A stretch of DNA of 40,968 nucleotides from Candidatus Undinarchaeales archaeon SRR5007147.bin71 (GTDB taxonomy: Archaea; Undinarchaeota; Undinarchaeia; Undinarchaeales; Undinarchaeaceae): positions 1 through 40,968 of the forward strand of contig DVAE01000030.1 in NCBI GenBank assembly GCA_014189675.1. Reading direction: 5' to 3'. The notes below the pieces were generated by a model. That model ran no database searches and was not told where the DNA came from. It was given only the letters and a program-made list of their open reading frames with translations. Shown here piece after piece: positions 1 to 40,968 of the stretch (the stretch's first letter is position 1; every line of letters starts with the position of its first letter). The position numbers and the translations under genes are program-made.

Positions 1-2
1 AA

Positions 3-1427
3 GCAGGAATACCTGAAGATGATCCAAGAAATCCTGCAGTTATAGCTGACAATGTTGGAGACAATGTTGGAGACTGTGCCGGGATGGGAGCTGACTTGTT
101 CGAGACTTATGTTGTAACAGCAATAAGCGCAATGCTTTTGGGAACCCTTCTCTTTGAAGGTACAAACGCTGTACTCTATCCGCTCGTTCTTGGAGCCGGT
201 GCGATTTTTGCATCAATAGCAGGAACATACTTTGTAAAAACCAGTAGCAAGAAGCACATAATGAAAGCTCTCTATAAAGGAGTCATTGCAACAGGATTAA
301 TTGCAATCATACTTTTCTACGCAATAACGAAGTACATGATGAATGATATCGGACTATTTATTGCCACACTTGTCGGCCTCGGAATCACTTTCGCAATAAT
401 GTTCGTAACAGATTACTACACTTCAGCAAGTTTCAGACCTGTCCAGTCTATAGCAAAGGCATCGCAGACTGGGGCGGCTACTAATCTAATAAGCGGTATG
501 GCAGTAGGTCTTGAAGCAACCCTTATTCCAGTTCTAGTGATATCTGCAGGAATCCTTACTGCTTACTTCGCAGCAGGAATTTACGGAATTGCAATAGCAG
601 CAATGGCTATGCTTTCATTCACAGGAATCGTCGTTGCAATAGATTCATACGGTCCTATAACAGACAATGCAGGAGGAATTGCAGAGATGTCAGGTCTTCC
701 CTCGAGAGTCAGGAGTATAACAGATGCTCTTGATGCAGTAGGAAATACAACAAAGGCTGTAACAAAGGGATATGCAATTGGCTCAGCTGCACTTGCGGCG
801 CTTGTATTATTCGCAGTATATACTGAGGAAATAGCTCTTCACACAGCAACAACTTTTGTGTTCAGCCTGAATGACCCTCTTGTGATTGTAGGATTGTTCA
901 TAGGAGCTGTACTCCCATTCATATTCTCTTCTCTTCTAATGAAGGCAGTAGGAGATGCTGCCTTCGCAATAGTAAATGAAGTTAGAAGGCAGTTCCGAGA
1001 AATAAAAGGTATAATGAAAGGAACTGCAAAGCCAGAATATGGAAAATGTGTTGACATAGTAACGCAGGCAGCCCTGAGAAAAATGGCACTGCCGGCAATT
1101 ATAGCTGTTGGGGCACCAATACTTGTCGGCTTCCTTCTTGGACCTATTACACTAGGGGCAATGCTTGTAGGAGTTATTGTTTCAGGACTTTTGCTGGCTC
1201 TGTTCATGACAAGCTCAGGAGCAGCATGGGACAACGCCAAAAAGTATATAGAGGATGGAAATTACGGAGGAAAAGGATCTGATGCGCATAATGCAGCTGT
1301 TGTAGGAGACACTGTTGGAGACCCAACAAAAGACACAGCAGGACCTGCAATAAACCCACTCATCAAGGTTGTCAATATGGTGGCACTTCTTGAGATTGGG
1401 CTTGTGCTTGCATATTCACTGATATAA
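3..1427 (+). CDS. hppA: Membrane-bound H+-translocating pyrophosphatase, K+-independent type (5' truncated by window edge)
   Basis: Frame is open from position 3 ([36 protein letters not shown]). Motifs [28 protein letters not shown] and [14 protein letters not shown] are present, with many TM helices. The ORF-track start at 84 is internal. Confidence 0.97.
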
Positions 1428-2011
1428 TGTACCAAATAGTAAGAATAGAGGACATGGTAAGAGTTCCAGCGGAGCATTTCAACGAGGAGCTCGAAGTGAC
1501 ACTAAAGAACATACTAGCTGAGCAGTATGAAGGAAAGCTTGACAGAGAAATAGGCTCACTCATCTCTGTTCTCGATGTAAAAAGCGACGGAATAGGGCGT
1601 GTTATACCCGGAGACGGTGCAGCATACTACAATGCCAGCTTCAGGGCGCTTGCTTACAAGCCAGAACTCCAGGAGATTATTGAAGGAGATGTAATAGAAA
1701 TAGTTGAATTTGGAGCTTTTGTAAGACTAGGTCCTCTTGACGGGCTGGTTCACGTTTCGCAGATAACTGATGATTACCTAAACTATGACGAGAAAGGGCA
1801 GAGATTTGTTGGTAAGGAATCAAAGAAGACGCTTGCACAGGGAGACAAAGTTCGGGCAAGAATAGTCACTATAAGCCTGAAAAAAGCGAAGGAGAACAAA
1901 ATAGGACTAACAATGAGACAGCCTGGTCTTGGAAAACTGGACTGGATAAACGAAAAGGAAGTAGTACCGACCGAAAAAAAAGCTCTTAAGAAGAAAGAGG
2001 AACGGAAATGA
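1427..2011 (+). CDS. rpoE1: DNA-directed RNA polymerase subunit Rpo7 (E')
   Basis: GRVIPGDGAAY motif, S1 domain (FGAFVRLGPLDGLVHVSQI) and IGLTMRQPGLGKLDW. TAATG overlap with the hppA stop. Confidence 0.97.
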   Translation: MYQIVRIEDMVRVPAEHFNEELEVTLKNILAEQYEGKLDREIGSLISVLDVKSDGIGRVIPGDGAAYYNASFRALAYKPELQEIIEGDVIEIVEFGAFVRLGPLDGLVHVSQITDDYLNYDEKGQRFVGKESKKTLAQGDKVRARIVTISLKKAKENKIGLTMRQPGLGKLDWINEKEVVPTEKKALKKKEERK

Positions 2012-2190
2012 GCAAGGCATGTAAAAACTGTAGCAGGCTGAATGAAAGCAATGTTTGTGTTTCCTGCGGAGCAACAGATTTCTCCAGTAGATGGAGCGGA
2101 ATGGTCATAATAATAAACCCAGAGAAATCCATAGTAGCAGAAAAACTCGCGAAAAAGGAAAAGGGAGAGTACGCACTTACTGTACAATGA
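2008..2190 (+). CDS. spt4: Transcription elongation factor Spt4 (RpoE'')
   Basis: CxxC...CxxC zinc ribbon, WSGMVIIINPEKSIVA and GEYAL. ATGA overlap with rpoE1. Confidence 0.95.
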   Translation: MSKACKNCSRLNESNVCVSCGATDFSSRWSGMVIIINPEKSIVAEKLAKKEKGEYALTVQ

Positions 2191-2585
2191 ATATTAAAAT
2201 TCTTAATGAAAAGGAGAATAAACTGATTGGAAGGAAGGAATACGAGATACTTGTAGAGAACCCAGGACCTACCGTAAGCAAGGAAGATCTTCGTCCTGAG
2301 GTATGCAAGGCTCTGAAATGTGAAGAAGGTCTCATAGTTATACTACAAATAAACCAAGTCTACGGTGCAAAGCACTCAATTGCCCGTGTTGATGTTTATA
2401 ATTCAGAGGATATTTTGAAGCAATATAGGAGAGAGGGGAAAACTGTAGAAGAACGGACAGAATCTGAGGAAGAGGCTCCAAAGGAAACTGAGGGAAAAAC
2501 AGAAGAATCTAAAGAGGACGCTCCAGCTGATGAAAAGCCCGCAGAAGAGGCAAAGGAGACAGGCAATGCCGCAAAAGAGGAATAA
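2187..2585 (+). CDS. rps24e: 30S ribosomal protein S24e with acidic C-terminal extension
   Basis: [18 protein letters not shown]...GPTVS...YG...VY and syntenic position. Start moved to ATG 2187, which overlaps the spt4 stop (ATGA). Confidence 0.92.
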
Positions 2586-2850
2586 GCACGAACTTTACGA
2601 CACAACAGAGGGAGTTTCCAGGAAGAATAAAATTTGCCCGCGATGCGGACCCGGAATATTTCTGGCTAAGCATGCTGACAGAGAGTCCTGCGGAGCCTGC
2701 GGATATACTGAGTTCCCAAACAAGCCTAAAGAAGATGAAAGTCCTAAAGAGCAAGCACCTGAGGCAATCGAAGGAAGGGAAGAGAAAGCCCCTGATAAGA
2801 AGGAAGAAGGACCTGTAGAAGAAGCTAAAGAAGCACCAAAAGAAGAATAG
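2566..2850 (+). CDS. rps27ae: 30S ribosomal protein S27ae with acidic C-terminal extension
   Basis: [27 protein letters not shown] zinc finger. AAGGAG SD-like site just upstream of ATG 2566. Confidence 0.95.
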
Positions 2851-2888
2851 ACCTGAGTCGTTTCAATAAGATTAATTTTAAGTGCAGA

Positions 2889-5624
2889 TTATTTCTTCTG
2901 TATTTTTCTGTATAGGAATATTGCTGAGACCAAAACTATTCCGAATATCCACAGTAGAGAGGAAGGTACTGACTCTTCTTCTGGCGGACTTGTTACAGGT
3001 TCAGAAGCTGGCTCTTCTGCTGCATCGTCTTCTGGCTCTTCTGCTGGAGCCTCTGCAGGAGCTGCTGGAGCTCTTTCAGTTAGGACCTCGAATTTCAAAT
3101 CAGCTTTTCCAGTTTCACTTATACGTAGGAGAGTAACCCTCAAATCGTTGAGACCATTTCTGTCGACATCAATGTCCTTTGTTGATGCTCCGGCGAGAGC
3201 TGTATCAAGAGTTATTGTTATTGGCTCAGACTCTATTGTGATTGTTGCATGAGTTCCTGAAACAGTATCTACAGTCACTCTGTGGAATTCTCCAAGATGG
3301 CTGAAGCTTGCTGTGCCGGACTCAGACATTGTTATAATATCTGGTGTTCCGAGTGCAAGATCTGAAAGGGATGTGTAGCTTATATCGACAGTAGATGTGA
3401 ATCCGCCGCCTCCGCCTCCGCCACTTGCGGATGTTCCGCCGAGTGATGTTCCTCCAAGGTTAGGAGCGGCACCAGAGAAGTGAGGAAGCCTGAGATGGAT
3501 CTTGTTATTTGTCTTGTCAAGACCGCAGGGCTGAGTAGAAATTATGCTCGTCAAATCATTGTGGCAAGTTGTGTTGTTTGTCAAATAACCCCAGGCAGTT
3601 GCTTCTGCTGCATAGTGCTCAAGGTTTGTGAGCTGGGCAGTCGTATTGTTGTTCACATTCCAGCGTTCAGACCAAGAATCCCCTGATGTTGTATCGTAGA
3701 GCCTGTCTATTCCTATTGTTACAGCTGAATTTTCATCAAGAGTTGCATCGTTGTAAGGAAGTGTTACGAAAACAAATTCGTACATGTCAGGACCGTCCGA
3801 ACCATATTTCCATACCTCACTGAATGTCGAACCAGATGTTGCATCCGTATCTGCAGAGTCCTCAAACATCATAGGAGGAGGACCTGAGTTCATAAGATCG
3901 ACACCAACATAAGTTATAGCGCTGCCAGAGGAAACATCAGTCATTCTGATTGTAGCCTTTCCTAGAAGCATCATCTTCATTGCCTGGTTTCCTGCATTTG
4001 AGCCTGTAAGCCCGGAGAGATTGAAGAGATTGCAGCCTGCGACAGGATCAGCAACACGGCAGGAGGCATTTTGATAGTCAAAGACCTCGACAGTTACTGC
4101 ATTTGAGCCGAAGCCCTGCTCAGTTCCTCCTGAGTCACGCCTGTCAAATCCGCTTCCGCCGGCGAGAGTCAAATTAGTGTAAGGGCTTGTGTTAAGTTTT
4201 GTAGAACTCAATGTTCTTCTTAGAGGTGAGCCGCCGCCTGCGAAGACCTGGGCATTAACGCTGGAACCACTCATAAGAGGAATATCAACAATTGTCTCTC
4301 CAGAACCAGGGAAGAAAGTCCACTTGTAGGACGCACCCCAGTGACCTCCTGTCGAAGAGTTTGGATTACCGGAAGGATATGTAATATTGAACTCGCTGAA
4401 AGGATTCTGGGCAGCGGAGCCATTCTTCGTTATATTGAAGCGTGTAGTGTTAATATAGAAGGTTTTGTTCACACTGTCGTAGCCGGAAATAACGAACTTC
4501 CTGTTAGCTCCATACATAGGGAGAAGAGTCAAGTTAAGGCTGTGTATAGCTGAGGCACCGTAGGAAAGCGTTGTATTATAGAGACCCATATATGACTTGC
4601 TGCTGTTGTTTGCGAATATCATCATGAGCGATGTAAATCCGAGTTCTGTTGCCGGTAAAATCAAAGTGAAGTTTCCTGTATCATTATAGTACCTGTCATT
4701 TCCTCCGCCAACGAATGCACCTATATCAGAGAATGAGCCGCTTCCGTAAACCCTTCCGGACTCAAGCTGATAGTTCAGACCTGTCAGATTTTGAAGGCTA
4801 CCATTCAGACCGTTTATGTTTATCATTCCGGTAATATTGACGCTTTCAACTGTTCCATTGACATGGCAGTGTATGAGATCCCCAGCGCTGTATCGAGTTG
4901 AATTGAGATCACAGCCTGCGACTGATGCGGTGTAGTTCTTGTCAGGACCGTATTTGACATTGAAGGGAGCGCTCTGATTAGGATATACACCAAATATGTA
5001 AGTCTGGTTAAGAGGTATAACTATAATGTCGCTCACATTGTTTCCTGTTGCGCCGAGAGAAGATGCGGATTTGTATACAAGATTACCACCATACTTGCCA
5101 TCTATAATGTCGTAACTTCTTGACATGAGATGTCCTGGATTAGATCCAAGTGAAACATTGGTACCATTGTGAACGGTTATATTGAGCATAACTGCCGGCT
5201 CAACAAACATAGTCGAACCTGTTATCCCATATCTGTACATCTGCCATGGCCACATTCTGAGAACAGGACTTGTGTGAGTCACATAGTTTCTTGTCGGAGA
5301 TGCGCCGGCAACCGCAGTTGAGTTGTTTACATGAATAACGAGATTATAGAATTCATTTGAGCTGTTTGAAAGAACATTTGTTCCGCTGAAATTGGCAAAT
5401 CCTGTACTGCTTGTCAGGACGCTGATAACATTGTTAAGTGAAGGTCCCGTTCCAGACATACTGTAGTTCTCGACAGAAACATTTGCGTTCGGAACAACAG
5501 TGCCGTTCTGATATTTTACAGTAACGTTAAAATCGAAGGTTGTAGCGTGGACTGCTCCGGCGAAGAGAAAGAAAGATATGAAAAACGCAAACAGAACTGT
5601 CTTAAGTGAAAACTCTTCTCCCAT
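2889..5624 (-). CDS. Large secreted, C-terminally anchored cell-surface glycoprotein (S-layer/adhesin-like, ~911 aa)
   Basis: Likely start MGEEFSLK at 5624 with a signal peptide ending AVHA. More than 30 N-x-S/T sequons by manual count, a LPHFS motif, a poly-Gly linker, a P/A/E-rich spacer, a C-terminal TM helix and a basic tail (RKIQKK). TATA-like box about 22 nt upstream. Confidence 0.8.
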   Translation of the reverse strand: MGEEFSLKTVLFAFFISFFLFAGAVHATTFDFNVTVKYQNGTVVPNANVSVENYSMSGTGPSLNNVISVLTSSTGFANFSGTNVLSNSSNEFYNLVIHVNNSTAVAGASPTRNYVTHTSPVLRMWPWQMYRYGITGSTMFVEPAVMLNITVHNGTNVSLGSNPGHLMSRSYDIIDGKYGGNLVYKSASSLGATGNNVSDIIVIPLNQTYIFGVYPNQSAPFNVKYGPDKNYTASVAGCDLNSTRYSAGDLIHCHVNGTVESVNITGMININGLNGSLQNLTGLNYQLESGRVYGSGSFSDIGAFVGGGNDRYYNDTGNFTLILPATELGFTSLMMIFANNSSKSYMGLYNTTLSYGASAIHSLNLTLLPMYGANRKFVISGYDSVNKTFYINTTRFNITKNGSAAQNPFSEFNITYPSGNPNSSTGGHWGASYKWTFFPGSGETIVDIPLMSGSSVNAQVFAGGGSPLRRTLSSTKLNTSPYTNLTLAGGSGFDRRDSGGTEQGFGSNAVTVEVFDYQNASCRVADPVAGCNLFNLSGLTGSNAGNQAMKMMLLGKATIRMTDVSSGSAITYVGVDLMNSGPPPMMFEDSADTDATSGSTFSEVWKYGSDGPDMYEFVFVTLPYNDATLDENSAVTIGIDRLYDTTSGDSWSERWNVNNNTTAQLTNLEHYAAEATAWGYLTNNTTCHNDLTSIISTQPCGLDKTNNKIHLRLPHFSGAAPNLGGTSLGGTSASGGGGGGGFTSTVDISYTSLSDLALGTPDIITMSESGTASFSHLGEFHRVTVDTVSGTHATITIESEPITITLDTALAGASTKDIDVDRNGLNDLRVTLLRISETGKADLKFEVLTERAPAAPAEAPAEEPEDDAAEEPASEPVTSPPEEESVPSSLLWIFGIVLVSAIFLYRKIQKK

Positions 5625-5713
5625 ATACCGCGATAATTCTTTACAGTATATAAGCTTTTTTAGAAATTCCAAGAGTAATAATATATAGGAGCTTCCCCCA
5701 ACAATCACGGGAA

Positions 5714-6373
5714 ATGGCAGAGATTAAAATAGCTCCTTCCATACTTTCGGCTGATTTTGCCAATTTAGGGAAGGACATAGGTATGGTGGAACAGCACACG
5801 GACTTGCTTCATATAGATGTTATGGACGGCCACTTTGTGCCGAACATATCAATAGGAATTCCCGTTGTAGAGTCAATAAGAAAGTTTACAGAGATGCGCC
5901 TTGATGCGCACTTGATGATAGAGAATCCTGAAAAATATATTGAAGCCTTCTCTCTGGCAGGAGCTGACACAATAATAGTACACGCTGAAACGATAAAGGA
6001 CGGAAAGCCTCTTCAGGATATAAAAGATCATAATAAAAGAACAGGAGTTTCCATAAATCCGGAAACTCCAGTTTCAGAAATAGAGAGCTATCTCGGAGGA
6101 CTTGGTCAGGTTCTTGTTATGTCAGTAAATCCCGGATTCGGAGGACAGTCCTTTATGCCGGAAGCGCTTCCGAAGATTGAAGAGCTGAAAAAGTTAAGAA
6201 AGGAAAATGACTTTCAATTTGAGATAGCTGTCGACGGAGGAGTAAATATAGAGACCTCTCCGAAAATTGTAGAAGCTGGAGCGGACATACTAATTGCGGG
6301 CTCGGCGATATTCGGCTCCGACGACCCACTTGGAGCGATAATTAAAATGAAAGGAGATGGCGATGGAAATTGA
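5714..6373 (+). CDS. rpe: Ribulose-phosphate 3-epimerase
   Basis: IAPSILSADF, HIDVMDGHFVPN, DAHLM, MSVNPGFGGQ and VDGG motifs. Confidence 0.97.
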   Translation: MAEIKIAPSILSADFANLGKDIGMVEQHTDLLHIDVMDGHFVPNISIGIPVVESIRKFTEMRLDAHLMIENPEKYIEAFSLAGADTIIVHAETIKDGKPLQDIKDHNKRTGVSINPETPVSEIESYLGGLGQVLVMSVNPGFGGQSFMPEALPKIEELKKLRKENDFQFEIAVDGGVNIETSPKIVEAGADILIAGSAIFGSDDPLGAIIKMKGDGDGN

Positions 6374-7169
6374 TGCTTTGAACGAGAAGGCGAAACAGGT
6401 TCGCAGAGACATTGTCCAGATGGTCTACGATGCAAAGTGCGGCCACCCAGGAGGTTCTCTTTCGGCAGTAGAACTTCTTTGCTCGCTATATTATAATGCG
6501 GCAAAGGTAAATCCGAAGAATCCAAAGGATGAAAGTCGAGACAGGATAATATATAGTAAGGGTCACGCCTGTCCGGCTTTGTACGCTATTCTAGGAGACC
6601 TAGGCTTCTTTCCGAAAAGTGAATTTAAGAAGTTTAGAAAGCTTGGCGGACTTTTACAGGGACATTCTGACATAGCAGTTCCAGGAGTTGAAATGTCCGC
6701 CGGCTCTCTCGGCATGGGACTGTCCTTTGCTCATGGTATGGCGCTTGCAAGAGACATAGACCGGAAAAATCACTATGTTTACGCCTTCCTTGGAGATGGA
6801 GAATGTCAGGAAGGGCAGATTTGGGAAGCTGCAATGACTGCAGGATATATGAAAACACAGAATCTCATAGCAATTATTGACAGAAATCAGATTCAGAATG
6901 ATGACTTTGTGAAAAAAACAAAGAGACTTTGCCCATTCACAGAAAAATGGAAGTCCTTCAATTGGCATACAATAAAAATAAAAGACGGACACGATTTTGA
7001 AGAGATACTTTCAGCAGTGGAAGAAGCAAAAAAGCTTGACGGACCTGTAGCAATTATAGCGAACACGAAGAAAGGATATGGAGTCTCATTTATGGAACTG
7101 AATACGAAATTCCACGGAATGGCTCCGAGTGACGAAGAATTTAAAACGGCAATGGAGGAACTAAAATGA
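6357..7169 (+). CDS. tkt: Transketolase, N-terminal (TPP-binding) subunit
   Basis: GHPGGSLS, DRIIYSKGH, GSLGMG and GDGECQEGQIWEA motifs. Confidence 0.96.
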   Translation: MAMEIDALNEKAKQVRRDIVQMVYDAKCGHPGGSLSAVELLCSLYYNAAKVNPKNPKDESRDRIIYSKGHACPALYAILGDLGFFPKSEFKKFRKLGGLLQGHSDIAVPGVEMSAGSLGMGLSFAHGMALARDIDRKNHYVYAFLGDGECQEGQIWEAAMTAGYMKTQNLIAIIDRNQIQNDDFVKKTKRLCPFTEKWKSFNWHTIKIKDGHDFEEILSAVEEAKKLDGPVAIIANTKKGYGVSFMELNTKFHGMAPSDEEFKTAMEELK

Positions 7170-8101
7170 TCTCTGAGGCATTTGAAGCAACTAGGACAGG
7201 GTATGGGAGAGGCCTCCTAGCAGCAGGAAAGAAGAACGACAATGTTGTTTCTCTGGAAGCCGACCTTGGAGCTTCCTGCAAAACCGCTGAATTTAAAACA
7301 GAGTTTCCTGAGCGCTCTTTCAATCTTGGAATTTCAGAGCAGGACATGATATGCACTGCCGCAGGGATGGCAGCTGAGAGAAAGATTGCTTTCGCTGCAA
7401 CATTTTCTATATTTACAGAGAGGGCATTTGAACAGATAAGAAACTCAGTAGCGAGACAGAACCTTGATGTAAAAATAATGGGAAGCCACTCAGGGCTTCA
7501 CACAGGAGAAGACGGTTCCAGTGCACAGACAGTTGAAGATATAGCAATATATAGGACTCTTCCGAATATGCACGTCATTGTACCAGCAGATTCTGTTGAA
7601 GGAGAAGCAGTAACACTTGCCGCGGCTGAGACAGAAGGACCATTTTATCTTAGATTTGGAAGAAACAAGACTCCGGTAATTTATGATGAGAACTATAAAT
7701 TCGAAATTGGAACGGGAAGTATTTTGAAAGAAGGAAGTGATATCACAATAATTGCCTGCGGAGTCCTGGTTTCTGAGTCCCTGAAAGCCGCTGAAATTCT
7801 TGAGAAAGATGGAATATCTGCAAGAGTTGTAAATATGTCATCGATAAAACCTATAGACTCCGAGCTTATAGAAAAGTGCGCAAGTGAAACAGGACTCATA
7901 GTAACGGCCGAAGACCACAGTATAATTGGAGGTTTGGGAAGCGCCGTTGCTGAGGTTCTTTCTGAGAGACGTCCAACAAGACTTGTAAGAATAGGAGTAC
8001 AGGATGTTTTTGGAGAATCCGGAAGCCCTGAAGAGCTATATAAAAAATACGGACTCGACGCAGAGAGTATTGCCGAAAAACTTAAAGGGGAAGTAAAATA
8101 G
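7166..8101 (+). CDS. tkt: Transketolase, C-terminal subunit
   Basis: GISEQDM, GEDGSSAQ and EDHSIIGGLG motifs. ATGA coupling to the N-terminal subunit. Confidence 0.95.
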   Translation: MISEAFEATRTGYGRGLLAAGKKNDNVVSLEADLGASCKTAEFKTEFPERSFNLGISEQDMICTAAGMAAERKIAFAATFSIFTERAFEQIRNSVARQNLDVKIMGSHSGLHTGEDGSSAQTVEDIAIYRTLPNMHVIVPADSVEGEAVTLAAAETEGPFYLRFGRNKTPVIYDENYKFEIGTGSILKEGSDITIIACGVLVSESLKAAEILEKDGISARVVNMSSIKPIDSELIEKCASETGLIVTAEDHSIIGGLGSAVAEVLSERRPTRLVRIGVQDVFGESGSPEELYKKYGLDAESIAEKLKGEVK

Positions 8102-8110
8102 TTTATTATT

Positions 8111-8755
8111 ATGAAATTCTTCATAGACAGCGCAGATATTGAGGAAATAAGGAAGGCAAAATCCTACGGAATAGTTGACGGAGTAACCACAAATCCTTCT
8201 CTGATTGCAAAAATGGGGAAGGAGCGAGATGAAACTGTCAAAGATATACTTTCTGAGTCAGACTGGCCAGTCAGTATTGAGGTAATTAGTACTGACACTG
8301 AAGGAATGCTGAAAGAAGCCTACGAAATAGCCAAGCTCGGAAAGAACGCCGTTGTAAAAATACCAATGACTCTTGAAGGCCTAGCTGCCGTGAAGGACTT
8401 AAGTGCAAAGGGAGTGAAGACTAATGTAACTCTTATTTTCTCGGCAAATCAGGCACTTCTTGCTGCAAAAGTAGGAGCAAATTACGTAAGCCCTTTTATT
8501 GGAAGACTGGATGACAAGGGAGAAGATGGAATGCAGCTTGTCAGGGATATTGTACAGATATATAGGAATTACGGATTTGAAACAGAAGTTCTTGTAGCAA
8601 GCATTAGGAGTGAAGAGCATGTACTGCAGGCTGCTCTGACAGGAGCTCACGTTTCAACCGTTCCGATTAAGGTTCTTGAAGAACTTGCAAAGCACGAGCT
8701 GACAGATGCTGGGCTTGAGAAGTTCCTAGAGGACTGGAAAAATCGGAAAAAATGA
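8111..8755 (+). CDS. tal: Transaldolase (short TalC/FSA family)
   Basis: [13 protein letters not shown], the Schiff-base Lys in VVKIP, and SPFIGRLDD. Glu in SIEV and Phe in SPF indicate transaldolase rather than FSA. Confidence 0.93.
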
Positions 8756-9228
8756 CAGGACTTATTCAATACGCTGGAGCGGCAACAGGAATTGTCTGGA
8801 TAATTCACTATATATTTTACCAGCAGAAAGAAGTAATAATCCACTGGGGAATGACGCCGAGGCGTATGTTTTCTGTAATATCCCATATTATCCGGAAATA
8901 TTGGGTTAAGCTCGTAGGGAAGATGGTAGCGAAGCAACTTTTAGTTGGAGAGGCCGCCTTCATAGGAAGAGGACTAACAGGAAGACTCTCAGCAAGATAT
9001 GGAACCACAGTAGTTGGGACTGACGTTGCAGCAAAAACTGGATTCATAAGCATGAACCCACAATCTATGTTGATATTCCTGCTTTCATTTTTTGTGGTAA
9101 TTGAACTCGGGCTCGCTTATAGGAGAAACAAACATATTTTTAGGGAATATAAAAACCTTGGAAAACTTGGACTCGAGATTTTCGTAATATACTCCTTTGC
9201 TGACATCCTCGCAACGATGATGTTCTAA
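8752..9228 (+). CDS. Hypothetical membrane protein
   Basis: ATGA-coupled to tal, with about three hydrophobic segments. No family recognised. Confidence 0.6.
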
Positions 9229-9261
9229 AACGATATATAGTAACACAGGGAATTAGACAAA

Positions 9262-9966
9262 ATGGACTTTGGGAAAGCACCAAAAATAGTGGTGTCTGCA
9301 GACATTGCACCAAATGAGGCGGTTCAGCTTGTGGAGAAATTACTTCCAGCAAGAGATAAGATTGCAGCCCTGAAGCTTGGCTCTCTGCACGCAATGGATA
9401 TGGGCCTCAGAGAAACCATAAAGGTACTGAAGGAAGTTTCCGATTTTCCTTTGATTTATGACCACCAAAAAGGCTGCAGCGATATACCGGATATTGTTGA
9501 AAGGCAGGTTCTTCTGGCTTCTGACTGCGGGATAGACGCTGTGATTGGAGTTCCTCATGGAGCAGGTCCAAGGTCTCTGGAGAGATTCTGCACTAGCTGT
9601 AAAAGCGCAGGAATTGAAGCAATTGTTCTGCTTGAAATGACGCATGAAGGAGCTCATGATTATCACAAAGAAGATACTGCGAGAAAAATTTTTGATCACA
9701 TTATGGAGCTCGGGGTGAAAAATATTGTCGCTCCAGGAAACAAATATGAGAGACTTAGGGAATATAGAAAATGGATTGACGAGTCAGGCTCAGGAGCGAA
9801 GATAATGTCCCCTGGAATAGGAGCCCAAGGAGGTCAGGCAGAGAAGGCAGTTGGAGCAGGAACTGACTATCCTATAGTTGGGAGAGCAATTTATCTTGCG
9901 GAAGATCCAAAAAAAGCCGTAGACGAAATATATGAAAGTGCAGTGAGAGGTTATGAAAAGAGATGA
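9262..9966 (+). CDS. pyrF: Orotidine-5'-phosphate decarboxylase (divergent motif spacing)
   Basis: VSAD, LKLG, YDHQKGCSDIP, SPGIGAQGG and IVGRAIY motifs. Coupled to pyrE. Confidence 0.85.
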   Translation: MDFGKAPKIVVSADIAPNEAVQLVEKLLPARDKIAALKLGSLHAMDMGLRETIKVLKEVSDFPLIYDHQKGCSDIPDIVERQVLLASDCGIDAVIGVPHGAGPRSLERFCTSCKSAGIEAIVLLEMTHEGAHDYHKEDTARKIFDHIMELGVKNIVAPGNKYERLREYRKWIDESGSGAKIMSPGIGAQGGQAEKAVGAGTDYPIVGRAIYLAEDPKKAVDEIYESAVRGYEKR

Positions 9967-10565
9967 ACAGTATAGTTGAGAAGATTTGGGAGTACGGGGC
10001 GATTATTGTATCGACAGATGATGGATTTGATCTTGCATCCGGGAAAAAAAGTCCAATATATATTGACTGCCGATCAATCATATCATATCCTGATGTAATG
10101 GACCTCATAGCAAAGGAAGCATCTAAAATAGTTAAAAAAACAGGAGTCGAAATATTGGCAGGAGGAGAAACCGCAGGAATCCCATATGCAGCATGGATAT
10201 CTGCCAGAAGTAATATTCCAATGGCATACATCAGGAGGAGGCCGAAGGGCTATGGAAGAACATCACAAGTAGAGGGTTCTATGGACTCAGGGAAAAAAGT
10301 TCTTTTGGTAGAGGACCTGATAACAACAGGATACAGCAAAGCGTCCTTTGTAGAGGGAATAAGAAACACAGGAGCGACTATAGAACATTGTCTTGTGGTC
10401 TTTGACCGGGAGCAGGGAGGACGCGAACGTCTGAAGGAAAATGGAATCGAGCTTCATTCTCTGGTGACCCTCAGCGAAACTCTAGAATACGGTCTGAAAA
10501 CAGGAGAACTGAGCCAAGAAGACTACGAAAAAATACAAAAATATCTTGAAGATGGTTCAGAATAA
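9963..10565 (+). CDS. pyrE: Orotate phosphoribosyltransferase
   Basis: FDLASGKKSPIYIDCR, the RRRPKGYG loop, the PRPP-binding LLVEDLITTG, and FDREQGG. Confidence 0.95.
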   Translation: MNSIVEKIWEYGAIIVSTDDGFDLASGKKSPIYIDCRSIISYPDVMDLIAKEASKIVKKTGVEILAGGETAGIPYAAWISARSNIPMAYIRRRPKGYGRTSQVEGSMDSGKKVLLVEDLITTGYSKASFVEGIRNTGATIEHCLVVFDREQGGRERLKENGIELHSLVTLSETLEYGLKTGELSQEDYEKIQKYLEDGSE

Positions 10566-10596
10566 TTATTTATAGGCTTATTTATTAAAGGAAAAT

Positions 10597-10812
10597 ATGG
10601 TTCACAGAAAATTCTGGAAGCTTCAGAGACATCACAGAGTTCTTTTTGGAAGCCTCATAATTGTTTCCATAATAGGGGTATGGAGAGGACTCTGGGGTCT
10701 GATGGACAAATATATATTTCCAGAGCAGTACCTGCTGAGCCATGTCACGACTTTGCTAGGCGGTTTTTTCGTACTCTGGATGACCCAGAATACTATAAAG
10801 TCAATAACATAA
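10597..10812 (+). CDS. Small two-TM membrane protein
   Basis: Two hydrophobic helices flanking WRGLWGLMDKYIFP. AT-rich TATA-like sequence upstream. Confidence 0.7.
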   Translation: MVHRKFWKLQRHHRVLFGSLIIVSIIGVWRGLWGLMDKYIFPEQYLLSHVTTLLGGFFVLWMTQNTIKSIT

Positions 10813-10910
10813 CAATCGAAGGAATATTTAGAAAAGGGGGGCCTACAAAAGCTTAATAAACCCCAACTTGCAGATAAAGTAGCTATAAGTCATATAGGAG
10901 GATAGATATC

Positions 10911-11054
10911 ATGGCAGAATTTGAAAGACCACAGAGAGAAATGCACAAGGCAACATGCGCTGAGTGCAAGAACGAATGTGAAGTTCCATTCAAGCCAGCA
11001 GAGGACAGGCCTGTATATTGCAGGGATTGCTTTGCTAAGCGAAGGAACTACTAA
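10911..11054 (+). CDS. CxxC-x17-CxxC zinc-ribbon small protein (47 aa; not in ORF track)
   Basis: Manual translation: MAEFERPQREMHKATCAECKNECEVPFKPAEDRPVYCRDCFAKRRNY. GGAGG SD at 10897-10901. Confidence 0.93.
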   Translation: MAEFERPQREMHKATCAECKNECEVPFKPAEDRPVYCRDCFAKRRNY

Positions 11055-11071
11055 GTTTACTAATTTTAGTT

Positions 11072-11126
11072 AAAATTACGCCCTGTTAAAGTCTAAACAA
11101 CTTTTGCGGGGCGAATTTTTTTTTTT
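11072..11126 (+). terminator. Hairpin plus 11-T tract, intrinsic terminator-like, after the CxxC-x17-CxxC gene
   Basis: AAAATTACGCCCTGTTAAAGT pairs imperfectly with ACTTTTGCGGGGCGAATTTT, running into T11 at 11116-11126. Confidence 0.7.
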
Positions 11127-11168
11127 ATTTAATGGTGTATTAACGAAGTTTATATTTAATAAAGCGAG

Positions 11169-11240
11169 CGCCCCCGGCAGGATTCGAACCTGCGACCTTG
11201 TGGTTAACAGCCACACGCTCTACCGCTGAGCTACAGGGGC
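11169..11240 (-). tRNA. tRNA-Asn (GTT), intronless, CCA not encoded
   Basis: Reverse complement GCCCCTGTAGCTCAGCGGTAGAGCGTGTGGCTGTTAACCACAAGGTCGCAGGTTCGAATCCTGCCGGGGGCG folds as a cloverleaf with anticodon arm TGTGG-CTGTTAA-CCACA and a TTCGAAT T-loop. Confidence 0.97.
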
Positions 11241-11326
11241 ATTATTTAAGATAATAGAATGAATTCATAATTTAACAGCTTAAAATACTTTACTAAGCCC
11301 AAATAGCTCATTCTTTTTTACTAGAA

Positions 11327-12445
11327 TCAATCCAGGAAGTTCTCTTCTTTTATTTTCTCCGGAAGATACTTCTTTGCAACAAAGTCAAGGCTCTTGTTTG
11401 CGAGTGCCTGCTGTTCAATTCTGACACCCATCTCAAGCATTTTCTCGAGCTGTCTCACCCAGGCCGGATTGTTCTTGAACCACATATAGCCGAGCTCTTC
11501 TTTGATTCGCTTTTTGTCAACTTCCTTGAGCTGTTCTGTAACATTCTGAAGCTCGTAAGTCTCTATATCATCCATTGTCATCCCGACATAGCGAGTATTC
11601 GGAACCGCATACCTTTCTGAAAGATGGGCCAGTTCAATGGAGCCGTATTTCAGAACAGAATATATGTAAAAACCATAAGGGTCTCCGTCAACAAAGGCTA
11701 TAACCGGAAGTTTTAGTTTCTCATTCAAAAGCTTGATGAACCGTCTCACACCGCGCGGAAACATACCTTCACCAGTGACGAGGAGACAGTTCAAATTCTT
11801 ATAGACCTTTTCCTGTATGAGACGAGACATCATTGCGTCGTTCTCTATTGCAAGAATGAAATCCGCTTTGTAGTTTATAATATCAACATCTTCTGTATAC
11901 CCAGGAATTGCCCATCCGCCTCTTCCGAGCTTGCTGCAGTCGAATGTATCTCCTGCCTGACTGAGTGTGATGTCTCCGTAAATAGAACCTCGGGCTTTTG
12001 CTTCTATGTGGAGACGCTCCCTCAGAACACCCATAGAAGCCTCCAGGTCGTTGAGAACTGTTCCAGATTCTATATCGTCCTCAAATGTATTCTCCTTGGA
12101 GTTTGGAAGAGAGTGCTTAAGGTTGTAATACAATTCACGCTTTCCGACTGTCCTGTCGTGCTCAATATATTCTTTGCAGGCGGAGGCTATCAAAGCGGAC
12201 TGCATGAACTTTCTTGCGTGAGCCACATTAAGGAAACGCCTGCTTGATGTCTTGTCTCCGAGAACGAGAATTTTCTGCTTTTCATCGAAGCTTATGTTTG
12301 TCTTTGAACGAAGTGGTATCTCAAAGACAGGAGGATTTTTATCCTCCACAGAGGCAACAATCTTCTTGCCGAAACCACTTATTGAATCCAGAGATTCTTT
12401 CTTAATTTTCTCATCAAATGTTTTGTCTTTATTTTTCGCTGCCAT
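11327..12445 (-). CDS. top6A: DNA topoisomerase VI subunit A
   Basis: Catalytic RELYY and Toprim motifs AIEND...GEGMF...DGDPYG, plus EQQAL. Confidence 0.96.
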   Translation of the reverse strand: MAAKNKDKTFDEKIKKESLDSISGFGKKIVASVEDKNPPVFEIPLRSKTNISFDEKQKILVLGDKTSSRRFLNVAHARKFMQSALIASACKEYIEHDRTVGKRELYYNLKHSLPNSKENTFEDDIESGTVLNDLEASMGVLRERLHIEAKARGSIYGDITLSQAGDTFDCSKLGRGGWAIPGYTEDVDIINYKADFILAIENDAMMSRLIQEKVYKNLNCLLVTGEGMFPRGVRRFIKLLNEKLKLPVIAFVDGDPYGFYIYSVLKYGSIELAHLSERYAVPNTRYVGMTMDDIETYELQNVTEQLKEVDKKRIKEELGYMWFKNNPAWVRQLEKMLEMGVRIEQQALANKSLDFVAKKYLPEKIKEENFLD

Positions 12446-12447
12446 AA

Positions 12448-14100
12448 TTATTCATCCTCCTCTGATACATCTTCCGGAATCTCATCATATGCTGCAGACT
12501 CTTCCTCTAATTCTTCCTCTGTTTCTTCTTCATCAGGCTCGTCGTCACCGAAGCGCTCAAGAACTAGCACTTTCAACTTCTTCTCTAACTCGTCTTCCTT
12601 TTTTCCAGTCAGCTTTGCAAGAGCTTTGGCAGTCTCAGGGATGTACCTTTCGTACATTTTCTTCCTCTCTGCGATTTCAGCTGCTTTTCTCCTTCCGGAA
12701 AGGAAGCGCTGAAGAGAACGGGAAGCGCGCATTAGAGCCATCCTTATTTCATTAAGGATCTCTTCCTCGCCGGCAACTGCCTGCTTTCCTGCAGATGTGT
12801 AAGGGACGTGAGTCGAAATGAGATTGATAAAAAGTGATACTGGAGAATTTTCCATATCCTTCAATTTATATCGTCTCCAATCTATTGAGTTAACTGCCTT
12901 AGTAAGAGCGCAACCTCCGGCATCGAAAAGAAGAGGTGAACGGTTCGCAAAGCGCATTATTTCGACCTTCCTTTCGTTAATTTCCTTCGAAGCAGTAGCC
13001 CTACCTGAATTTCCTCCATAAGATATCGCTATCTCAACTATGAAAGGAATGCCACCCTTGTAGGTTGTTGGTTTCCTTGAAATGACTTCTATGAAGTCAG
13101 GAGATAACAAATTATTCAGAGCCTTTTCTATCTGATCTTTTCCAATTGGTATAAGACCATCAGTAGGGGGTGCCATGAACTTTATCTTCTTAAAGGACTT
13201 GACTATCTGCTCAGCCTCAGGCCATTCAAGCCTCTTCGGACTTTTTGCAAGGTCAAAGTCAACAAGAGCCTGGATTTCCCTAACTTTGTCAGAACTTACT
13301 CTTGCAAGGTCAGACGAAAGGAATGAAGAAACGGCACGGGATTTGGACTTGAGAGCCATATCCAAGATATCATGAGCTTCCAGACCAGAGGGATGTGGCT
13401 TTATCTCTTTTGGAACTTTTGGAACATTATCAACTACACGTTCAAAGAGCATCTCACTTCCTTCCGGGTCTTTGAACATAATCTCAGCGTGAGGATTTGC
13501 TGCAGCTGTCCATCGAACATATTCGAATGGTCCGCGTATTCCTTTAGTATACTGAACTCCTTTGAATTCAGCTTCAACTACAGTTCCGCGCATCACACTG
13601 TTTTCAACTTTCTTGTCTATAAGATTTGGAGAATTGGTTTTTATATCAATCTCAACTCTGGCTTCAACAAGCTTCCCTTTTCCTGTTCCAGATTTTATAT
13701 AGGTAGAATTTCCACTCGTCATTTGAGAGAAAAGAACACAACCAGAGACACCAAGTCCCTGTTGACCCCTCAGTTGAATATTTCTATGAAATTTTGTTCC
13801 TGTGAGGAGCTGTCCGAATACTTTCTCAAGATGCTTCTCTGGAATTCCAGGACCATTATCCTCAACGCGAACTTTGTAGTGCTCAGTTCCAAGTTCGCTA
13901 ATTATAATTTTTATTGAAGGAGAAATCTTAGCCTCTTCGCAGGCGTCGAGAGAGTTTGACAGGAGCTCGTGTATAACGGTAGTCAGAGATTTTATTTTCC
14001 CGACGTAGCCAAGGTACTGCCTGTTTTTCCGGAAGAATTCGCTAAGTTGAACAGTCTTGAATTCCTCAAATAGTTTTTCTCCAGATATTTGCTCAGGCAT
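12448..14100 (-). CDS. top6B: DNA topoisomerase VI subunit B
   Basis: GHKL motifs ELLSNSLDACE, DNGPGI and RGQQGLG, plus RFANRSPLL and VPYTSAGKQ. Acidic tail. Confidence 0.97.
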   Translation of the reverse strand: MPEQISGEKLFEEFKTVQLSEFFRKNRQYLGYVGKIKSLTTVIHELLSNSLDACEEAKISPSIKIIISELGTEHYKVRVEDNGPGIPEKHLEKVFGQLLTGTKFHRNIQLRGQQGLGVSGCVLFSQMTSGNSTYIKSGTGKGKLVEARVEIDIKTNSPNLIDKKVENSVMRGTVVEAEFKGVQYTKGIRGPFEYVRWTAAANPHAEIMFKDPEGSEMLFERVVDNVPKVPKEIKPHPSGLEAHDILDMALKSKSRAVSSFLSSDLARVSSDKVREIQALVDFDLAKSPKRLEWPEAEQIVKSFKKIKFMAPPTDGLIPIGKDQIEKALNNLLSPDFIEVISRKPTTYKGGIPFIVEIAISYGGNSGRATASKEINERKVEIMRFANRSPLLFDAGGCALTKAVNSIDWRRYKLKDMENSPVSLFINLISTHVPYTSAGKQAVAGEEEILNEIRMALMRASRSLQRFLSGRRKAAEIAERKKMYERYIPETAKALAKLTGKKEDELEKKLKVLVLERFGDDEPDEEETEEELEEESAAYDEIPEDVSEEDE

Positions 14101-14638
14101 CTTTATATTTCACTCCTAATTTACTCAACTCAGTTTCTATGTGACGGATTGCAGTACTGTGCATAGTACCGCCGGCAAGAAGCTCAACCGCACCCCTTGC
14201 AATGATAGACATATCATGTTCGCCAATTATCGTAACAGTTTTTCCGTAAACGAAGATTTGTGTATTTGTTAGGTTCTCTATTATATTCTTTGCCTTTCCT
14301 TTTGTTCCGATAACTCTCCCTTTTATCCTGACTAATGCATTGTGTTTTTTTCCGACGAACTCACTCAGATCAACAAGTTGCAGCTCTGCACCAGATTCTA
14401 ATATATCAAGCGCAGCCTCAGGCTCTGCCCCCCTCCCTACTGCCTTAACAGTGTCACGGGCTCGCCACAAATCAAGGATTTCTTCTGATTTCCCAGATAG
14501 CTCTATGGAAATCTCATGCTCCTCACTGTCGATACGAATTTTCGTGTCGGACTGAGATTCTATGTATTTTATGAGCTTCCCTTTATCCTCAGTGAGAAGT
14601 TTTAGGCGCTCTTTTGGAATTTTTACGTATTCGGCCAT
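14093..14638 (-). CDS. KH-domain pre-rRNA processing protein (Dim2/Pno1 family)
   Basis: KIPKER N-terminus, KAVGRG, RIKGRVIGTKG (GxxG KH loop) and VYGKTVTIIG. Syntenic with top6B and aIF1A. Confidence 0.9.
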   Translation of the reverse strand: MAEYVKIPKERLKLLTEDKGKLIKYIESQSDTKIRIDSEEHEISIELSGKSEEILDLWRARDTVKAVGRGAEPEAALDILESGAELQLVDLSEFVGKKHNALVRIKGRVIGTKGKAKNIIENLTNTQIFVYGKTVTIIGEHDMSIIARGAVELLAGGTMHSTAIRHIETELSKLGVKYKDA

Positions 14639-14706
14639 TTGAGTGAAACAAAATTCAATACTACATATTGTGGCTGAAAGTATATAAAGTTAATTATGCC
14701 TAATCG

Positions 14707-15174
14707 CTATGCATCAACCGAATTTTTTCCCTCAGTCTCGGTTTTTTCACTTCCCTCTGCTGTGTCCTCTCTCTCTTTTGTAGCTTCTTTTTCAGGCACT
14801 TTAGGGGGTGTTTCTGATTTTTCTTTAGACTGCTCAGCTTCCTCTGACTCTGGAGTCAAGAGGCCTTTTTTCCTGAGTATGTTAACTTGATTTGGTCTGT
14901 ATTTATACAAATAATCCCCTTTTTCATTCTCCTGCACTGGCCACTTTTGAACAAGAATAACATCTCCAGGTTTTACTCTAAGCTTATATCGTATCTTTCC
15001 CGGAACTCTGCAAAGCCTTGTATAACCATCCATACACTCAACGAGAAGTTTTGTGCCGTAATGCTCAATAATTATTCCAAGAACCTCGCGATTTTCCTTG
15101 CGTGGCATTCTAACACGGACTGGAGCATTTGGATCGAAGCTTCCGTGTTTTTTCTTTTTTTTATAATAGGCCAT
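14707..15174 (-). CDS. eif1a: Translation initiation factor aIF-1A with acidic C-terminal extension
   Basis: VECMDGYTRLCRVPGK...GDVILVQKW...KGDYLYKY OB fold. Confidence 0.93.
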   Translation of the reverse strand: MAYYKKKKKHGSFDPNAPVRVRMPRKENREVLGIIIEHYGTKLLVECMDGYTRLCRVPGKIRYKLRVKPGDVILVQKWPVQENEKGDYLYKYRPNQVNILRKKGLLTPESEEAEQSKEKSETPPKVPEKEATKEREDTAEGSEKTETEGKNSVDA

Positions 15175-15229
15175 ATGACACTCTATGTTAGGGGTCTTGT
15201 TTTTAAGGTTTTGGTAGGGTGGGTCAAGC

Positions 15230-15237
15230 TTTATATA
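15230..15237 (+). promoter_or_regulatory. TATA box (TTTATATA) of rpoK, likely leaderless transcript
   Basis: TTTATATA ends 27 nt before ATG 15265, with no SD in between. Confidence 0.6.
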
Positions 15238-15264
15238 TCACTGAGGAGATAATAAGAGATCGCA

Positions 15265-15510
15265 ATGTACAAAGAAAACAGGCTTACACGGTTCGAGAGA
15301 GCAAGGATAATCGGAGCAAGATCTCTCCAGATATCCATGGGTGCCCCAGTTCTAGTTAAGCTTGGAAAAAGTGAAATAGACCCAACTGAGATAGCTGTTA
15401 AGGAATTTAAAGAGAGAACCGTTCCTATGACAGTCATAAGAAGGGCACAGGGACAGGATGCAATAACTGTAGATATCAGTGAAGCAGACTTGGAAACTAT
15501 GCTTTATTAG
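15265..15510 (+). CDS. rpoK: DNA-directed RNA polymerase subunit Rpo6 (K)
   Basis: [22 protein letters not shown] signature. Confidence 0.97.
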
Positions 15511-15800
15511 AGGCTAAGAATCTGCGCATGTGGAACGCCTTCTATTTTAAGAACATTATTTTCTGTAACCAATCCTAGCTCAATTGCAATAGAAACACAT
15601 TTTTCACCGACAAGATTAGAGATATTGGATAAGTTCAGCATTTCTTTGAAAGTTTCAGAATCAACTTCTTCATCTCCATAAAAATCCTTATCCACAGTAA
15701 TGGAAATATCTCCTTCAGAAAATGTCTTTCCAAGAAGTTCCTTGTCACAGGCAGCAAGAATTGATCCTGAGTCCGAGGAAATTATTCTTGCATAAATCAT
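15507..15800 (-). CDS. DUF424 family protein
   Basis: [14 protein letters not shown]...FYG...NLVGEKCV...GVPHAQ. Confidence 0.9.
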
Positions 15801-16204
15801 AGGACTTTTACCATATATTTAGTTCCGCAGGCTTTGCACTTGAGTTCTGCAGAATTATCCCCTTCATTTAGGATTGTGTCAGGAAGACCGCATTGTTTGC
15901 AGGCAACAAAAGACTTGTAGTAGTCACTGAGCTTTGAATTTAGGAACTTAGGAGTTTTATTACCTTTGAAAGTCAGTCTTTGACCTGAAAGAGTTCCAGA
16001 AGTTCCGGCTTCAGAGAGGATAAATTTTTGTAGGTGTGTAGGGTCTCGCTCTAGTTTGTTGGCTACTTCGACAAAATTTGAGATTATTGTTTCGGCTCCC
16101 TGGATAAAGGACTCGAACACAGGGATTTCAAACCTCGCTTTTTCACTAGATACCTCTGGAAGCTGTTCTTTAGCTTTTTTTAGAAGTTCTTCATATGATT
16201 TCAT
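15797..16204 (-). CDS. eif2b: Translation initiation factor aIF-2 beta subunit
   Basis: YEELL, RFEIP, NF...RDPTHL and a C-terminal CKQCGLPDT...CKACG zinc ribbon. Confidence 0.95.
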   Translation of the reverse strand: MKSYEELLKKAKEQLPEVSSEKARFEIPVFESFIQGAETIISNFVEVANKLERDPTHLQKFILSEAGTSGTLSGQRLTFKGNKTPKFLNSKLSDYYKSFVACKQCGLPDTILNEGDNSAELKCKACGTKYMVKVL

Positions 16205-16803
16205 ACTTGTTTGAATACACCTCTTACTGGCTCATACAAATCTCCTTTGTGAAGAAGAGACTTTACTGCCTCGAGTATATCATTGTCATCCAAATCCTTT
16301 AAAACACTTGCCAATCCATCCAAAGAAGCCCCGTCTGCTCCAGTCTCACTTATGGTTTTCAAAATAAGCGCCTCTACATCTTCATGTAGCTTTCCTGGCT
16401 GAGCCTCTTCTGGCTGAGCAAGTTCAATCCTTCTCAAGAGCTCAAAGTTTGGATCTATTATCTTCTGAGCCACGAAAGAGTTTATGTAAATTTCATCATC
16501 ATATTCACGAATAGTTCCAGTTACATCCGCAATATCCCCGACTTCGAGTTTCGCAAGTGTACTTGCACGCTTTTTGAAAGACTTTGCACGTATTGTCTCT
16601 GTCGAATCGTCGAGAGTCACGCTTGAGTACTCACCATCGTCTGAAACAAATTTATCAACGATAGTTCCCAATATACGAACTCTTGATAGCTCTGAACCGT
16701 CGGCTGCCCTGAGAACTCCGTAGCCTTCACTCTCTACGTACTCACCGGAGACAATTTTGTCTATATGTACTTTCTTAGATGCAAGCTGAGAGTTTTCGGC
16801 CAT
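16201..16803 (-). CDS. RPA32/Rpa2-like OB-fold ssDNA-binding protein with C-terminal winged helix
   Basis: SRVRILGTIVDKF...LDDSTETIRAK OB fold and C-terminal GDLYEPVRG winged-helix motif. Confidence 0.85.
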   Translation of the reverse strand: MAENSQLASKKVHIDKIVSGEYVESEGYGVLRAADGSELSRVRILGTIVDKFVSDDGEYSSVTLDDSTETIRAKSFKKRASTLAKLEVGDIADVTGTIREYDDEIYINSFVAQKIIDPNFELLRRIELAQPEEAQPGKLHEDVEALILKTISETGADGASLDGLASVLKDLDDNDILEAVKSLLHKGDLYEPVRGVFKQV

Positions 16804-16804
16804 T

Positions 16805-17611
16805 TTAAATTAAGAGATAAGATGCAGCAAGATAGGCCCCCATTGTACACGCCGCGAGGGGGGGCAAGGCTGGAATCGGCTTTCCCTTTCCATAGATTAG
16901 AAGGCTGTGGATTATTAATATTCCGAAGAGTCCTCCAACAATGACGAAGGCTGAGACAGAGAAACCTGTTCGCAGGGCTGACACCGCAAGTATTAATGGA
17001 AATGCCACGTCACCAGTTCCGAGGAAGGTATATTCTCGTTTTGTAGCTGGCTTTTTTAGTGTGGCTTTTTTTAAATCGGAGCCCATACCTGAAATCTTTT
17101 CAGAAGCTATGAGAGCAAGAGGTACTCCGCCTTCTAGAGTGCCTTTGAATAAGGTAATCATATGTTTTGTTTTGTAAACAGCTATGATATCGTAAACTGA
17201 GAGTATAGCAAGTATTATGAAAATAGTGCTCACATTGAATAGGAGACCAATTGTTGCTCCGACTCCAGCAAGAGCCAGTATGAGAGACGCATTCTGAACC
17301 AAAATTGTTGGATATGTAAATCTTATTACCACAAGGGAAAGTGCAAGAATCATTGCAGTCAGTTCAGAAAACATAACACTGAAAACTGTTTCGCTTCCGA
17401 CAAAGATTATGAAGGCCATAAGCACCTTCATGAACCCGAGACGCCTTTTAAGGAATTTTATTAAAACGAGAAACAGTGCAGTTGCTGCTGCAAACATAAT
17501 CAGGAAACCTTTTACAGCAGGTCCTGTCTCTGCAACAGGGATTACCTCAAGCGCTGCAATTTGAATGGCAACATAAAGCCCAATAATCTGAACAGCAAGG
17601 AAAAGAGACAT
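16805..17611 (-). CDS. Presenilin/signal-peptide-peptidase family intramembrane aspartyl protease (start uncertain, 17611-17683)
   Basis: YD (SVYDIIAV), GxGD (LGTGD) and PALP motifs, with about nine TM helices. Confidence 0.9.
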   Translation of the reverse strand: MSLFLAVQIIGLYVAIQIAALEVIPVAETGPAVKGFLIMFAAATALFLVLIKFLKRRLGFMKVLMAFIIFVGSETVFSVMFSELTAMILALSLVVIRFTYPTILVQNASLILALAGVGATIGLLFNVSTIFIILAILSVYDIIAVYKTKHMITLFKGTLEGGVPLALIASEKISGMGSDLKKATLKKPATKREYTFLGTGDVAFPLILAVSALRTGFSVSAFVIVGGLFGILIIHSLLIYGKGKPIPALPPLAACTMGAYLAASYLLI

Positions 17612-17639
17612 CTCAGAAAAGAGTAGTCTTGGCCTGAAA

Positions 17640-19685
17640 TCAGGGTTTTTTGAGAATGCCTTGTCGCGGCTCAAACAAATCACCCTTTGATTTTAGTTTG
17701 CTTATCAACTCAAGGGTCTTGAGATTGTCTATTCCACGATTTGCTGCCTCTATCAAAACATCGTCTATTTTTATATCTGGACCGTGCTCCTTTGCAATCT
17801 CATCTATGATTGTAAGAATTGTATTTATTCTGCTCCTCTGCACCGATGAAGTTCCTGCTTCCATTCTGTCTATATCAATCTTACCAGTCTCAGGGTCGGT
17901 ACCGAGGTCCCTTAAGGACTGCTCTATGAGCTTTGTGGCCCTCTTAGCATCATTAAGAGATACCTTCTTTGCTAGGCGGATTCGGGCTGAGGCTTCTGCA
18001 AGACGGACCATGGCTTCAAGTTGCCTAGGCGTAAGGGGAACTACCCCACCGTTATCATCATCATCACGATATTTGCCCCTCCAGCTTACATAGAAATGTT
18101 GAATTAGCTCTTTTGCTTTTTCTGTCATTATAGGATTCACTCTGCGTGCATAGGAAACATATTTCTGAATGAATTCAGCAGAGAGTTCAGGCTCAATTGT
18201 TTTTGGAGAAATAATAGAAGTGAGAACATGCTCAGACAGGAGTGTGTCCCTTTCAAGCCCAGGCAAGTCCCTCGAAGTGAACTTCAAGTCAAATCTACTC
18301 AGTATAACTGGAGACAGATCTATCTGTTCGTAAAGAGGCTTGTATACATCAAAGCGCCCGTATTTAGGGTTTGCTGCCGCAAGAACCGATGTATTCGCGC
18401 GTAGAGTTGTGACTATTCCTGCTTTTGCTATGGAAATTGTTCCCTGCTCCATAGCTTCCAGCATTGCCGAGCGGTCGTCATCGCTCATCTTGTCAAACTC
18501 ATCAACAGATACTACTCCATTGTTTGCAAGGATGAGAGCCCCGGCTTCAAGAGTCCATCCTCCAGAGAACTCATCACGAACAACTGCCGCAGTGAGACCT
18601 ACACCAGATGCTTTTTTTCCTGAAACGAAGCGACCTTTTGGAGCCAGTCCGGAGACATAACGAAGTATCTGGGATTTTCCAACAGCAGGATCTCCAACTA
18701 TGAAAATGTGGATATTTCCCCTGACAATGGTTCCGTCAGGATGCTGTTTTCGGACACCGCCCATAAGCTGGAGAAGGATTGCCTCCTTGATAGGTTCATA
18801 TCCTTTGATGGACGGCGCTATTGATGCGATAAGCTTTTCATAGACTTTTGGATCTTTTGAGAATTTCTTTATAGCTTCAACATCTTCATCCGACAGTTCT
18901 ATTTCCTGGAATTCCTGCTCAGTCGGATCAACATGATTAACCTCCAGATAGAAATCGTAGTTAACAGTCTGAGCTCCGCTCCTTGAGGGAATTGGAACTT
19001 TCTTTAGAGAGCCAACAAGCTGAACCCTGTTTCCTGGCATCACTTTTTTTCTTTCAGAGGGGGAAACCAAATCATCAGCTAGGTGAACATAGAGTTCAGA
19101 GGGCTGTTCGCCGCCGAAAATGGACTCAGGAGGTTCCTGAACCTTAAGTATCTGTGAGTCAATCAGAGTTTCATTGATAATCTTGAATCTTCCACGACGT
19201 GCGCACTCAAAATTATCACACTGGCTCGGAGAAATCATGTTTTTAGTAAACTGCGGCAAAACCATATTCGTCTTGCATTCAGGACACTCGAATGTAACTT
19301 TCAAAGCCTTTGGTCTGACTTCTGCCGCGTTTTTTACTATCCCTTCAATAGAAATTAGGCTGTCAAGGTGGTCAGAACGGATGTCCCTGAGAACAACTGT
19401 ATTTGCTTTTGGAAGATTGTGTAGGCGAATGTTAATAGACAGATTTTCAACGTCAATAGGAAGATCTATCTCAGATATTGCATCATGAGCCTGACGAAGC
19501 GCCTCTTCAGGATGGAGAAGAAGATCATCAGCAAGATCAGGGAAGGACTTATCAATATCAGCAAAGTCTACTAAAACAGACCTCTTGTCCGGGTATTCCT
19601 TAGCTATTTCGAGAAGTCTTCCGTAGTATTTCTTTGTCTTGAAAAACTGCTCAAATTTGTCAATAGAATCCTGCATATCTCCCAC
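17640..19685 (-). CDS. mcm: Replicative helicase MCM
   Basis: Zinc finger CPEC...C...C, Walker A GDPAVGKSQ, Walker B VDEFDKM, arginine finger SRFD and C-terminal winged helix. No intein. Confidence 0.98.
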   Translation of the reverse strand: MGDMQDSIDKFEQFFKTKKYYGRLLEIAKEYPDKRSVLVDFADIDKSFPDLADDLLLHPEEALRQAHDAISEIDLPIDVENLSINIRLHNLPKANTVVLRDIRSDHLDSLISIEGIVKNAAEVRPKALKVTFECPECKTNMVLPQFTKNMISPSQCDNFECARRGRFKIINETLIDSQILKVQEPPESIFGGEQPSELYVHLADDLVSPSERKKVMPGNRVQLVGSLKKVPIPSRSGAQTVNYDFYLEVNHVDPTEQEFQEIELSDEDVEAIKKFSKDPKVYEKLIASIAPSIKGYEPIKEAILLQLMGGVRKQHPDGTIVRGNIHIFIVGDPAVGKSQILRYVSGLAPKGRFVSGKKASGVGLTAAVVRDEFSGGWTLEAGALILANNGVVSVDEFDKMSDDDRSAMLEAMEQGTISIAKAGIVTTLRANTSVLAAANPKYGRFDVYKPLYEQIDLSPVILSRFDLKFTSRDLPGLERDTLLSEHVLTSIISPKTIEPELSAEFIQKYVSYARRVNPIMTEKAKELIQHFYVSWRGKYRDDDDNGGVVPLTPRQLEAMVRLAEASARIRLAKKVSLNDAKRATKLIEQSLRDLGTDPETGKIDIDRMEAGTSSVQRSRINTILTIIDEIAKEHGPDIKIDDVLIEAANRGIDNLKTLELISKLKSKGDLFEPRQGILKKP

Positions 19686-19713
19686 TCACAGAATTTGTAT
19701 TAGGAAAGTCTAG

Positions 19714-20292
19714 TTAAAGAACTTTGGCTTTTTTTAGCTCCTTGACCAACTTCTCAACGCCCCTTCTGACGTCGACAATTTTCTTTGCTCCTGTGCACAC
19801 AATTTTACCTGACCTGAAAAGCAAGAAAACTACTTTCGGCTCAGCCACTCTGAAAACCAGACCAGGGAACTGTTCCGGCTCGAACTCTGTGTTCTCCAGT
19901 GTAAATGCAATCTTGTCCAGATTAAGTTCAGATTTTAGGTCAGAGGATGCGACAATGTTCTGTATTTTTATCGTTGCCTCTCCCTTTACCTTTATACCGC
20001 ATTTGCGAATTTGCTTAAGAGTTTCTGCAATTGCGACCTTTACTGTTTTTATCTCTTTTGAGCCAGTGCAAACCATCTTGCCCGAAGAGAAAACGAGAAT
20101 AGCAGCCTTTGGTTTAACAAGTCTCAGAACGAGACCTGGAAACTGCTCAGGCTCATATTCAGCGTTATCTAGAGTCGCAGCAATTTTATCGAGATCAATT
20201 TCTGCATCAACGGCAGCGCTTGCGACAACATTTTCAATCTTTATCTTTGGTTTAAGTGATATGTTTGACTTAGTTTTTGAAGTTTTAGGCAT
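19714..20292 (-). CDS. tbp: TATA-box-binding protein
   Basis: Two repeats of NxVAS...EPEQFPGLV...SGKxVCTG. GGGAGGG SD at 20299-20305 and TATA at 20332-20339 on the minus strand. Confidence 0.98.
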   Translation of the reverse strand: MPKTSKTKSNISLKPKIKIENVVASAAVDAEIDLDKIAATLDNAEYEPEQFPGLVLRLVKPKAAILVFSSGKMVCTGSKEIKTVKVAIAETLKQIRKCGIKVKGEATIKIQNIVASSDLKSELNLDKIAFTLENTEFEPEQFPGLVFRVAEPKVVFLLFRSGKIVCTGAKKIVDVRRGVEKLVKELKKAKVL

Positions 20293-20348
20293 AATAATCC
20301 CTCCCAGGGGTTCTTTAAGTAGTATTTAAAGTATATAAAGGCTTGGTG

Positions 20349-21599
20349 TTAGGTACCTGCAGCGTAATCAGTCAGATACTTCACCTGCTCTGCTGTGAGC
20401 TTGTCCAGAGAAAAACCCATTGTTTCAAGTTTTAGAGCTGCTATATCACGGTCCTGCTCACCATCTATGTCGTGAACATTATTCTCCAGACTTCCTTTAT
20501 TCTCAAGCAAACTTAGCATCGACATAAATTGGTTTGCAAAACTCATATCCATAACTTCAGAGGGGTGACCTTCTGCCGCCGCAAGATTAACTAGACGGCC
20601 TTTGGCAAGAAGATAAATCCTGTTTCCGTTTTTTAGAACATACTCTTCATTGTTAGTCCTCACTTCACGCTTTGTTTTTGCCAAAGATTCTAAATCATTA
20701 AGATTTATTTCAAGATCATAGTGTCCAGTGTTGCAGACTATTGCCCCGTCCTTCATGCTCTCGAAGTGTCTCCCTATAATAACGTCCTTCATTCCCGTTG
20801 CTGTTATGAATATGTCTCCGAGTTTTGCTGCCTCATCCATCTTCATAACACGGTGACCTTCCAGACTTGCCTTTAGAGCTGCTATTGGATTAACCTCGGT
20901 TGCAATTATATTTGCTCCTAGACCGCTTGCTCTGAGAGCAAGTCCGCGACCGCAGTGCCCATATCCGGCGATAACAACTGTTTTTCCGGCGAAAAGAACG
21001 GACGTAGACCGCATTATTCCGTCGAGAGTGCTCTGACCAGTCCCGTAAACATTATCAAAATCCCATTTTGTCTCTGCATCATTGACAGCTATCACAGGAT
21101 AGAGGAGCTTCCCTTCCTCTCCCATTGCGCGAAGCCTGTGAACACCAGTTGTCGTTTCCTCAGTTCCCCCAATTATTTCCTTGGCGAGTTCAGGATGCTT
21201 TTTATGTATTGTAAAAATTAAATCAGCTCCATCATCTAGAGTAAGTGTCGGCTTGAAATTCAAAGTCTGCTCTATACACCAGTAAAATTCTTCATTTGAA
21301 AGCCCGTGCCAGGCATAGATATCAGTACCTGATTCGGCAAGGGCTGCTGCCACATCGTCCTGCGTCGAAAGGGGATTGCAGCCACTCCAGGATATTTCCG
21401 CTCCTGCTACTTTCAAAGTTTCAATAAGAACTGCAGTTTCCTTTGTAACGTGAAGACAGCCAGCTATTCTCTGACCTTTCAGAGGCTTACTCTTTCCGTA
21501 CTTCTCGCGCAGGCTCATAAGAACAGGCATTCGGGACTCTGCCCATTCTATTTTCTTTCGGCCTTGAGCCGCCAGTTTTTCATCTGCTATTTTGCTCAT
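20349..21599 (-). CDS. ahcY: Adenosylhomocysteinase
   Basis: CLHVTKETA, CNPLSTQD, EETTTG, FDNVYGTGQS, GYGHCGRG and GHPSEVMD motifs. Confidence 0.98.
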   Translation of the reverse strand: MSKIADEKLAAQGRKKIEWAESRMPVLMSLREKYGKSKPLKGQRIAGCLHVTKETAVLIETLKVAGAEISWSGCNPLSTQDDVAAALAESGTDIYAWHGLSNEEFYWCIEQTLNFKPTLTLDDGADLIFTIHKKHPELAKEIIGGTEETTTGVHRLRAMGEEGKLLYPVIAVNDAETKWDFDNVYGTGQSTLDGIMRSTSVLFAGKTVVIAGYGHCGRGLALRASGLGANIIATEVNPIAALKASLEGHRVMKMDEAAKLGDIFITATGMKDVIIGRHFESMKDGAIVCNTGHYDLEINLNDLESLAKTKREVRTNNEEYVLKNGNRIYLLAKGRLVNLAAAEGHPSEVMDMSFANQFMSMLSLLENKGSLENNVHDIDGEQDRDIAALKLETMGFSLDKLTAEQVKYLTDYAAGT

Positions 21600-21677
21600 T
21601 AGTCTGTTTTGTATAATATCAGTGGTTTAAATTGTTTTTTAAGTTAAGCTTTTATAATTATACCAGATATAAGCCAT

Positions 21678-22547
21678 ATGAAACTGGGAAATTCTCTTTT
21701 GTTGTTATTAATAGTTAGTGTGAGCGGCTGTATTTCTCAGACAGAGACAGAAGCAGATAAAGAAGTAGAAGTCCCTCACATACCTGGTGAACCTGCAATA
21801 ATTGTTCCACATACTCAGGGAGAAAGAGATATTAGAGAAATAATGGAAGAGGGGAAACAGAGTGCAGAATTTGATATAGAAAACGAAGAGATACCTAAAT
21901 TTGTGGATGAAAATTTTATTGAGCTTGATAAAATTAAGTCAATTTCAAAGTTTAGAGGCGGTTATGGACACGATTTTTCTGCAGGAACAGGAGAAAGTTG
22001 CAGAAGTATGAAGCACTATTTTTGGCCGGCATGGGGTGAACATGGTAAAACTCATAATCCATCCTGGATGAGCATAGAATATTATTCACCGGTTGACGGA
22101 GTCATTGAGGAATTGCAATACAGGGAAAATGCCTATGGAACTGAGGCACAATTTCATATAGTACCAGACGAAGAACCTGCCTTCCTCCTCAGATTTTTCC
22201 ACTTGAAATTGCTTGACTCCCTAGGAGAGGGAAGTAGAGTAAGTGCTGGGCAGAAAATAGGAACTATTGGAGATGAGAATTCACACGCTGAGATTGCAGT
22301 TGAGCTTATGATACCTGATGGCTCCACAATAATTTCATTTTTCCAGATTATGAGTGATTCTGTGTTTGAGGAATACGCAGAGAGAGGTATGACATCAAGA
22401 GAGGATGTAATAATTAGCAAAGAAGAAAGGGATGCAGATCCTCTGGAATGTGACTATTCTACAGAAGCTGGATATTTCGTAGGAAGGGGAACTGAAAAAT
22501 ACGACAGATGGTCAACCAGCTCAGCGAACTGGCTTATGTTAAATTAA
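21678..22547 (+). CDS. Lipoprotein with M23/LytM-like barrel-sandwich segment
   Basis: Lipobox-like VSGC after a hydrophobic stretch. YSPVDGVI...FFHL...GSRVSAGQKIG...SHAE follows the M23 pattern, but the canonical HxH is not intact. Confidence 0.6.
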   Translation: MKLGNSLLLLLIVSVSGCISQTETEADKEVEVPHIPGEPAIIVPHTQGERDIREIMEEGKQSAEFDIENEEIPKFVDENFIELDKIKSISKFRGGYGHDFSAGTGESCRSMKHYFWPAWGEHGKTHNPSWMSIEYYSPVDGVIEELQYRENAYGTEAQFHIVPDEEPAFLLRFFHLKLLDSLGEGSRVSAGQKIGTIGDENSHAEIAVELMIPDGSTIISFFQIMSDSVFEEYAERGMTSREDVIISKEERDADPLECDYSTEAGYFVGRGTEKYDRWSTSSANWLMLN

Positions 22548-22552
22548 GTTGT

Positions 22553-23074
22553 TTACTCTGATTTGTAATTCACAAGAGAATATATCTTGTAATCTTTGAG
22601 CTTTTCTCGCCCCTTAAGGAAGGACAGCTCTATAAGAAAGGCGAAGGCTGCGATTTCTCCTCCTATTTTTTCTATTAAGTTGGCAGTTGCGCGTGAAGTT
22701 CCTCCAGTAGCGAGAAGGTCATCTACAATTAAGACCTTGTCTCCTTCCTTGACTGCATCATCGTGAACCTCAAGCCTGTCTGTTCCGTACTCGAGCTCAT
22801 ATTCCTCATAAACTATATTGCTTGGAAGTTTTCCGGGTTTTCTGACTATTGCAAAGGGAATTTTCATTGCATAGGCAAGAGCGGCTCCGAAAATAAAACC
22901 ACGAGATTCTACCCCTACAATTATGTCAATTCCTGAATCTGAGAATTCATTCTTGAAATTATCAACAACATATTGGAAAGCCTCAGGATCCTGTATTAAG
23001 GTAGTGATGTCACGGAAAACTATTCCCTTTTTAGGAAAGTCTTGTATATTACGTATTTTATCCTTTAAATCCAT
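22553..23074 (-). CDS. apt: Adenine phosphoribosyltransferase
   Basis: DFPKKGIVFRDIT, ESRGFIFG, RKPGKLP, YELEYG and IVDDLLATGGT motifs. Start moved to MDLKDKI at 23074. Confidence 0.97.
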   Translation of the reverse strand: MDLKDKIRNIQDFPKKGIVFRDITTLIQDPEAFQYVVDNFKNEFSDSGIDIIVGVESRGFIFGAALAYAMKIPFAIVRKPGKLPSNIVYEEYELEYGTDRLEVHDDAVKEGDKVLIVDDLLATGGTSRATANLIEKIGGEIAAFAFLIELSFLKGREKLKDYKIYSLVNYKSE

Positions 23075-23125
23075 ACAGGAAAGTTGTAAGATAAGCTTAT
23101 AACTTTTATTAGGCATAGAAAACCA

Positions 23126-23920
23126 ATGGAAAGGCAAGTTGACATTGGAGTTATAGGAGGTTCAGGAGTATACGACGCTGAGTTTTTAAAAAATTCCGAA
23201 GAAATTACACTGGAAAGCAAGTACGGAAGTCCGGCTGACAGCTATCTTGTTGGAGAATACCTTGGAAAGCAGGTGGCATTTCTTCCGAGGCACGGAAAGG
23301 ACCACGCTCTTGCACCCCATCAAGTAAACTATCGTGCAAATATAGACGGATTCAGACAGCTTGGAGTAGGAAGAATAATAGCAGCGCAGGCAGTCGGCTC
23401 TTTGAAAGAGGAATATAAGCCTGGAGACATTGCTTTTACAGACCAGTTTATAGACAAAACTTTAGGACGTGATTCAACATTTTTCGATGAAGGAAAAGTT
23501 GCCCATGTTTCAATGGCTGAGCCGATGTGCCAGTACCTGCGAGAAATATTGATAAAGGGAGCACGGAAACTTGAGCTTGAGCACCATGAAAAAGCTACCT
23601 ATGTCTGCATAGAGGGACCAAGATTTTCGACGCGTGCAGAATCTGAACTTTTCAAGAGCTGGAATGCAGACCTAATAGGAATGACTCTTGTTCCGGAATC
23701 AGTTCTGGCAAAAGAGGCATCAATTTGCTATGCACCTGTTTCAATGGTAACTGACTACGACTGCTGGAAGAAAGGGCATGTTGTAAGTCATGAAGAAGTA
23801 ATCTCAGTTATGGAGCAGAATGTCGGGAAAATCAAAAAACTTCTTTCTGAAGTCATAGCAAAAATTCCTGATAAACGCTCGGCTGAGTGTGAAAATACCA
23901 TGGAAGGCGCAACGGCCTAA
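23126..23920 (+). CDS. mtnP: 5'-methylthioadenosine/purine nucleoside phosphorylase
   Basis: IGGSG, FLPRHG, VNYRAN, EGPRFSTRAES, GMT and VTDYD (the DYD motif indicates 6-aminopurine specificity). Confidence 0.95.
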   Translation: MERQVDIGVIGGSGVYDAEFLKNSEEITLESKYGSPADSYLVGEYLGKQVAFLPRHGKDHALAPHQVNYRANIDGFRQLGVGRIIAAQAVGSLKEEYKPGDIAFTDQFIDKTLGRDSTFFDEGKVAHVSMAEPMCQYLREILIKGARKLELEHHEKATYVCIEGPRFSTRAESELFKSWNADLIGMTLVPESVLAKEASICYAPVSMVTDYDCWKKGHVVSHEEVISVMEQNVGKIKKLLSEVIAKIPDKRSAECENTMEGATA

Positions 23921-24165
23921 AGGGGCTGCTTCTCTGCCGCCTGACTGTAATCCTTGTGAACAGTTCTTGAGTAAAGTTCTGTTCCCCGTATTTTGTGAAT
24001 ATATTCTTCAGCAATAAGCTCGTGAATCAAACCACCCACTTCTTTTTCAGGAATTCCATGTCCTTTTGCATAATTTTCAAGATCTTCAAATGAGAACATA
24101 TTAGCATGTTCCTCTAGCTCAAGAACTGCACGCTTTAACTCCTCAAGATATTCCTGTTCGACCAT
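23917..24165 (-). CDS. Small stand-alone winged-helix-like protein
   Basis: Helix pattern FEDLENYAKGHGIPEKEVGGLIHELIAEEYIHKIRG resembles the MCM/RPA32 C-terminal winged helix. Confidence 0.55.
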   Translation of the reverse strand: MVEQEYLEELKRAVLELEEHANMFSFEDLENYAKGHGIPEKEVGGLIHELIAEEYIHKIRGTELYSRTVHKDYSQAAEKQPL

Positions 24166-24198
24166 AAATTATTATATCCACAGGAACAATTTAAACTT

Positions 24199-25260
24199 AT
24201 GGATTCTCAAGTTACAATAGTCGGAGGGGGGCCGGCTGGTCTGCACCTTTCGAGAAAGCTCAAAGAGAAGGGGATAGATTCGACAGTGTATGAGAGTAGT
24301 CCTGATCTAGGAAGACCGGTTCAGTGCTCCGGAGTTTTTAGCAACAATTTTGCAGAACTTCTTGAGATGCCAAAAAAAGTAATACTCAATCAAGTAAAGG
24401 GAGCTAAGCTCTACTCTCCAAGCAAAAAAATTGTTGAAATCTCAAAAAGAGAGAAGCAGGCAGATATTGTTGACCGCGGAGAATATGACAGACATTTAGC
24501 GAAGGGTCTTGATGTCAGAGAGGGAGAACATGTCAACTCTCTGGACTTTGATTCTGAGTATATAGTCGGAGCAGATGGAGCCCATTCAACAGTTGCGAGG
24601 CTGGCAGGATTTTCCCCTTTGGAAAAACACGTCGTCGGAGTCCAGGTTGAGATAGACAACGACAGCTACGACAAGGACTTTGTAGAGCTACATCTTGGAC
24701 AGAAGGTGGCTCCCGGCTTCTTTGCCTGGATAATACCGACGGACAAAAATCTTCGTGTCGGACTTGGAACGACAGAAAATCCAAAAGAATATCTTGACAG
24801 ATTTATAGAAGAAAGATTCGGAAAAGTAGAACAGAGAGAATGTCTTGCAGGATTCATACCGGTGAGAGTTAGAAAACCGATGTGGAAAGGAAACATTGCC
24901 TTGGTCGGAGACGCGGCAGGTCAAGTAAAGGCAACAACAGGAGGAGGAATTTACATGGGTATGAAATCCTCAGAGATACTGGCAGATGCAATAGAAGAGA
25001 AAGACCTGAACATATATGAAAAACGATTTACTACGGAAATTTATCCGGACCTGAAAAAGGCTGTAGCTATTAATAAAGTTCTGTCTAGTATGACAGACGA
25101 AGAGATGGATAAGTTCTGGGACACGCTCGGAAAGGAGAGCATGGTGAAACTTATGCAGGAATATGGAGATATGGACAAGCCGACGCTTCTTCTGAAAGGC
25201 TTCTTAAAAAATCCGGGACTTATAACTCAGGTTCCCTTTATTAGAGGTCTTCTGAAATAG
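24199..25260 (+). CDS. Geranylgeranyl reductase family FAD oxidoreductase
   Basis: GGGPAG, PVQCSG (PxxC), GADG, GFFAWIIP and VGDAAGQVKATTGGGI motifs. Confidence 0.92.
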   Translation: MDSQVTIVGGGPAGLHLSRKLKEKGIDSTVYESSPDLGRPVQCSGVFSNNFAELLEMPKKVILNQVKGAKLYSPSKKIVEISKREKQADIVDRGEYDRHLAKGLDVREGEHVNSLDFDSEYIVGADGAHSTVARLAGFSPLEKHVVGVQVEIDNDSYDKDFVELHLGQKVAPGFFAWIIPTDKNLRVGLGTTENPKEYLDRFIEERFGKVEQRECLAGFIPVRVRKPMWKGNIALVGDAAGQVKATTGGGIYMGMKSSEILADAIEEKDLNIYEKRFTTEIYPDLKKAVAINKVLSSMTDEEMDKFWDTLGKESMVKLMQEYGDMDKPTLLLKGFLKNPGLITQVPFIRGLLK

Positions 25261-25929
25261 TTATTTTCCATGCCTTCTCTGACGAGAATCGTAGTCCTCA
25301 AGTGCAGTTTTGATGTCATCAATAGTCACATCAGGCCAGTACTTATCCAAAAAGTAAAGTTCAGAGTAACTTGAGCCCCATAGCATAAAGTCACTAAGGC
25401 GGCTCTCAGAAGTCCTGAATATCAGGTCGACATCCGGATAATCTGAATAAAGATTTTCGGATATGCTTTCAAGAGAAAGATTTTCACCTGATTTCTTAGC
25501 AGCATCTACTATTTCCTGGCGACCAGAATAGGCGAGAGCAACCCTGAAAAACTTGCTGTCATAATCAGCTGTTGCTTCAATAGCGATATCAGTAGCCTTA
25601 AGAACCTTTTCCGGTACAAGGTCACGGGAACCTATAATTCCGACTCTTACCTGATTTTTGTGAATATCCTCATCCTTTGAGAGTTTAATGAAGTATTTTG
25701 AATATAATTTTTCAAGAGCCTTTAGCTGAGGAGCAGGACGATTCAGATTTGAAGCAGAAAGTCCGTAAGCAGTAAGATGTTTCACAGGAGTTTCTGAAAG
25801 AAGCCATTTGGAAACTGTTTCCATAACTTCAATTCCTTTGATGTGACCGTCCCAAGGAAGCGAGCCTTTTTCAGAAGCCCAACGGCAGCAGCCGTCCGGG
25901 ATTATTGCCATATGAAGAGGATAATTCAT
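25261..25929 (-). CDS. uppS: cis-prenyltransferase (UppS family)
   Basis: HMAIIPDGCCRW, S.SNLNRP, YSGRQEI, RTSESRLSDFMLW, ELYF...WP and C-terminal RRHGK. Confidence 0.9.
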   Translation of the reverse strand: MNYPLHMAIIPDGCCRWASEKGSLPWDGHIKGIEVMETVSKWLLSETPVKHLTAYGLSASNLNRPAPQLKALEKLYSKYFIKLSKDEDIHKNQVRVGIIGSRDLVPEKVLKATDIAIEATADYDSKFFRVALAYSGRQEIVDAAKKSGENLSLESISENLYSDYPDVDLIFRTSESRLSDFMLWGSSYSELYFLDKYWPDVTIDDIKTALEDYDSRQRRHGK

Positions 25930-25976
25930 ACACTATTCTTAGTAAAGCTTCTATAAAAAATAAGAGGCAAAGAAGT

Positions 25977-25984
25977 TTTATATA
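25977..25984 (+). promoter_or_regulatory. TATA box (TTTATATA) of rfcS-rfcL within the divergent uppS/rfcS promoter region
   Basis: Ends 27 nt before ATG 26012. An opposite-strand TTTTTATAG at about 25951-25959 could serve uppS. Confidence 0.55.
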
Positions 25985-26011
25985 ACACGCAGAACAAAAC
26001 AGCTTTGGGAG

Positions 26012-26983
26012 ATGGAATTTAACACAGCTATTTGGACAGAGAAGTACAGACCCGCTGTACTGTCGGAAGTCGTTGGACAGCAGCATATAGTGGAAAGACT
26101 GAGCGCCTTCGCAAAAGATAAAACTCTTCAGCACCTCCTCTTTTCTGGACCTGCGGGGACAGGGAAAACTACCTGCGCTCTCGCTCTTGCGAAAGAAACA
26201 TTCGGAGATAACTGGCAGGGTAATTTTCTTGAGCTAAATGCATCAGACGAAAGGGGAATTGACGTAGTAAGAAACAAAGTAAAGGACTTTGCAAGGACAA
26301 AGGCTCTTGGAGATGTTCCTTACAAAATAATTTACTTGGATGAGAGCGATGCTCTTACGAAAGAGGCTCAACAGGCACTAAGACGTACTATGGAAAATTA
26401 TACACACACATGTCGCTTCATACTATCTTGCAACTACAGTTCAAAAATTATAGACCCCATACAGTCACGGTGCGCAATTTTCAGATTCGGACCAGTTGAA
26501 AGGGAAGAACTTGAAAAAAGACTGAAATTTATAGCAGGGGAGGAAAAACTTTCCGTAGATTCTAAAGGAATGAAAGCTCTTCTTGAAATCGCAAACGGCG
26601 ATCTTAGAACAGCAATAAACCTTATGCAGGCTGTAGCATCAAGTGGAGAAAGTATAAGCGAGGAATCGGTTTATCTTGTTTCGGCAAGAAGCAAGCCAGG
26701 GGAAATTGAGGACTGTCTCAAGCTTGCTATGAATGGTGGCTTCAAGGAAGCACGGAAAAAGATTACCACTATGATGATTGAAAAGGGAGTTTCAGGAGAA
26801 GATGTTATAAGGCAAATGCATCGGGCTCTCCTTAGGATGGATGAAATACCGGAAAACGCCTTGGCAGGGCTTCTCGATAGGCTCGGCGAATATGACTTCA
26901 GAATAACCGAAGGCTCGAACGATATTATACAGATAAACGCCTTCCTGGCTCAGCTTTACAAGACCGGAAAAGATGGAAAATGA
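26012..26983 (+). CDS. rfcS: Replication factor C small subunit
   Basis: WTEKYRP, GPAGTGKT, ELNASDERG, LDESD, QALRRTME and SRC motifs. No intein. Confidence 0.98.
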   Translation: MEFNTAIWTEKYRPAVLSEVVGQQHIVERLSAFAKDKTLQHLLFSGPAGTGKTTCALALAKETFGDNWQGNFLELNASDERGIDVVRNKVKDFARTKALGDVPYKIIYLDESDALTKEAQQALRRTMENYTHTCRFILSCNYSSKIIDPIQSRCAIFRFGPVEREELEKRLKFIAGEEKLSVDSKGMKALLEIANGDLRTAINLMQAVASSGESISEESVYLVSARSKPGEIEDCLKLAMNGGFKEARKKITTMMIEKGVSGEDVIRQMHRALLRMDEIPENALAGLLDRLGEYDFRITEGSNDIIQINAFLAQLYKTGKDGK

Positions 26984-28127
26984 ACTATGGGCTGAGAAAT
27001 ACAGCCCGACGAAAATTGAGGAACTTGTTGGCCAGGAAAAGGCTGCTGAGACTCTGAAAACTTTTGTTAAGAATTACAAACCAGGCTCTGGGATTCTTCT
27101 TATTGGACCGAGCGGCTGCGGGAAAAACGTTCTTGTTTCAGCCCTGGCAAATGAAACTGGAAATGAGCTTCTGGAAACAAATGCATCAGACGTAAGGAAG
27201 AAGGCAGATATCGAAGAAATTATAGGAGGTGCTTCCCGTCAGATGAGTCTGACAGGGGATGGAAAAATAATACTCGTTGACGAAGCAGACGGAATCCACG
27301 GAAACTCTGATAGAGGAGGAGTACCTGCGATACTGAAGATAGTTCAAACCAGCGCATTCCCGATTGTTCTAACTGCAAATAATCCTGATGTGAGGGCAGT
27401 AAAAGAGCTGAAGAAGAAGTGCAAAGTTGTTAAAATGGCAAAGCTGACTGAAGCAGATGTTGCGGAGAGGCTTAAGGATATAATTTCTTCAGAAGGAATA
27501 GAAGCAGACGACAGCGTAATTATGCAGATAGCGTGGCGCTCAGAAGGCGACATGAGAATTGCAATAAATGAGCTCCAGGCAGTTTCGACCGGAAGACAGA
27601 AAATAACAAAGGAAAATTTGGAGCATTTAGGAGAACATGGCAAGAGACTTGCCGTTTCTGACGCTCTAAAAGCTATATTCAAAACTAAGGATGCAGATTT
27701 TATACGGAAGTCTATGTTTGCCTGCGATGTGGCGCCTGAAGAAATAATGCTGTGGATAGAAGAGAATATAGCACGTGAGTACGGAGATGCTTCGGAGATT
27801 GCAGAGGCCTATGACAAAGTATCACGGGCGGACATTTTTTTAAGAAGAATAAGAAGGGGGCAGCAGTGGGCTCTGCTTAGCTACGCCTCCGAGCTAATGT
27901 CAATAGGAACTGCCCGGGCGAAAAAAGAGAAGAATGGAAAGAGTGTAGATTATGTCTTTCCGCAGATAATTGCTCTTATGGGAAGAACAAAGTTCCAGAG
28001 AGCAAAAAGAGATTCCGAAGCCGCCGAGCTTGGGGAAGCTCTGCACTGCTCAAAAAAACGCGCGATTGAGCAGATGCCTTATTTTGATATTATTTTCCAA
28101 CACCAAGGACAGGGAAGCAGTCAGTAA
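26973..28127 (+). CDS. rfcL: Replication factor C large subunit (short form)
   Basis: WAEKYSP, GPSGCGKN, ETNASD, VDEADG, GDMR, WIEEN and ADIF motifs. Follows rfcS. Confidence 0.93.
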   Translation: MENELWAEKYSPTKIEELVGQEKAAETLKTFVKNYKPGSGILLIGPSGCGKNVLVSALANETGNELLETNASDVRKKADIEEIIGGASRQMSLTGDGKIILVDEADGIHGNSDRGGVPAILKIVQTSAFPIVLTANNPDVRAVKELKKKCKVVKMAKLTEADVAERLKDIISSEGIEADDSVIMQIAWRSEGDMRIAINELQAVSTGRQKITKENLEHLGEHGKRLAVSDALKAIFKTKDADFIRKSMFACDVAPEEIMLWIEENIAREYGDASEIAEAYDKVSRADIFLRRIRRGQQWALLSYASELMSIGTARAKKEKNGKSVDYVFPQIIALMGRTKFQRAKRDSEAAELGEALHCSKKRAIEQMPYFDIIFQHQGQGSSQ

Positions 28128-29070
28128 GATTTTCTATACGGCAATGAGTTACACTGATGTCCTCAGGATGTTCAACTTGCAAGTGGAGAGATAAGAACCT
28201 AAAATGAGAAGAATTTTGGGCTTCGCACTGAGCATCATCCCCAGTATCATTGATTACAGTATGCCTCTCAAGACAAGTTGCTGTATCTAGAGTGAAGTTC
28301 AGGATTTTTCCAGTATTTGAAAAATTTGCCTCCAAGGTACAAAGATTCAATCTAACATCATTTACTTTGTCGTTTGCAAGAGGGTCAAGGGCAGTAATAA
28401 ATTTGACAGTATAAGGAGGAGGTTCACCAACTTCTAGTGGAGGTGGAGTAAGCCCAAAACCTATCATAACTGGCATTTGCAGGTAGTCAAGAGACTCATC
28501 AAGAATTGTGAAGTGAAGCTCGCAGTCAGTTGTTGGTTCCGTTGGAGATTTGTTAAAATCCATAAGATTTGCACTGTCAGTTATACATTCAGGATCTACC
28601 GCCTCTGTCTGAGGAACACAAACATAGATAGCATCAGAGGATATAAAATCCTGACTTACTGTTCCTGCGACTGAGGACAATTGAGCTGAAACATTTATAG
28701 TCATAACCTCCTGAAGAGATGTGTCAATAACAAAAGTAATATTTTCTGCAAAGCCTTTTGAAGATATGAATGAATTCAGCTCATCTTTTGAATCGGTGCA
28801 AATATTCAGAAGAAAATCCTCATAAAGAAGGATATCTCCAATATCCTCACGGTTTGCGAAGAATAGAGCCTCGCTGACACATTCATCCATAACCTCACGA
28901 ATAACTTCAAAAACCTCTCCCGGATTCTGGGCAACAATAGACTGAGCCTGTTGTGTAGTAATTTCCTCAGCTTCCTCAGCTTCTAGAAAAACACTCGTTG
29001 CAACAACGATAACAATAACTGCACCGGCTATCGCAGCAACTCCGATGAGAGCCTTTCTGTTTTTGTTCAT
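28090..29070 (-). CDS. Cys-rich pilin-like protein with class III signal peptide
   Basis: Start MNKNRKA/LIGVAAIAG at 29070 (ATGA overlap), a hydrophobic helix and ten Cys. Last gene of the pilus operon. Confidence 0.65.
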   Translation of the reverse strand: MNKNRKALIGVAAIAGAVIVIVVATSVFLEAEEAEEITTQQAQSIVAQNPGEVFEVIREVMDECVSEALFFANREDIGDILLYEDFLLNICTDSKDELNSFISSKGFAENITFVIDTSLQEVMTINVSAQLSSVAGTVSQDFISSDAIYVCVPQTEAVDPECITDSANLMDFNKSPTEPTTDCELHFTILDESLDYLQMPVMIGFGLTPPPLEVGEPPPYTVKFITALDPLANDKVNDVRLNLCTLEANFSNTGKILNFTLDTATCLERHTVINDTGDDAQCEAQNSSHFRFLSLHLQVEHPEDISVTHCRIENLTDCFPVLGVGK

Positions 29071-29552
29071 TGTATAAACCATATTGCCAGATATACTGAG
29101 CAGGGAACAACAGTACAGGTGTTGTTAACATTTGCGCCGGAGATTGTTCTATCGATAGAGACTATCTCCTTTGTAGAAGGCTGAAGATTTGTAAGAGAAC
29201 CCCCTTTACGGGATATTGTTCCATTATCATATAAGTAAAATGTGAAACCAAGATGGTCAGGAAGCATTTTTGTCAGCTCACCTTCAAGATTAAAGGGGTC
29301 GTCAGCACTAGTCCAAGCTTGGTCTATAACAAACTTAGCAAGATCTTTTGAACTGTCATTATTCAAGTCACTTCTCCAAAGAGAGTTAAGAGAGTCTTTT
29401 GCATAGGTATTAAGAACAACATTTCCCCAGTCACCCGGCTGGCTGCTTTCTGTAAGCTGAAGAGACTGCAGATACATTATAGAAACAAATATCAAAACTG
29501 AAGCTAAGACTAGACCTACTAATTTTATCCACGCTTTTCTGTTTTCCATCAT
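29067..29552 (-). CDS. Minor pilin-like protein (class III signal peptide)
   Basis: MMENRKA/WIKLVGLVLASVLIF leader, N-glycosylation sequons and operon context. Confidence 0.7.
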   Translation of the reverse strand: MMENRKAWIKLVGLVLASVLIFVSIMYLQSLQLTESSQPGDWGNVVLNTYAKDSLNSLWRSDLNNDSSKDLAKFVIDQAWTSADDPFNLEGELTKMLPDHLGFTFYLYDNGTISRKGGSLTNLQPSTKEIVSIDRTISGANVNNTCTVVPCSVYLAIWFIQ

Positions 29553-29553
29553 T

Positions 29554-30081
29554 CTACCATACCATCAAAGTCACGTTAACTATTGTCTGGTTTATGACCA
29601 TAATTCTTGTAAGAACCACAACGTCTGAAAGCCTTGAAGGGTATCCTTCAGTCATATTAAGATAAACCCGACCAGATGACTCTATTTTGAGCCAGAATCG
29701 TGTACTATTTTCGAGGCTTAAGTTCTGGCTCACTTTTGTGTAGTTATTAGCTATAGTATCGTTTATGTAGAGGACTTTTTTCCAGTCCAGTTTGTTTCGA
29801 AGAGTTGAATTGCTAAAGTTGTTGTATTCCGCAAGTCCGATTCTGTCCGGAAGATTGTCAGAATCCCAGTCAGCAGGAAGTCCGGGATCATTCAAGAGGA
29901 GATTGCTTATATCGAGAGTCCTTGATTGGAGAACAAAGCGGTCAGAGGCCTCTTTCACAGACGGAGCCATATCAAGAATTGACATAGTCGCTGACATAAC
30001 CATTATTATGAGGAGAACTACCGCTATAATAACTCCTAGATTTCCCTGACCTTTATCTTGCTTTAGAAGAGGAATATCCAT
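29554..30081 (-). CDS. Minor pilin-like protein (class III signal peptide)
   Basis: DKG/QGNLGVIIAVVLLII leader, an LLNDPGLP.DW...IGLA motif and many sequons. Confidence 0.75.
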   Translation of the reverse strand: MDIPLLKQDKGQGNLGVIIAVVLLIIMVMSATMSILDMAPSVKEASDRFVLQSRTLDISNLLLNDPGLPADWDSDNLPDRIGLAEYNNFSNSTLRNKLDWKKVLYINDTIANNYTKVSQNLSLENSTRFWLKIESSGRVYLNMTEGYPSRLSDVVVLTRIMVINQTIVNVTLMVW

Positions 30082-30893
30082 GATGCCATGACCCCCGTTA
30101 CAAGGAATATTGCGCTGTGTTTGAGTCCAAGCTTTACAGAGTCATCAGCTATCTGGCCGGCTATCAGTCCGGTAAATATAGCCTGTATAACTACCATAGA
30201 AAAGAAAATTCCCTGATAAAAGGAAAGAACTGCTTCAGGGTCAATTGAGGCAATTGTAAATCCTCGAGAGAATACAAGAGGAACGAGAAGCTTCTGAAGC
30301 GAAATAACTATCATTAGAAAGAGGAAGAATATTGCATACATTATTACTGTTTGTTGCTGAAGCTTTGTCTTCCTCTCGGCTTCGGCTTCCTTGATTATGC
30401 GGGCGTCATTCGCGACCGCGTCAAGAGTTTCAGAAAGCGCTCCACCGCTCATTTGAGTTTCTATGATGATTGCAATAGCCCTTTGTACGAAACGACTGCG
30501 AGACTTTCTGGAAAATCTTCTTAGAGCTTCAATAAAAGGGACTCCCCAAGATAACTGAACAGCCATTTTCCTGACATATTTGCTAAGGACTCCATAATCA
30601 GTCTTTGAGCTTTTTGAAACAGCCTGAGGAAGAGTCAGCCCTGACTTTCTTGATTCTGCTATATCCCTAAGAAATGCCGGAAGCTGGTCCTCGATTTCCT
30701 CGATTTCCTTTCGTGAAGTATATGAGAAATAGGAGTAAGGAAGAAAGACAAGGAGAATCGCCACGCTGAAAGCTGGAGGAAGTAAATCATTTCGACCGAG
30801 TGCAAAGGGGATTATCATAAGAATTATGGCCAAGGCTGCGCTTATTCCGAGCACAATGTGCTGTGTTTTTACTGAAAGATTTTTTATATCCAT
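30063..30893 (-). CDS. Type IV pilus membrane platform protein (TadC/T2SS-F family)
   Basis: IEDQLPAFLRDIAESRKSGLTL...YGVLS...SWG...SGG, with TM helices. Confidence 0.92.
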   Translation of the reverse strand: MDIKNLSVKTQHIVLGISAALAIILMIIPFALGRNDLLPPAFSVAILLVFLPYSYFSYTSRKEIEEIEDQLPAFLRDIAESRKSGLTLPQAVSKSSKTDYGVLSKYVRKMAVQLSWGVPFIEALRRFSRKSRSRFVQRAIAIIIETQMSGGALSETLDAVANDARIIKEAEAERKTKLQQQTVIMYAIFFLFLMIVISLQKLLVPLVFSRGFTIASIDPEAVLSFYQGIFFSMVVIQAIFTGLIAGQIADDSVKLGLKHSAIFLVTGVMASWIFLF

Positions 30894-31774
30894 TAGAGAG
30901 GGGAAGCGATTTTTAGGAGACCTATCATAACAATTCCTGCGACAGGCAGAAAGATGTAGACAAGCGCCTGCTGGAGAAACCTAAAGCTTTCGAAACCAGA
31001 GATTGACCCCATAATAGTGAGCATGACTGTCGAAAATATTGAGCCGACGATGACAAGAGTAATGTAAAGTTCTATGTAAATTGAGAGATCGTTTGTGTAT
31101 TTTTCTATCTTTCTCCTGTATTCATTCATGAGAATTTTGGACTTTCCTGAGAGAAGAGCCCTTAGATTGCCTCCGCCGACTATTGTAGTTGAAATTCCCA
31201 AAAGCATTTCTTTGAACTGATCAGAAGGAGTCTGCTCCGCTGCCTTGTGAAGAGCATCATCGATGTCACGCCCCATTACTTCAACATCTTCCACTATTTT
31301 CTGTGCCTCCTTGGAAACTTCTCCGTATTCCTTGAAATCAGCAAGAAGTTTGAACATGGCAAAAGGAGGAGCTCCAGTTCCGGCTATTGTATTCATATAC
31401 AAAGTCGCAAAAGGGAGATTATTCTCTATATCTTTCTTTCTTTCTGCAGCAAGCATCTGAGGATAATAGAGAGACCCGACAAAAATTCCGGCTGTCAGAA
31501 CTGCCGTAACTGCAAGTGAGAGTATAAGTGCAAGAAGGAAGGGCTTCCCAAGAAGAATTATGTAAAGATAAGTTAGAGGAAGGGCGATGGCAGGAGTTAT
31601 CAGAGCATTCAGAAAGCATATGCAAACATACTCGCGGAGCATTATACCCATATTCGCCTGCCGGAGGAAAGGGTGTATCCATCGGAATTTGTCTATCTTT
31701 GTCTCCACAAAGTCCCGAAAAAGCCGGCTGGCAACTTCTACATACTTTTCATAGGATGATTTTTTCTCTGCCAT
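30893..31774 (-). CDS. Type IV pilus membrane platform protein (TadB/C, T2SS-F family)
   Basis: IENNLPFATLYM...YGEVSKEA...G.D...AL...TPS...GG, with TM helices. Confidence 0.92.
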   Translation of the reverse strand: MAEKKSSYEKYVEVASRLFRDFVETKIDKFRWIHPFLRQANMGIMLREYVCICFLNALITPAIALPLTYLYIILLGKPFLLALILSLAVTAVLTAGIFVGSLYYPQMLAAERKKDIENNLPFATLYMNTIAGTGAPPFAMFKLLADFKEYGEVSKEAQKIVEDVEVMGRDIDDALHKAAEQTPSDQFKEMLLGISTTIVGGGNLRALLSGKSKILMNEYRRKIEKYTNDLSIYIELYITLVIVGSIFSTVMLTIMGSISGFESFRFLQQALVYIFLPVAGIVMIGLLKIASPL

Positions 31775-31775
31775 A

Positions 31776-33695
31776 TCACTTTATATGATTGAGAAGCTTG
31801 CTAGGATTCTGGTAGTACTCATGTATGACTCTGCCAACATTCCGGTAGTCCCTAATATTTTTTGACTTCATCCAGTCCAGCACCTTCATTCTGTTCTTTA
31901 CCTCCTCGTAGATTGAATCAGGAGTTCCTCCTGTAATCTCCATGATGAGCTTTAGTATTGAGCTCTTGCCAGAATATGAATATTTATCGTTTGAGGCAGA
32001 CCAAGTAAAGGCAGTGTTTGTTTTTGGAATATCTTTTTCAATATCATATCCTGTTATCTCAACTAGCTCCTTTGACCTACGGATGTACTTGCCCTTAATT
32101 CTCTGTCTTGTAAGAACAAGAAGTAAGTCAAGGTGCTGAAGCAGACTCGGAGGCAGGTTTATAGGAGGAGTTCTGAGCCGATTAACTACTGCCATCATAG
32201 ATTCAGCGTGGATAGTGCTAAGACCAGGGTGTCCTGTTGCCATCTGTTGGAAGAGAACATAGGCTTCACGGCCCCTCACTTCACCGACGATTATAATATC
32301 AGGTCTCTGACGCAGAGAAGCTTTGAGCAAGTCAAAGAGATCTATCTCACCAAGTTTCTTTCCACTCACTCCTTCAGGACCGAAGCCAGTTCTTGAAACC
32401 TGCGACACCCAATTCTCATGTGGAAGTCGAAGCTCAGGAGTATCTTCAATAGTTATTACTTTCAACTCTGGCCTGATGAAAAGAGACAGGGCATTCAGCA
32501 TCGTAGTTTTTCCGGACGCAGTAGGTCCAGCAATCAGGATAGACTTGCCGTGCTCTATAGCAAGCCATAGATATGCAAGAAGCTCTGAGTTCACAGTACC
32601 ATAATTAAGAAGATCTATGCAGGTCATTGGATCGGCTGTGAACTTCCTTATTGTGAAATTTGAACCCTTCATTGAGATTCCAGAGCCGAAAGTTGCCTGT
32701 ACACGTGAGCCATCAGGGAGAGCTCCATCAAGTAAGGGATCTGCTATGCTGATGGAACGCCCGCATTTCTGGGACAAGCGCATAACGAAGGAATCTAACT
32801 CCTCCTCTGTGTCGAACTTGACATTTGTCCTCACTGAGCCGAATCGCTGGTCACGGTGGTACACATAAATTGGGACGCCAACGCCATCGCAACTTATGTC
32901 CTCTATGTTCGGATCATTTAGCAAAGAATCTATCTTACCAAAGCCTATGAAATTTCGCTGGATGTAATATTCTATGAAGTGCCTAGTTCTTTCACTCATT
33001 CTGAAATTATAGTAGCTTATAACAGAATCCAGTTTTTGTGATAGGTACTGCTCCGCCTTGAGAGTCTTTAGTGCGGAAAAGTCAACCTCCAGTTCCTCGA
33101 CAAGAGTACTCTCTATTCTTTTGAGCATCTCATTTTCCTGGGGAGTAAGAACAGGCTCTATAACCTTGTAAAGAAGACCTTGAGACCTTGGATCATAGCG
33201 TATATTTGCGTAGACATGGACTTTCCCTCCTTTATATATCAGAGGGTAGGTTATATTGACTCCAAGAAGAGATTCTCTCCTTTCAGGCTCATGTTTTTGC
33301 GTACTAGGCCTTCTTCGACCACCAGAAGTTGATGGAAGTGAAAGTGAAAAATCCGATTGGACGCGACGGGTAGTCTTTGGCTCCTCTGCAGGAACAGCTA
33401 CAGATTCTTTCTTCACCTGCTTTTCAAGAGCAAGTTTCAGAAGCTCGGATACAAGCGATTTAAGCTCACTCTCTGAGACTCCTTCTCCATTCTCTTTTGA
33501 AAGTTCAGATGAAATCCTATCAAAACTTTCCTCACTTATTGCCTGCTTGTTCCTGGCATCAATGGCAGGTTGAAGTATGTCCATAAGATTTGGAGCGGAC
33601 CTCTTTTGAGAAACACCAGGAGGCATCTGCACAGGAGCAGGGCTGGAATGATATGTCTTCTTTGCGTGTTTTAGGAACTTTGTAAGGTTCTTCAT
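31776..33695 (-). CDS. Type IV pilus assembly ATPase (VirB11/TadA/FlaI family)
   Basis: IEDISCDG, LPDGSRVQ, FTIRKF, Walker A GPTASGKT, IEDTPEL, RQRPDIIIVGEVRG and His box TGHPGLSTIH. Confidence 0.97.
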   Translation of the reverse strand: MKNLTKFLKHAKKTYHSSPAPVQMPPGVSQKRSAPNLMDILQPAIDARNKQAISEESFDRISSELSKENGEGVSESELKSLVSELLKLALEKQVKKESVAVPAEEPKTTRRVQSDFSLSLPSTSGGRRRPSTQKHEPERRESLLGVNITYPLIYKGGKVHVYANIRYDPRSQGLLYKVIEPVLTPQENEMLKRIESTLVEELEVDFSALKTLKAEQYLSQKLDSVISYYNFRMSERTRHFIEYYIQRNFIGFGKIDSLLNDPNIEDISCDGVGVPIYVYHRDQRFGSVRTNVKFDTEEELDSFVMRLSQKCGRSISIADPLLDGALPDGSRVQATFGSGISMKGSNFTIRKFTADPMTCIDLLNYGTVNSELLAYLWLAIEHGKSILIAGPTASGKTTMLNALSLFIRPELKVITIEDTPELRLPHENWVSQVSRTGFGPEGVSGKKLGEIDLFDLLKASLRQRPDIIIVGEVRGREAYVLFQQMATGHPGLSTIHAESMMAVVNRLRTPPINLPPSLLQHLDLLLVLTRQRIKGKYIRRSKELVEITGYDIEKDIPKTNTAFTWSASNDKYSYSGKSSILKLIMEITGGTPDSIYEEVKNRMKVLDWMKSKNIRDYRNVGRVIHEYYQNPSKLLNHIK

Positions 33696-34138
33696 TATAT
33701 ATCCTCTAATACCATTATACCAGACGTTGAATTATAAGCTATACGATGTTGCCCGCCGGCTGTAGAACTGAAACTTCCATTGATTGAAATGTTAAATTTT
33801 AGTATTGGAAGAGTCCGATTTATGTCATAGAATTCATCGCGAACGAGTATTGATGTATTATTTGTAATGATTAAGTAGCGATGACCCGCAAGATAGGGAG
33901 GAAGTTCTATATTAAGTGAGTAATTATCAACATACCTTCCGTAGATGTAAGAGTTTGATATGGCCAGGTGAACATAGGAGGCAACGTTCCTGAACTGGTG
34001 ACCTGCCTGGAAATCAGACATGTCATCTTTTATTCCGCCGAAAACTGTAAGAAACATTATAAAGATGAAAACGCCCATCACCGCGAAGCATACCTGCTCG
34101 AATATGGCCGTACTGCCCTTACGGTTATAGAAGCCCAT
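33695..34138 (-). CDS. Minor pilin-like protein (class III signal peptide)
   Basis: MGFYNRKG/STAIFEQ leader plus hydrophobic helix and a LPPYLAGHRY motif. Coupled to the ATPase. Confidence 0.75.
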   Translation of the reverse strand: MGFYNRKGSTAIFEQVCFAVMGVFIFIMFLTVFGGIKDDMSDFQAGHQFRNVASYVHLAISNSYIYGRYVDNYSLNIELPPYLAGHRYLIITNNTSILVRDEFYDINRTLPILKFNISINGSFSSTAGGQHRIAYNSTSGIMVLEDI

Positions 34139-34179
34139 ATTACGACTAAAGAAAGCGCTTATTTATCTATTTTGATACC

Positions 34180-34830
34180 TCATCTTAGGTCAACGAGGAC
34201 ATTTGTATGTATTGTACCGCTGCTGTTAACTCTACCCATGTTTCTTGCTATAACTGTTGTTGAAGTTCCCGAAACTCTGGAAACTTCACCAATTGAAATA
34301 TTAATCAGATAGGACGTTGATGAGGTGGTGTCGTTTATCTGCCTAAACCATATCATAAAGGAATTCGCATAGCTGTTCCCAGATTTGAAAGGCCGAGCTA
34401 CCAGAACACCGGAGCTTCCATTAGTCTGATTTGCTGAGCATCGAATATTCGGCTCTATAGGGTCTATAGACACCCAGTCTAATGAATCGATGAGCTTCCG
34501 GTTGTTCGTGAGATTGTATAGAATTGCATTCTTGTTCACATTCGTACCGGAGCAATGGCTTCCGTTAAGAACGGATAAACTTCCCATCCTCAAGTTCATT
34601 CGCACTATACGGGTCGAGTTTATCTGTTCCTGTCCGACCTCAAGAATTGCGTTCTTTATATCGAGAAGTTTTGCCTGAGAATAAGTAACCGTAACTGATA
34701 CTTGCTGAGTTTCCAGCATCTCCTTCCCCCAGCTAAAAGTCAGTATAACAAGAGCTGTTACAACAAGAATCATCACGACTGAGGATATAACAGGGGACTG
34801 GGCTTTTCTAGAGCGGTGATGAGAAACCAT
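34180..34830 (-). CDS. Pilin-like protein (class III signal peptide)
   Basis: SRKA/QSPVISSVVMILVVTALV leader and many sequons. Confidence 0.82.
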   Translation of the reverse strand: MVSHHRSRKAQSPVISSVVMILVVTALVILTFSWGKEMLETQQVSVTVTYSQAKLLDIKNAILEVGQEQINSTRIVRMNLRMGSLSVLNGSHCSGTNVNKNAILYNLTNNRKLIDSLDWVSIDPIEPNIRCSANQTNGSSGVLVARPFKSGNSYANSFMIWFRQINDTTSSTSYLINISIGEVSRVSGTSTTVIARNMGRVNSSGTIHTNVLVDLR

Positions 34831-34845
34831 AATATGAAAGGATGC

Positions 34846-35343
34846 CTAGCAAAGGTAGCTCGAATAGGTGCATGTGAACTTGATGAGCTTCTCGGCAGAT
34901 GTTTCTTTTGAAGAGATTCTTACCTCTTTCGTCTTGTTTACCCACTCAGAACAGGAAACATCATTCAGGACGCCTCCGCTGTAGGAAGTTACAGTTCCGG
35001 CGGAGAGTGTGTCATTAGCCATACCTGACTGCAGGGCATCATCCACAAAGAGCTGAAGCTTCTCAGCCTGCTCTGTCCCTGCGTTTCTTACATAAATTGT
35101 GATGTTTGCTTTATCAGTGCTTGAAGAGCAATTTGCTACAAAACCCTCAACTTTCAGTTGTACGTTAAGACCTCCTAGAAGTTCCAAGCTTGTGTTCTCG
35201 CTTGAAGTCTGTATTGTACCCTGCATTCTCTGAAGGAAAGTATAAGCTAGACCGGCTATTGCTATAGTCATCATAAGAAGTAGAATAACTGAAATTATAG
35301 GAGTTATTCCCTTTTTGCTTGAAAAGAATTTTGGAAATCTCAT
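34846..35343 (-). CDS. Archaeal type IV (probable major) pilin
   Basis: SKKG/ITPIISVILLLMMTIAIAGLAY, the canonical archaeal pilin N-terminus, plus IYVRNAG. Confidence 0.92.
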   Translation of the reverse strand: MRFPKFFSSKKGITPIISVILLLMMTIAIAGLAYTFLQRMQGTIQTSSENTSLELLGGLNVQLKVEGFVANCSSSTDKANITIYVRNAGTEQAEKLQLFVDDALQSGMANDTLSAGTVTSYSGGVLNDVSCSEWVNKTKEVRISSKETSAEKLIKFTCTYSSYLC

Positions 35344-35543
35344 TTTGCCTCCATAATCTCGATTACAGTTTCAAGGACATACAATATTGAAAGCATGACA
35401 ATGACCTGAAGACCTGCCATGAAAATTAGAAGCATTGAAGACATACCTGTTCCTCTCGCAATATAAGCAATTACTAGAGAGAATATAAAAGCCAGAATTA
35501 TTGTTATCTGGATTACGATTTTACGGGATTTTCGGGTAGTCAT
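35340..35543 (-). CDS. Small two-TM membrane protein in the pilus operon
   Basis: Basic N-terminus and two hydrophobic helices. ATGA overlap with the pilin gene. Confidence 0.7.
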   Translation of the reverse strand: MTTRKSRKIVIQITIILAFIFSLVIAYIARGTGMSSMLLIFMAGLQVIVMLSILYVLETVIEIMEAK

Positions 35544-35544
35544 A

Positions 35545-36123
35545 TTATTGTGGAGGTAGTGGAGGCGGTGGTAGCTGCCTTCTTGGCTGCTGCGGTCTCT
35601 GAACAGGAGCAGGAGCCACTACAGCTCTTTGTGGCGCTACGCTCTGTCGCCTTAAATATCTTTCCAAGGAATCAAGAGTCTTAGATAGTTGCTTGTTTTG
35701 TTCCTTGAAATCAGTCATTGCAGATTTCATCTCACCTATTGCTGATGAAACTTCCTTCATACTTCCTTCTTCTTCAGTTTCCATTGCCTCTGTTGCTTCG
35801 GCGAATATTGTAAGTATTTTGGAAAGCTTCTGGGAAAGCCCACGGTTAGTCTCATTCATCAAGTCAAGAGCACTCTGTATCTTTTCTGCGACTTGCTGAT
35901 TGGATTTTGAGACCTGCTCCTGCATTTGCTGAGTTGACTCCAGGAGGCCCATCATTTTTTTTATGAATTCGTCTGCGTGTGATTCAATTTTTGTGAGCCC
36001 GACAGTGCCGCGCAGAGCGGATTTAATTTCATTTATATCGTGCTCGAGCTTCTCTTCCTTTCGTTCGAGCTCGTCATAAGGGCTTGACGCAACAACTTCG
36101 TATGATTCAGACTCTTCCGCCAT
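35545..36123 (-). CDS. Coiled-coil protein with Pro/Gln-rich tail, first gene of the pilus operon
   Basis: Heptad-like E/K/Q/M-rich helix ending RRQLPPPPLPPQ. Minus-strand TTTATATA at 36149-36156, 25 nt upstream. Confidence 0.75.
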   Translation of the reverse strand: MAEESESYEVVASSPYDELERKEEKLEHDINEIKSALRGTVGLTKIESHADEFIKKMMGLLESTQQMQEQVSKSNQQVAEKIQSALDLMNETNRGLSQKLSKILTIFAEATEAMETEEEGSMKEVSSAIGEMKSAMTDFKEQNKQLSKTLDSLERYLRRQSVAPQRAVVAPAPVQRPQQPRRQLPPPPLPPQ

Positions 36124-36176
36124 GGCTACTCGGTTTAAAGAGAGAGTCTATATAAATGTTGCTTTTAAAGAGTGGG

Positions 36177-36204
36177 AAAAATAAGAAAGGGGCCCGAAGG
36201 CCCC
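36177..36204 (-). terminator. GC hairpin with cUUCGg tetraloop plus U-tract after the thermosome gene
   Basis: The minus strand reads GGGGCC-TTCG-GGCCCC-TTTCTTATTTTT, starting 13 nt after the stop. Confidence 0.85.
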
Positions 36205-36217
36205 AGATTTCAGGATA

Positions 36218-37861
36218 TTACATCATACCCGGCATTCCGCCCATTTCTGGGGGCATTGCTGGGGCTCCTCCCTTGCCAAGCTCCTTGGCAGAGATTACAT
36301 CATCGATGCGGATTATCATTTCCGCTGCTTCTGATGCGCTCTTAATTGCCTGTGTCTTAATCTTAAGAGGCTCAAGAACACCTTCCTTCTGCATGTCGAT
36401 GACCTTTCCGCGGAACACGTCAAGACCGTGTGAGTTTTGACCCTTCTGGTCGTGTGCTGATCTTAGCTCAGTCATTTTGTCAATCGGGTCAAGACCGGCA
36501 TTCTCTGCCAGTGTTCTTGGAACAATTTCCAGAGCATCAGCAAAGGCATTTATTGCCAGCTGTTCTCTTCCGCTGACTTTCTCAGCAGCCTTTCGAACGG
36601 TCTTGGAAACTTCTATCTCAATTGCTCCTCCGCCTGCAACTACCTTTCCAGTCTCAAGTGTTGCTGAAACGCCACCGATTGCATCATCCAGTGCACGCTT
36701 AACTTCGTCAACCACGTGGTCAGTTCCTCCCCTTACCAGGAGAGAAACAGCCTTTGGAGATTTGCAGTCAGTAACGAAGACCATTGAGTCTCCGGCAATT
36801 TTGCGTTCCTCGACGCTTCCGGCATTTCCAAGGCTTTCCTTGTCCAGGTCGTCAAGATTTGAAATTATACTTGCGCCTGTTGCACGGGATAGTTTTTCCA
36901 TATCGGACTTTTTGACACGCCTTACAGCAAATATTCCCTCTTTTGCAAGGAAGTGCTGTGCCATATCGTCAATTCCCTTCTGGCAGAAGAGCACCTTTGC
37001 ACCGGATGCTTTGACTTTGTCAGTCATATCTCGGAGCATTCCCTCTTCCTGTGAAAGGAAGGCTTGAAGCTGGTTTGGATCAGTGATTCTGATTTCAGAA
37101 TCGGTTTCAGTTTCCTTTACCTCAAGAGCTGCGTCAACAAGAGCTATCTTTGCACCGCTGACAGCCTGAGGCATTCCAGGGTGGACTCGCTCTTTGTCAA
37201 TTATGAGCCCCATTATAAGCTCGCTATCGTCAATTGAGCCTCCACTCTTTTTCTCAATCTTGATATTATCAAGATCGACAGAAAGTGAGCCGTTTGACTC
37301 GTCTGCAACAAGTGTTACTGCCTTAACTGCGAGTTTTGCAAGACTTTCTCTTGCTCTCTCTGCTGACTTTCCAGTCATTGCAGTCATAGCAACTTTTTCT
37401 AGAATTCCAGTATCACCTGGAGAAACATTTTCTCCCGCTGAAGCCAGAAACTCCTGAGCAATATCATTAGCTTTTCTGTAGCCCTGTACAATAACAGTCG
37501 GATGTATATTCTGGTCGAGAAGATTCTCTGATTCCTTGAGAAGTTCTCCTGCGATTATCACAGCAGTTGTTGTTCCATCTCCGACTTCGTCTTCCTGAGC
37601 CTTTGATACTTCAACAAGCATCTTAGCTGCAGGGTGTTGTATGTCCATCTCGCCGAGCAGAGTAGCGCCATCATTTGTGATAACAATATCTCCAAGCGAG
37701 TCTACAAGCATCTTGTCCATTCCTTTTGGACCAAGAGTAGTTCTTACGGCTTCCGCTACAACGCGACCTGCCATAATATTCATTCTTTGTGCGTCCCTTC
37801 CAAGAGTCCTTTTAGAATTCTCAGATAGAACGATTACTGGTTGTCCAGTCATTTGTGTCAT
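36218..37861 (-). CDS. ths: Thermosome (group II chaperonin) subunit
   Basis: [23 protein letters not shown] and GGGA motifs, with a GGM-like tail. GGAGGT SD at 37869-37874 and TATA at 37911-37918. Confidence 0.98.
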
Positions 37862-37920
37862 TTATAATACCTCCACGTATTAAGTAGTGTCCTTACTCTA
37901 CTTGAGGTGATATATAAAGC

Positions 37921-39378
37921 TTACTGTTCTATTAGATTTGCAAGATACCGCTTTACAAGCAAAGTTGCCCTGCAATCATCTTCATTATAATCTATGACTT
38001 TCTGGAGCTTTTTCCGGTCTCCAGTATCGACAAATTCATTGTAGAGCACAATCGACTGCATAGCATCAAGGTCTTCGTGCCTCCAGGAGTCCGGTTTCAG
38101 GAATTTTGCGACAGCTTTCAGGGAGTAGGAGTAGAGAGGAAAAACGACTGATTTATGAGAAACTCTATATAAATCTACCATTCTTTCCAGAATCTTTATC
38201 CCTTCAACTTGGTACTTTTCAAAAAGTTTTTTTAGTGCAGTGACTTCATAGGTATTCCAGTGATATAGGACATAATCCCCTTTTGAATCTAGGTACTTTA
38301 GAAACTCACGAAAGATTTTTTCCTCATCGTCCGGTGTCTCAGCCAAGAAAGATATGTATTTTTCAGAGCCATTCTCTGATTCAAGAATTCCCATCAGATA
38401 GTCGAAGGGCTCGGCTCCAGAGGTTATTTCATCCGTCCCCTCAAGGTCGAAATAAAGTTCAGCTTTTGCATCCGGCAGAACTATAGCATCTTTATTCTTT
38501 ACTACAGGCTTGCCGGATTTTAGTGACTCGGCGCAGAGTTTGAACTGTGTAGCTTTTACATCTCCGATACCTTCAATGTCTGTCAAATTTGAAATATCGA
38601 CTCCCTGAATATCAGAAACTGTGAAAATCTTGGAAGCATTTAATTTTGCCTTCATAGCTCCAGAAATGCCGGGAATCAGAGAGACATCATCGGCTTCTTT
38701 TGCCATTTTATTTGTATAGCTGGTCCAATTATATTTTACAGAACCGTATGTCGGCGATGGGGTAATGTCTCCGGATTTTATTTTCAAAACATCCGCAATA
38801 GAGAGCTCGAGTGCAGATTTATAATCAGCAAATTTGTGAGGAATAATGTCGTTATTTCGATTTACAAGATAAAATTCCTCAGGAGTGAAGCCCTGTATTT
38901 TTCCTAGGACAAAATTGTAGTAGGCAGCTTGCAAAATATGGTCTCGTTTTATGTTCTTTGCAACTTTTATTTCCTTTACAATATAGTGATAGTTTCCAAA
39001 GATGCTTTCACCTTTCCTTTTTTCAAGAAGATCGGCGCGGCCCATGAGATTTTCCGGAAGATATATGAGAGGACTGTTTGCAACTGCTTCCGTTCCTGTG
39101 AAAAAATCATCGAGAGCCATTCGGAAACCCTCTCTTTCGCTTGTGAACTCGAGTGTCTTCATACCAGGATGCTGAGCCTCTATTGAATCGGCTTCATGCT
39201 TAATTCCTGCTTCTGAAAGGAGTTCCTGGAATCTGTTCGGCTTGTCGCGCTCATCTTCCGGAGCAAACTCATTACAGTAAATTACGAAGGGCTCCTTGAT
39301 ATAATTGGCAACATCGCCTCCTTTAACAAATTTTCCATTGCCTTCAGTACATTTTTTGAAAAGTTCTTCAGTATCCAT
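37921..39378 (-). CDS. TM0106-family RecB-like nuclease (PD-(D/E)xK + HhH + YprB-like RNase H domain)
   Basis: GRADLL...KEIK...LQAAYY nuclease motif, HhH motifs IPGIS and IEGIG, and FDLEG...YHW..YE...DL...YSLKAVA...YNEDDC. Confidence 0.88.
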   Translation of the reverse strand: MDTEELFKKCTEGNGKFVKGGDVANYIKEPFVIYCNEFAPEDERDKPNRFQELLSEAGIKHEADSIEAQHPGMKTLEFTSEREGFRMALDDFFTGTEAVANSPLIYLPENLMGRADLLEKRKGESIFGNYHYIVKEIKVAKNIKRDHILQAAYYNFVLGKIQGFTPEEFYLVNRNNDIIPHKFADYKSALELSIADVLKIKSGDITPSPTYGSVKYNWTSYTNKMAKEADDVSLIPGISGAMKAKLNASKIFTVSDIQGVDISNLTDIEGIGDVKATQFKLCAESLKSGKPVVKNKDAIVLPDAKAELYFDLEGTDEITSGAEPFDYLMGILESENGSEKYISFLAETPDDEEKIFREFLKYLDSKGDYVLYHWNTYEVTALKKLFEKYQVEGIKILERMVDLYRVSHKSVVFPLYSYSLKAVAKFLKPDSWRHEDLDAMQSIVLYNEFVDTGDRKKLQKVIDYNEDDCRATLLVKRYLANLIEQ

Positions 39379-39381
39379 TAT

Positions 39382-40008
39382 TTAGACCGCCATCGCAAGT
39401 ATATAGCTTCTATAAGATGCCTCGAAAAAAGTTATAAAGAGATATTGGAAGCCAGCGCTTGCGAATACATTGAGTAGTATCTGGGGAATCGGATCGACAG
39501 TGAAGATTCTGTATGCAAAGTACATAAAAGTGACATATACGGCTAGCCAGCTCAGATAGAAAACACGAAGGTTTGAAAGAAGCTCATGCGAGGGAATAAC
39601 CGCAAAGCTGATTCCGACGAGAACGATCCACAGAGAAATATAGATTGTCTGAGTCACTGCAGGGCCGGCCCCCTTGTGCATGAACATGTCTATTGGAGTC
39701 GGACGAAGCGCCAAAAATACAAAAAGCATTGTTGAAATCCAAAGAATTAGAAGAGCAGCTAAAGTACCGTATACAAAATTAACCGCAAATAATATAGGGA
39801 AAATAAAGGAAACGCCAACTTTAGTAAGGACAGTAATTCGGGAGATAAGAAGCATGAGCAATAAGAGGAAAAGAATCAAGATATTATTCTGCTGAGAGGT
39901 ATTGATTACAGCAGAAAACTTGCTGAACAAAAGATAGAGGGAAATCGCTACAAGTGCGACTCCGCCGATGAGTCTGGTGATTATTGCGCCTGCTGGGTTT
40001 TCCTGCAT
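39382..40008 (-). CDS. Multi-pass membrane protein (about 6-7 TM)
   Basis: Almost entirely hydrophobic. Ends 3 nt before the nuclease start. Confidence 0.7.
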   Translation of the reverse strand: MQENPAGAIITRLIGGVALVAISLYLLFSKFSAVINTSQQNNILILFLLLLMLLISRITVLTKVGVSFIFPILFAVNFVYGTLAALLILWISTMLFVFLALRPTPIDMFMHKGAGPAVTQTIYISLWIVLVGISFAVIPSHELLSNLRVFYLSWLAVYVTFMYFAYRIFTVDPIPQILLNVFASAGFQYLFITFFEASYRSYILAMAV

Positions 40009-40083
40009 AAGCTTAGTTATTACAAGGCTATGATAAAAGACTTGCGGGGAAAGAATTAATATAAAGCAGGATTAAGGGCAAGT

Positions 40084-40968
40084 ATGCCCAATAGGAAAGC
40101 TGCAGCCGGATTAGTTCTTGGAGTTGTTCTGATAATTGTACTTATACCTACGATGATAGGGCTTCTCGGTCTTGGAAAACTTGCAGGAGGGCTGTTTGGA
40201 GAGACGGAAGGAGTTATTCCAACTAATGGGAAAGAGCTTATTGTTCTAGGGAATCCAGGAAATCTGATGGTAGCAGGCTACAGTGACGGAGACGCCAAGC
40301 TACTGTTTGATTCTGAAGTTGGAAATGAATTTCCGAATGTATTCGGAAATGGGGGAAACCCATGGGTACAAGTAAGAGTTGGAGACCTTGATGGAGACGG
40401 AATTGATGATGATTTTATTGCATTGACTGAAGACAAGGAACTCGTAATTTTTAACATTAAAGATTATACAGAACAGTATACGCAATTGAATGACTATGAC
40501 ACTTCAGACCTTGCAGGGCTTACAAATTGGGACGTAATAAGTCTTGAGGAAGACGAGCCGAGTGATTCAAATATGATTGGAGGTGCAGGAGATAGTTTGG
40601 GAGACATAAGAGCTTTCAGAAAAGATGACGGGGAAATTATAATTGGGAACAAACCACTACTTGTCGGAGATTTGGATGGGGACGGGGACGATGAAATAAT
40701 TGTTTTAGGAGTGTCGGTGTTACATATTTATAGGCAAACAGATTCAGGAGGATACGAAGAATATTCTGTTGAGTATTATGATTCTTGGGAATCAGAAGCC
40801 AATACTGTGAGTTTCGCAGGCGGAGTTGAGGTTGCAGGAATATCAGATAGCGATTTGGATGGACGTGAAAATAATATAGTCCTCATCTATAGGAGCACCA
40901 CAAACGAGGAGAAATCTCCTCGAAAGATGAGAACACTTGAGATTGAGATGTTCCAACTTCAGTCAGGA
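40084..40968 (+). CDS. FG-GAP/VCBS-repeat surface protein with class III-like leader (3' truncated; not in ORF track)
   Basis: Manual translation is open for 295 codons to the edge: MPNRKA/AAGLVLGVVLIIVLIP... with repeats VGDLDGDGIDDDFI, VGDLDGDGDDEIIV and ISDSDLDGRENNIV. Confidence 0.85.
   Translation, partial: MPNRKAAAGLVLGVVLIIVLIPTMIGLLGLGKLAGGLFGETEGVIPTNGKELIVLGNPGNLMVAGYSDGDAKLLFDSEVGNEFPNVFGNGGNPWVQVRVGDLDGDGIDDDFIALTEDKELVIFNIKDYTEQYTQLNDYDTSDLAGLTNWDVISLEEDEPSDSNMIGGAGDSLGDIRAFRKDDGEIIIGNKPLLVGDLDGDGDDEIIVLGVSVLHIYRQTDSGGYEEYSVEYYDSWESEANTVSFAGGVEVAGISDSDLDGRENNIVLIYRSTTNEEKSPRKMRTLEIEMFQLQSG

Follow-up and report, generated by a model that had tools for sequence, protein, structure and literature searches.

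The window analyzed here is a stretch of 40,968 nucleotides (contig DVAE01000030.1) from an Undinarchaeota (DPANN) assembly of 623,718 bases (~624 kb); the organism is a tiny marine symbiont-type archaeon. The ORF list of the window places eleven ORFs on the minus strand between 28090 and 36123 (Table 1), with intergenic gaps from g1 to g11 of 1, −4, 15, 41, −1, 1, −1, −19, 1 and −16 nt. With gaps of −19 to +41 nt, the eleven genes are therefore co-oriented and mostly abut or overlap, as a sequence-only reading of this DNA had stated; it had also listed six short leaders, which are read identically in the ORF translations. Between the thermosome gene and g1 lie a G+C hairpin, a T-run and a TATA-like element, an arrangement that suggests transcription of the putative pilus operon from a promoter of its own, with little or no leader.

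Table 1. Features of the gene cluster and its upstream region (positions in the window)
Feature	Position	Strand	Details
g1, coiled-coil protein (CCP)	35545-36123	minus	192 aa, Pro-rich tail
g2, small 2-TM membrane protein	35340-35543	minus	67 aa
g3, PilA/ArlF-G/archaellin-like pilin, major-pilin candidate	34846-35343	minus	165 aa, leader KKG/ITPI
g4, minor pilin-like protein	34180-34830	minus	216 aa, leader RKA/QSP
g5, minor pilin-like protein	33695-34138	minus	147 aa, leader RKG/STAIFE, Glu +6
g6, VirB11/GspE-type assembly ATPase	31776-33695	minus	639 aa
g7, platform protein, N-terminal half of TadC/ArlJ-type protein	30893-31774	minus	293 aa
g8, platform protein, C-terminal half	30063-30893	minus	276 aa
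g9, class III-leader protein	29554-30081	minus	175 aa, leader DKG/QGN
g10, class III-leader protein	29067-29552	minus	161 aa, leader RKA/WIK
g11, class III-leader protein	28090-29082	minus	330 aa, 10 Cys, leader RKA/LIG
G+C hairpin between thermosome gene and g1	36189-36204	minus	read from sequence
T-run between thermosome gene and g1	36177-36188	minus	read from sequence
TATA-like TTTATATA	36149-36156	minus	ends 25 nt before g1 ATG

The ATPase g6 matches T2SSE at 128 bits (Pfam), and its best NCBIfam match is the FlaI equivalog model (415.9 bits, E 2.5e-124, cut-off 550). Its best solved relative is afGspE of A. fulgidus (2oap, 410 bits), while S. acidocaldarius FlaI reaches 294 bits and CpaF 140 bits. 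The protein has a lineage-specific N-terminal extension of ~150 aa, and relatives outside the phylum align from residue ~120-150 onward. The PilB3_C domain is sub-threshold in g6 itself (15.5 bits vs cut-off 27) and is annotated in many of its homologs (precomputed Pfam column). The platform is split over two genes, each with one T2SSF domain and together the only T2SSF matches in the assembly: g7 (57.1 bits) covers positions 5-244 of the 555 of the ArlJ model, and g8 (65.4 bits) positions 266-464 of the 484 of UpsF.

Upstream, neither a TM segment nor a signal was found in g1, which fits a cytoplasmic location. Its Pfam matches are generic coiled-coil noise only; the protein bears a diverged copy of the conserved N-terminal motif YE(V/I)(I/V)PxxPIR(R/K)LE(K/R)R, and in 56 of 80 related loci the ATPase is preceded by an ORF with this CCP motif (E9, P15 and Q65 are invariant in the CCP alignment A4). 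The hydrophobic segments of g2 span residues 9-27 and 38-56. Pfam and NCBIfam gave no family match for g2, and phmmer recovers it from 2 of the 80 loci and from 5 of the 13 loci fetched from the phylum; several other DPANN loci have ORFs of 68-73 aa at its position.

The major-pilin candidate g3 scores above the cut-off against TIGR02537 (36.1 bits, cut-off 20) and just under it against Arch_flagellin (29.2 bits, cut-off 29.5). It is the sole Arch_flagellin-like match in the assembly, in which that search returned no archaellin above cut-off. A profile of the g3 family (A8) matches the flagellar-like type IV pilin of Pyrobaculum calidifontis (8fk7, E 6.9e-15), FlaG (5tug, E 4.5e-6), Iho670 and also the Haloferax T4P 8fj5 (E 2.9e-5), and these comparisons argue well for a pilin-type sequence relation and fold. 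A K-G/I site is present in 43 of the 57 ORFs at the g3 position, and the gene is tandemly duplicated in many relatives. Such duplication is typical of major pilins.

Some of these matches would be in agreement with a reduced or atypical archaellum for swimming: the FlaI model heads the NCBIfam matches of g6, g3 is weakly similar to ArlG (25.7 bits) and ArlF (23.6 bits) as well as to Arch_flagellin, the best solved relative of its family is a "flagellar-like" pilin, and g1 gives a faint FlaC_arch match (19.5 bits vs cut-off 27.8). However, g6 stays 134 bits under the FlaI equivalog cut-off and scores higher with afGspE than with FlaI, the ArlF and ArlG scores of 24-26 bits face cut-offs of 110 each, FlaC_arch matches only 2 of 57 CCP family members, and the 8fk7 filament is itself, by the title of its reference, a pilus and not an archaellum. 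Furthermore, the assembly contains no ArlB above cut-off and no ArlH, its only KaiC-family matches being RadA and RadB, although the absences of ArlH and of a second pilin are provisional because the assembly is 83% complete. We consider an archaellum highly improbable.

For the upstream minor protein g4, the AF2 model (pLDDT 89.6) has a helix at 13-67 (55 residues) followed by a beta sandwich. In VIA-align, type IV pilins occupy its top rows at Z 4.4-3.0, values below 5 that the tool itself describes as common; Foldseek returned no match at E<=1e-3. The only PDB match of the g4 profile is again 8fk7 (E 0.0017), and a class III site, counted here and at the other gene positions from -3 (g3) to +5 (g11), occurs in 62 of 64 ORFs at the g4 position. 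Together, the model and these comparisons argue well for a pilin-type fold. The positional orthologs of g4 match DUF7289 in 31 of 65 cases (48%; this and the DUF7266 and DUF7287 counts are at E<=0.01, not at gathering score), and the g4 of the window does not. A pilin fold is plausible for g5, which scores 21.7 bits against DUF7266 (cut-off 27.6) and whose positional orthologs match this family in 44 of 71 cases (62%); a class III site is found in 55 of 70, with Glu at +6 in 36 of those 55.

Pfam and NCBIfam gave no family above threshold for g4, which has sub-threshold matches only, or for the downstream g9, g10 and g11 of the window. Positional orthologs of g9 match DUF7287 in 21 of 64 cases (33%), the window's own g9 having no match, and 47 of 63 carry a class III site, 29 of those 47 with Glu at +5. 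In its AF2 model (pLDDT 83.6) a helix at 15-63 precedes an alpha/beta domain, for which the fold rows are PDC/Cache/PAS-type sensor domains (Z 7.2-5), with no pilin among those listed. Sequence comparison marks g10 as a short form of a protein that in other DPANN is variable at this position and often large: hhalign of A6 vs A7 gives a probability of 96% (E 2.7e-9) over the first ~100 residues. Those proteins, a set of 38 rows including 4 unrelated H+-PPases, comprise one with Laminin_G_3 and one with CBM_4_9; 34 of the 49 ORFs at the g10 position carry a class III site, 29 of the 34 with Glu at +6. The last gene, g11, has no family match in Pfam or NCBIfam, and its phmmer matches in the 80-locus set are confined to the two closest genomes, while 6 of the 13 loci fetched from the phylum have an ORF of 229-281 aa in its place. 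Its profile matches a K-G/QF family at the g11 position elsewhere weakly and over the N-terminal helix only (probability 75%, E 2.5e-5), a class III site occurs in 19 of 33 ORFs, and in Atlas it falls in unnamed archaeal clusters only (0.92), with DUF7286 as a lead (0.81).

Since the modeled globular domain of g9 is PDC/Cache-like and not pilin-like, g9-g11 could be bitopic assembly proteins of the PilN/PilO kind instead of filament subunits. This would suit a short, non-extended pseudopilus that is bindosome-like or resembles a type II secretion piston and serves to place or export surface proteins, with g9-g11 as PilN/PilO/GspM-kind components. The long helix and sensor-type periplasmic domain of the g9 model point in this direction, as does the "minor" look of five of the six leader-bearing proteins; a loose-rule scan for class III-type leaders flagged 59 ORFs in the whole assembly, mostly short ORFs or polytopic membrane proteins, and hence few other class III-type proteins, so that besides g3 there may be no abundant shaft protein. 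Against this, g3 matches filament-forming archaeal pilins well and has tandem copies in many relatives, the K-G/A-Q site and Glu at +5/+6 retained at the g9 and g10 positions suit peptidase substrates better than uncleaved anchors, and BasE and BasF models score far under their cut-offs. A pseudopilus is thus distinctly unlikely, and an extended type IV pilus-like filament is preferred.

Much of the sequence-only reading is upheld by these results. The T2SSE, T2SSF and TIGR02537 matches agree with the gene content it gave (coiled-coil and 2-TM proteins, pilins, ATPase, two platform proteins), the lack of ArlH in the assembly and the sub-threshold ArlG and ArlF scores with its non-archaellar character, and the major-pilin candidate with five further pilin-like proteins with a type IV pilus having a complex minor set. 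The pilin folds it implied are well supported for g3 and g4 and plausible for g5; this support does not extend to the globular parts of g9, g10 and g11. It had seen no prepilin peptidase in the window and had proposed locating PibD/EppA: none was found there, and the single A24 prepilin peptidase of the assembly, with D21 and GGAD82 motifs, lies on contig C21 (39 bits, above cut-off).

AglB/STT3 is encoded on contig C7 (114 bits). The density of N-X-S/T sequons is 1.9-5.1 per 100 aa in g3, g4, g5, g9, g10 and g11, 3 to 9 times the 0.59 per 100 aa in genome ORFs >=200 aa, and 0-0.5 in g1, g2, g6, g7 and g8. The pattern goes beyond chance because six leader genes lie within 8 kb compared with 59 flagged ORFs assembly-wide, sequons are enriched in these six alone among the cluster genes, and the arrangement is kept in other phyla.

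Indeed, locus conservation, another check that had been proposed, is borne out: the gene order recurs in 80 related loci of Undinarchaeota, Aenigmatarchaeota, Nanohaloarchaea and Micrarchaeota, all 17 genomes of the phylum encode an ortholog of the ATPase, and most of the 13 loci fetched from it show the full order. By phmmer, the 80 loci contain the ATPase in 80, g7 and g8 in 76 each, g3 in 51, g4 in 46, g1 in 36, g9 in 27 and g5 in 24, counts that are lower bounds since contig ends cut many loci and mix absence with truncation. At each of the six pilin positions a distinct K-G/A cleavage-type motif is conserved. A thermosome gene is found upstream in 45 of the 80 loci and RFC downstream in 16, with both in 12. 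The present analysis extends the conserved set by the three downstream genes and the 2-TM gene. It also links the minor pilins, through profile matches, to the haloarchaeal and Methanosarcina families DUF7266, DUF7289 and DUF7287; among control genomes, Haloferax has all three and Methanosarcina two, and Methanocaldococcus and Sulfolobus gave no match.

Having found no match by eye, the sequence-only reading had implied a locus distinct from described systems, which is not supported. "Locus 1", a pilus-like locus of cluster-2 DPANN and Undinarchaeota, comprises in its published account CCPs, FlaF/PilA-type filament proteins, a CpaF-type ATPase, TadC and adjoining chaperonin and P-loop NTPase genes (Hamm et al., 2024, Nat Commun, PMC11291902), and our cluster matches these named parts one for one, the chaperonin being the thermosome and the P-loop NTPase RFC. 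Several Locus 1 proteins of Ca. Nanohaloarchaeum antarcticus were detected by proteomics, according to the same account (PMC11291902). That account names FlaF and PilA as filament proteins, whereas our cluster has six positions with class III-type leaders; it compares the CCPs with sigma-1, a viral attachment protein, whereas g1 fits a cytoplasmic place; and the small 2-TM gene goes beyond the parts it names. Dombrowski et al. (2020, PMC7414124, in the passage on pili) likewise attribute pili to all Undinarchaeota MAGs. With these two reports, the cluster is the standard DPANN pilus locus, correctly recognized but not new; given the Locus 1 match, it maps largely onto a described system, one that is experimentally uncharacterized.

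Among characterized systems, euryarchaeal clade 2/system 2 shares the N-terminal ATPase extension (PMC4858521), a closest solved g6 relative that by match scores is afGspE and not FlaI, DUF7266/DUF7289/DUF7287 at minor pilin positions and a PilA-like major pilin. Two tadC-like genes were noted in many clade-2 loci (Makarova, Koonin and Albers, 2016, PMC4858521), whereas system 2 of the 2026 census has a single platform gene (PMC13705601) and our cluster two; in Haloferax volcanii (PilB3-PilC3, PilA1-6) the PilA pilins are unlinked, whereas here all pilins are in one operon. The system 2 comparison also takes in the PilB4-type locus (PMC4858521). The Epd pilus of Methanococcus maripaludis (Nair et al., 2013, as cited in later papers) resembles our cluster in being an eleven-gene operon with a single ATPase, a pair of platform genes and multiple minor pilins, but our cluster is without a dedicated EppA-type peptidase or the ~70-aa globule-less major pilin. 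For system 1, the census lists 1990 DPANN genomes and also Ca. Undinarchaeum marinum (Sivabalasarma and Albers, 2026, PMC13705601), and the call for this relative rests on 2 arCOGs. Its table assigns the platform genes of the relative to arCOG01808 instead of arCOG01811 or 01812 of system 1, and the pilins adjoining the ATPase are arCOG03871, arCOG08272 (under system 2) and arCOG03821 (system 1). Furthermore, the DUF7266/7289/7287 families of our orthologs are without a match in Methanocaldococcus, and the published "system 1 (Epd)" label fits such loci poorly. Sulfolobales Aap, Ups and bindosome have in common with our cluster the type IV filament core of ATPase, platform and class III pilins, and likewise rely on a PibD-type peptidase encoded outside the locus, but the platform is split here and our cluster has no gene of AapX size (~530 aa). 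The NCBIfam models of Ups score far under their cut-offs (UpsA 28 vs cut-off 130, UpsB 17 vs 70, UpsF 51-52 vs 400), as do those of the bindosome (BasE 227 vs 1000, BasF 42 vs 1300).

Together, these observations support a reading of the eleven genes as one operon and an intact cluster, inherited vertically in DPANN, for a non-motile type IV pilus-like filament machine, the DPANN "Locus 1" pilus, known here from genes alone; we give this reading as a whole a probability of roughly 0.78. Processing, assembly, the roles of single minor subunits and biological function we infer from general knowledge of type IV filaments. The PibD/FlaK-type peptidase on C21 would cut the short basic leaders of the six pre-pilins after the conserved K/R-G/A, and hexameric g6, docked on the g7 and g8 platform, would extract the processed subunits from the membrane and polymerize them. 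The shaft would consist of g3, the sole PilA/archaellin-like pilin in the assembly, with g4 and g5 (upstream) and g9, g10 and g11 (downstream) as putative low-abundance subunits that start or cap the filament. Outside the cell, AglB may N-glycosylate all six subunits. Presumably, g1 acts in the cytoplasm as a coiled-coil partner of the motor, placed analogously to ArlX/ArlCDE, and g2 a small membrane accessory.

The pilus could instead be chiefly a DNA-uptake (competence-type) pilus or pseudopilus that feeds nucleoside salvage of auxotrophic cells, not an adhesion organelle. DNA uptake was hypothesized for Undinarchaeota (Dombrowski et al., 2020, PMC7414124) and the idea repeated for Nanohaloarchaeota (Xie et al., 2022), in both accounts, where they treat it, as a hypothesis without experiment. 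Three positional families keep Glu at +5 or +6, as in bacterial pilins and pseudopilins, and the window also encodes PNP_UDP_1, two phosphoribosyltransferases, a transketolase and a transaldolase, nucleoside and pentose-phosphate genes that favor such a role. However, Pfam and NCBIfam searches gave no DNA-binding domain, no ComEC-like channel and no nuclease, either within the locus or beside it, and the variable lectin-type domains seen at this g10 position of other DPANN suggest surface or glycan binding. We consider it unlikely that uptake is the chief function, and the two functions are compatible with each other. The most plausible role of the Locus 1-type pilus is adhesion or host contact, as first proposed from the sequence. 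At the g10 and g11 positions, variable and in some cases lectin-bearing proteins may set the adhesion target, and the pilus would likely be used for attachment to a host cell or surface, with DNA uptake a possible second use.

The eleven genes form a DPANN pilus operon that is already known and widely conserved, here in its Undinarchaeota version, and of a kind that is experimentally unstudied. The sequence-only reading had proposed a type IV pilus locus that it could not match by eye to the characterised systems; the locus is real and that general reading was right, but it matches one already described, Locus 1, the DPANN type IV pilus-like locus with a coiled-coil protein (Hamm et al., 2024, PMC11291902). 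The parts of that paper available to us describe two type IV pilus-like loci that include coiled-coil proteins and are conserved in cluster-2 DPANN and Undinarchaeota. Locus 1 is described there with CpaF, TadC, FlaF and PilA and with GroEL, GatE, Mpg and a P-loop NTPase as flanking genes, and several of its products were seen by proteomics in Ca. Nanohaloarchaeum antarcticus. In the window, the coiled-coil protein (g1) likewise adjoins FlaF/PilA-type genes, a CpaF-type ATPase (g6) and TadC, and the thermosome upstream and RFC downstream resemble the chaperonin and P-loop NTPase neighbours given for Locus 1 in the same portion of the text. Furthermore, the Locus 1 carriers named there include Undinarchaeota, as do the nearest named relatives of g6. 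These are 'archaeon UBA55' (97%), a metagenome-assembled genome (MAG) labelled Methanobacteriota (90%) and Undinarchaeota MAGs (56-58%); at about 50% follow Aenigmatarchaeota, Nanohaloarchaea and one Micrarchaeota MAG. The Nanosalina locus contains, in order, the thermosome, the coiled-coil protein, pilins, ATPase, platform, three leader-bearing genes and RFC, and its first protein is, as we take it from the N-terminus, GatE. This order agrees with Locus 1 as far as the published description available to us goes (PMC11291902).

The lengths and leaders of the eleven ORFs agree with those first read from the sequence, and the intergenic distances from g1 to g11 are 1, −4, 15, 41, −1, 1, −1, −19, 1 and −16 nt. 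Downstream of the operon lie the genes for the large and small subunits of RFC, in convergent orientation. Between the thermosome stop codon and g1, sequence inspection finds a G+C hairpin with a T-run, followed by TTTATATA, which ends 25 nt ahead of the g1 ATG; taken by inspection only, the hairpin and T-run appear terminator-like and TTTATATA appears TATA-like. An open-ended ORF with a class III-type start and an FG-GAP_3 repeat runs past the 3′ end of the window, 4 kb from the operon, and could encode a further pilin-like adhesin.

Coordinates of the operon, its neighbour and other features (G000, the window's own assembly; G008 and G010, related genomes; C, contig; L, locus)
Feature	Position	Strand	Length	Remarks
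Pilus operon, g1-g11	window 28090-36123	−		eleven ORFs, g1 first (35545-36123)
Thermosome gene	window 36218-37861	−		directly upstream of the operon, same strand; Cpn60_TCP1, 614 bits
Open-ended ORF	window 40084-40968	+	295 aa seen	past 3′ end; start MPNRKA/AAGLVLGVVLII; FG-GAP_3 30.7 bits (cut-off 26.9); no NCBIfam match
Presenilin-type signal-peptide peptidase	window 16805-17683	−		PF06550, 74.5 bits
ORF	window 2889-5708	−	939 aa	no Pfam at E<=1e-5, no NCBIfam at E<=1e-3
Class III-like candidate	G000:C14:20428-21087	−	219 aa	start MKGGKG/LLSAIVGISILALI
Second VirB11-like ATPase, very divergent	G000:C36:619-2922 (L002)		767 aa	contig edge; T2SSE 48 bits, FlaI model 128
ATPase paralog match	G010:C8:11871-13409			one in-frame TAG
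Third ATPase	L104 (G008:C9:64972-80423), 6959-8686	−	575 aa	related Undinarchaeota genome

The conservation of the locus, proposed earlier as a check, was borne out: gene order is constant across the loci examined. Of 172 stretches that encode an ATPase relative, we retained 80 loci. Their shared order begins with the thermosome, the coiled-coil protein, sometimes a membrane protein of ~70 aa, and one to three PilA-like pilins; it continues with a ~210-aa protein, a ~140-aa protein, the ATPase and two platform halves, and ends with proteins of 150-300, 160-650 and 100-330 aa. The coiled-coil protein is best recognised by its N-terminal motif, which is found in 56 of the 80 loci. A same-strand thermosome gene precedes the operon in 45 loci and RFC lies convergent downstream in 16; the 12 loci with both belong to 2 Undinarchaeota and 10 Nanohaloarchaea.

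Presence and cleavage-type sites of the eleven genes. Presence in 80 loci is by phmmer at E<=1e-3 and gives lower bounds, since many loci stop at contig ends; sites were counted in the 80 loci by our own loose regular-expression rule on uncurated ORF starts; sequons are N-X-S/T
Gene (position relative to the ATPase)	Loci of 80	Phylum loci of 13	Sequons per 100 aa	ORFs with site	Site or Glu
g1, coiled-coil protein	36	7			
g2, two-TM protein	2	5			
g3, major-pilin candidate (−3)	51	8	3.0	43/57	K-G/I
g4 (−2)	46	10	3.7	62/64	K-G or A/Q
g5 (−1)	24	8	4.8	55/70	Glu at +6 in 36
g6, ATPase	80	13			
g7, platform half	76	12			
g8, platform half	76	12			
g9 (+3)	27	10	5.1	47/63	Glu at +5 in 29
g10 (+4)	5	8	1.9	34/49	Glu at +6 in 29
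g11 (+5)	2	0 by sequence	2.4	19/33	K-G/QF

Within the phylum, an ortholog of the ATPase is present in all 17 genomes, and 13 loci were compared, two near-identical genomes and one with a weak best match being left out. An ORF of 229-281 aa occupies the g11 position in 6 of these 13, and g11 is weakly linked to the K-G/QF family (profile probability 75%). By hhalign, the g10 protein aligns with its positional counterparts elsewhere (probability 96%, E 2.7e-9); it is a short form of a large, variable protein found at that position in other loci. Among 38 proteins at the g10 position, one carries Laminin_G_3 and one CBM_4_9, and four rows are unrelated H+-pyrophosphatases. DUF2341 occurs in two proteins at position +3; the available text of Makarova et al. 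(2016, PMC4858521) presents it as a PilY-like adhesin domain linked to clade 1.

The motor protein g6 contains a T2SSE domain (128 bits, cut-off 24.9) and, among solved relatives, scores highest with A. fulgidus afGspE (410 bits), ahead of S. acidocaldarius FlaI (294) and CpaF (140); its first ~150 residues are not part of the conserved core. PilB3_C reaches 15.5 bits in g6 against a cut-off of 27, and PF23989 is annotated on many g6 homologs. The g7 and g8 proteins have a single T2SSF domain each, above the cut-off, g7 corresponding to the first half and g8 to the second half of the ArlJ and UpsF models, so that the platform is one protein encoded by two genes. The g1 protein has no hydrophobic segment, and family searches with it return coiled-coil noise only. 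Its score on FlaC_arch, the comparison made for an ArlC/D/E or ArlX scaffold, is 19.5 bits against a cut-off of 27.8, the coiled-coil matches are unspecific, and membership in FlaC was rejected, with 2 of 57 family members matching. A predicted complex of g1 with residues 140-639 of g6 scored 0.00 in two runs made with no controls, a score that speaks neither for nor against binding.

The assembly comprises 623,718 bases on 39 contigs and is 83% complete; none of the 21 public sequencing runs listed holds RNA. As noted from the sequence, the window holds no prepilin peptidase; the search found one A24 peptidase in the assembly, on contig C21 (39 bits, or 36 for the 288-aa ORF), with an Asp in a DIK context at residue 21 and GGAD at 79-82. 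The presenilin-type peptidase of the window is an intramembrane aspartyl protease and not the prepilin peptidase. AglB/STT3 is encoded on C7. A T2SSF search of the assembly gave nothing besides g7 and g8, and, apart from the operon, no pilus-type locus in this 83%-complete assembly has a platform that can be recognised. The second, very divergent VirB11-like ATPase, on C36, has no platform gene detected alongside it in the window's assembly, and most genomes of the phylum contain frames of ~770 aa that match just as weakly. A genome-wide scan for class III signals, by our own loose regular-expression rule that flagged many false ORFs, gave few other candidates, among them the 219-aa ORF on C14. 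In the related genome G010, the ATPase paralog match contains an in-frame stop; the gene could be broken, the assembly wrong or the stop recoded.

A third ATPase, in the related Undinarchaeota genome G008, is 38% identical to g6; its neighbours encode a coiled-coil protein of 300 aa and unnamed proteins of 301 and 401 aa. With a FlaI-model score of just 286 bits and a coiled-coil gene adjoining, it is not a true ArlI. Its locus may correspond to 'Locus 2' of Hamm et al. (2024); a locus of this type is absent from the window's assembly.

Pilin nature differs in strength among the six leader-bearing proteins. The g3 protein scores 36 bits on TIGR02537, the archaellin/pilin N-terminal model (cut-off 20), and 28-29 bits (29.2) on Arch_flagellin, just under its cut-off of 29.5. 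A profile of 52 g3-type proteins matches Pyrobaculum calidifontis 8fk7 over its full length (E 6.9e-15), with further matches to FlaG (4.5e-6), Iho670, the Haloferax volcanii pilus 8fj5 (2.9e-5) and Natrinema PilA2; the titles of these entries are those given in the reference list of PMC10334743, the part of that paper at hand, where 8fk7 is a 'flagellar-like' type IV pilus subunit. The g4 protein reaches 16.9 bits on TIGR02537, below the cut-off, with no other family match. Its model, from 65 positional orthologs (pLDDT 89.6), has a helix at 13-67 followed by a beta sandwich. Foldseek against the PDB returned no row at E<=1e-3 for this model, and in VIA-align the highest-ranking rows were type IV pilins (9iuf, 8pfb, 8tum, 6xxd, 1ay2 and others), at weak Z scores of 4.4-3.0. 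Pilin nature is thus well supported for g3 and g4, and it is plausible for g5, which scores 21.7 bits on DUF7266 (cut-off 27.6).

No Pfam or NCBIfam family matched g9, g10 or g11. The g9 model (pLDDT 83.6) combines a helix at 15-63 with an alpha/beta domain; VIA-align ranks PDC/Cache/PAS sensor domains highest for it (Z 7.2-5), and no pilin is among the 50 rows listed, though a pilin relation may still hold. The three proteins may instead have a PilN/PilO-like role. That they would be pilins is suggested by leader and position, and by these alone. The sequon density of all six leader-bearing proteins compares with 0.59 per 100 aa in genome ORFs of at least 200 aa and with 0-0.5 in g1, g2, g6, g7 and g8, and is what would be expected for archaeal surface proteins that are exported and N-glycosylated. 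Bacterial pilins and pseudopilins typically carry a Glu at +5 or +6, a residue that is uncommon there in archaeal pilins. Such a Glu is kept at three of the six pilin positions (29/47, 36/55 and 29/34; loci L003-L082).

The locus shares with the T4F superfamily a VirB11/GspE-type ATPase, a TadC/PilC/ArlJ-type platform, a pilin candidate (g3) with a predicted class III signal and a hydrophobic N-terminal helix, and an A24 prepilin peptidase in the genome. It differs from the archaellum in that g6 scores 415.9 bits on the ArlI equivalog NF058587 (cut-off 550), and ArlG and ArlF reach 25.7 and 23.6 bits against cut-offs of 110 each. In the 83%-complete assembly, the PF06745 matches, where ArlH was sought, are RadA (Rad51, 299 bits) and a RadB-like protein only, and g3 is the sole Arch_flagellin match. 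The UpsA/B/F and BasE/F models are all far under their cut-offs for the genes of the locus, and the locus has no gene of ~530 aa, the size of AapX.

The kinship of the operon has to be weighed between system 1 (Epd) and clade 2, or system 2. With Epd it shares two platform genes. However, the locus has no EppA-type peptidase, the single A24 enzyme lying on another contig, and no globule-less major pilin of ~70 aa stands out genome-wide by our own loose rule. The sole gene of about that size in the locus, g2, also differs: its two TM segments and the lack of G/A at −1, the cleavage site, rule it out as an Epd/Flp-like short pilin. Among positional orthologs, counted at E<=0.01, DUF7266 was found at the g5 position in 44 of 71, DUF7289 at the g4 position in 31 of 65 and DUF7287 at the g9 position in 21 of 64; of the window's own three proteins, g5 alone matches its DUF, below the cut-off. 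Among 14 control genomes, Haloferax volcanii matches all three families and Methanosarcina acetivorans two; the others, Methanocaldococcus jannaschii and Sulfolobus acidocaldarius among them, match none, apart from a weak match to DUF7266 in two bacterial genomes; a search for literature on DUF7266, DUF7287, DUF7288 and DUF7289 found none. These DUF matches, the closeness to afGspE, the sub-equivalog FlaI score and PilB3_C in homologs point tentatively to euryarchaeal clade 2. The two platform genes differ from the 2026 definition of system 2, which in the available text specifies a single gene (Sivabalasarma and Albers, 2026, PMC13705601), whereas many clade-2 loci carry two tadC-like genes, and clade 2 is the sister of the archaellum clade, in the portion available of Makarova et al. 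(2016, PMC4858521).

The same 2026 census, in the parts available to us, states that T4F genes of Nanobdellati rarely form one ordered locus and that the pilins are more scattered, and reports system-1-specific pilins in 1990 genomes (PMC13705601). It lists for Ca. Undinarchaeum marinum the consecutive series arCOG03871, arCOG08272, arCOG03821, arCOG01817, arCOG01808 and arCOG01808, which is the order of g3-g8; in the part seen, the accessions that follow have no entry. System 1 is marked by a clade-1 ATPase and by the platform families arCOG01811 and arCOG01812, for which the orthologs in Ca. Undinarchaeum marinum are listed as arCOG01817 and, twice, arCOG01808. The organism is filed there under system 1 on two arCOGs (PMC13705601). 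Because two arCOG matches carry this filing, the 'system 1 / Epd-like' label for Undinarchaeota is weakly founded, and it fits the locus poorly. In the loci counted, the pilins do adjoin the motor but mostly escape existing profiles. Other accounts, again in their available portions, are that all Undinarchaeota MAGs encode pili, with DNA import suggested (Dombrowski et al., 2020, PMC7414124), and that a Tad-like cluster has a layout identical to that of Undinarchaeota, with no pilins annotated in the part at hand (Xie et al., 2022).

We propose, at odds of roughly three in ten and hence as a doubtful reading, that Locus 1 would be a T4F subsystem of its own, ancestral in DPANN, and not a scattered Epd-like 'system 1'. 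It would be a fixed operon of about eleven genes, with a split platform as in system 1 and an ATPase and minor pilins akin to those of euryarchaeal system 2. Its six pilin families would be positionally fixed, three of them, with the bacterial-style Glu at +5/+6, forming a priming or tip complex, and the coiled-coil protein would use its conserved N-terminal peptide YEVIPxxPIRRLEKR to dock on the motor in the cytoplasm and would not be a sigma-1-like outside adhesin.

What matters in practice for annotation, and for censuses like the 2026 MacSyFinder models, is that in these genomes the pilins flank the ATPase and platform genes directly and are not scattered, and that the three downstream genes and the small two-TM gene are part of the unit. 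The pilin adjacency and the weak label are refinements, not a new kind of system, and the basic published picture is unchanged. The lifestyle of DPANN archaea is one of attachment to other cells, and we know of no DPANN attachment organelle outside Nanobdellales that has been worked out. The operon is the most conserved candidate attachment organelle of DPANN and, if Locus 1 is indeed a separate subsystem, its linkage to the thermosome across phyla would be among the oldest conserved DPANN gene neighbourhoods.

Follow-up and report, generated by a model that had tools for sequence, protein, structure and literature searches.

Mosaic two-slot family of predicted FG-GAP propeller surface proteins beside the type IV filament locus of a marine Undinarchaeales genus

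The window, which is the whole stretch of 40,968 nucleotides analyzed here, carries a type IV filament locus and, at its very end, the beginning of another gene. What kind of protein does this gene encode, and is its product handled by the filament machinery encoded nearby? The original prediction placed an unlisted reading frame at this edge, and the frame is real: in the ORF listing of the window it is an ATG-started ORF of 295 codons at 40084..40968 on the forward strand, open at its 3′ end. Since the window is the entire contig C16 of the source genome (G000; 624 kb in 39 contigs, with a completeness estimate of 83%), the ORF has been truncated by the assembly. It starts with MPNRKA, which is followed by AAGLVLGVVLIIV (translation of 40084 onwards), and a β-rich sequence extends downstream of its Gly-rich hinge. 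The features of the ORF and of the spacer in front of it are given here, with slots, leaders and body types as described further below.

40009 to 40083, no strand: divergent intergenic region, A/T-rich, 75 nt, reaching up to the gene of a 208-aa membrane protein
40084 to 40968, forward: 5′ part (295 codons) of the gene of a predicted FG-GAP propeller surface protein; slot 1, leader L1, body type A
40084 to 40101, forward: n-region MPNRKA, with K at −2 and A at −1 of a putative class III cleavage site
40102 to 40176, forward: hydrophobic helix, 25 residues (aa 7-31) that make up the uncharged stretch of 26 together with A6
40177 to 40245, forward: Gly-rich hinge and leader/body recombination junction, marked by a drop in identity and by diverging metagenome contigs
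40384 to 40410, forward: Ca-type loop 1, DLDGDGIDD, aa 101-109
40669 to 40695, forward: Ca-type loop 2, DLDGDGDDE, aa 196-204; the stretch with the best Pfam FG-GAP match
40846 to 40863, forward: Ca-type loop 3, DSDLDG, aa 255-260

The spacer contains an A/T-rich TATA-like box located ~20-30 nt 5′ of the ATG, and its final 60 nt are 95-98% identical across all three genomes of the genus in a sliding comparison.

The FG-GAP-type protein with calcium-type loops that had been proposed from the letters is borne out by Pfam, where the fragment alone matches FG-GAP_3 (PF13517) with an E value of 4.7e-7 and 30.7 bits, above the cut-off of 26.9. The closest relative among the scored candidates, P0001, is 87% identical along the entire fragment and reaches 39.3 bits for PF13517 and 24.0 bits for PF01839 (FG-GAP; cut-off 22.1), and the slot-2 paralog reaches 43.7 and 34.9 bits, respectively. 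The DxDxDG-type repeats, of which at least three were claimed, are present as three Dx[DN]xDG loops starting at residues 101, 196 and 255 (nt 40384, 40669 and 40846), and P0001 contains five of them. In the ESM Atlas, each of the ten nearest clusters with a Pfam assignment belongs to FG-GAP, and several of these clusters are archaeal.

AF2 models were calculated for P0001, with 11 alignment rows, and for the 513-aa slot-2 paralog, with 14 rows. Both are poor (mean pLDDT of 45.6 and 43.3, pTM of 0.55 and 0.57), and with a mean pLDDT of 43-46 the modeled fold is a lead only, not a result. The propeller fold that was to be checked by structure prediction is nevertheless the one that these low-confidence models resemble. 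All Foldseek matches listed for the two models are β-propellers; the lectin-like UmbA4 (9oee_A) is the top match for both, with E values of 4.3e-6 and 9.9e-8, and among the others listed are integrin αV, ITFG2, YesW, YesX, the Psathyrella velutina lectin (PVL) and CRTAC1. Alignment of the low-confidence models by VIA-align gives Z scores of 20-21 and rmsd of 3.0-4.0 Å for 250-312 residues, spanning residues 45-622. From this span, the N-terminal strand next to the hinge would complete a single ring with the C-terminal strands, and residues ~361-545 of the P0001 model (pLDDT ~23) are placed outside of it as an insert. Propeller strands start at residue 51 of the model and the structural alignments at residues 43-50, again at low confidence. 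The uncharged helix of the ORF has a length similar to that of pilin α1, and the low-pLDDT model shows a helix at residues 5-37.

Taken from the Pfam matches, the loops and the model matches, an FG-GAP propeller is a reasonable reading, and it is likewise reasonable to consider the ORF as the N-terminal half of a ~600-residue extracellular β-propeller of the integrin-α/VCBS type, whose Ca-type loops may bind calcium. Such a protein could also be a secreted or anchored enzyme with FG-GAP repeats, for example a polysaccharide lyase of the PL11 type, or a structural Ca-binding component of the envelope, and have no role in recognition. A search of PDB sequences with the family profile does return the PL11 lyase 4cag_A as the best match (E 0.0024) and YesW as the next (E 0.052), and YesW and YesX appear again among the structural matches mentioned above. 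The sequence matches are, however, confined to the generic GDxDGDG loops, and the longest VIA alignment, with 312 residues, is that to the lectin-like UmbA4. The variability of the inserted domain and the exchange of cassettes, described below, are also more in keeping with a binding surface than with an active site, and we regard an enzyme or a structural component as distinctly unlikely.

The protein was originally called PilY1-like. PilY1 is regulated through a Ca site and, to our knowledge, is not itself a pilin-type precursor. The likeness is one of analogy, in that both would be Ca-binding propellers encoded near type IV pilus genes, and it does not extend to the family. The PilY1/PilC Pfam domain (PF05567, which we take to be the model of the C-terminal propeller domain) is found neither in the fragment at E ≤ 1 nor in P0001 and the slot-2 paralog at E ≤ 0.01; the repeat family is a different one, FG-GAP; and PilY1 is absent among the structural matches listed. 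That the gene encodes a true homolog of the bacterial PilY1/PilC tip adhesins is therefore extremely improbable in our estimate.

The PilY1 label has been dropped. Besides the missing family match, the gene is not within the minor-pilin operon: it is 4.7 kb from the nearest pilin gene, on the opposite strand, and four genes lie between (those of a coiled-coil protein, a thermosome, an RNase_H_2-like protein and the 208-aa membrane protein).

The pilus locus occupies 28090-35343 on the reverse strand and consists of the following genes.

34846 to 35343, reverse: pilin, 165 aa, leader ..SSKKG/ITPIIS; TIGR02537 36.1 bits against a cut-off of 20, Arch_flagellin 1.4e-6
34180 to 34830, reverse: pilin-like protein, 216 aa, leader ..RSRKA/QSPVIS; TIGR02537 16.9 bits, below cut-off
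33695 to 34138, reverse: pilin-like protein, 147 aa, leader ..YNRKG/STAIFE; DUF7266 1.7e-4, below cut-off
31776 to 33695, reverse: type IV filament assembly ATPase, 639 aa; T2SSE 3.8e-37
30063 to 31774, reverse: two genes of platform proteins, 293 and 276 aa, TadB/C- or ArlJ-like; T2SSF 2.3e-15 and 6.3e-18
28090 to 30081, reverse: three proteins with K[AG] and a helix, of 175 aa (..QDKG/QGN), 160 aa (MENRKA/WIK) and 326 aa (MNKNRKA/LIG)

The last three proteins match no Pfam family. The gene layout, with one ATPase gene and two platform genes, is that of ‘system 1’, which, in the available part of a survey of 2026, is recorded for DPANN and other groups (PMC13705601). The filament machinery at this locus is the sole one of the 0.6-Mb genome. 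A gene of an A24 prepilin peptidase is located on contig C21 (17167-17511; 39.2 bits, above cut-off) within an ORF of 288 aa.

The similarity between the MPNRKA start and the leaders MNKNRKA, M(M)ENRKA and ..YNRKG, on which the original prediction was built, holds, and all three are present on the reverse strand, at 28090-29070, 29067-29552 and 33695-34138, respectively. Their distance was given as about 4 kb, which is right for the nearest pilin gene (34846-35343, at 4.7 kb) and wrong for the two NRKA genes, located 10.5-12 kb away. A genome-wide listing of NRK[AG] leaders, suggested at the same time, finds, across 9186 start candidates of the 624-kb genome, seven that have the motif within their first 15 residues and that belong to five distinct ORFs, the background being 8 occurrences in the 296,935 aa of the 1858 longest ORFs. 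Four of the five continue into a hydrophobic segment, and these four are all inside the window.

A wider screen, uncurated and covering every ORF of the genome from 100 aa upwards, yields 50 with one N-terminal hydrophobic segment. Five of them have K or R followed by A or G at the helix boundary, namely four proteins of the pilus locus and the ORF at the end of the window, and none of the 43 anchored ORFs outside the pilus locus in this screen does. The uncharged stretch is 26 residues long in the ORF, 22-27 in the pilus-locus proteins and 17-24 in most ORFs of the Sec/lipobox type. In the leader MPNR-K-A/AAGLVL, a basic residue at −2 and Ala at −1, where G or A (or S) is looked for, stand directly before the hydrophobic stretch, and these are the two positions said to matter most in archaeal substrates in the part of the literature source that is available (PMC3387779). 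R-K-A is invariant in all 11 aligned members of the propeller family, which include both of its leader types, although the two types share an identity of 32-36%.

A plainer reading takes the helix as an uncleaved signal-anchor, so that the same variable FG-GAP propeller would be a type II membrane protein independent of the pilus, with the proximity of the two loci incidental. It draws on the absence of a match between TIGR02537, the model of the archaellin/pilin N-terminal domain, and either leader type at E ≤ 1, and between Pfam Pilin_N and the fragment at the same threshold. TIGR02537 also misses four of the six K[AG]-leader proteins of the pilus locus (the three with other NRK[AG] leaders and the 175-aa protein), so that its miss on the propeller leader has limited weight. 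No globular pilin module follows the helix, the propeller beginning at approximately residue 46 in the low-confidence models, and the gene is placed outside the operon and on the opposite strand. Two other large surface proteins, encoded on contigs C8 and C38, have a similar helix and a GG[LI][LF]G hinge without a K[AG] site, and this architecture could therefore be that of a generic anchor. A short basic n-region, moreover, is expected for any anchor with its N-terminus inside, and in the Nanoarchaeota the ‘external’ proteins with a single N-terminal TM segment are the most polymorphic class, for which pili are not invoked in the available text of the report (PMC6142677). What speaks against a plain anchor is the K-A pair, which is kept at the helix boundary in two otherwise dissimilar leaders and which, as K[AG], is found genome-wide at this boundary in the pilus-locus proteins and in this ORF only, together with the exact NRKA that the ORF has in common with two pilus-locus proteins. 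We consider the uncleaved anchor possible, but are inclined to doubt it.

The C38 protein is a propeller of the BNR/Ycf48 type, and the C8 protein contains a thrombospondin type 3 repeat.

As judged from the leader sequences, class III processing has roughly even chances or better, and incorporation into the filament is less likely than processing. The pilus link is one that we infer by reasoning. Our tentative reading, with a chance a little short of even, is that of a surface lectin or adhesin with a class III signal that is displayed via the pilus machinery. In this scheme, MPNRK-A and the 26-residue uncharged helix would constitute an archaeal class III signal, the A24 peptidase would cut after Ala6, and the neighboring type IV filament machinery would lift the protein from the membrane by the pilin-like helix that remains. 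The protein might be displayed as a subunit, either at the tip or a minor one, or else on a short stalk resembling a bindosome. Its propeller, and above all the looped-out Cys-rich insert of ~185 residues, would bind a molecule on the surface of a partner cell, probably a glycan.

The propeller family is lineage-specific and belongs, by sequence searches, to one genus of marine Undinarchaeales (DPANN). A word-indexed search for longer proteins found six relatives of 525-636 aa among 8000 scored candidates, and the full-length relatives, of 596-636 aa, are confined to the genus of the window. HMMER returned 10 proteins at E ≤ 0.001 from 1.84 billion cluster representatives and four at E ≤ 1e-10, one of these four being the fragment of the window itself. 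The family profile collected 23 proteins at E ≤ 0.001, eight of which are the family, the others being generic FG-GAP/VCBS proteins at E values of 3e-17 or weaker. Among 17 genomes of the phylum (72-98% complete), the gene is present at E ≤ 1e-5 in three, all from this genus, which is one of 11. Homologs of the neighboring 208-aa membrane protein are present in nine of the 17 genomes, and in the three loci of other genera that were inspected its neighbors include neither FG-GAP nor pilus genes. A scan of metagenome contigs gave at least two loci from 603 pattern matches, with no new variants among the matches listed.

The two other genomes of the genus, G015 and G016, have identical synteny from the pilus locus through the gene of the 208-aa membrane protein, which is followed in both by two tandem members of the propeller family, an HTH gene and fibrillarin. 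The propeller gene is thus syntenic with the pilus locus in three of three genomes, which, coming from one genus, count as a single observation. The first of the tandem positions, slot 1, always carries leader L1 (MPNRKA...), and the same 14-residue tail ends all four full-length L1 sequences. Slot 2 always carries leader L2 (..MRKAQGG...), together with other tails. The bodies are not bound to a slot: in G015, type A, the body of the window, occupies slot 1 and a type C body (~26% identical) slot 2; in G016, type A occupies slot 2 and a type B body (~40%) slot 1. Leader L1 is seen on type A and type B bodies only, in four proteins among 1867 candidates.

The exchange is visible along the proteins and the genes alike. 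P0001 and P0004 are 98% identical in the leader, 40% in the N-terminal half and 100% in the tail; P0001 and P0002 are 36% identical in the leader, 88% in the N-terminal half, 28% in the middle (361-545) and 91% in the C-terminal part. At the DNA level, each of the three slot-1 comparisons gives 85-100% identity from 60 nt upstream of the gene to its nucleotide 120, and past the leader the identity between body types is ~45%. The two type-A genes are 90-98% identical, then 32-45% across ~660 nt, and then again 90-95%. The type-A body (aa 55-295) shows 92-94% identity in all three pairs, whereas the adjacent non-essential genes are 95-96% identical between G000 and G015 and 82-85% between G000 and G016. 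A body that is about equidistant in all pairs, next to neighbors that are not, points to exchange between lineages.

The same joint is seen outside the three genomes. When contigs of four other marine metagenomes are compared with the window, one diverges from it at 40178 and three join it at 40245, one of the three with an L2-type junction ahead. In contigs from other samples, the type-A body is joined to either leader type, and the breaks at 40178 and 40245 imply that the joint between leader and body is recombinant in nature. Leader and tail are constant per slot, and the propeller bodies and the ~185-aa insert are exchanged by recombination.

A DGR was considered as a source of the variation and rejected. 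At E ≤ 0.01, none of the genus's three genomes, which are 75-86% complete, has a match to reverse transcriptase (PF00078), and indels together with 28% identity are unlike DGR mutagenesis; on these grounds a DGR is unlikely.

The mosaic also bears on the place where the contig breaks. By alignment to the relatives, C16 ends ~75 nt ahead of the variable middle insert. Elsewhere in the assembly, the sole piece is a 3′ end of 54 codons at one terminus of contig C15, and the genes after it are, like those in the relatives, HTH and fibrillarin; an L2-type leader was not found in G000 with P0002 as the query. In a 60-nt window, the tail on C15 is 82% identical to slot 2 of G016, compared with 37% for slot 1 of G015. 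Being of the slot-2 kind, it is more probably the end of a second type-A-like gene in tandem than that of the ORF of the window. A break of this kind would be expected of the assembly if strains differ in the insert, or if two tandem bodies are nearly identical. Genes of this sort are missing from the annotation of MAGs because they break assemblies, and this ORF is an illustration.

The mosaic two-slot arrangement is typical of recognition proteins that are under pressure to diversify, and the extreme variability observed in the gene family agrees with the recognition role suggested in the original prediction. The family probably serves recognition between cells. A stronger proposal is that the two-slot locus works as an archaeal host-range or recognition switch, with filament-displayed lectins whose bodies and insert are swapped between a constant promoter-leader and a constant tail. 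It would resemble the exchange of receptor-binding proteins in phages or pilin variation in bacteria, and, if true, the range of partner cells open to attachment by this DPANN archaeon would be determined by it; we hold such a switch to be unlikely.

How DPANN archaea choose and hold their partners is an open question, and we know of no host for the Undinarchaeota. The propeller, which is genus-specific and tied, at least by its leader, to filament machinery, is a testable candidate for the recognition step, and its gene can serve as a marker by which to follow host specificity at the strain level in marine metagenomes. According to the main text of Dombrowski et al. (PMC7414124), all Undinarchaeota MAGs contain pili genes, and candidates for adhesion in Undinarchaeales are of the LamG type; the terms FG-GAP, integrin and pilin are absent from that text. 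In the literature on such proteins in DPANN and other archaea, as represented by titles and the starts of abstracts, no description of the family was found.

Among known systems with a propeller, PilY1/PilC and the ‘PilY-like’ adhesin arCOG03511 of the archaeal subsystem 4A/B are, in the available parts of the sources (PMC13705601, PMC4858521), likewise propeller-type adhesins tied to a type IV filament. The protein described here is not a member of their sequence families and has another type of repeat, and its locus has the layout of system 1 and not of 4A/B. UmbA4 (9oee), the Psathyrella velutina lectin (2bwr, 5mb4), integrin αV and CRTAC1 share with it the Pfam repeat family and the predicted fold, at identities of 9-16% and on low-confidence models; the variable insert, which is large, and the N-terminal membrane helix set it apart from them.

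[quoted passage not shown] Streptococcus sanguinis PilB, with its vWA module, and PilC also join a pilin-type N-terminus to a bulky adhesion module and have been proposed to act in pilus adhesion, according to the accessible parts of the reports (PMC8179133, 10.1101/2021.01.27.428410, PMC9934059). In those same parts, PilB and PilC have a complete pilin module, composed of α1 and a globular domain, before the graft, whereas the propeller in the present models would follow the helix after a Gly-rich hinge of ~15 residues.

Proteins of the archaeal group are described as ‘functionalizing’ type IV filaments in the part of the survey drawn upon (PMC13705601). The features shared with them are a short, basic n-region in which K/R occupies −2 and G/A occupies −1, directly continued by a long hydrophobic helix and then by a large binding domain, a gene that may be outside the filament locus, and the presence of filament machinery and an A24 peptidase in the genome. 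Here, on the other hand, the cargo would be an FG-GAP propeller and not a solute-binding protein, there is no context of an ABC transporter, the processing is putative, and the family is mosaic and restricted to a genus. What is new is a variation on the theme of the ‘class-III-leader surface binding protein’, in the form of a genus-specific FG-GAP propeller with a clear cassette-exchange architecture.

Two large surface-protein genes of the Undinarchaeales genome G000 encode a common leader of ~40 residues, 50% identical between them, which is joined to unrelated bodies:

G000 C8:1-1076, minus strand, large surface-protein gene (locus L033), runs off the contig end
G000 C38:37696-39197, plus strand, large surface-protein gene (locus L032), runs off the contig end

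The C38 protein is a BNR/Ycf48-type propeller (PSII_BNR, 1.5e-25), while the C8 protein contains a thrombospondin type 3 repeat and has a 927-aa ORF as its homologue in G016, a genome of the same genus. The pair is a second instance in the genus of a single leader joined to differing cargoes.

The full-length relatives of the studied FG-GAP propeller ORF (P0001–P0004) and the slot-2 paralogue of G015, another genome of the genus, are proteins of 513–636 residues that are strongly acidic (D+E 15–17%), contain 6–12 Cys each, several of which are located in the variable insert as read from the sequences, and carry only 0–2 N-x-S/T sequons. By eye, the 216-aa pilin-like protein has many sequons. 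The tail of the G015 slot-1 gene and another gene are interrupted by masked N runs in locus L010 (G015:C12, about 9600–9700 and 200–330), and P0001 gives the slot-1 protein without masking.

P0006, on a 1763-bp contig, is an incomplete copy of the slot-1 protein of G016. Its NCBI source label is an Anaerolineales (Chloroflexi) MAG; the contig is probably mis-binned. The abundance of marine Undinarchaeales co-varies with Chloroflexi (Dehalococcoidales), according to Dombrowski et al. (PMC7414124).

Throughout genome G000, a lipobox-like ..SGC[TL].. motif lies at the end of many of the N-terminal signals; at least a dozen ORFs have it, for example:

C10:14575, ORF with the lipobox-like motif
C11:25550, ORF with the lipobox-like motif
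window 21678-22547, ORF with the lipobox-like motif

These signal endings suggest that lipoprotein-type anchoring is the usual route of exported proteins in this archaeon.

Three further genes lie near the pilin gene or the thermosome gene:

window 35340-35543, minus strand, membrane ORF (67 aa, two helices), shares 4 nt with the start of the pilin gene
window 35545-36123, minus strand, coiled-coil protein (192 aa, Pro/Gln-rich C-terminus), between the thermosome and pilin genes
window 37921-39378, minus strand, 485-aa protein (RNase_H_2, 1.6e-34), between the thermosome and the 208-aa membrane-protein gene

The membrane ORF matched no Pfam family. The coiled-coil gene, whose position is kept in all three genomes of the genus, may be part of the filament locus; its product gives weak Pfam matches to FlaC_arch and a “putative adhesive domain”, both below the cut-off. 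The 485-aa protein also contains DUF2779 and HhH motifs and may be a nuclease. Pilus-mediated DNA uptake together with nucleases is a speculation put forward by Dombrowski et al. (PMC7414124).
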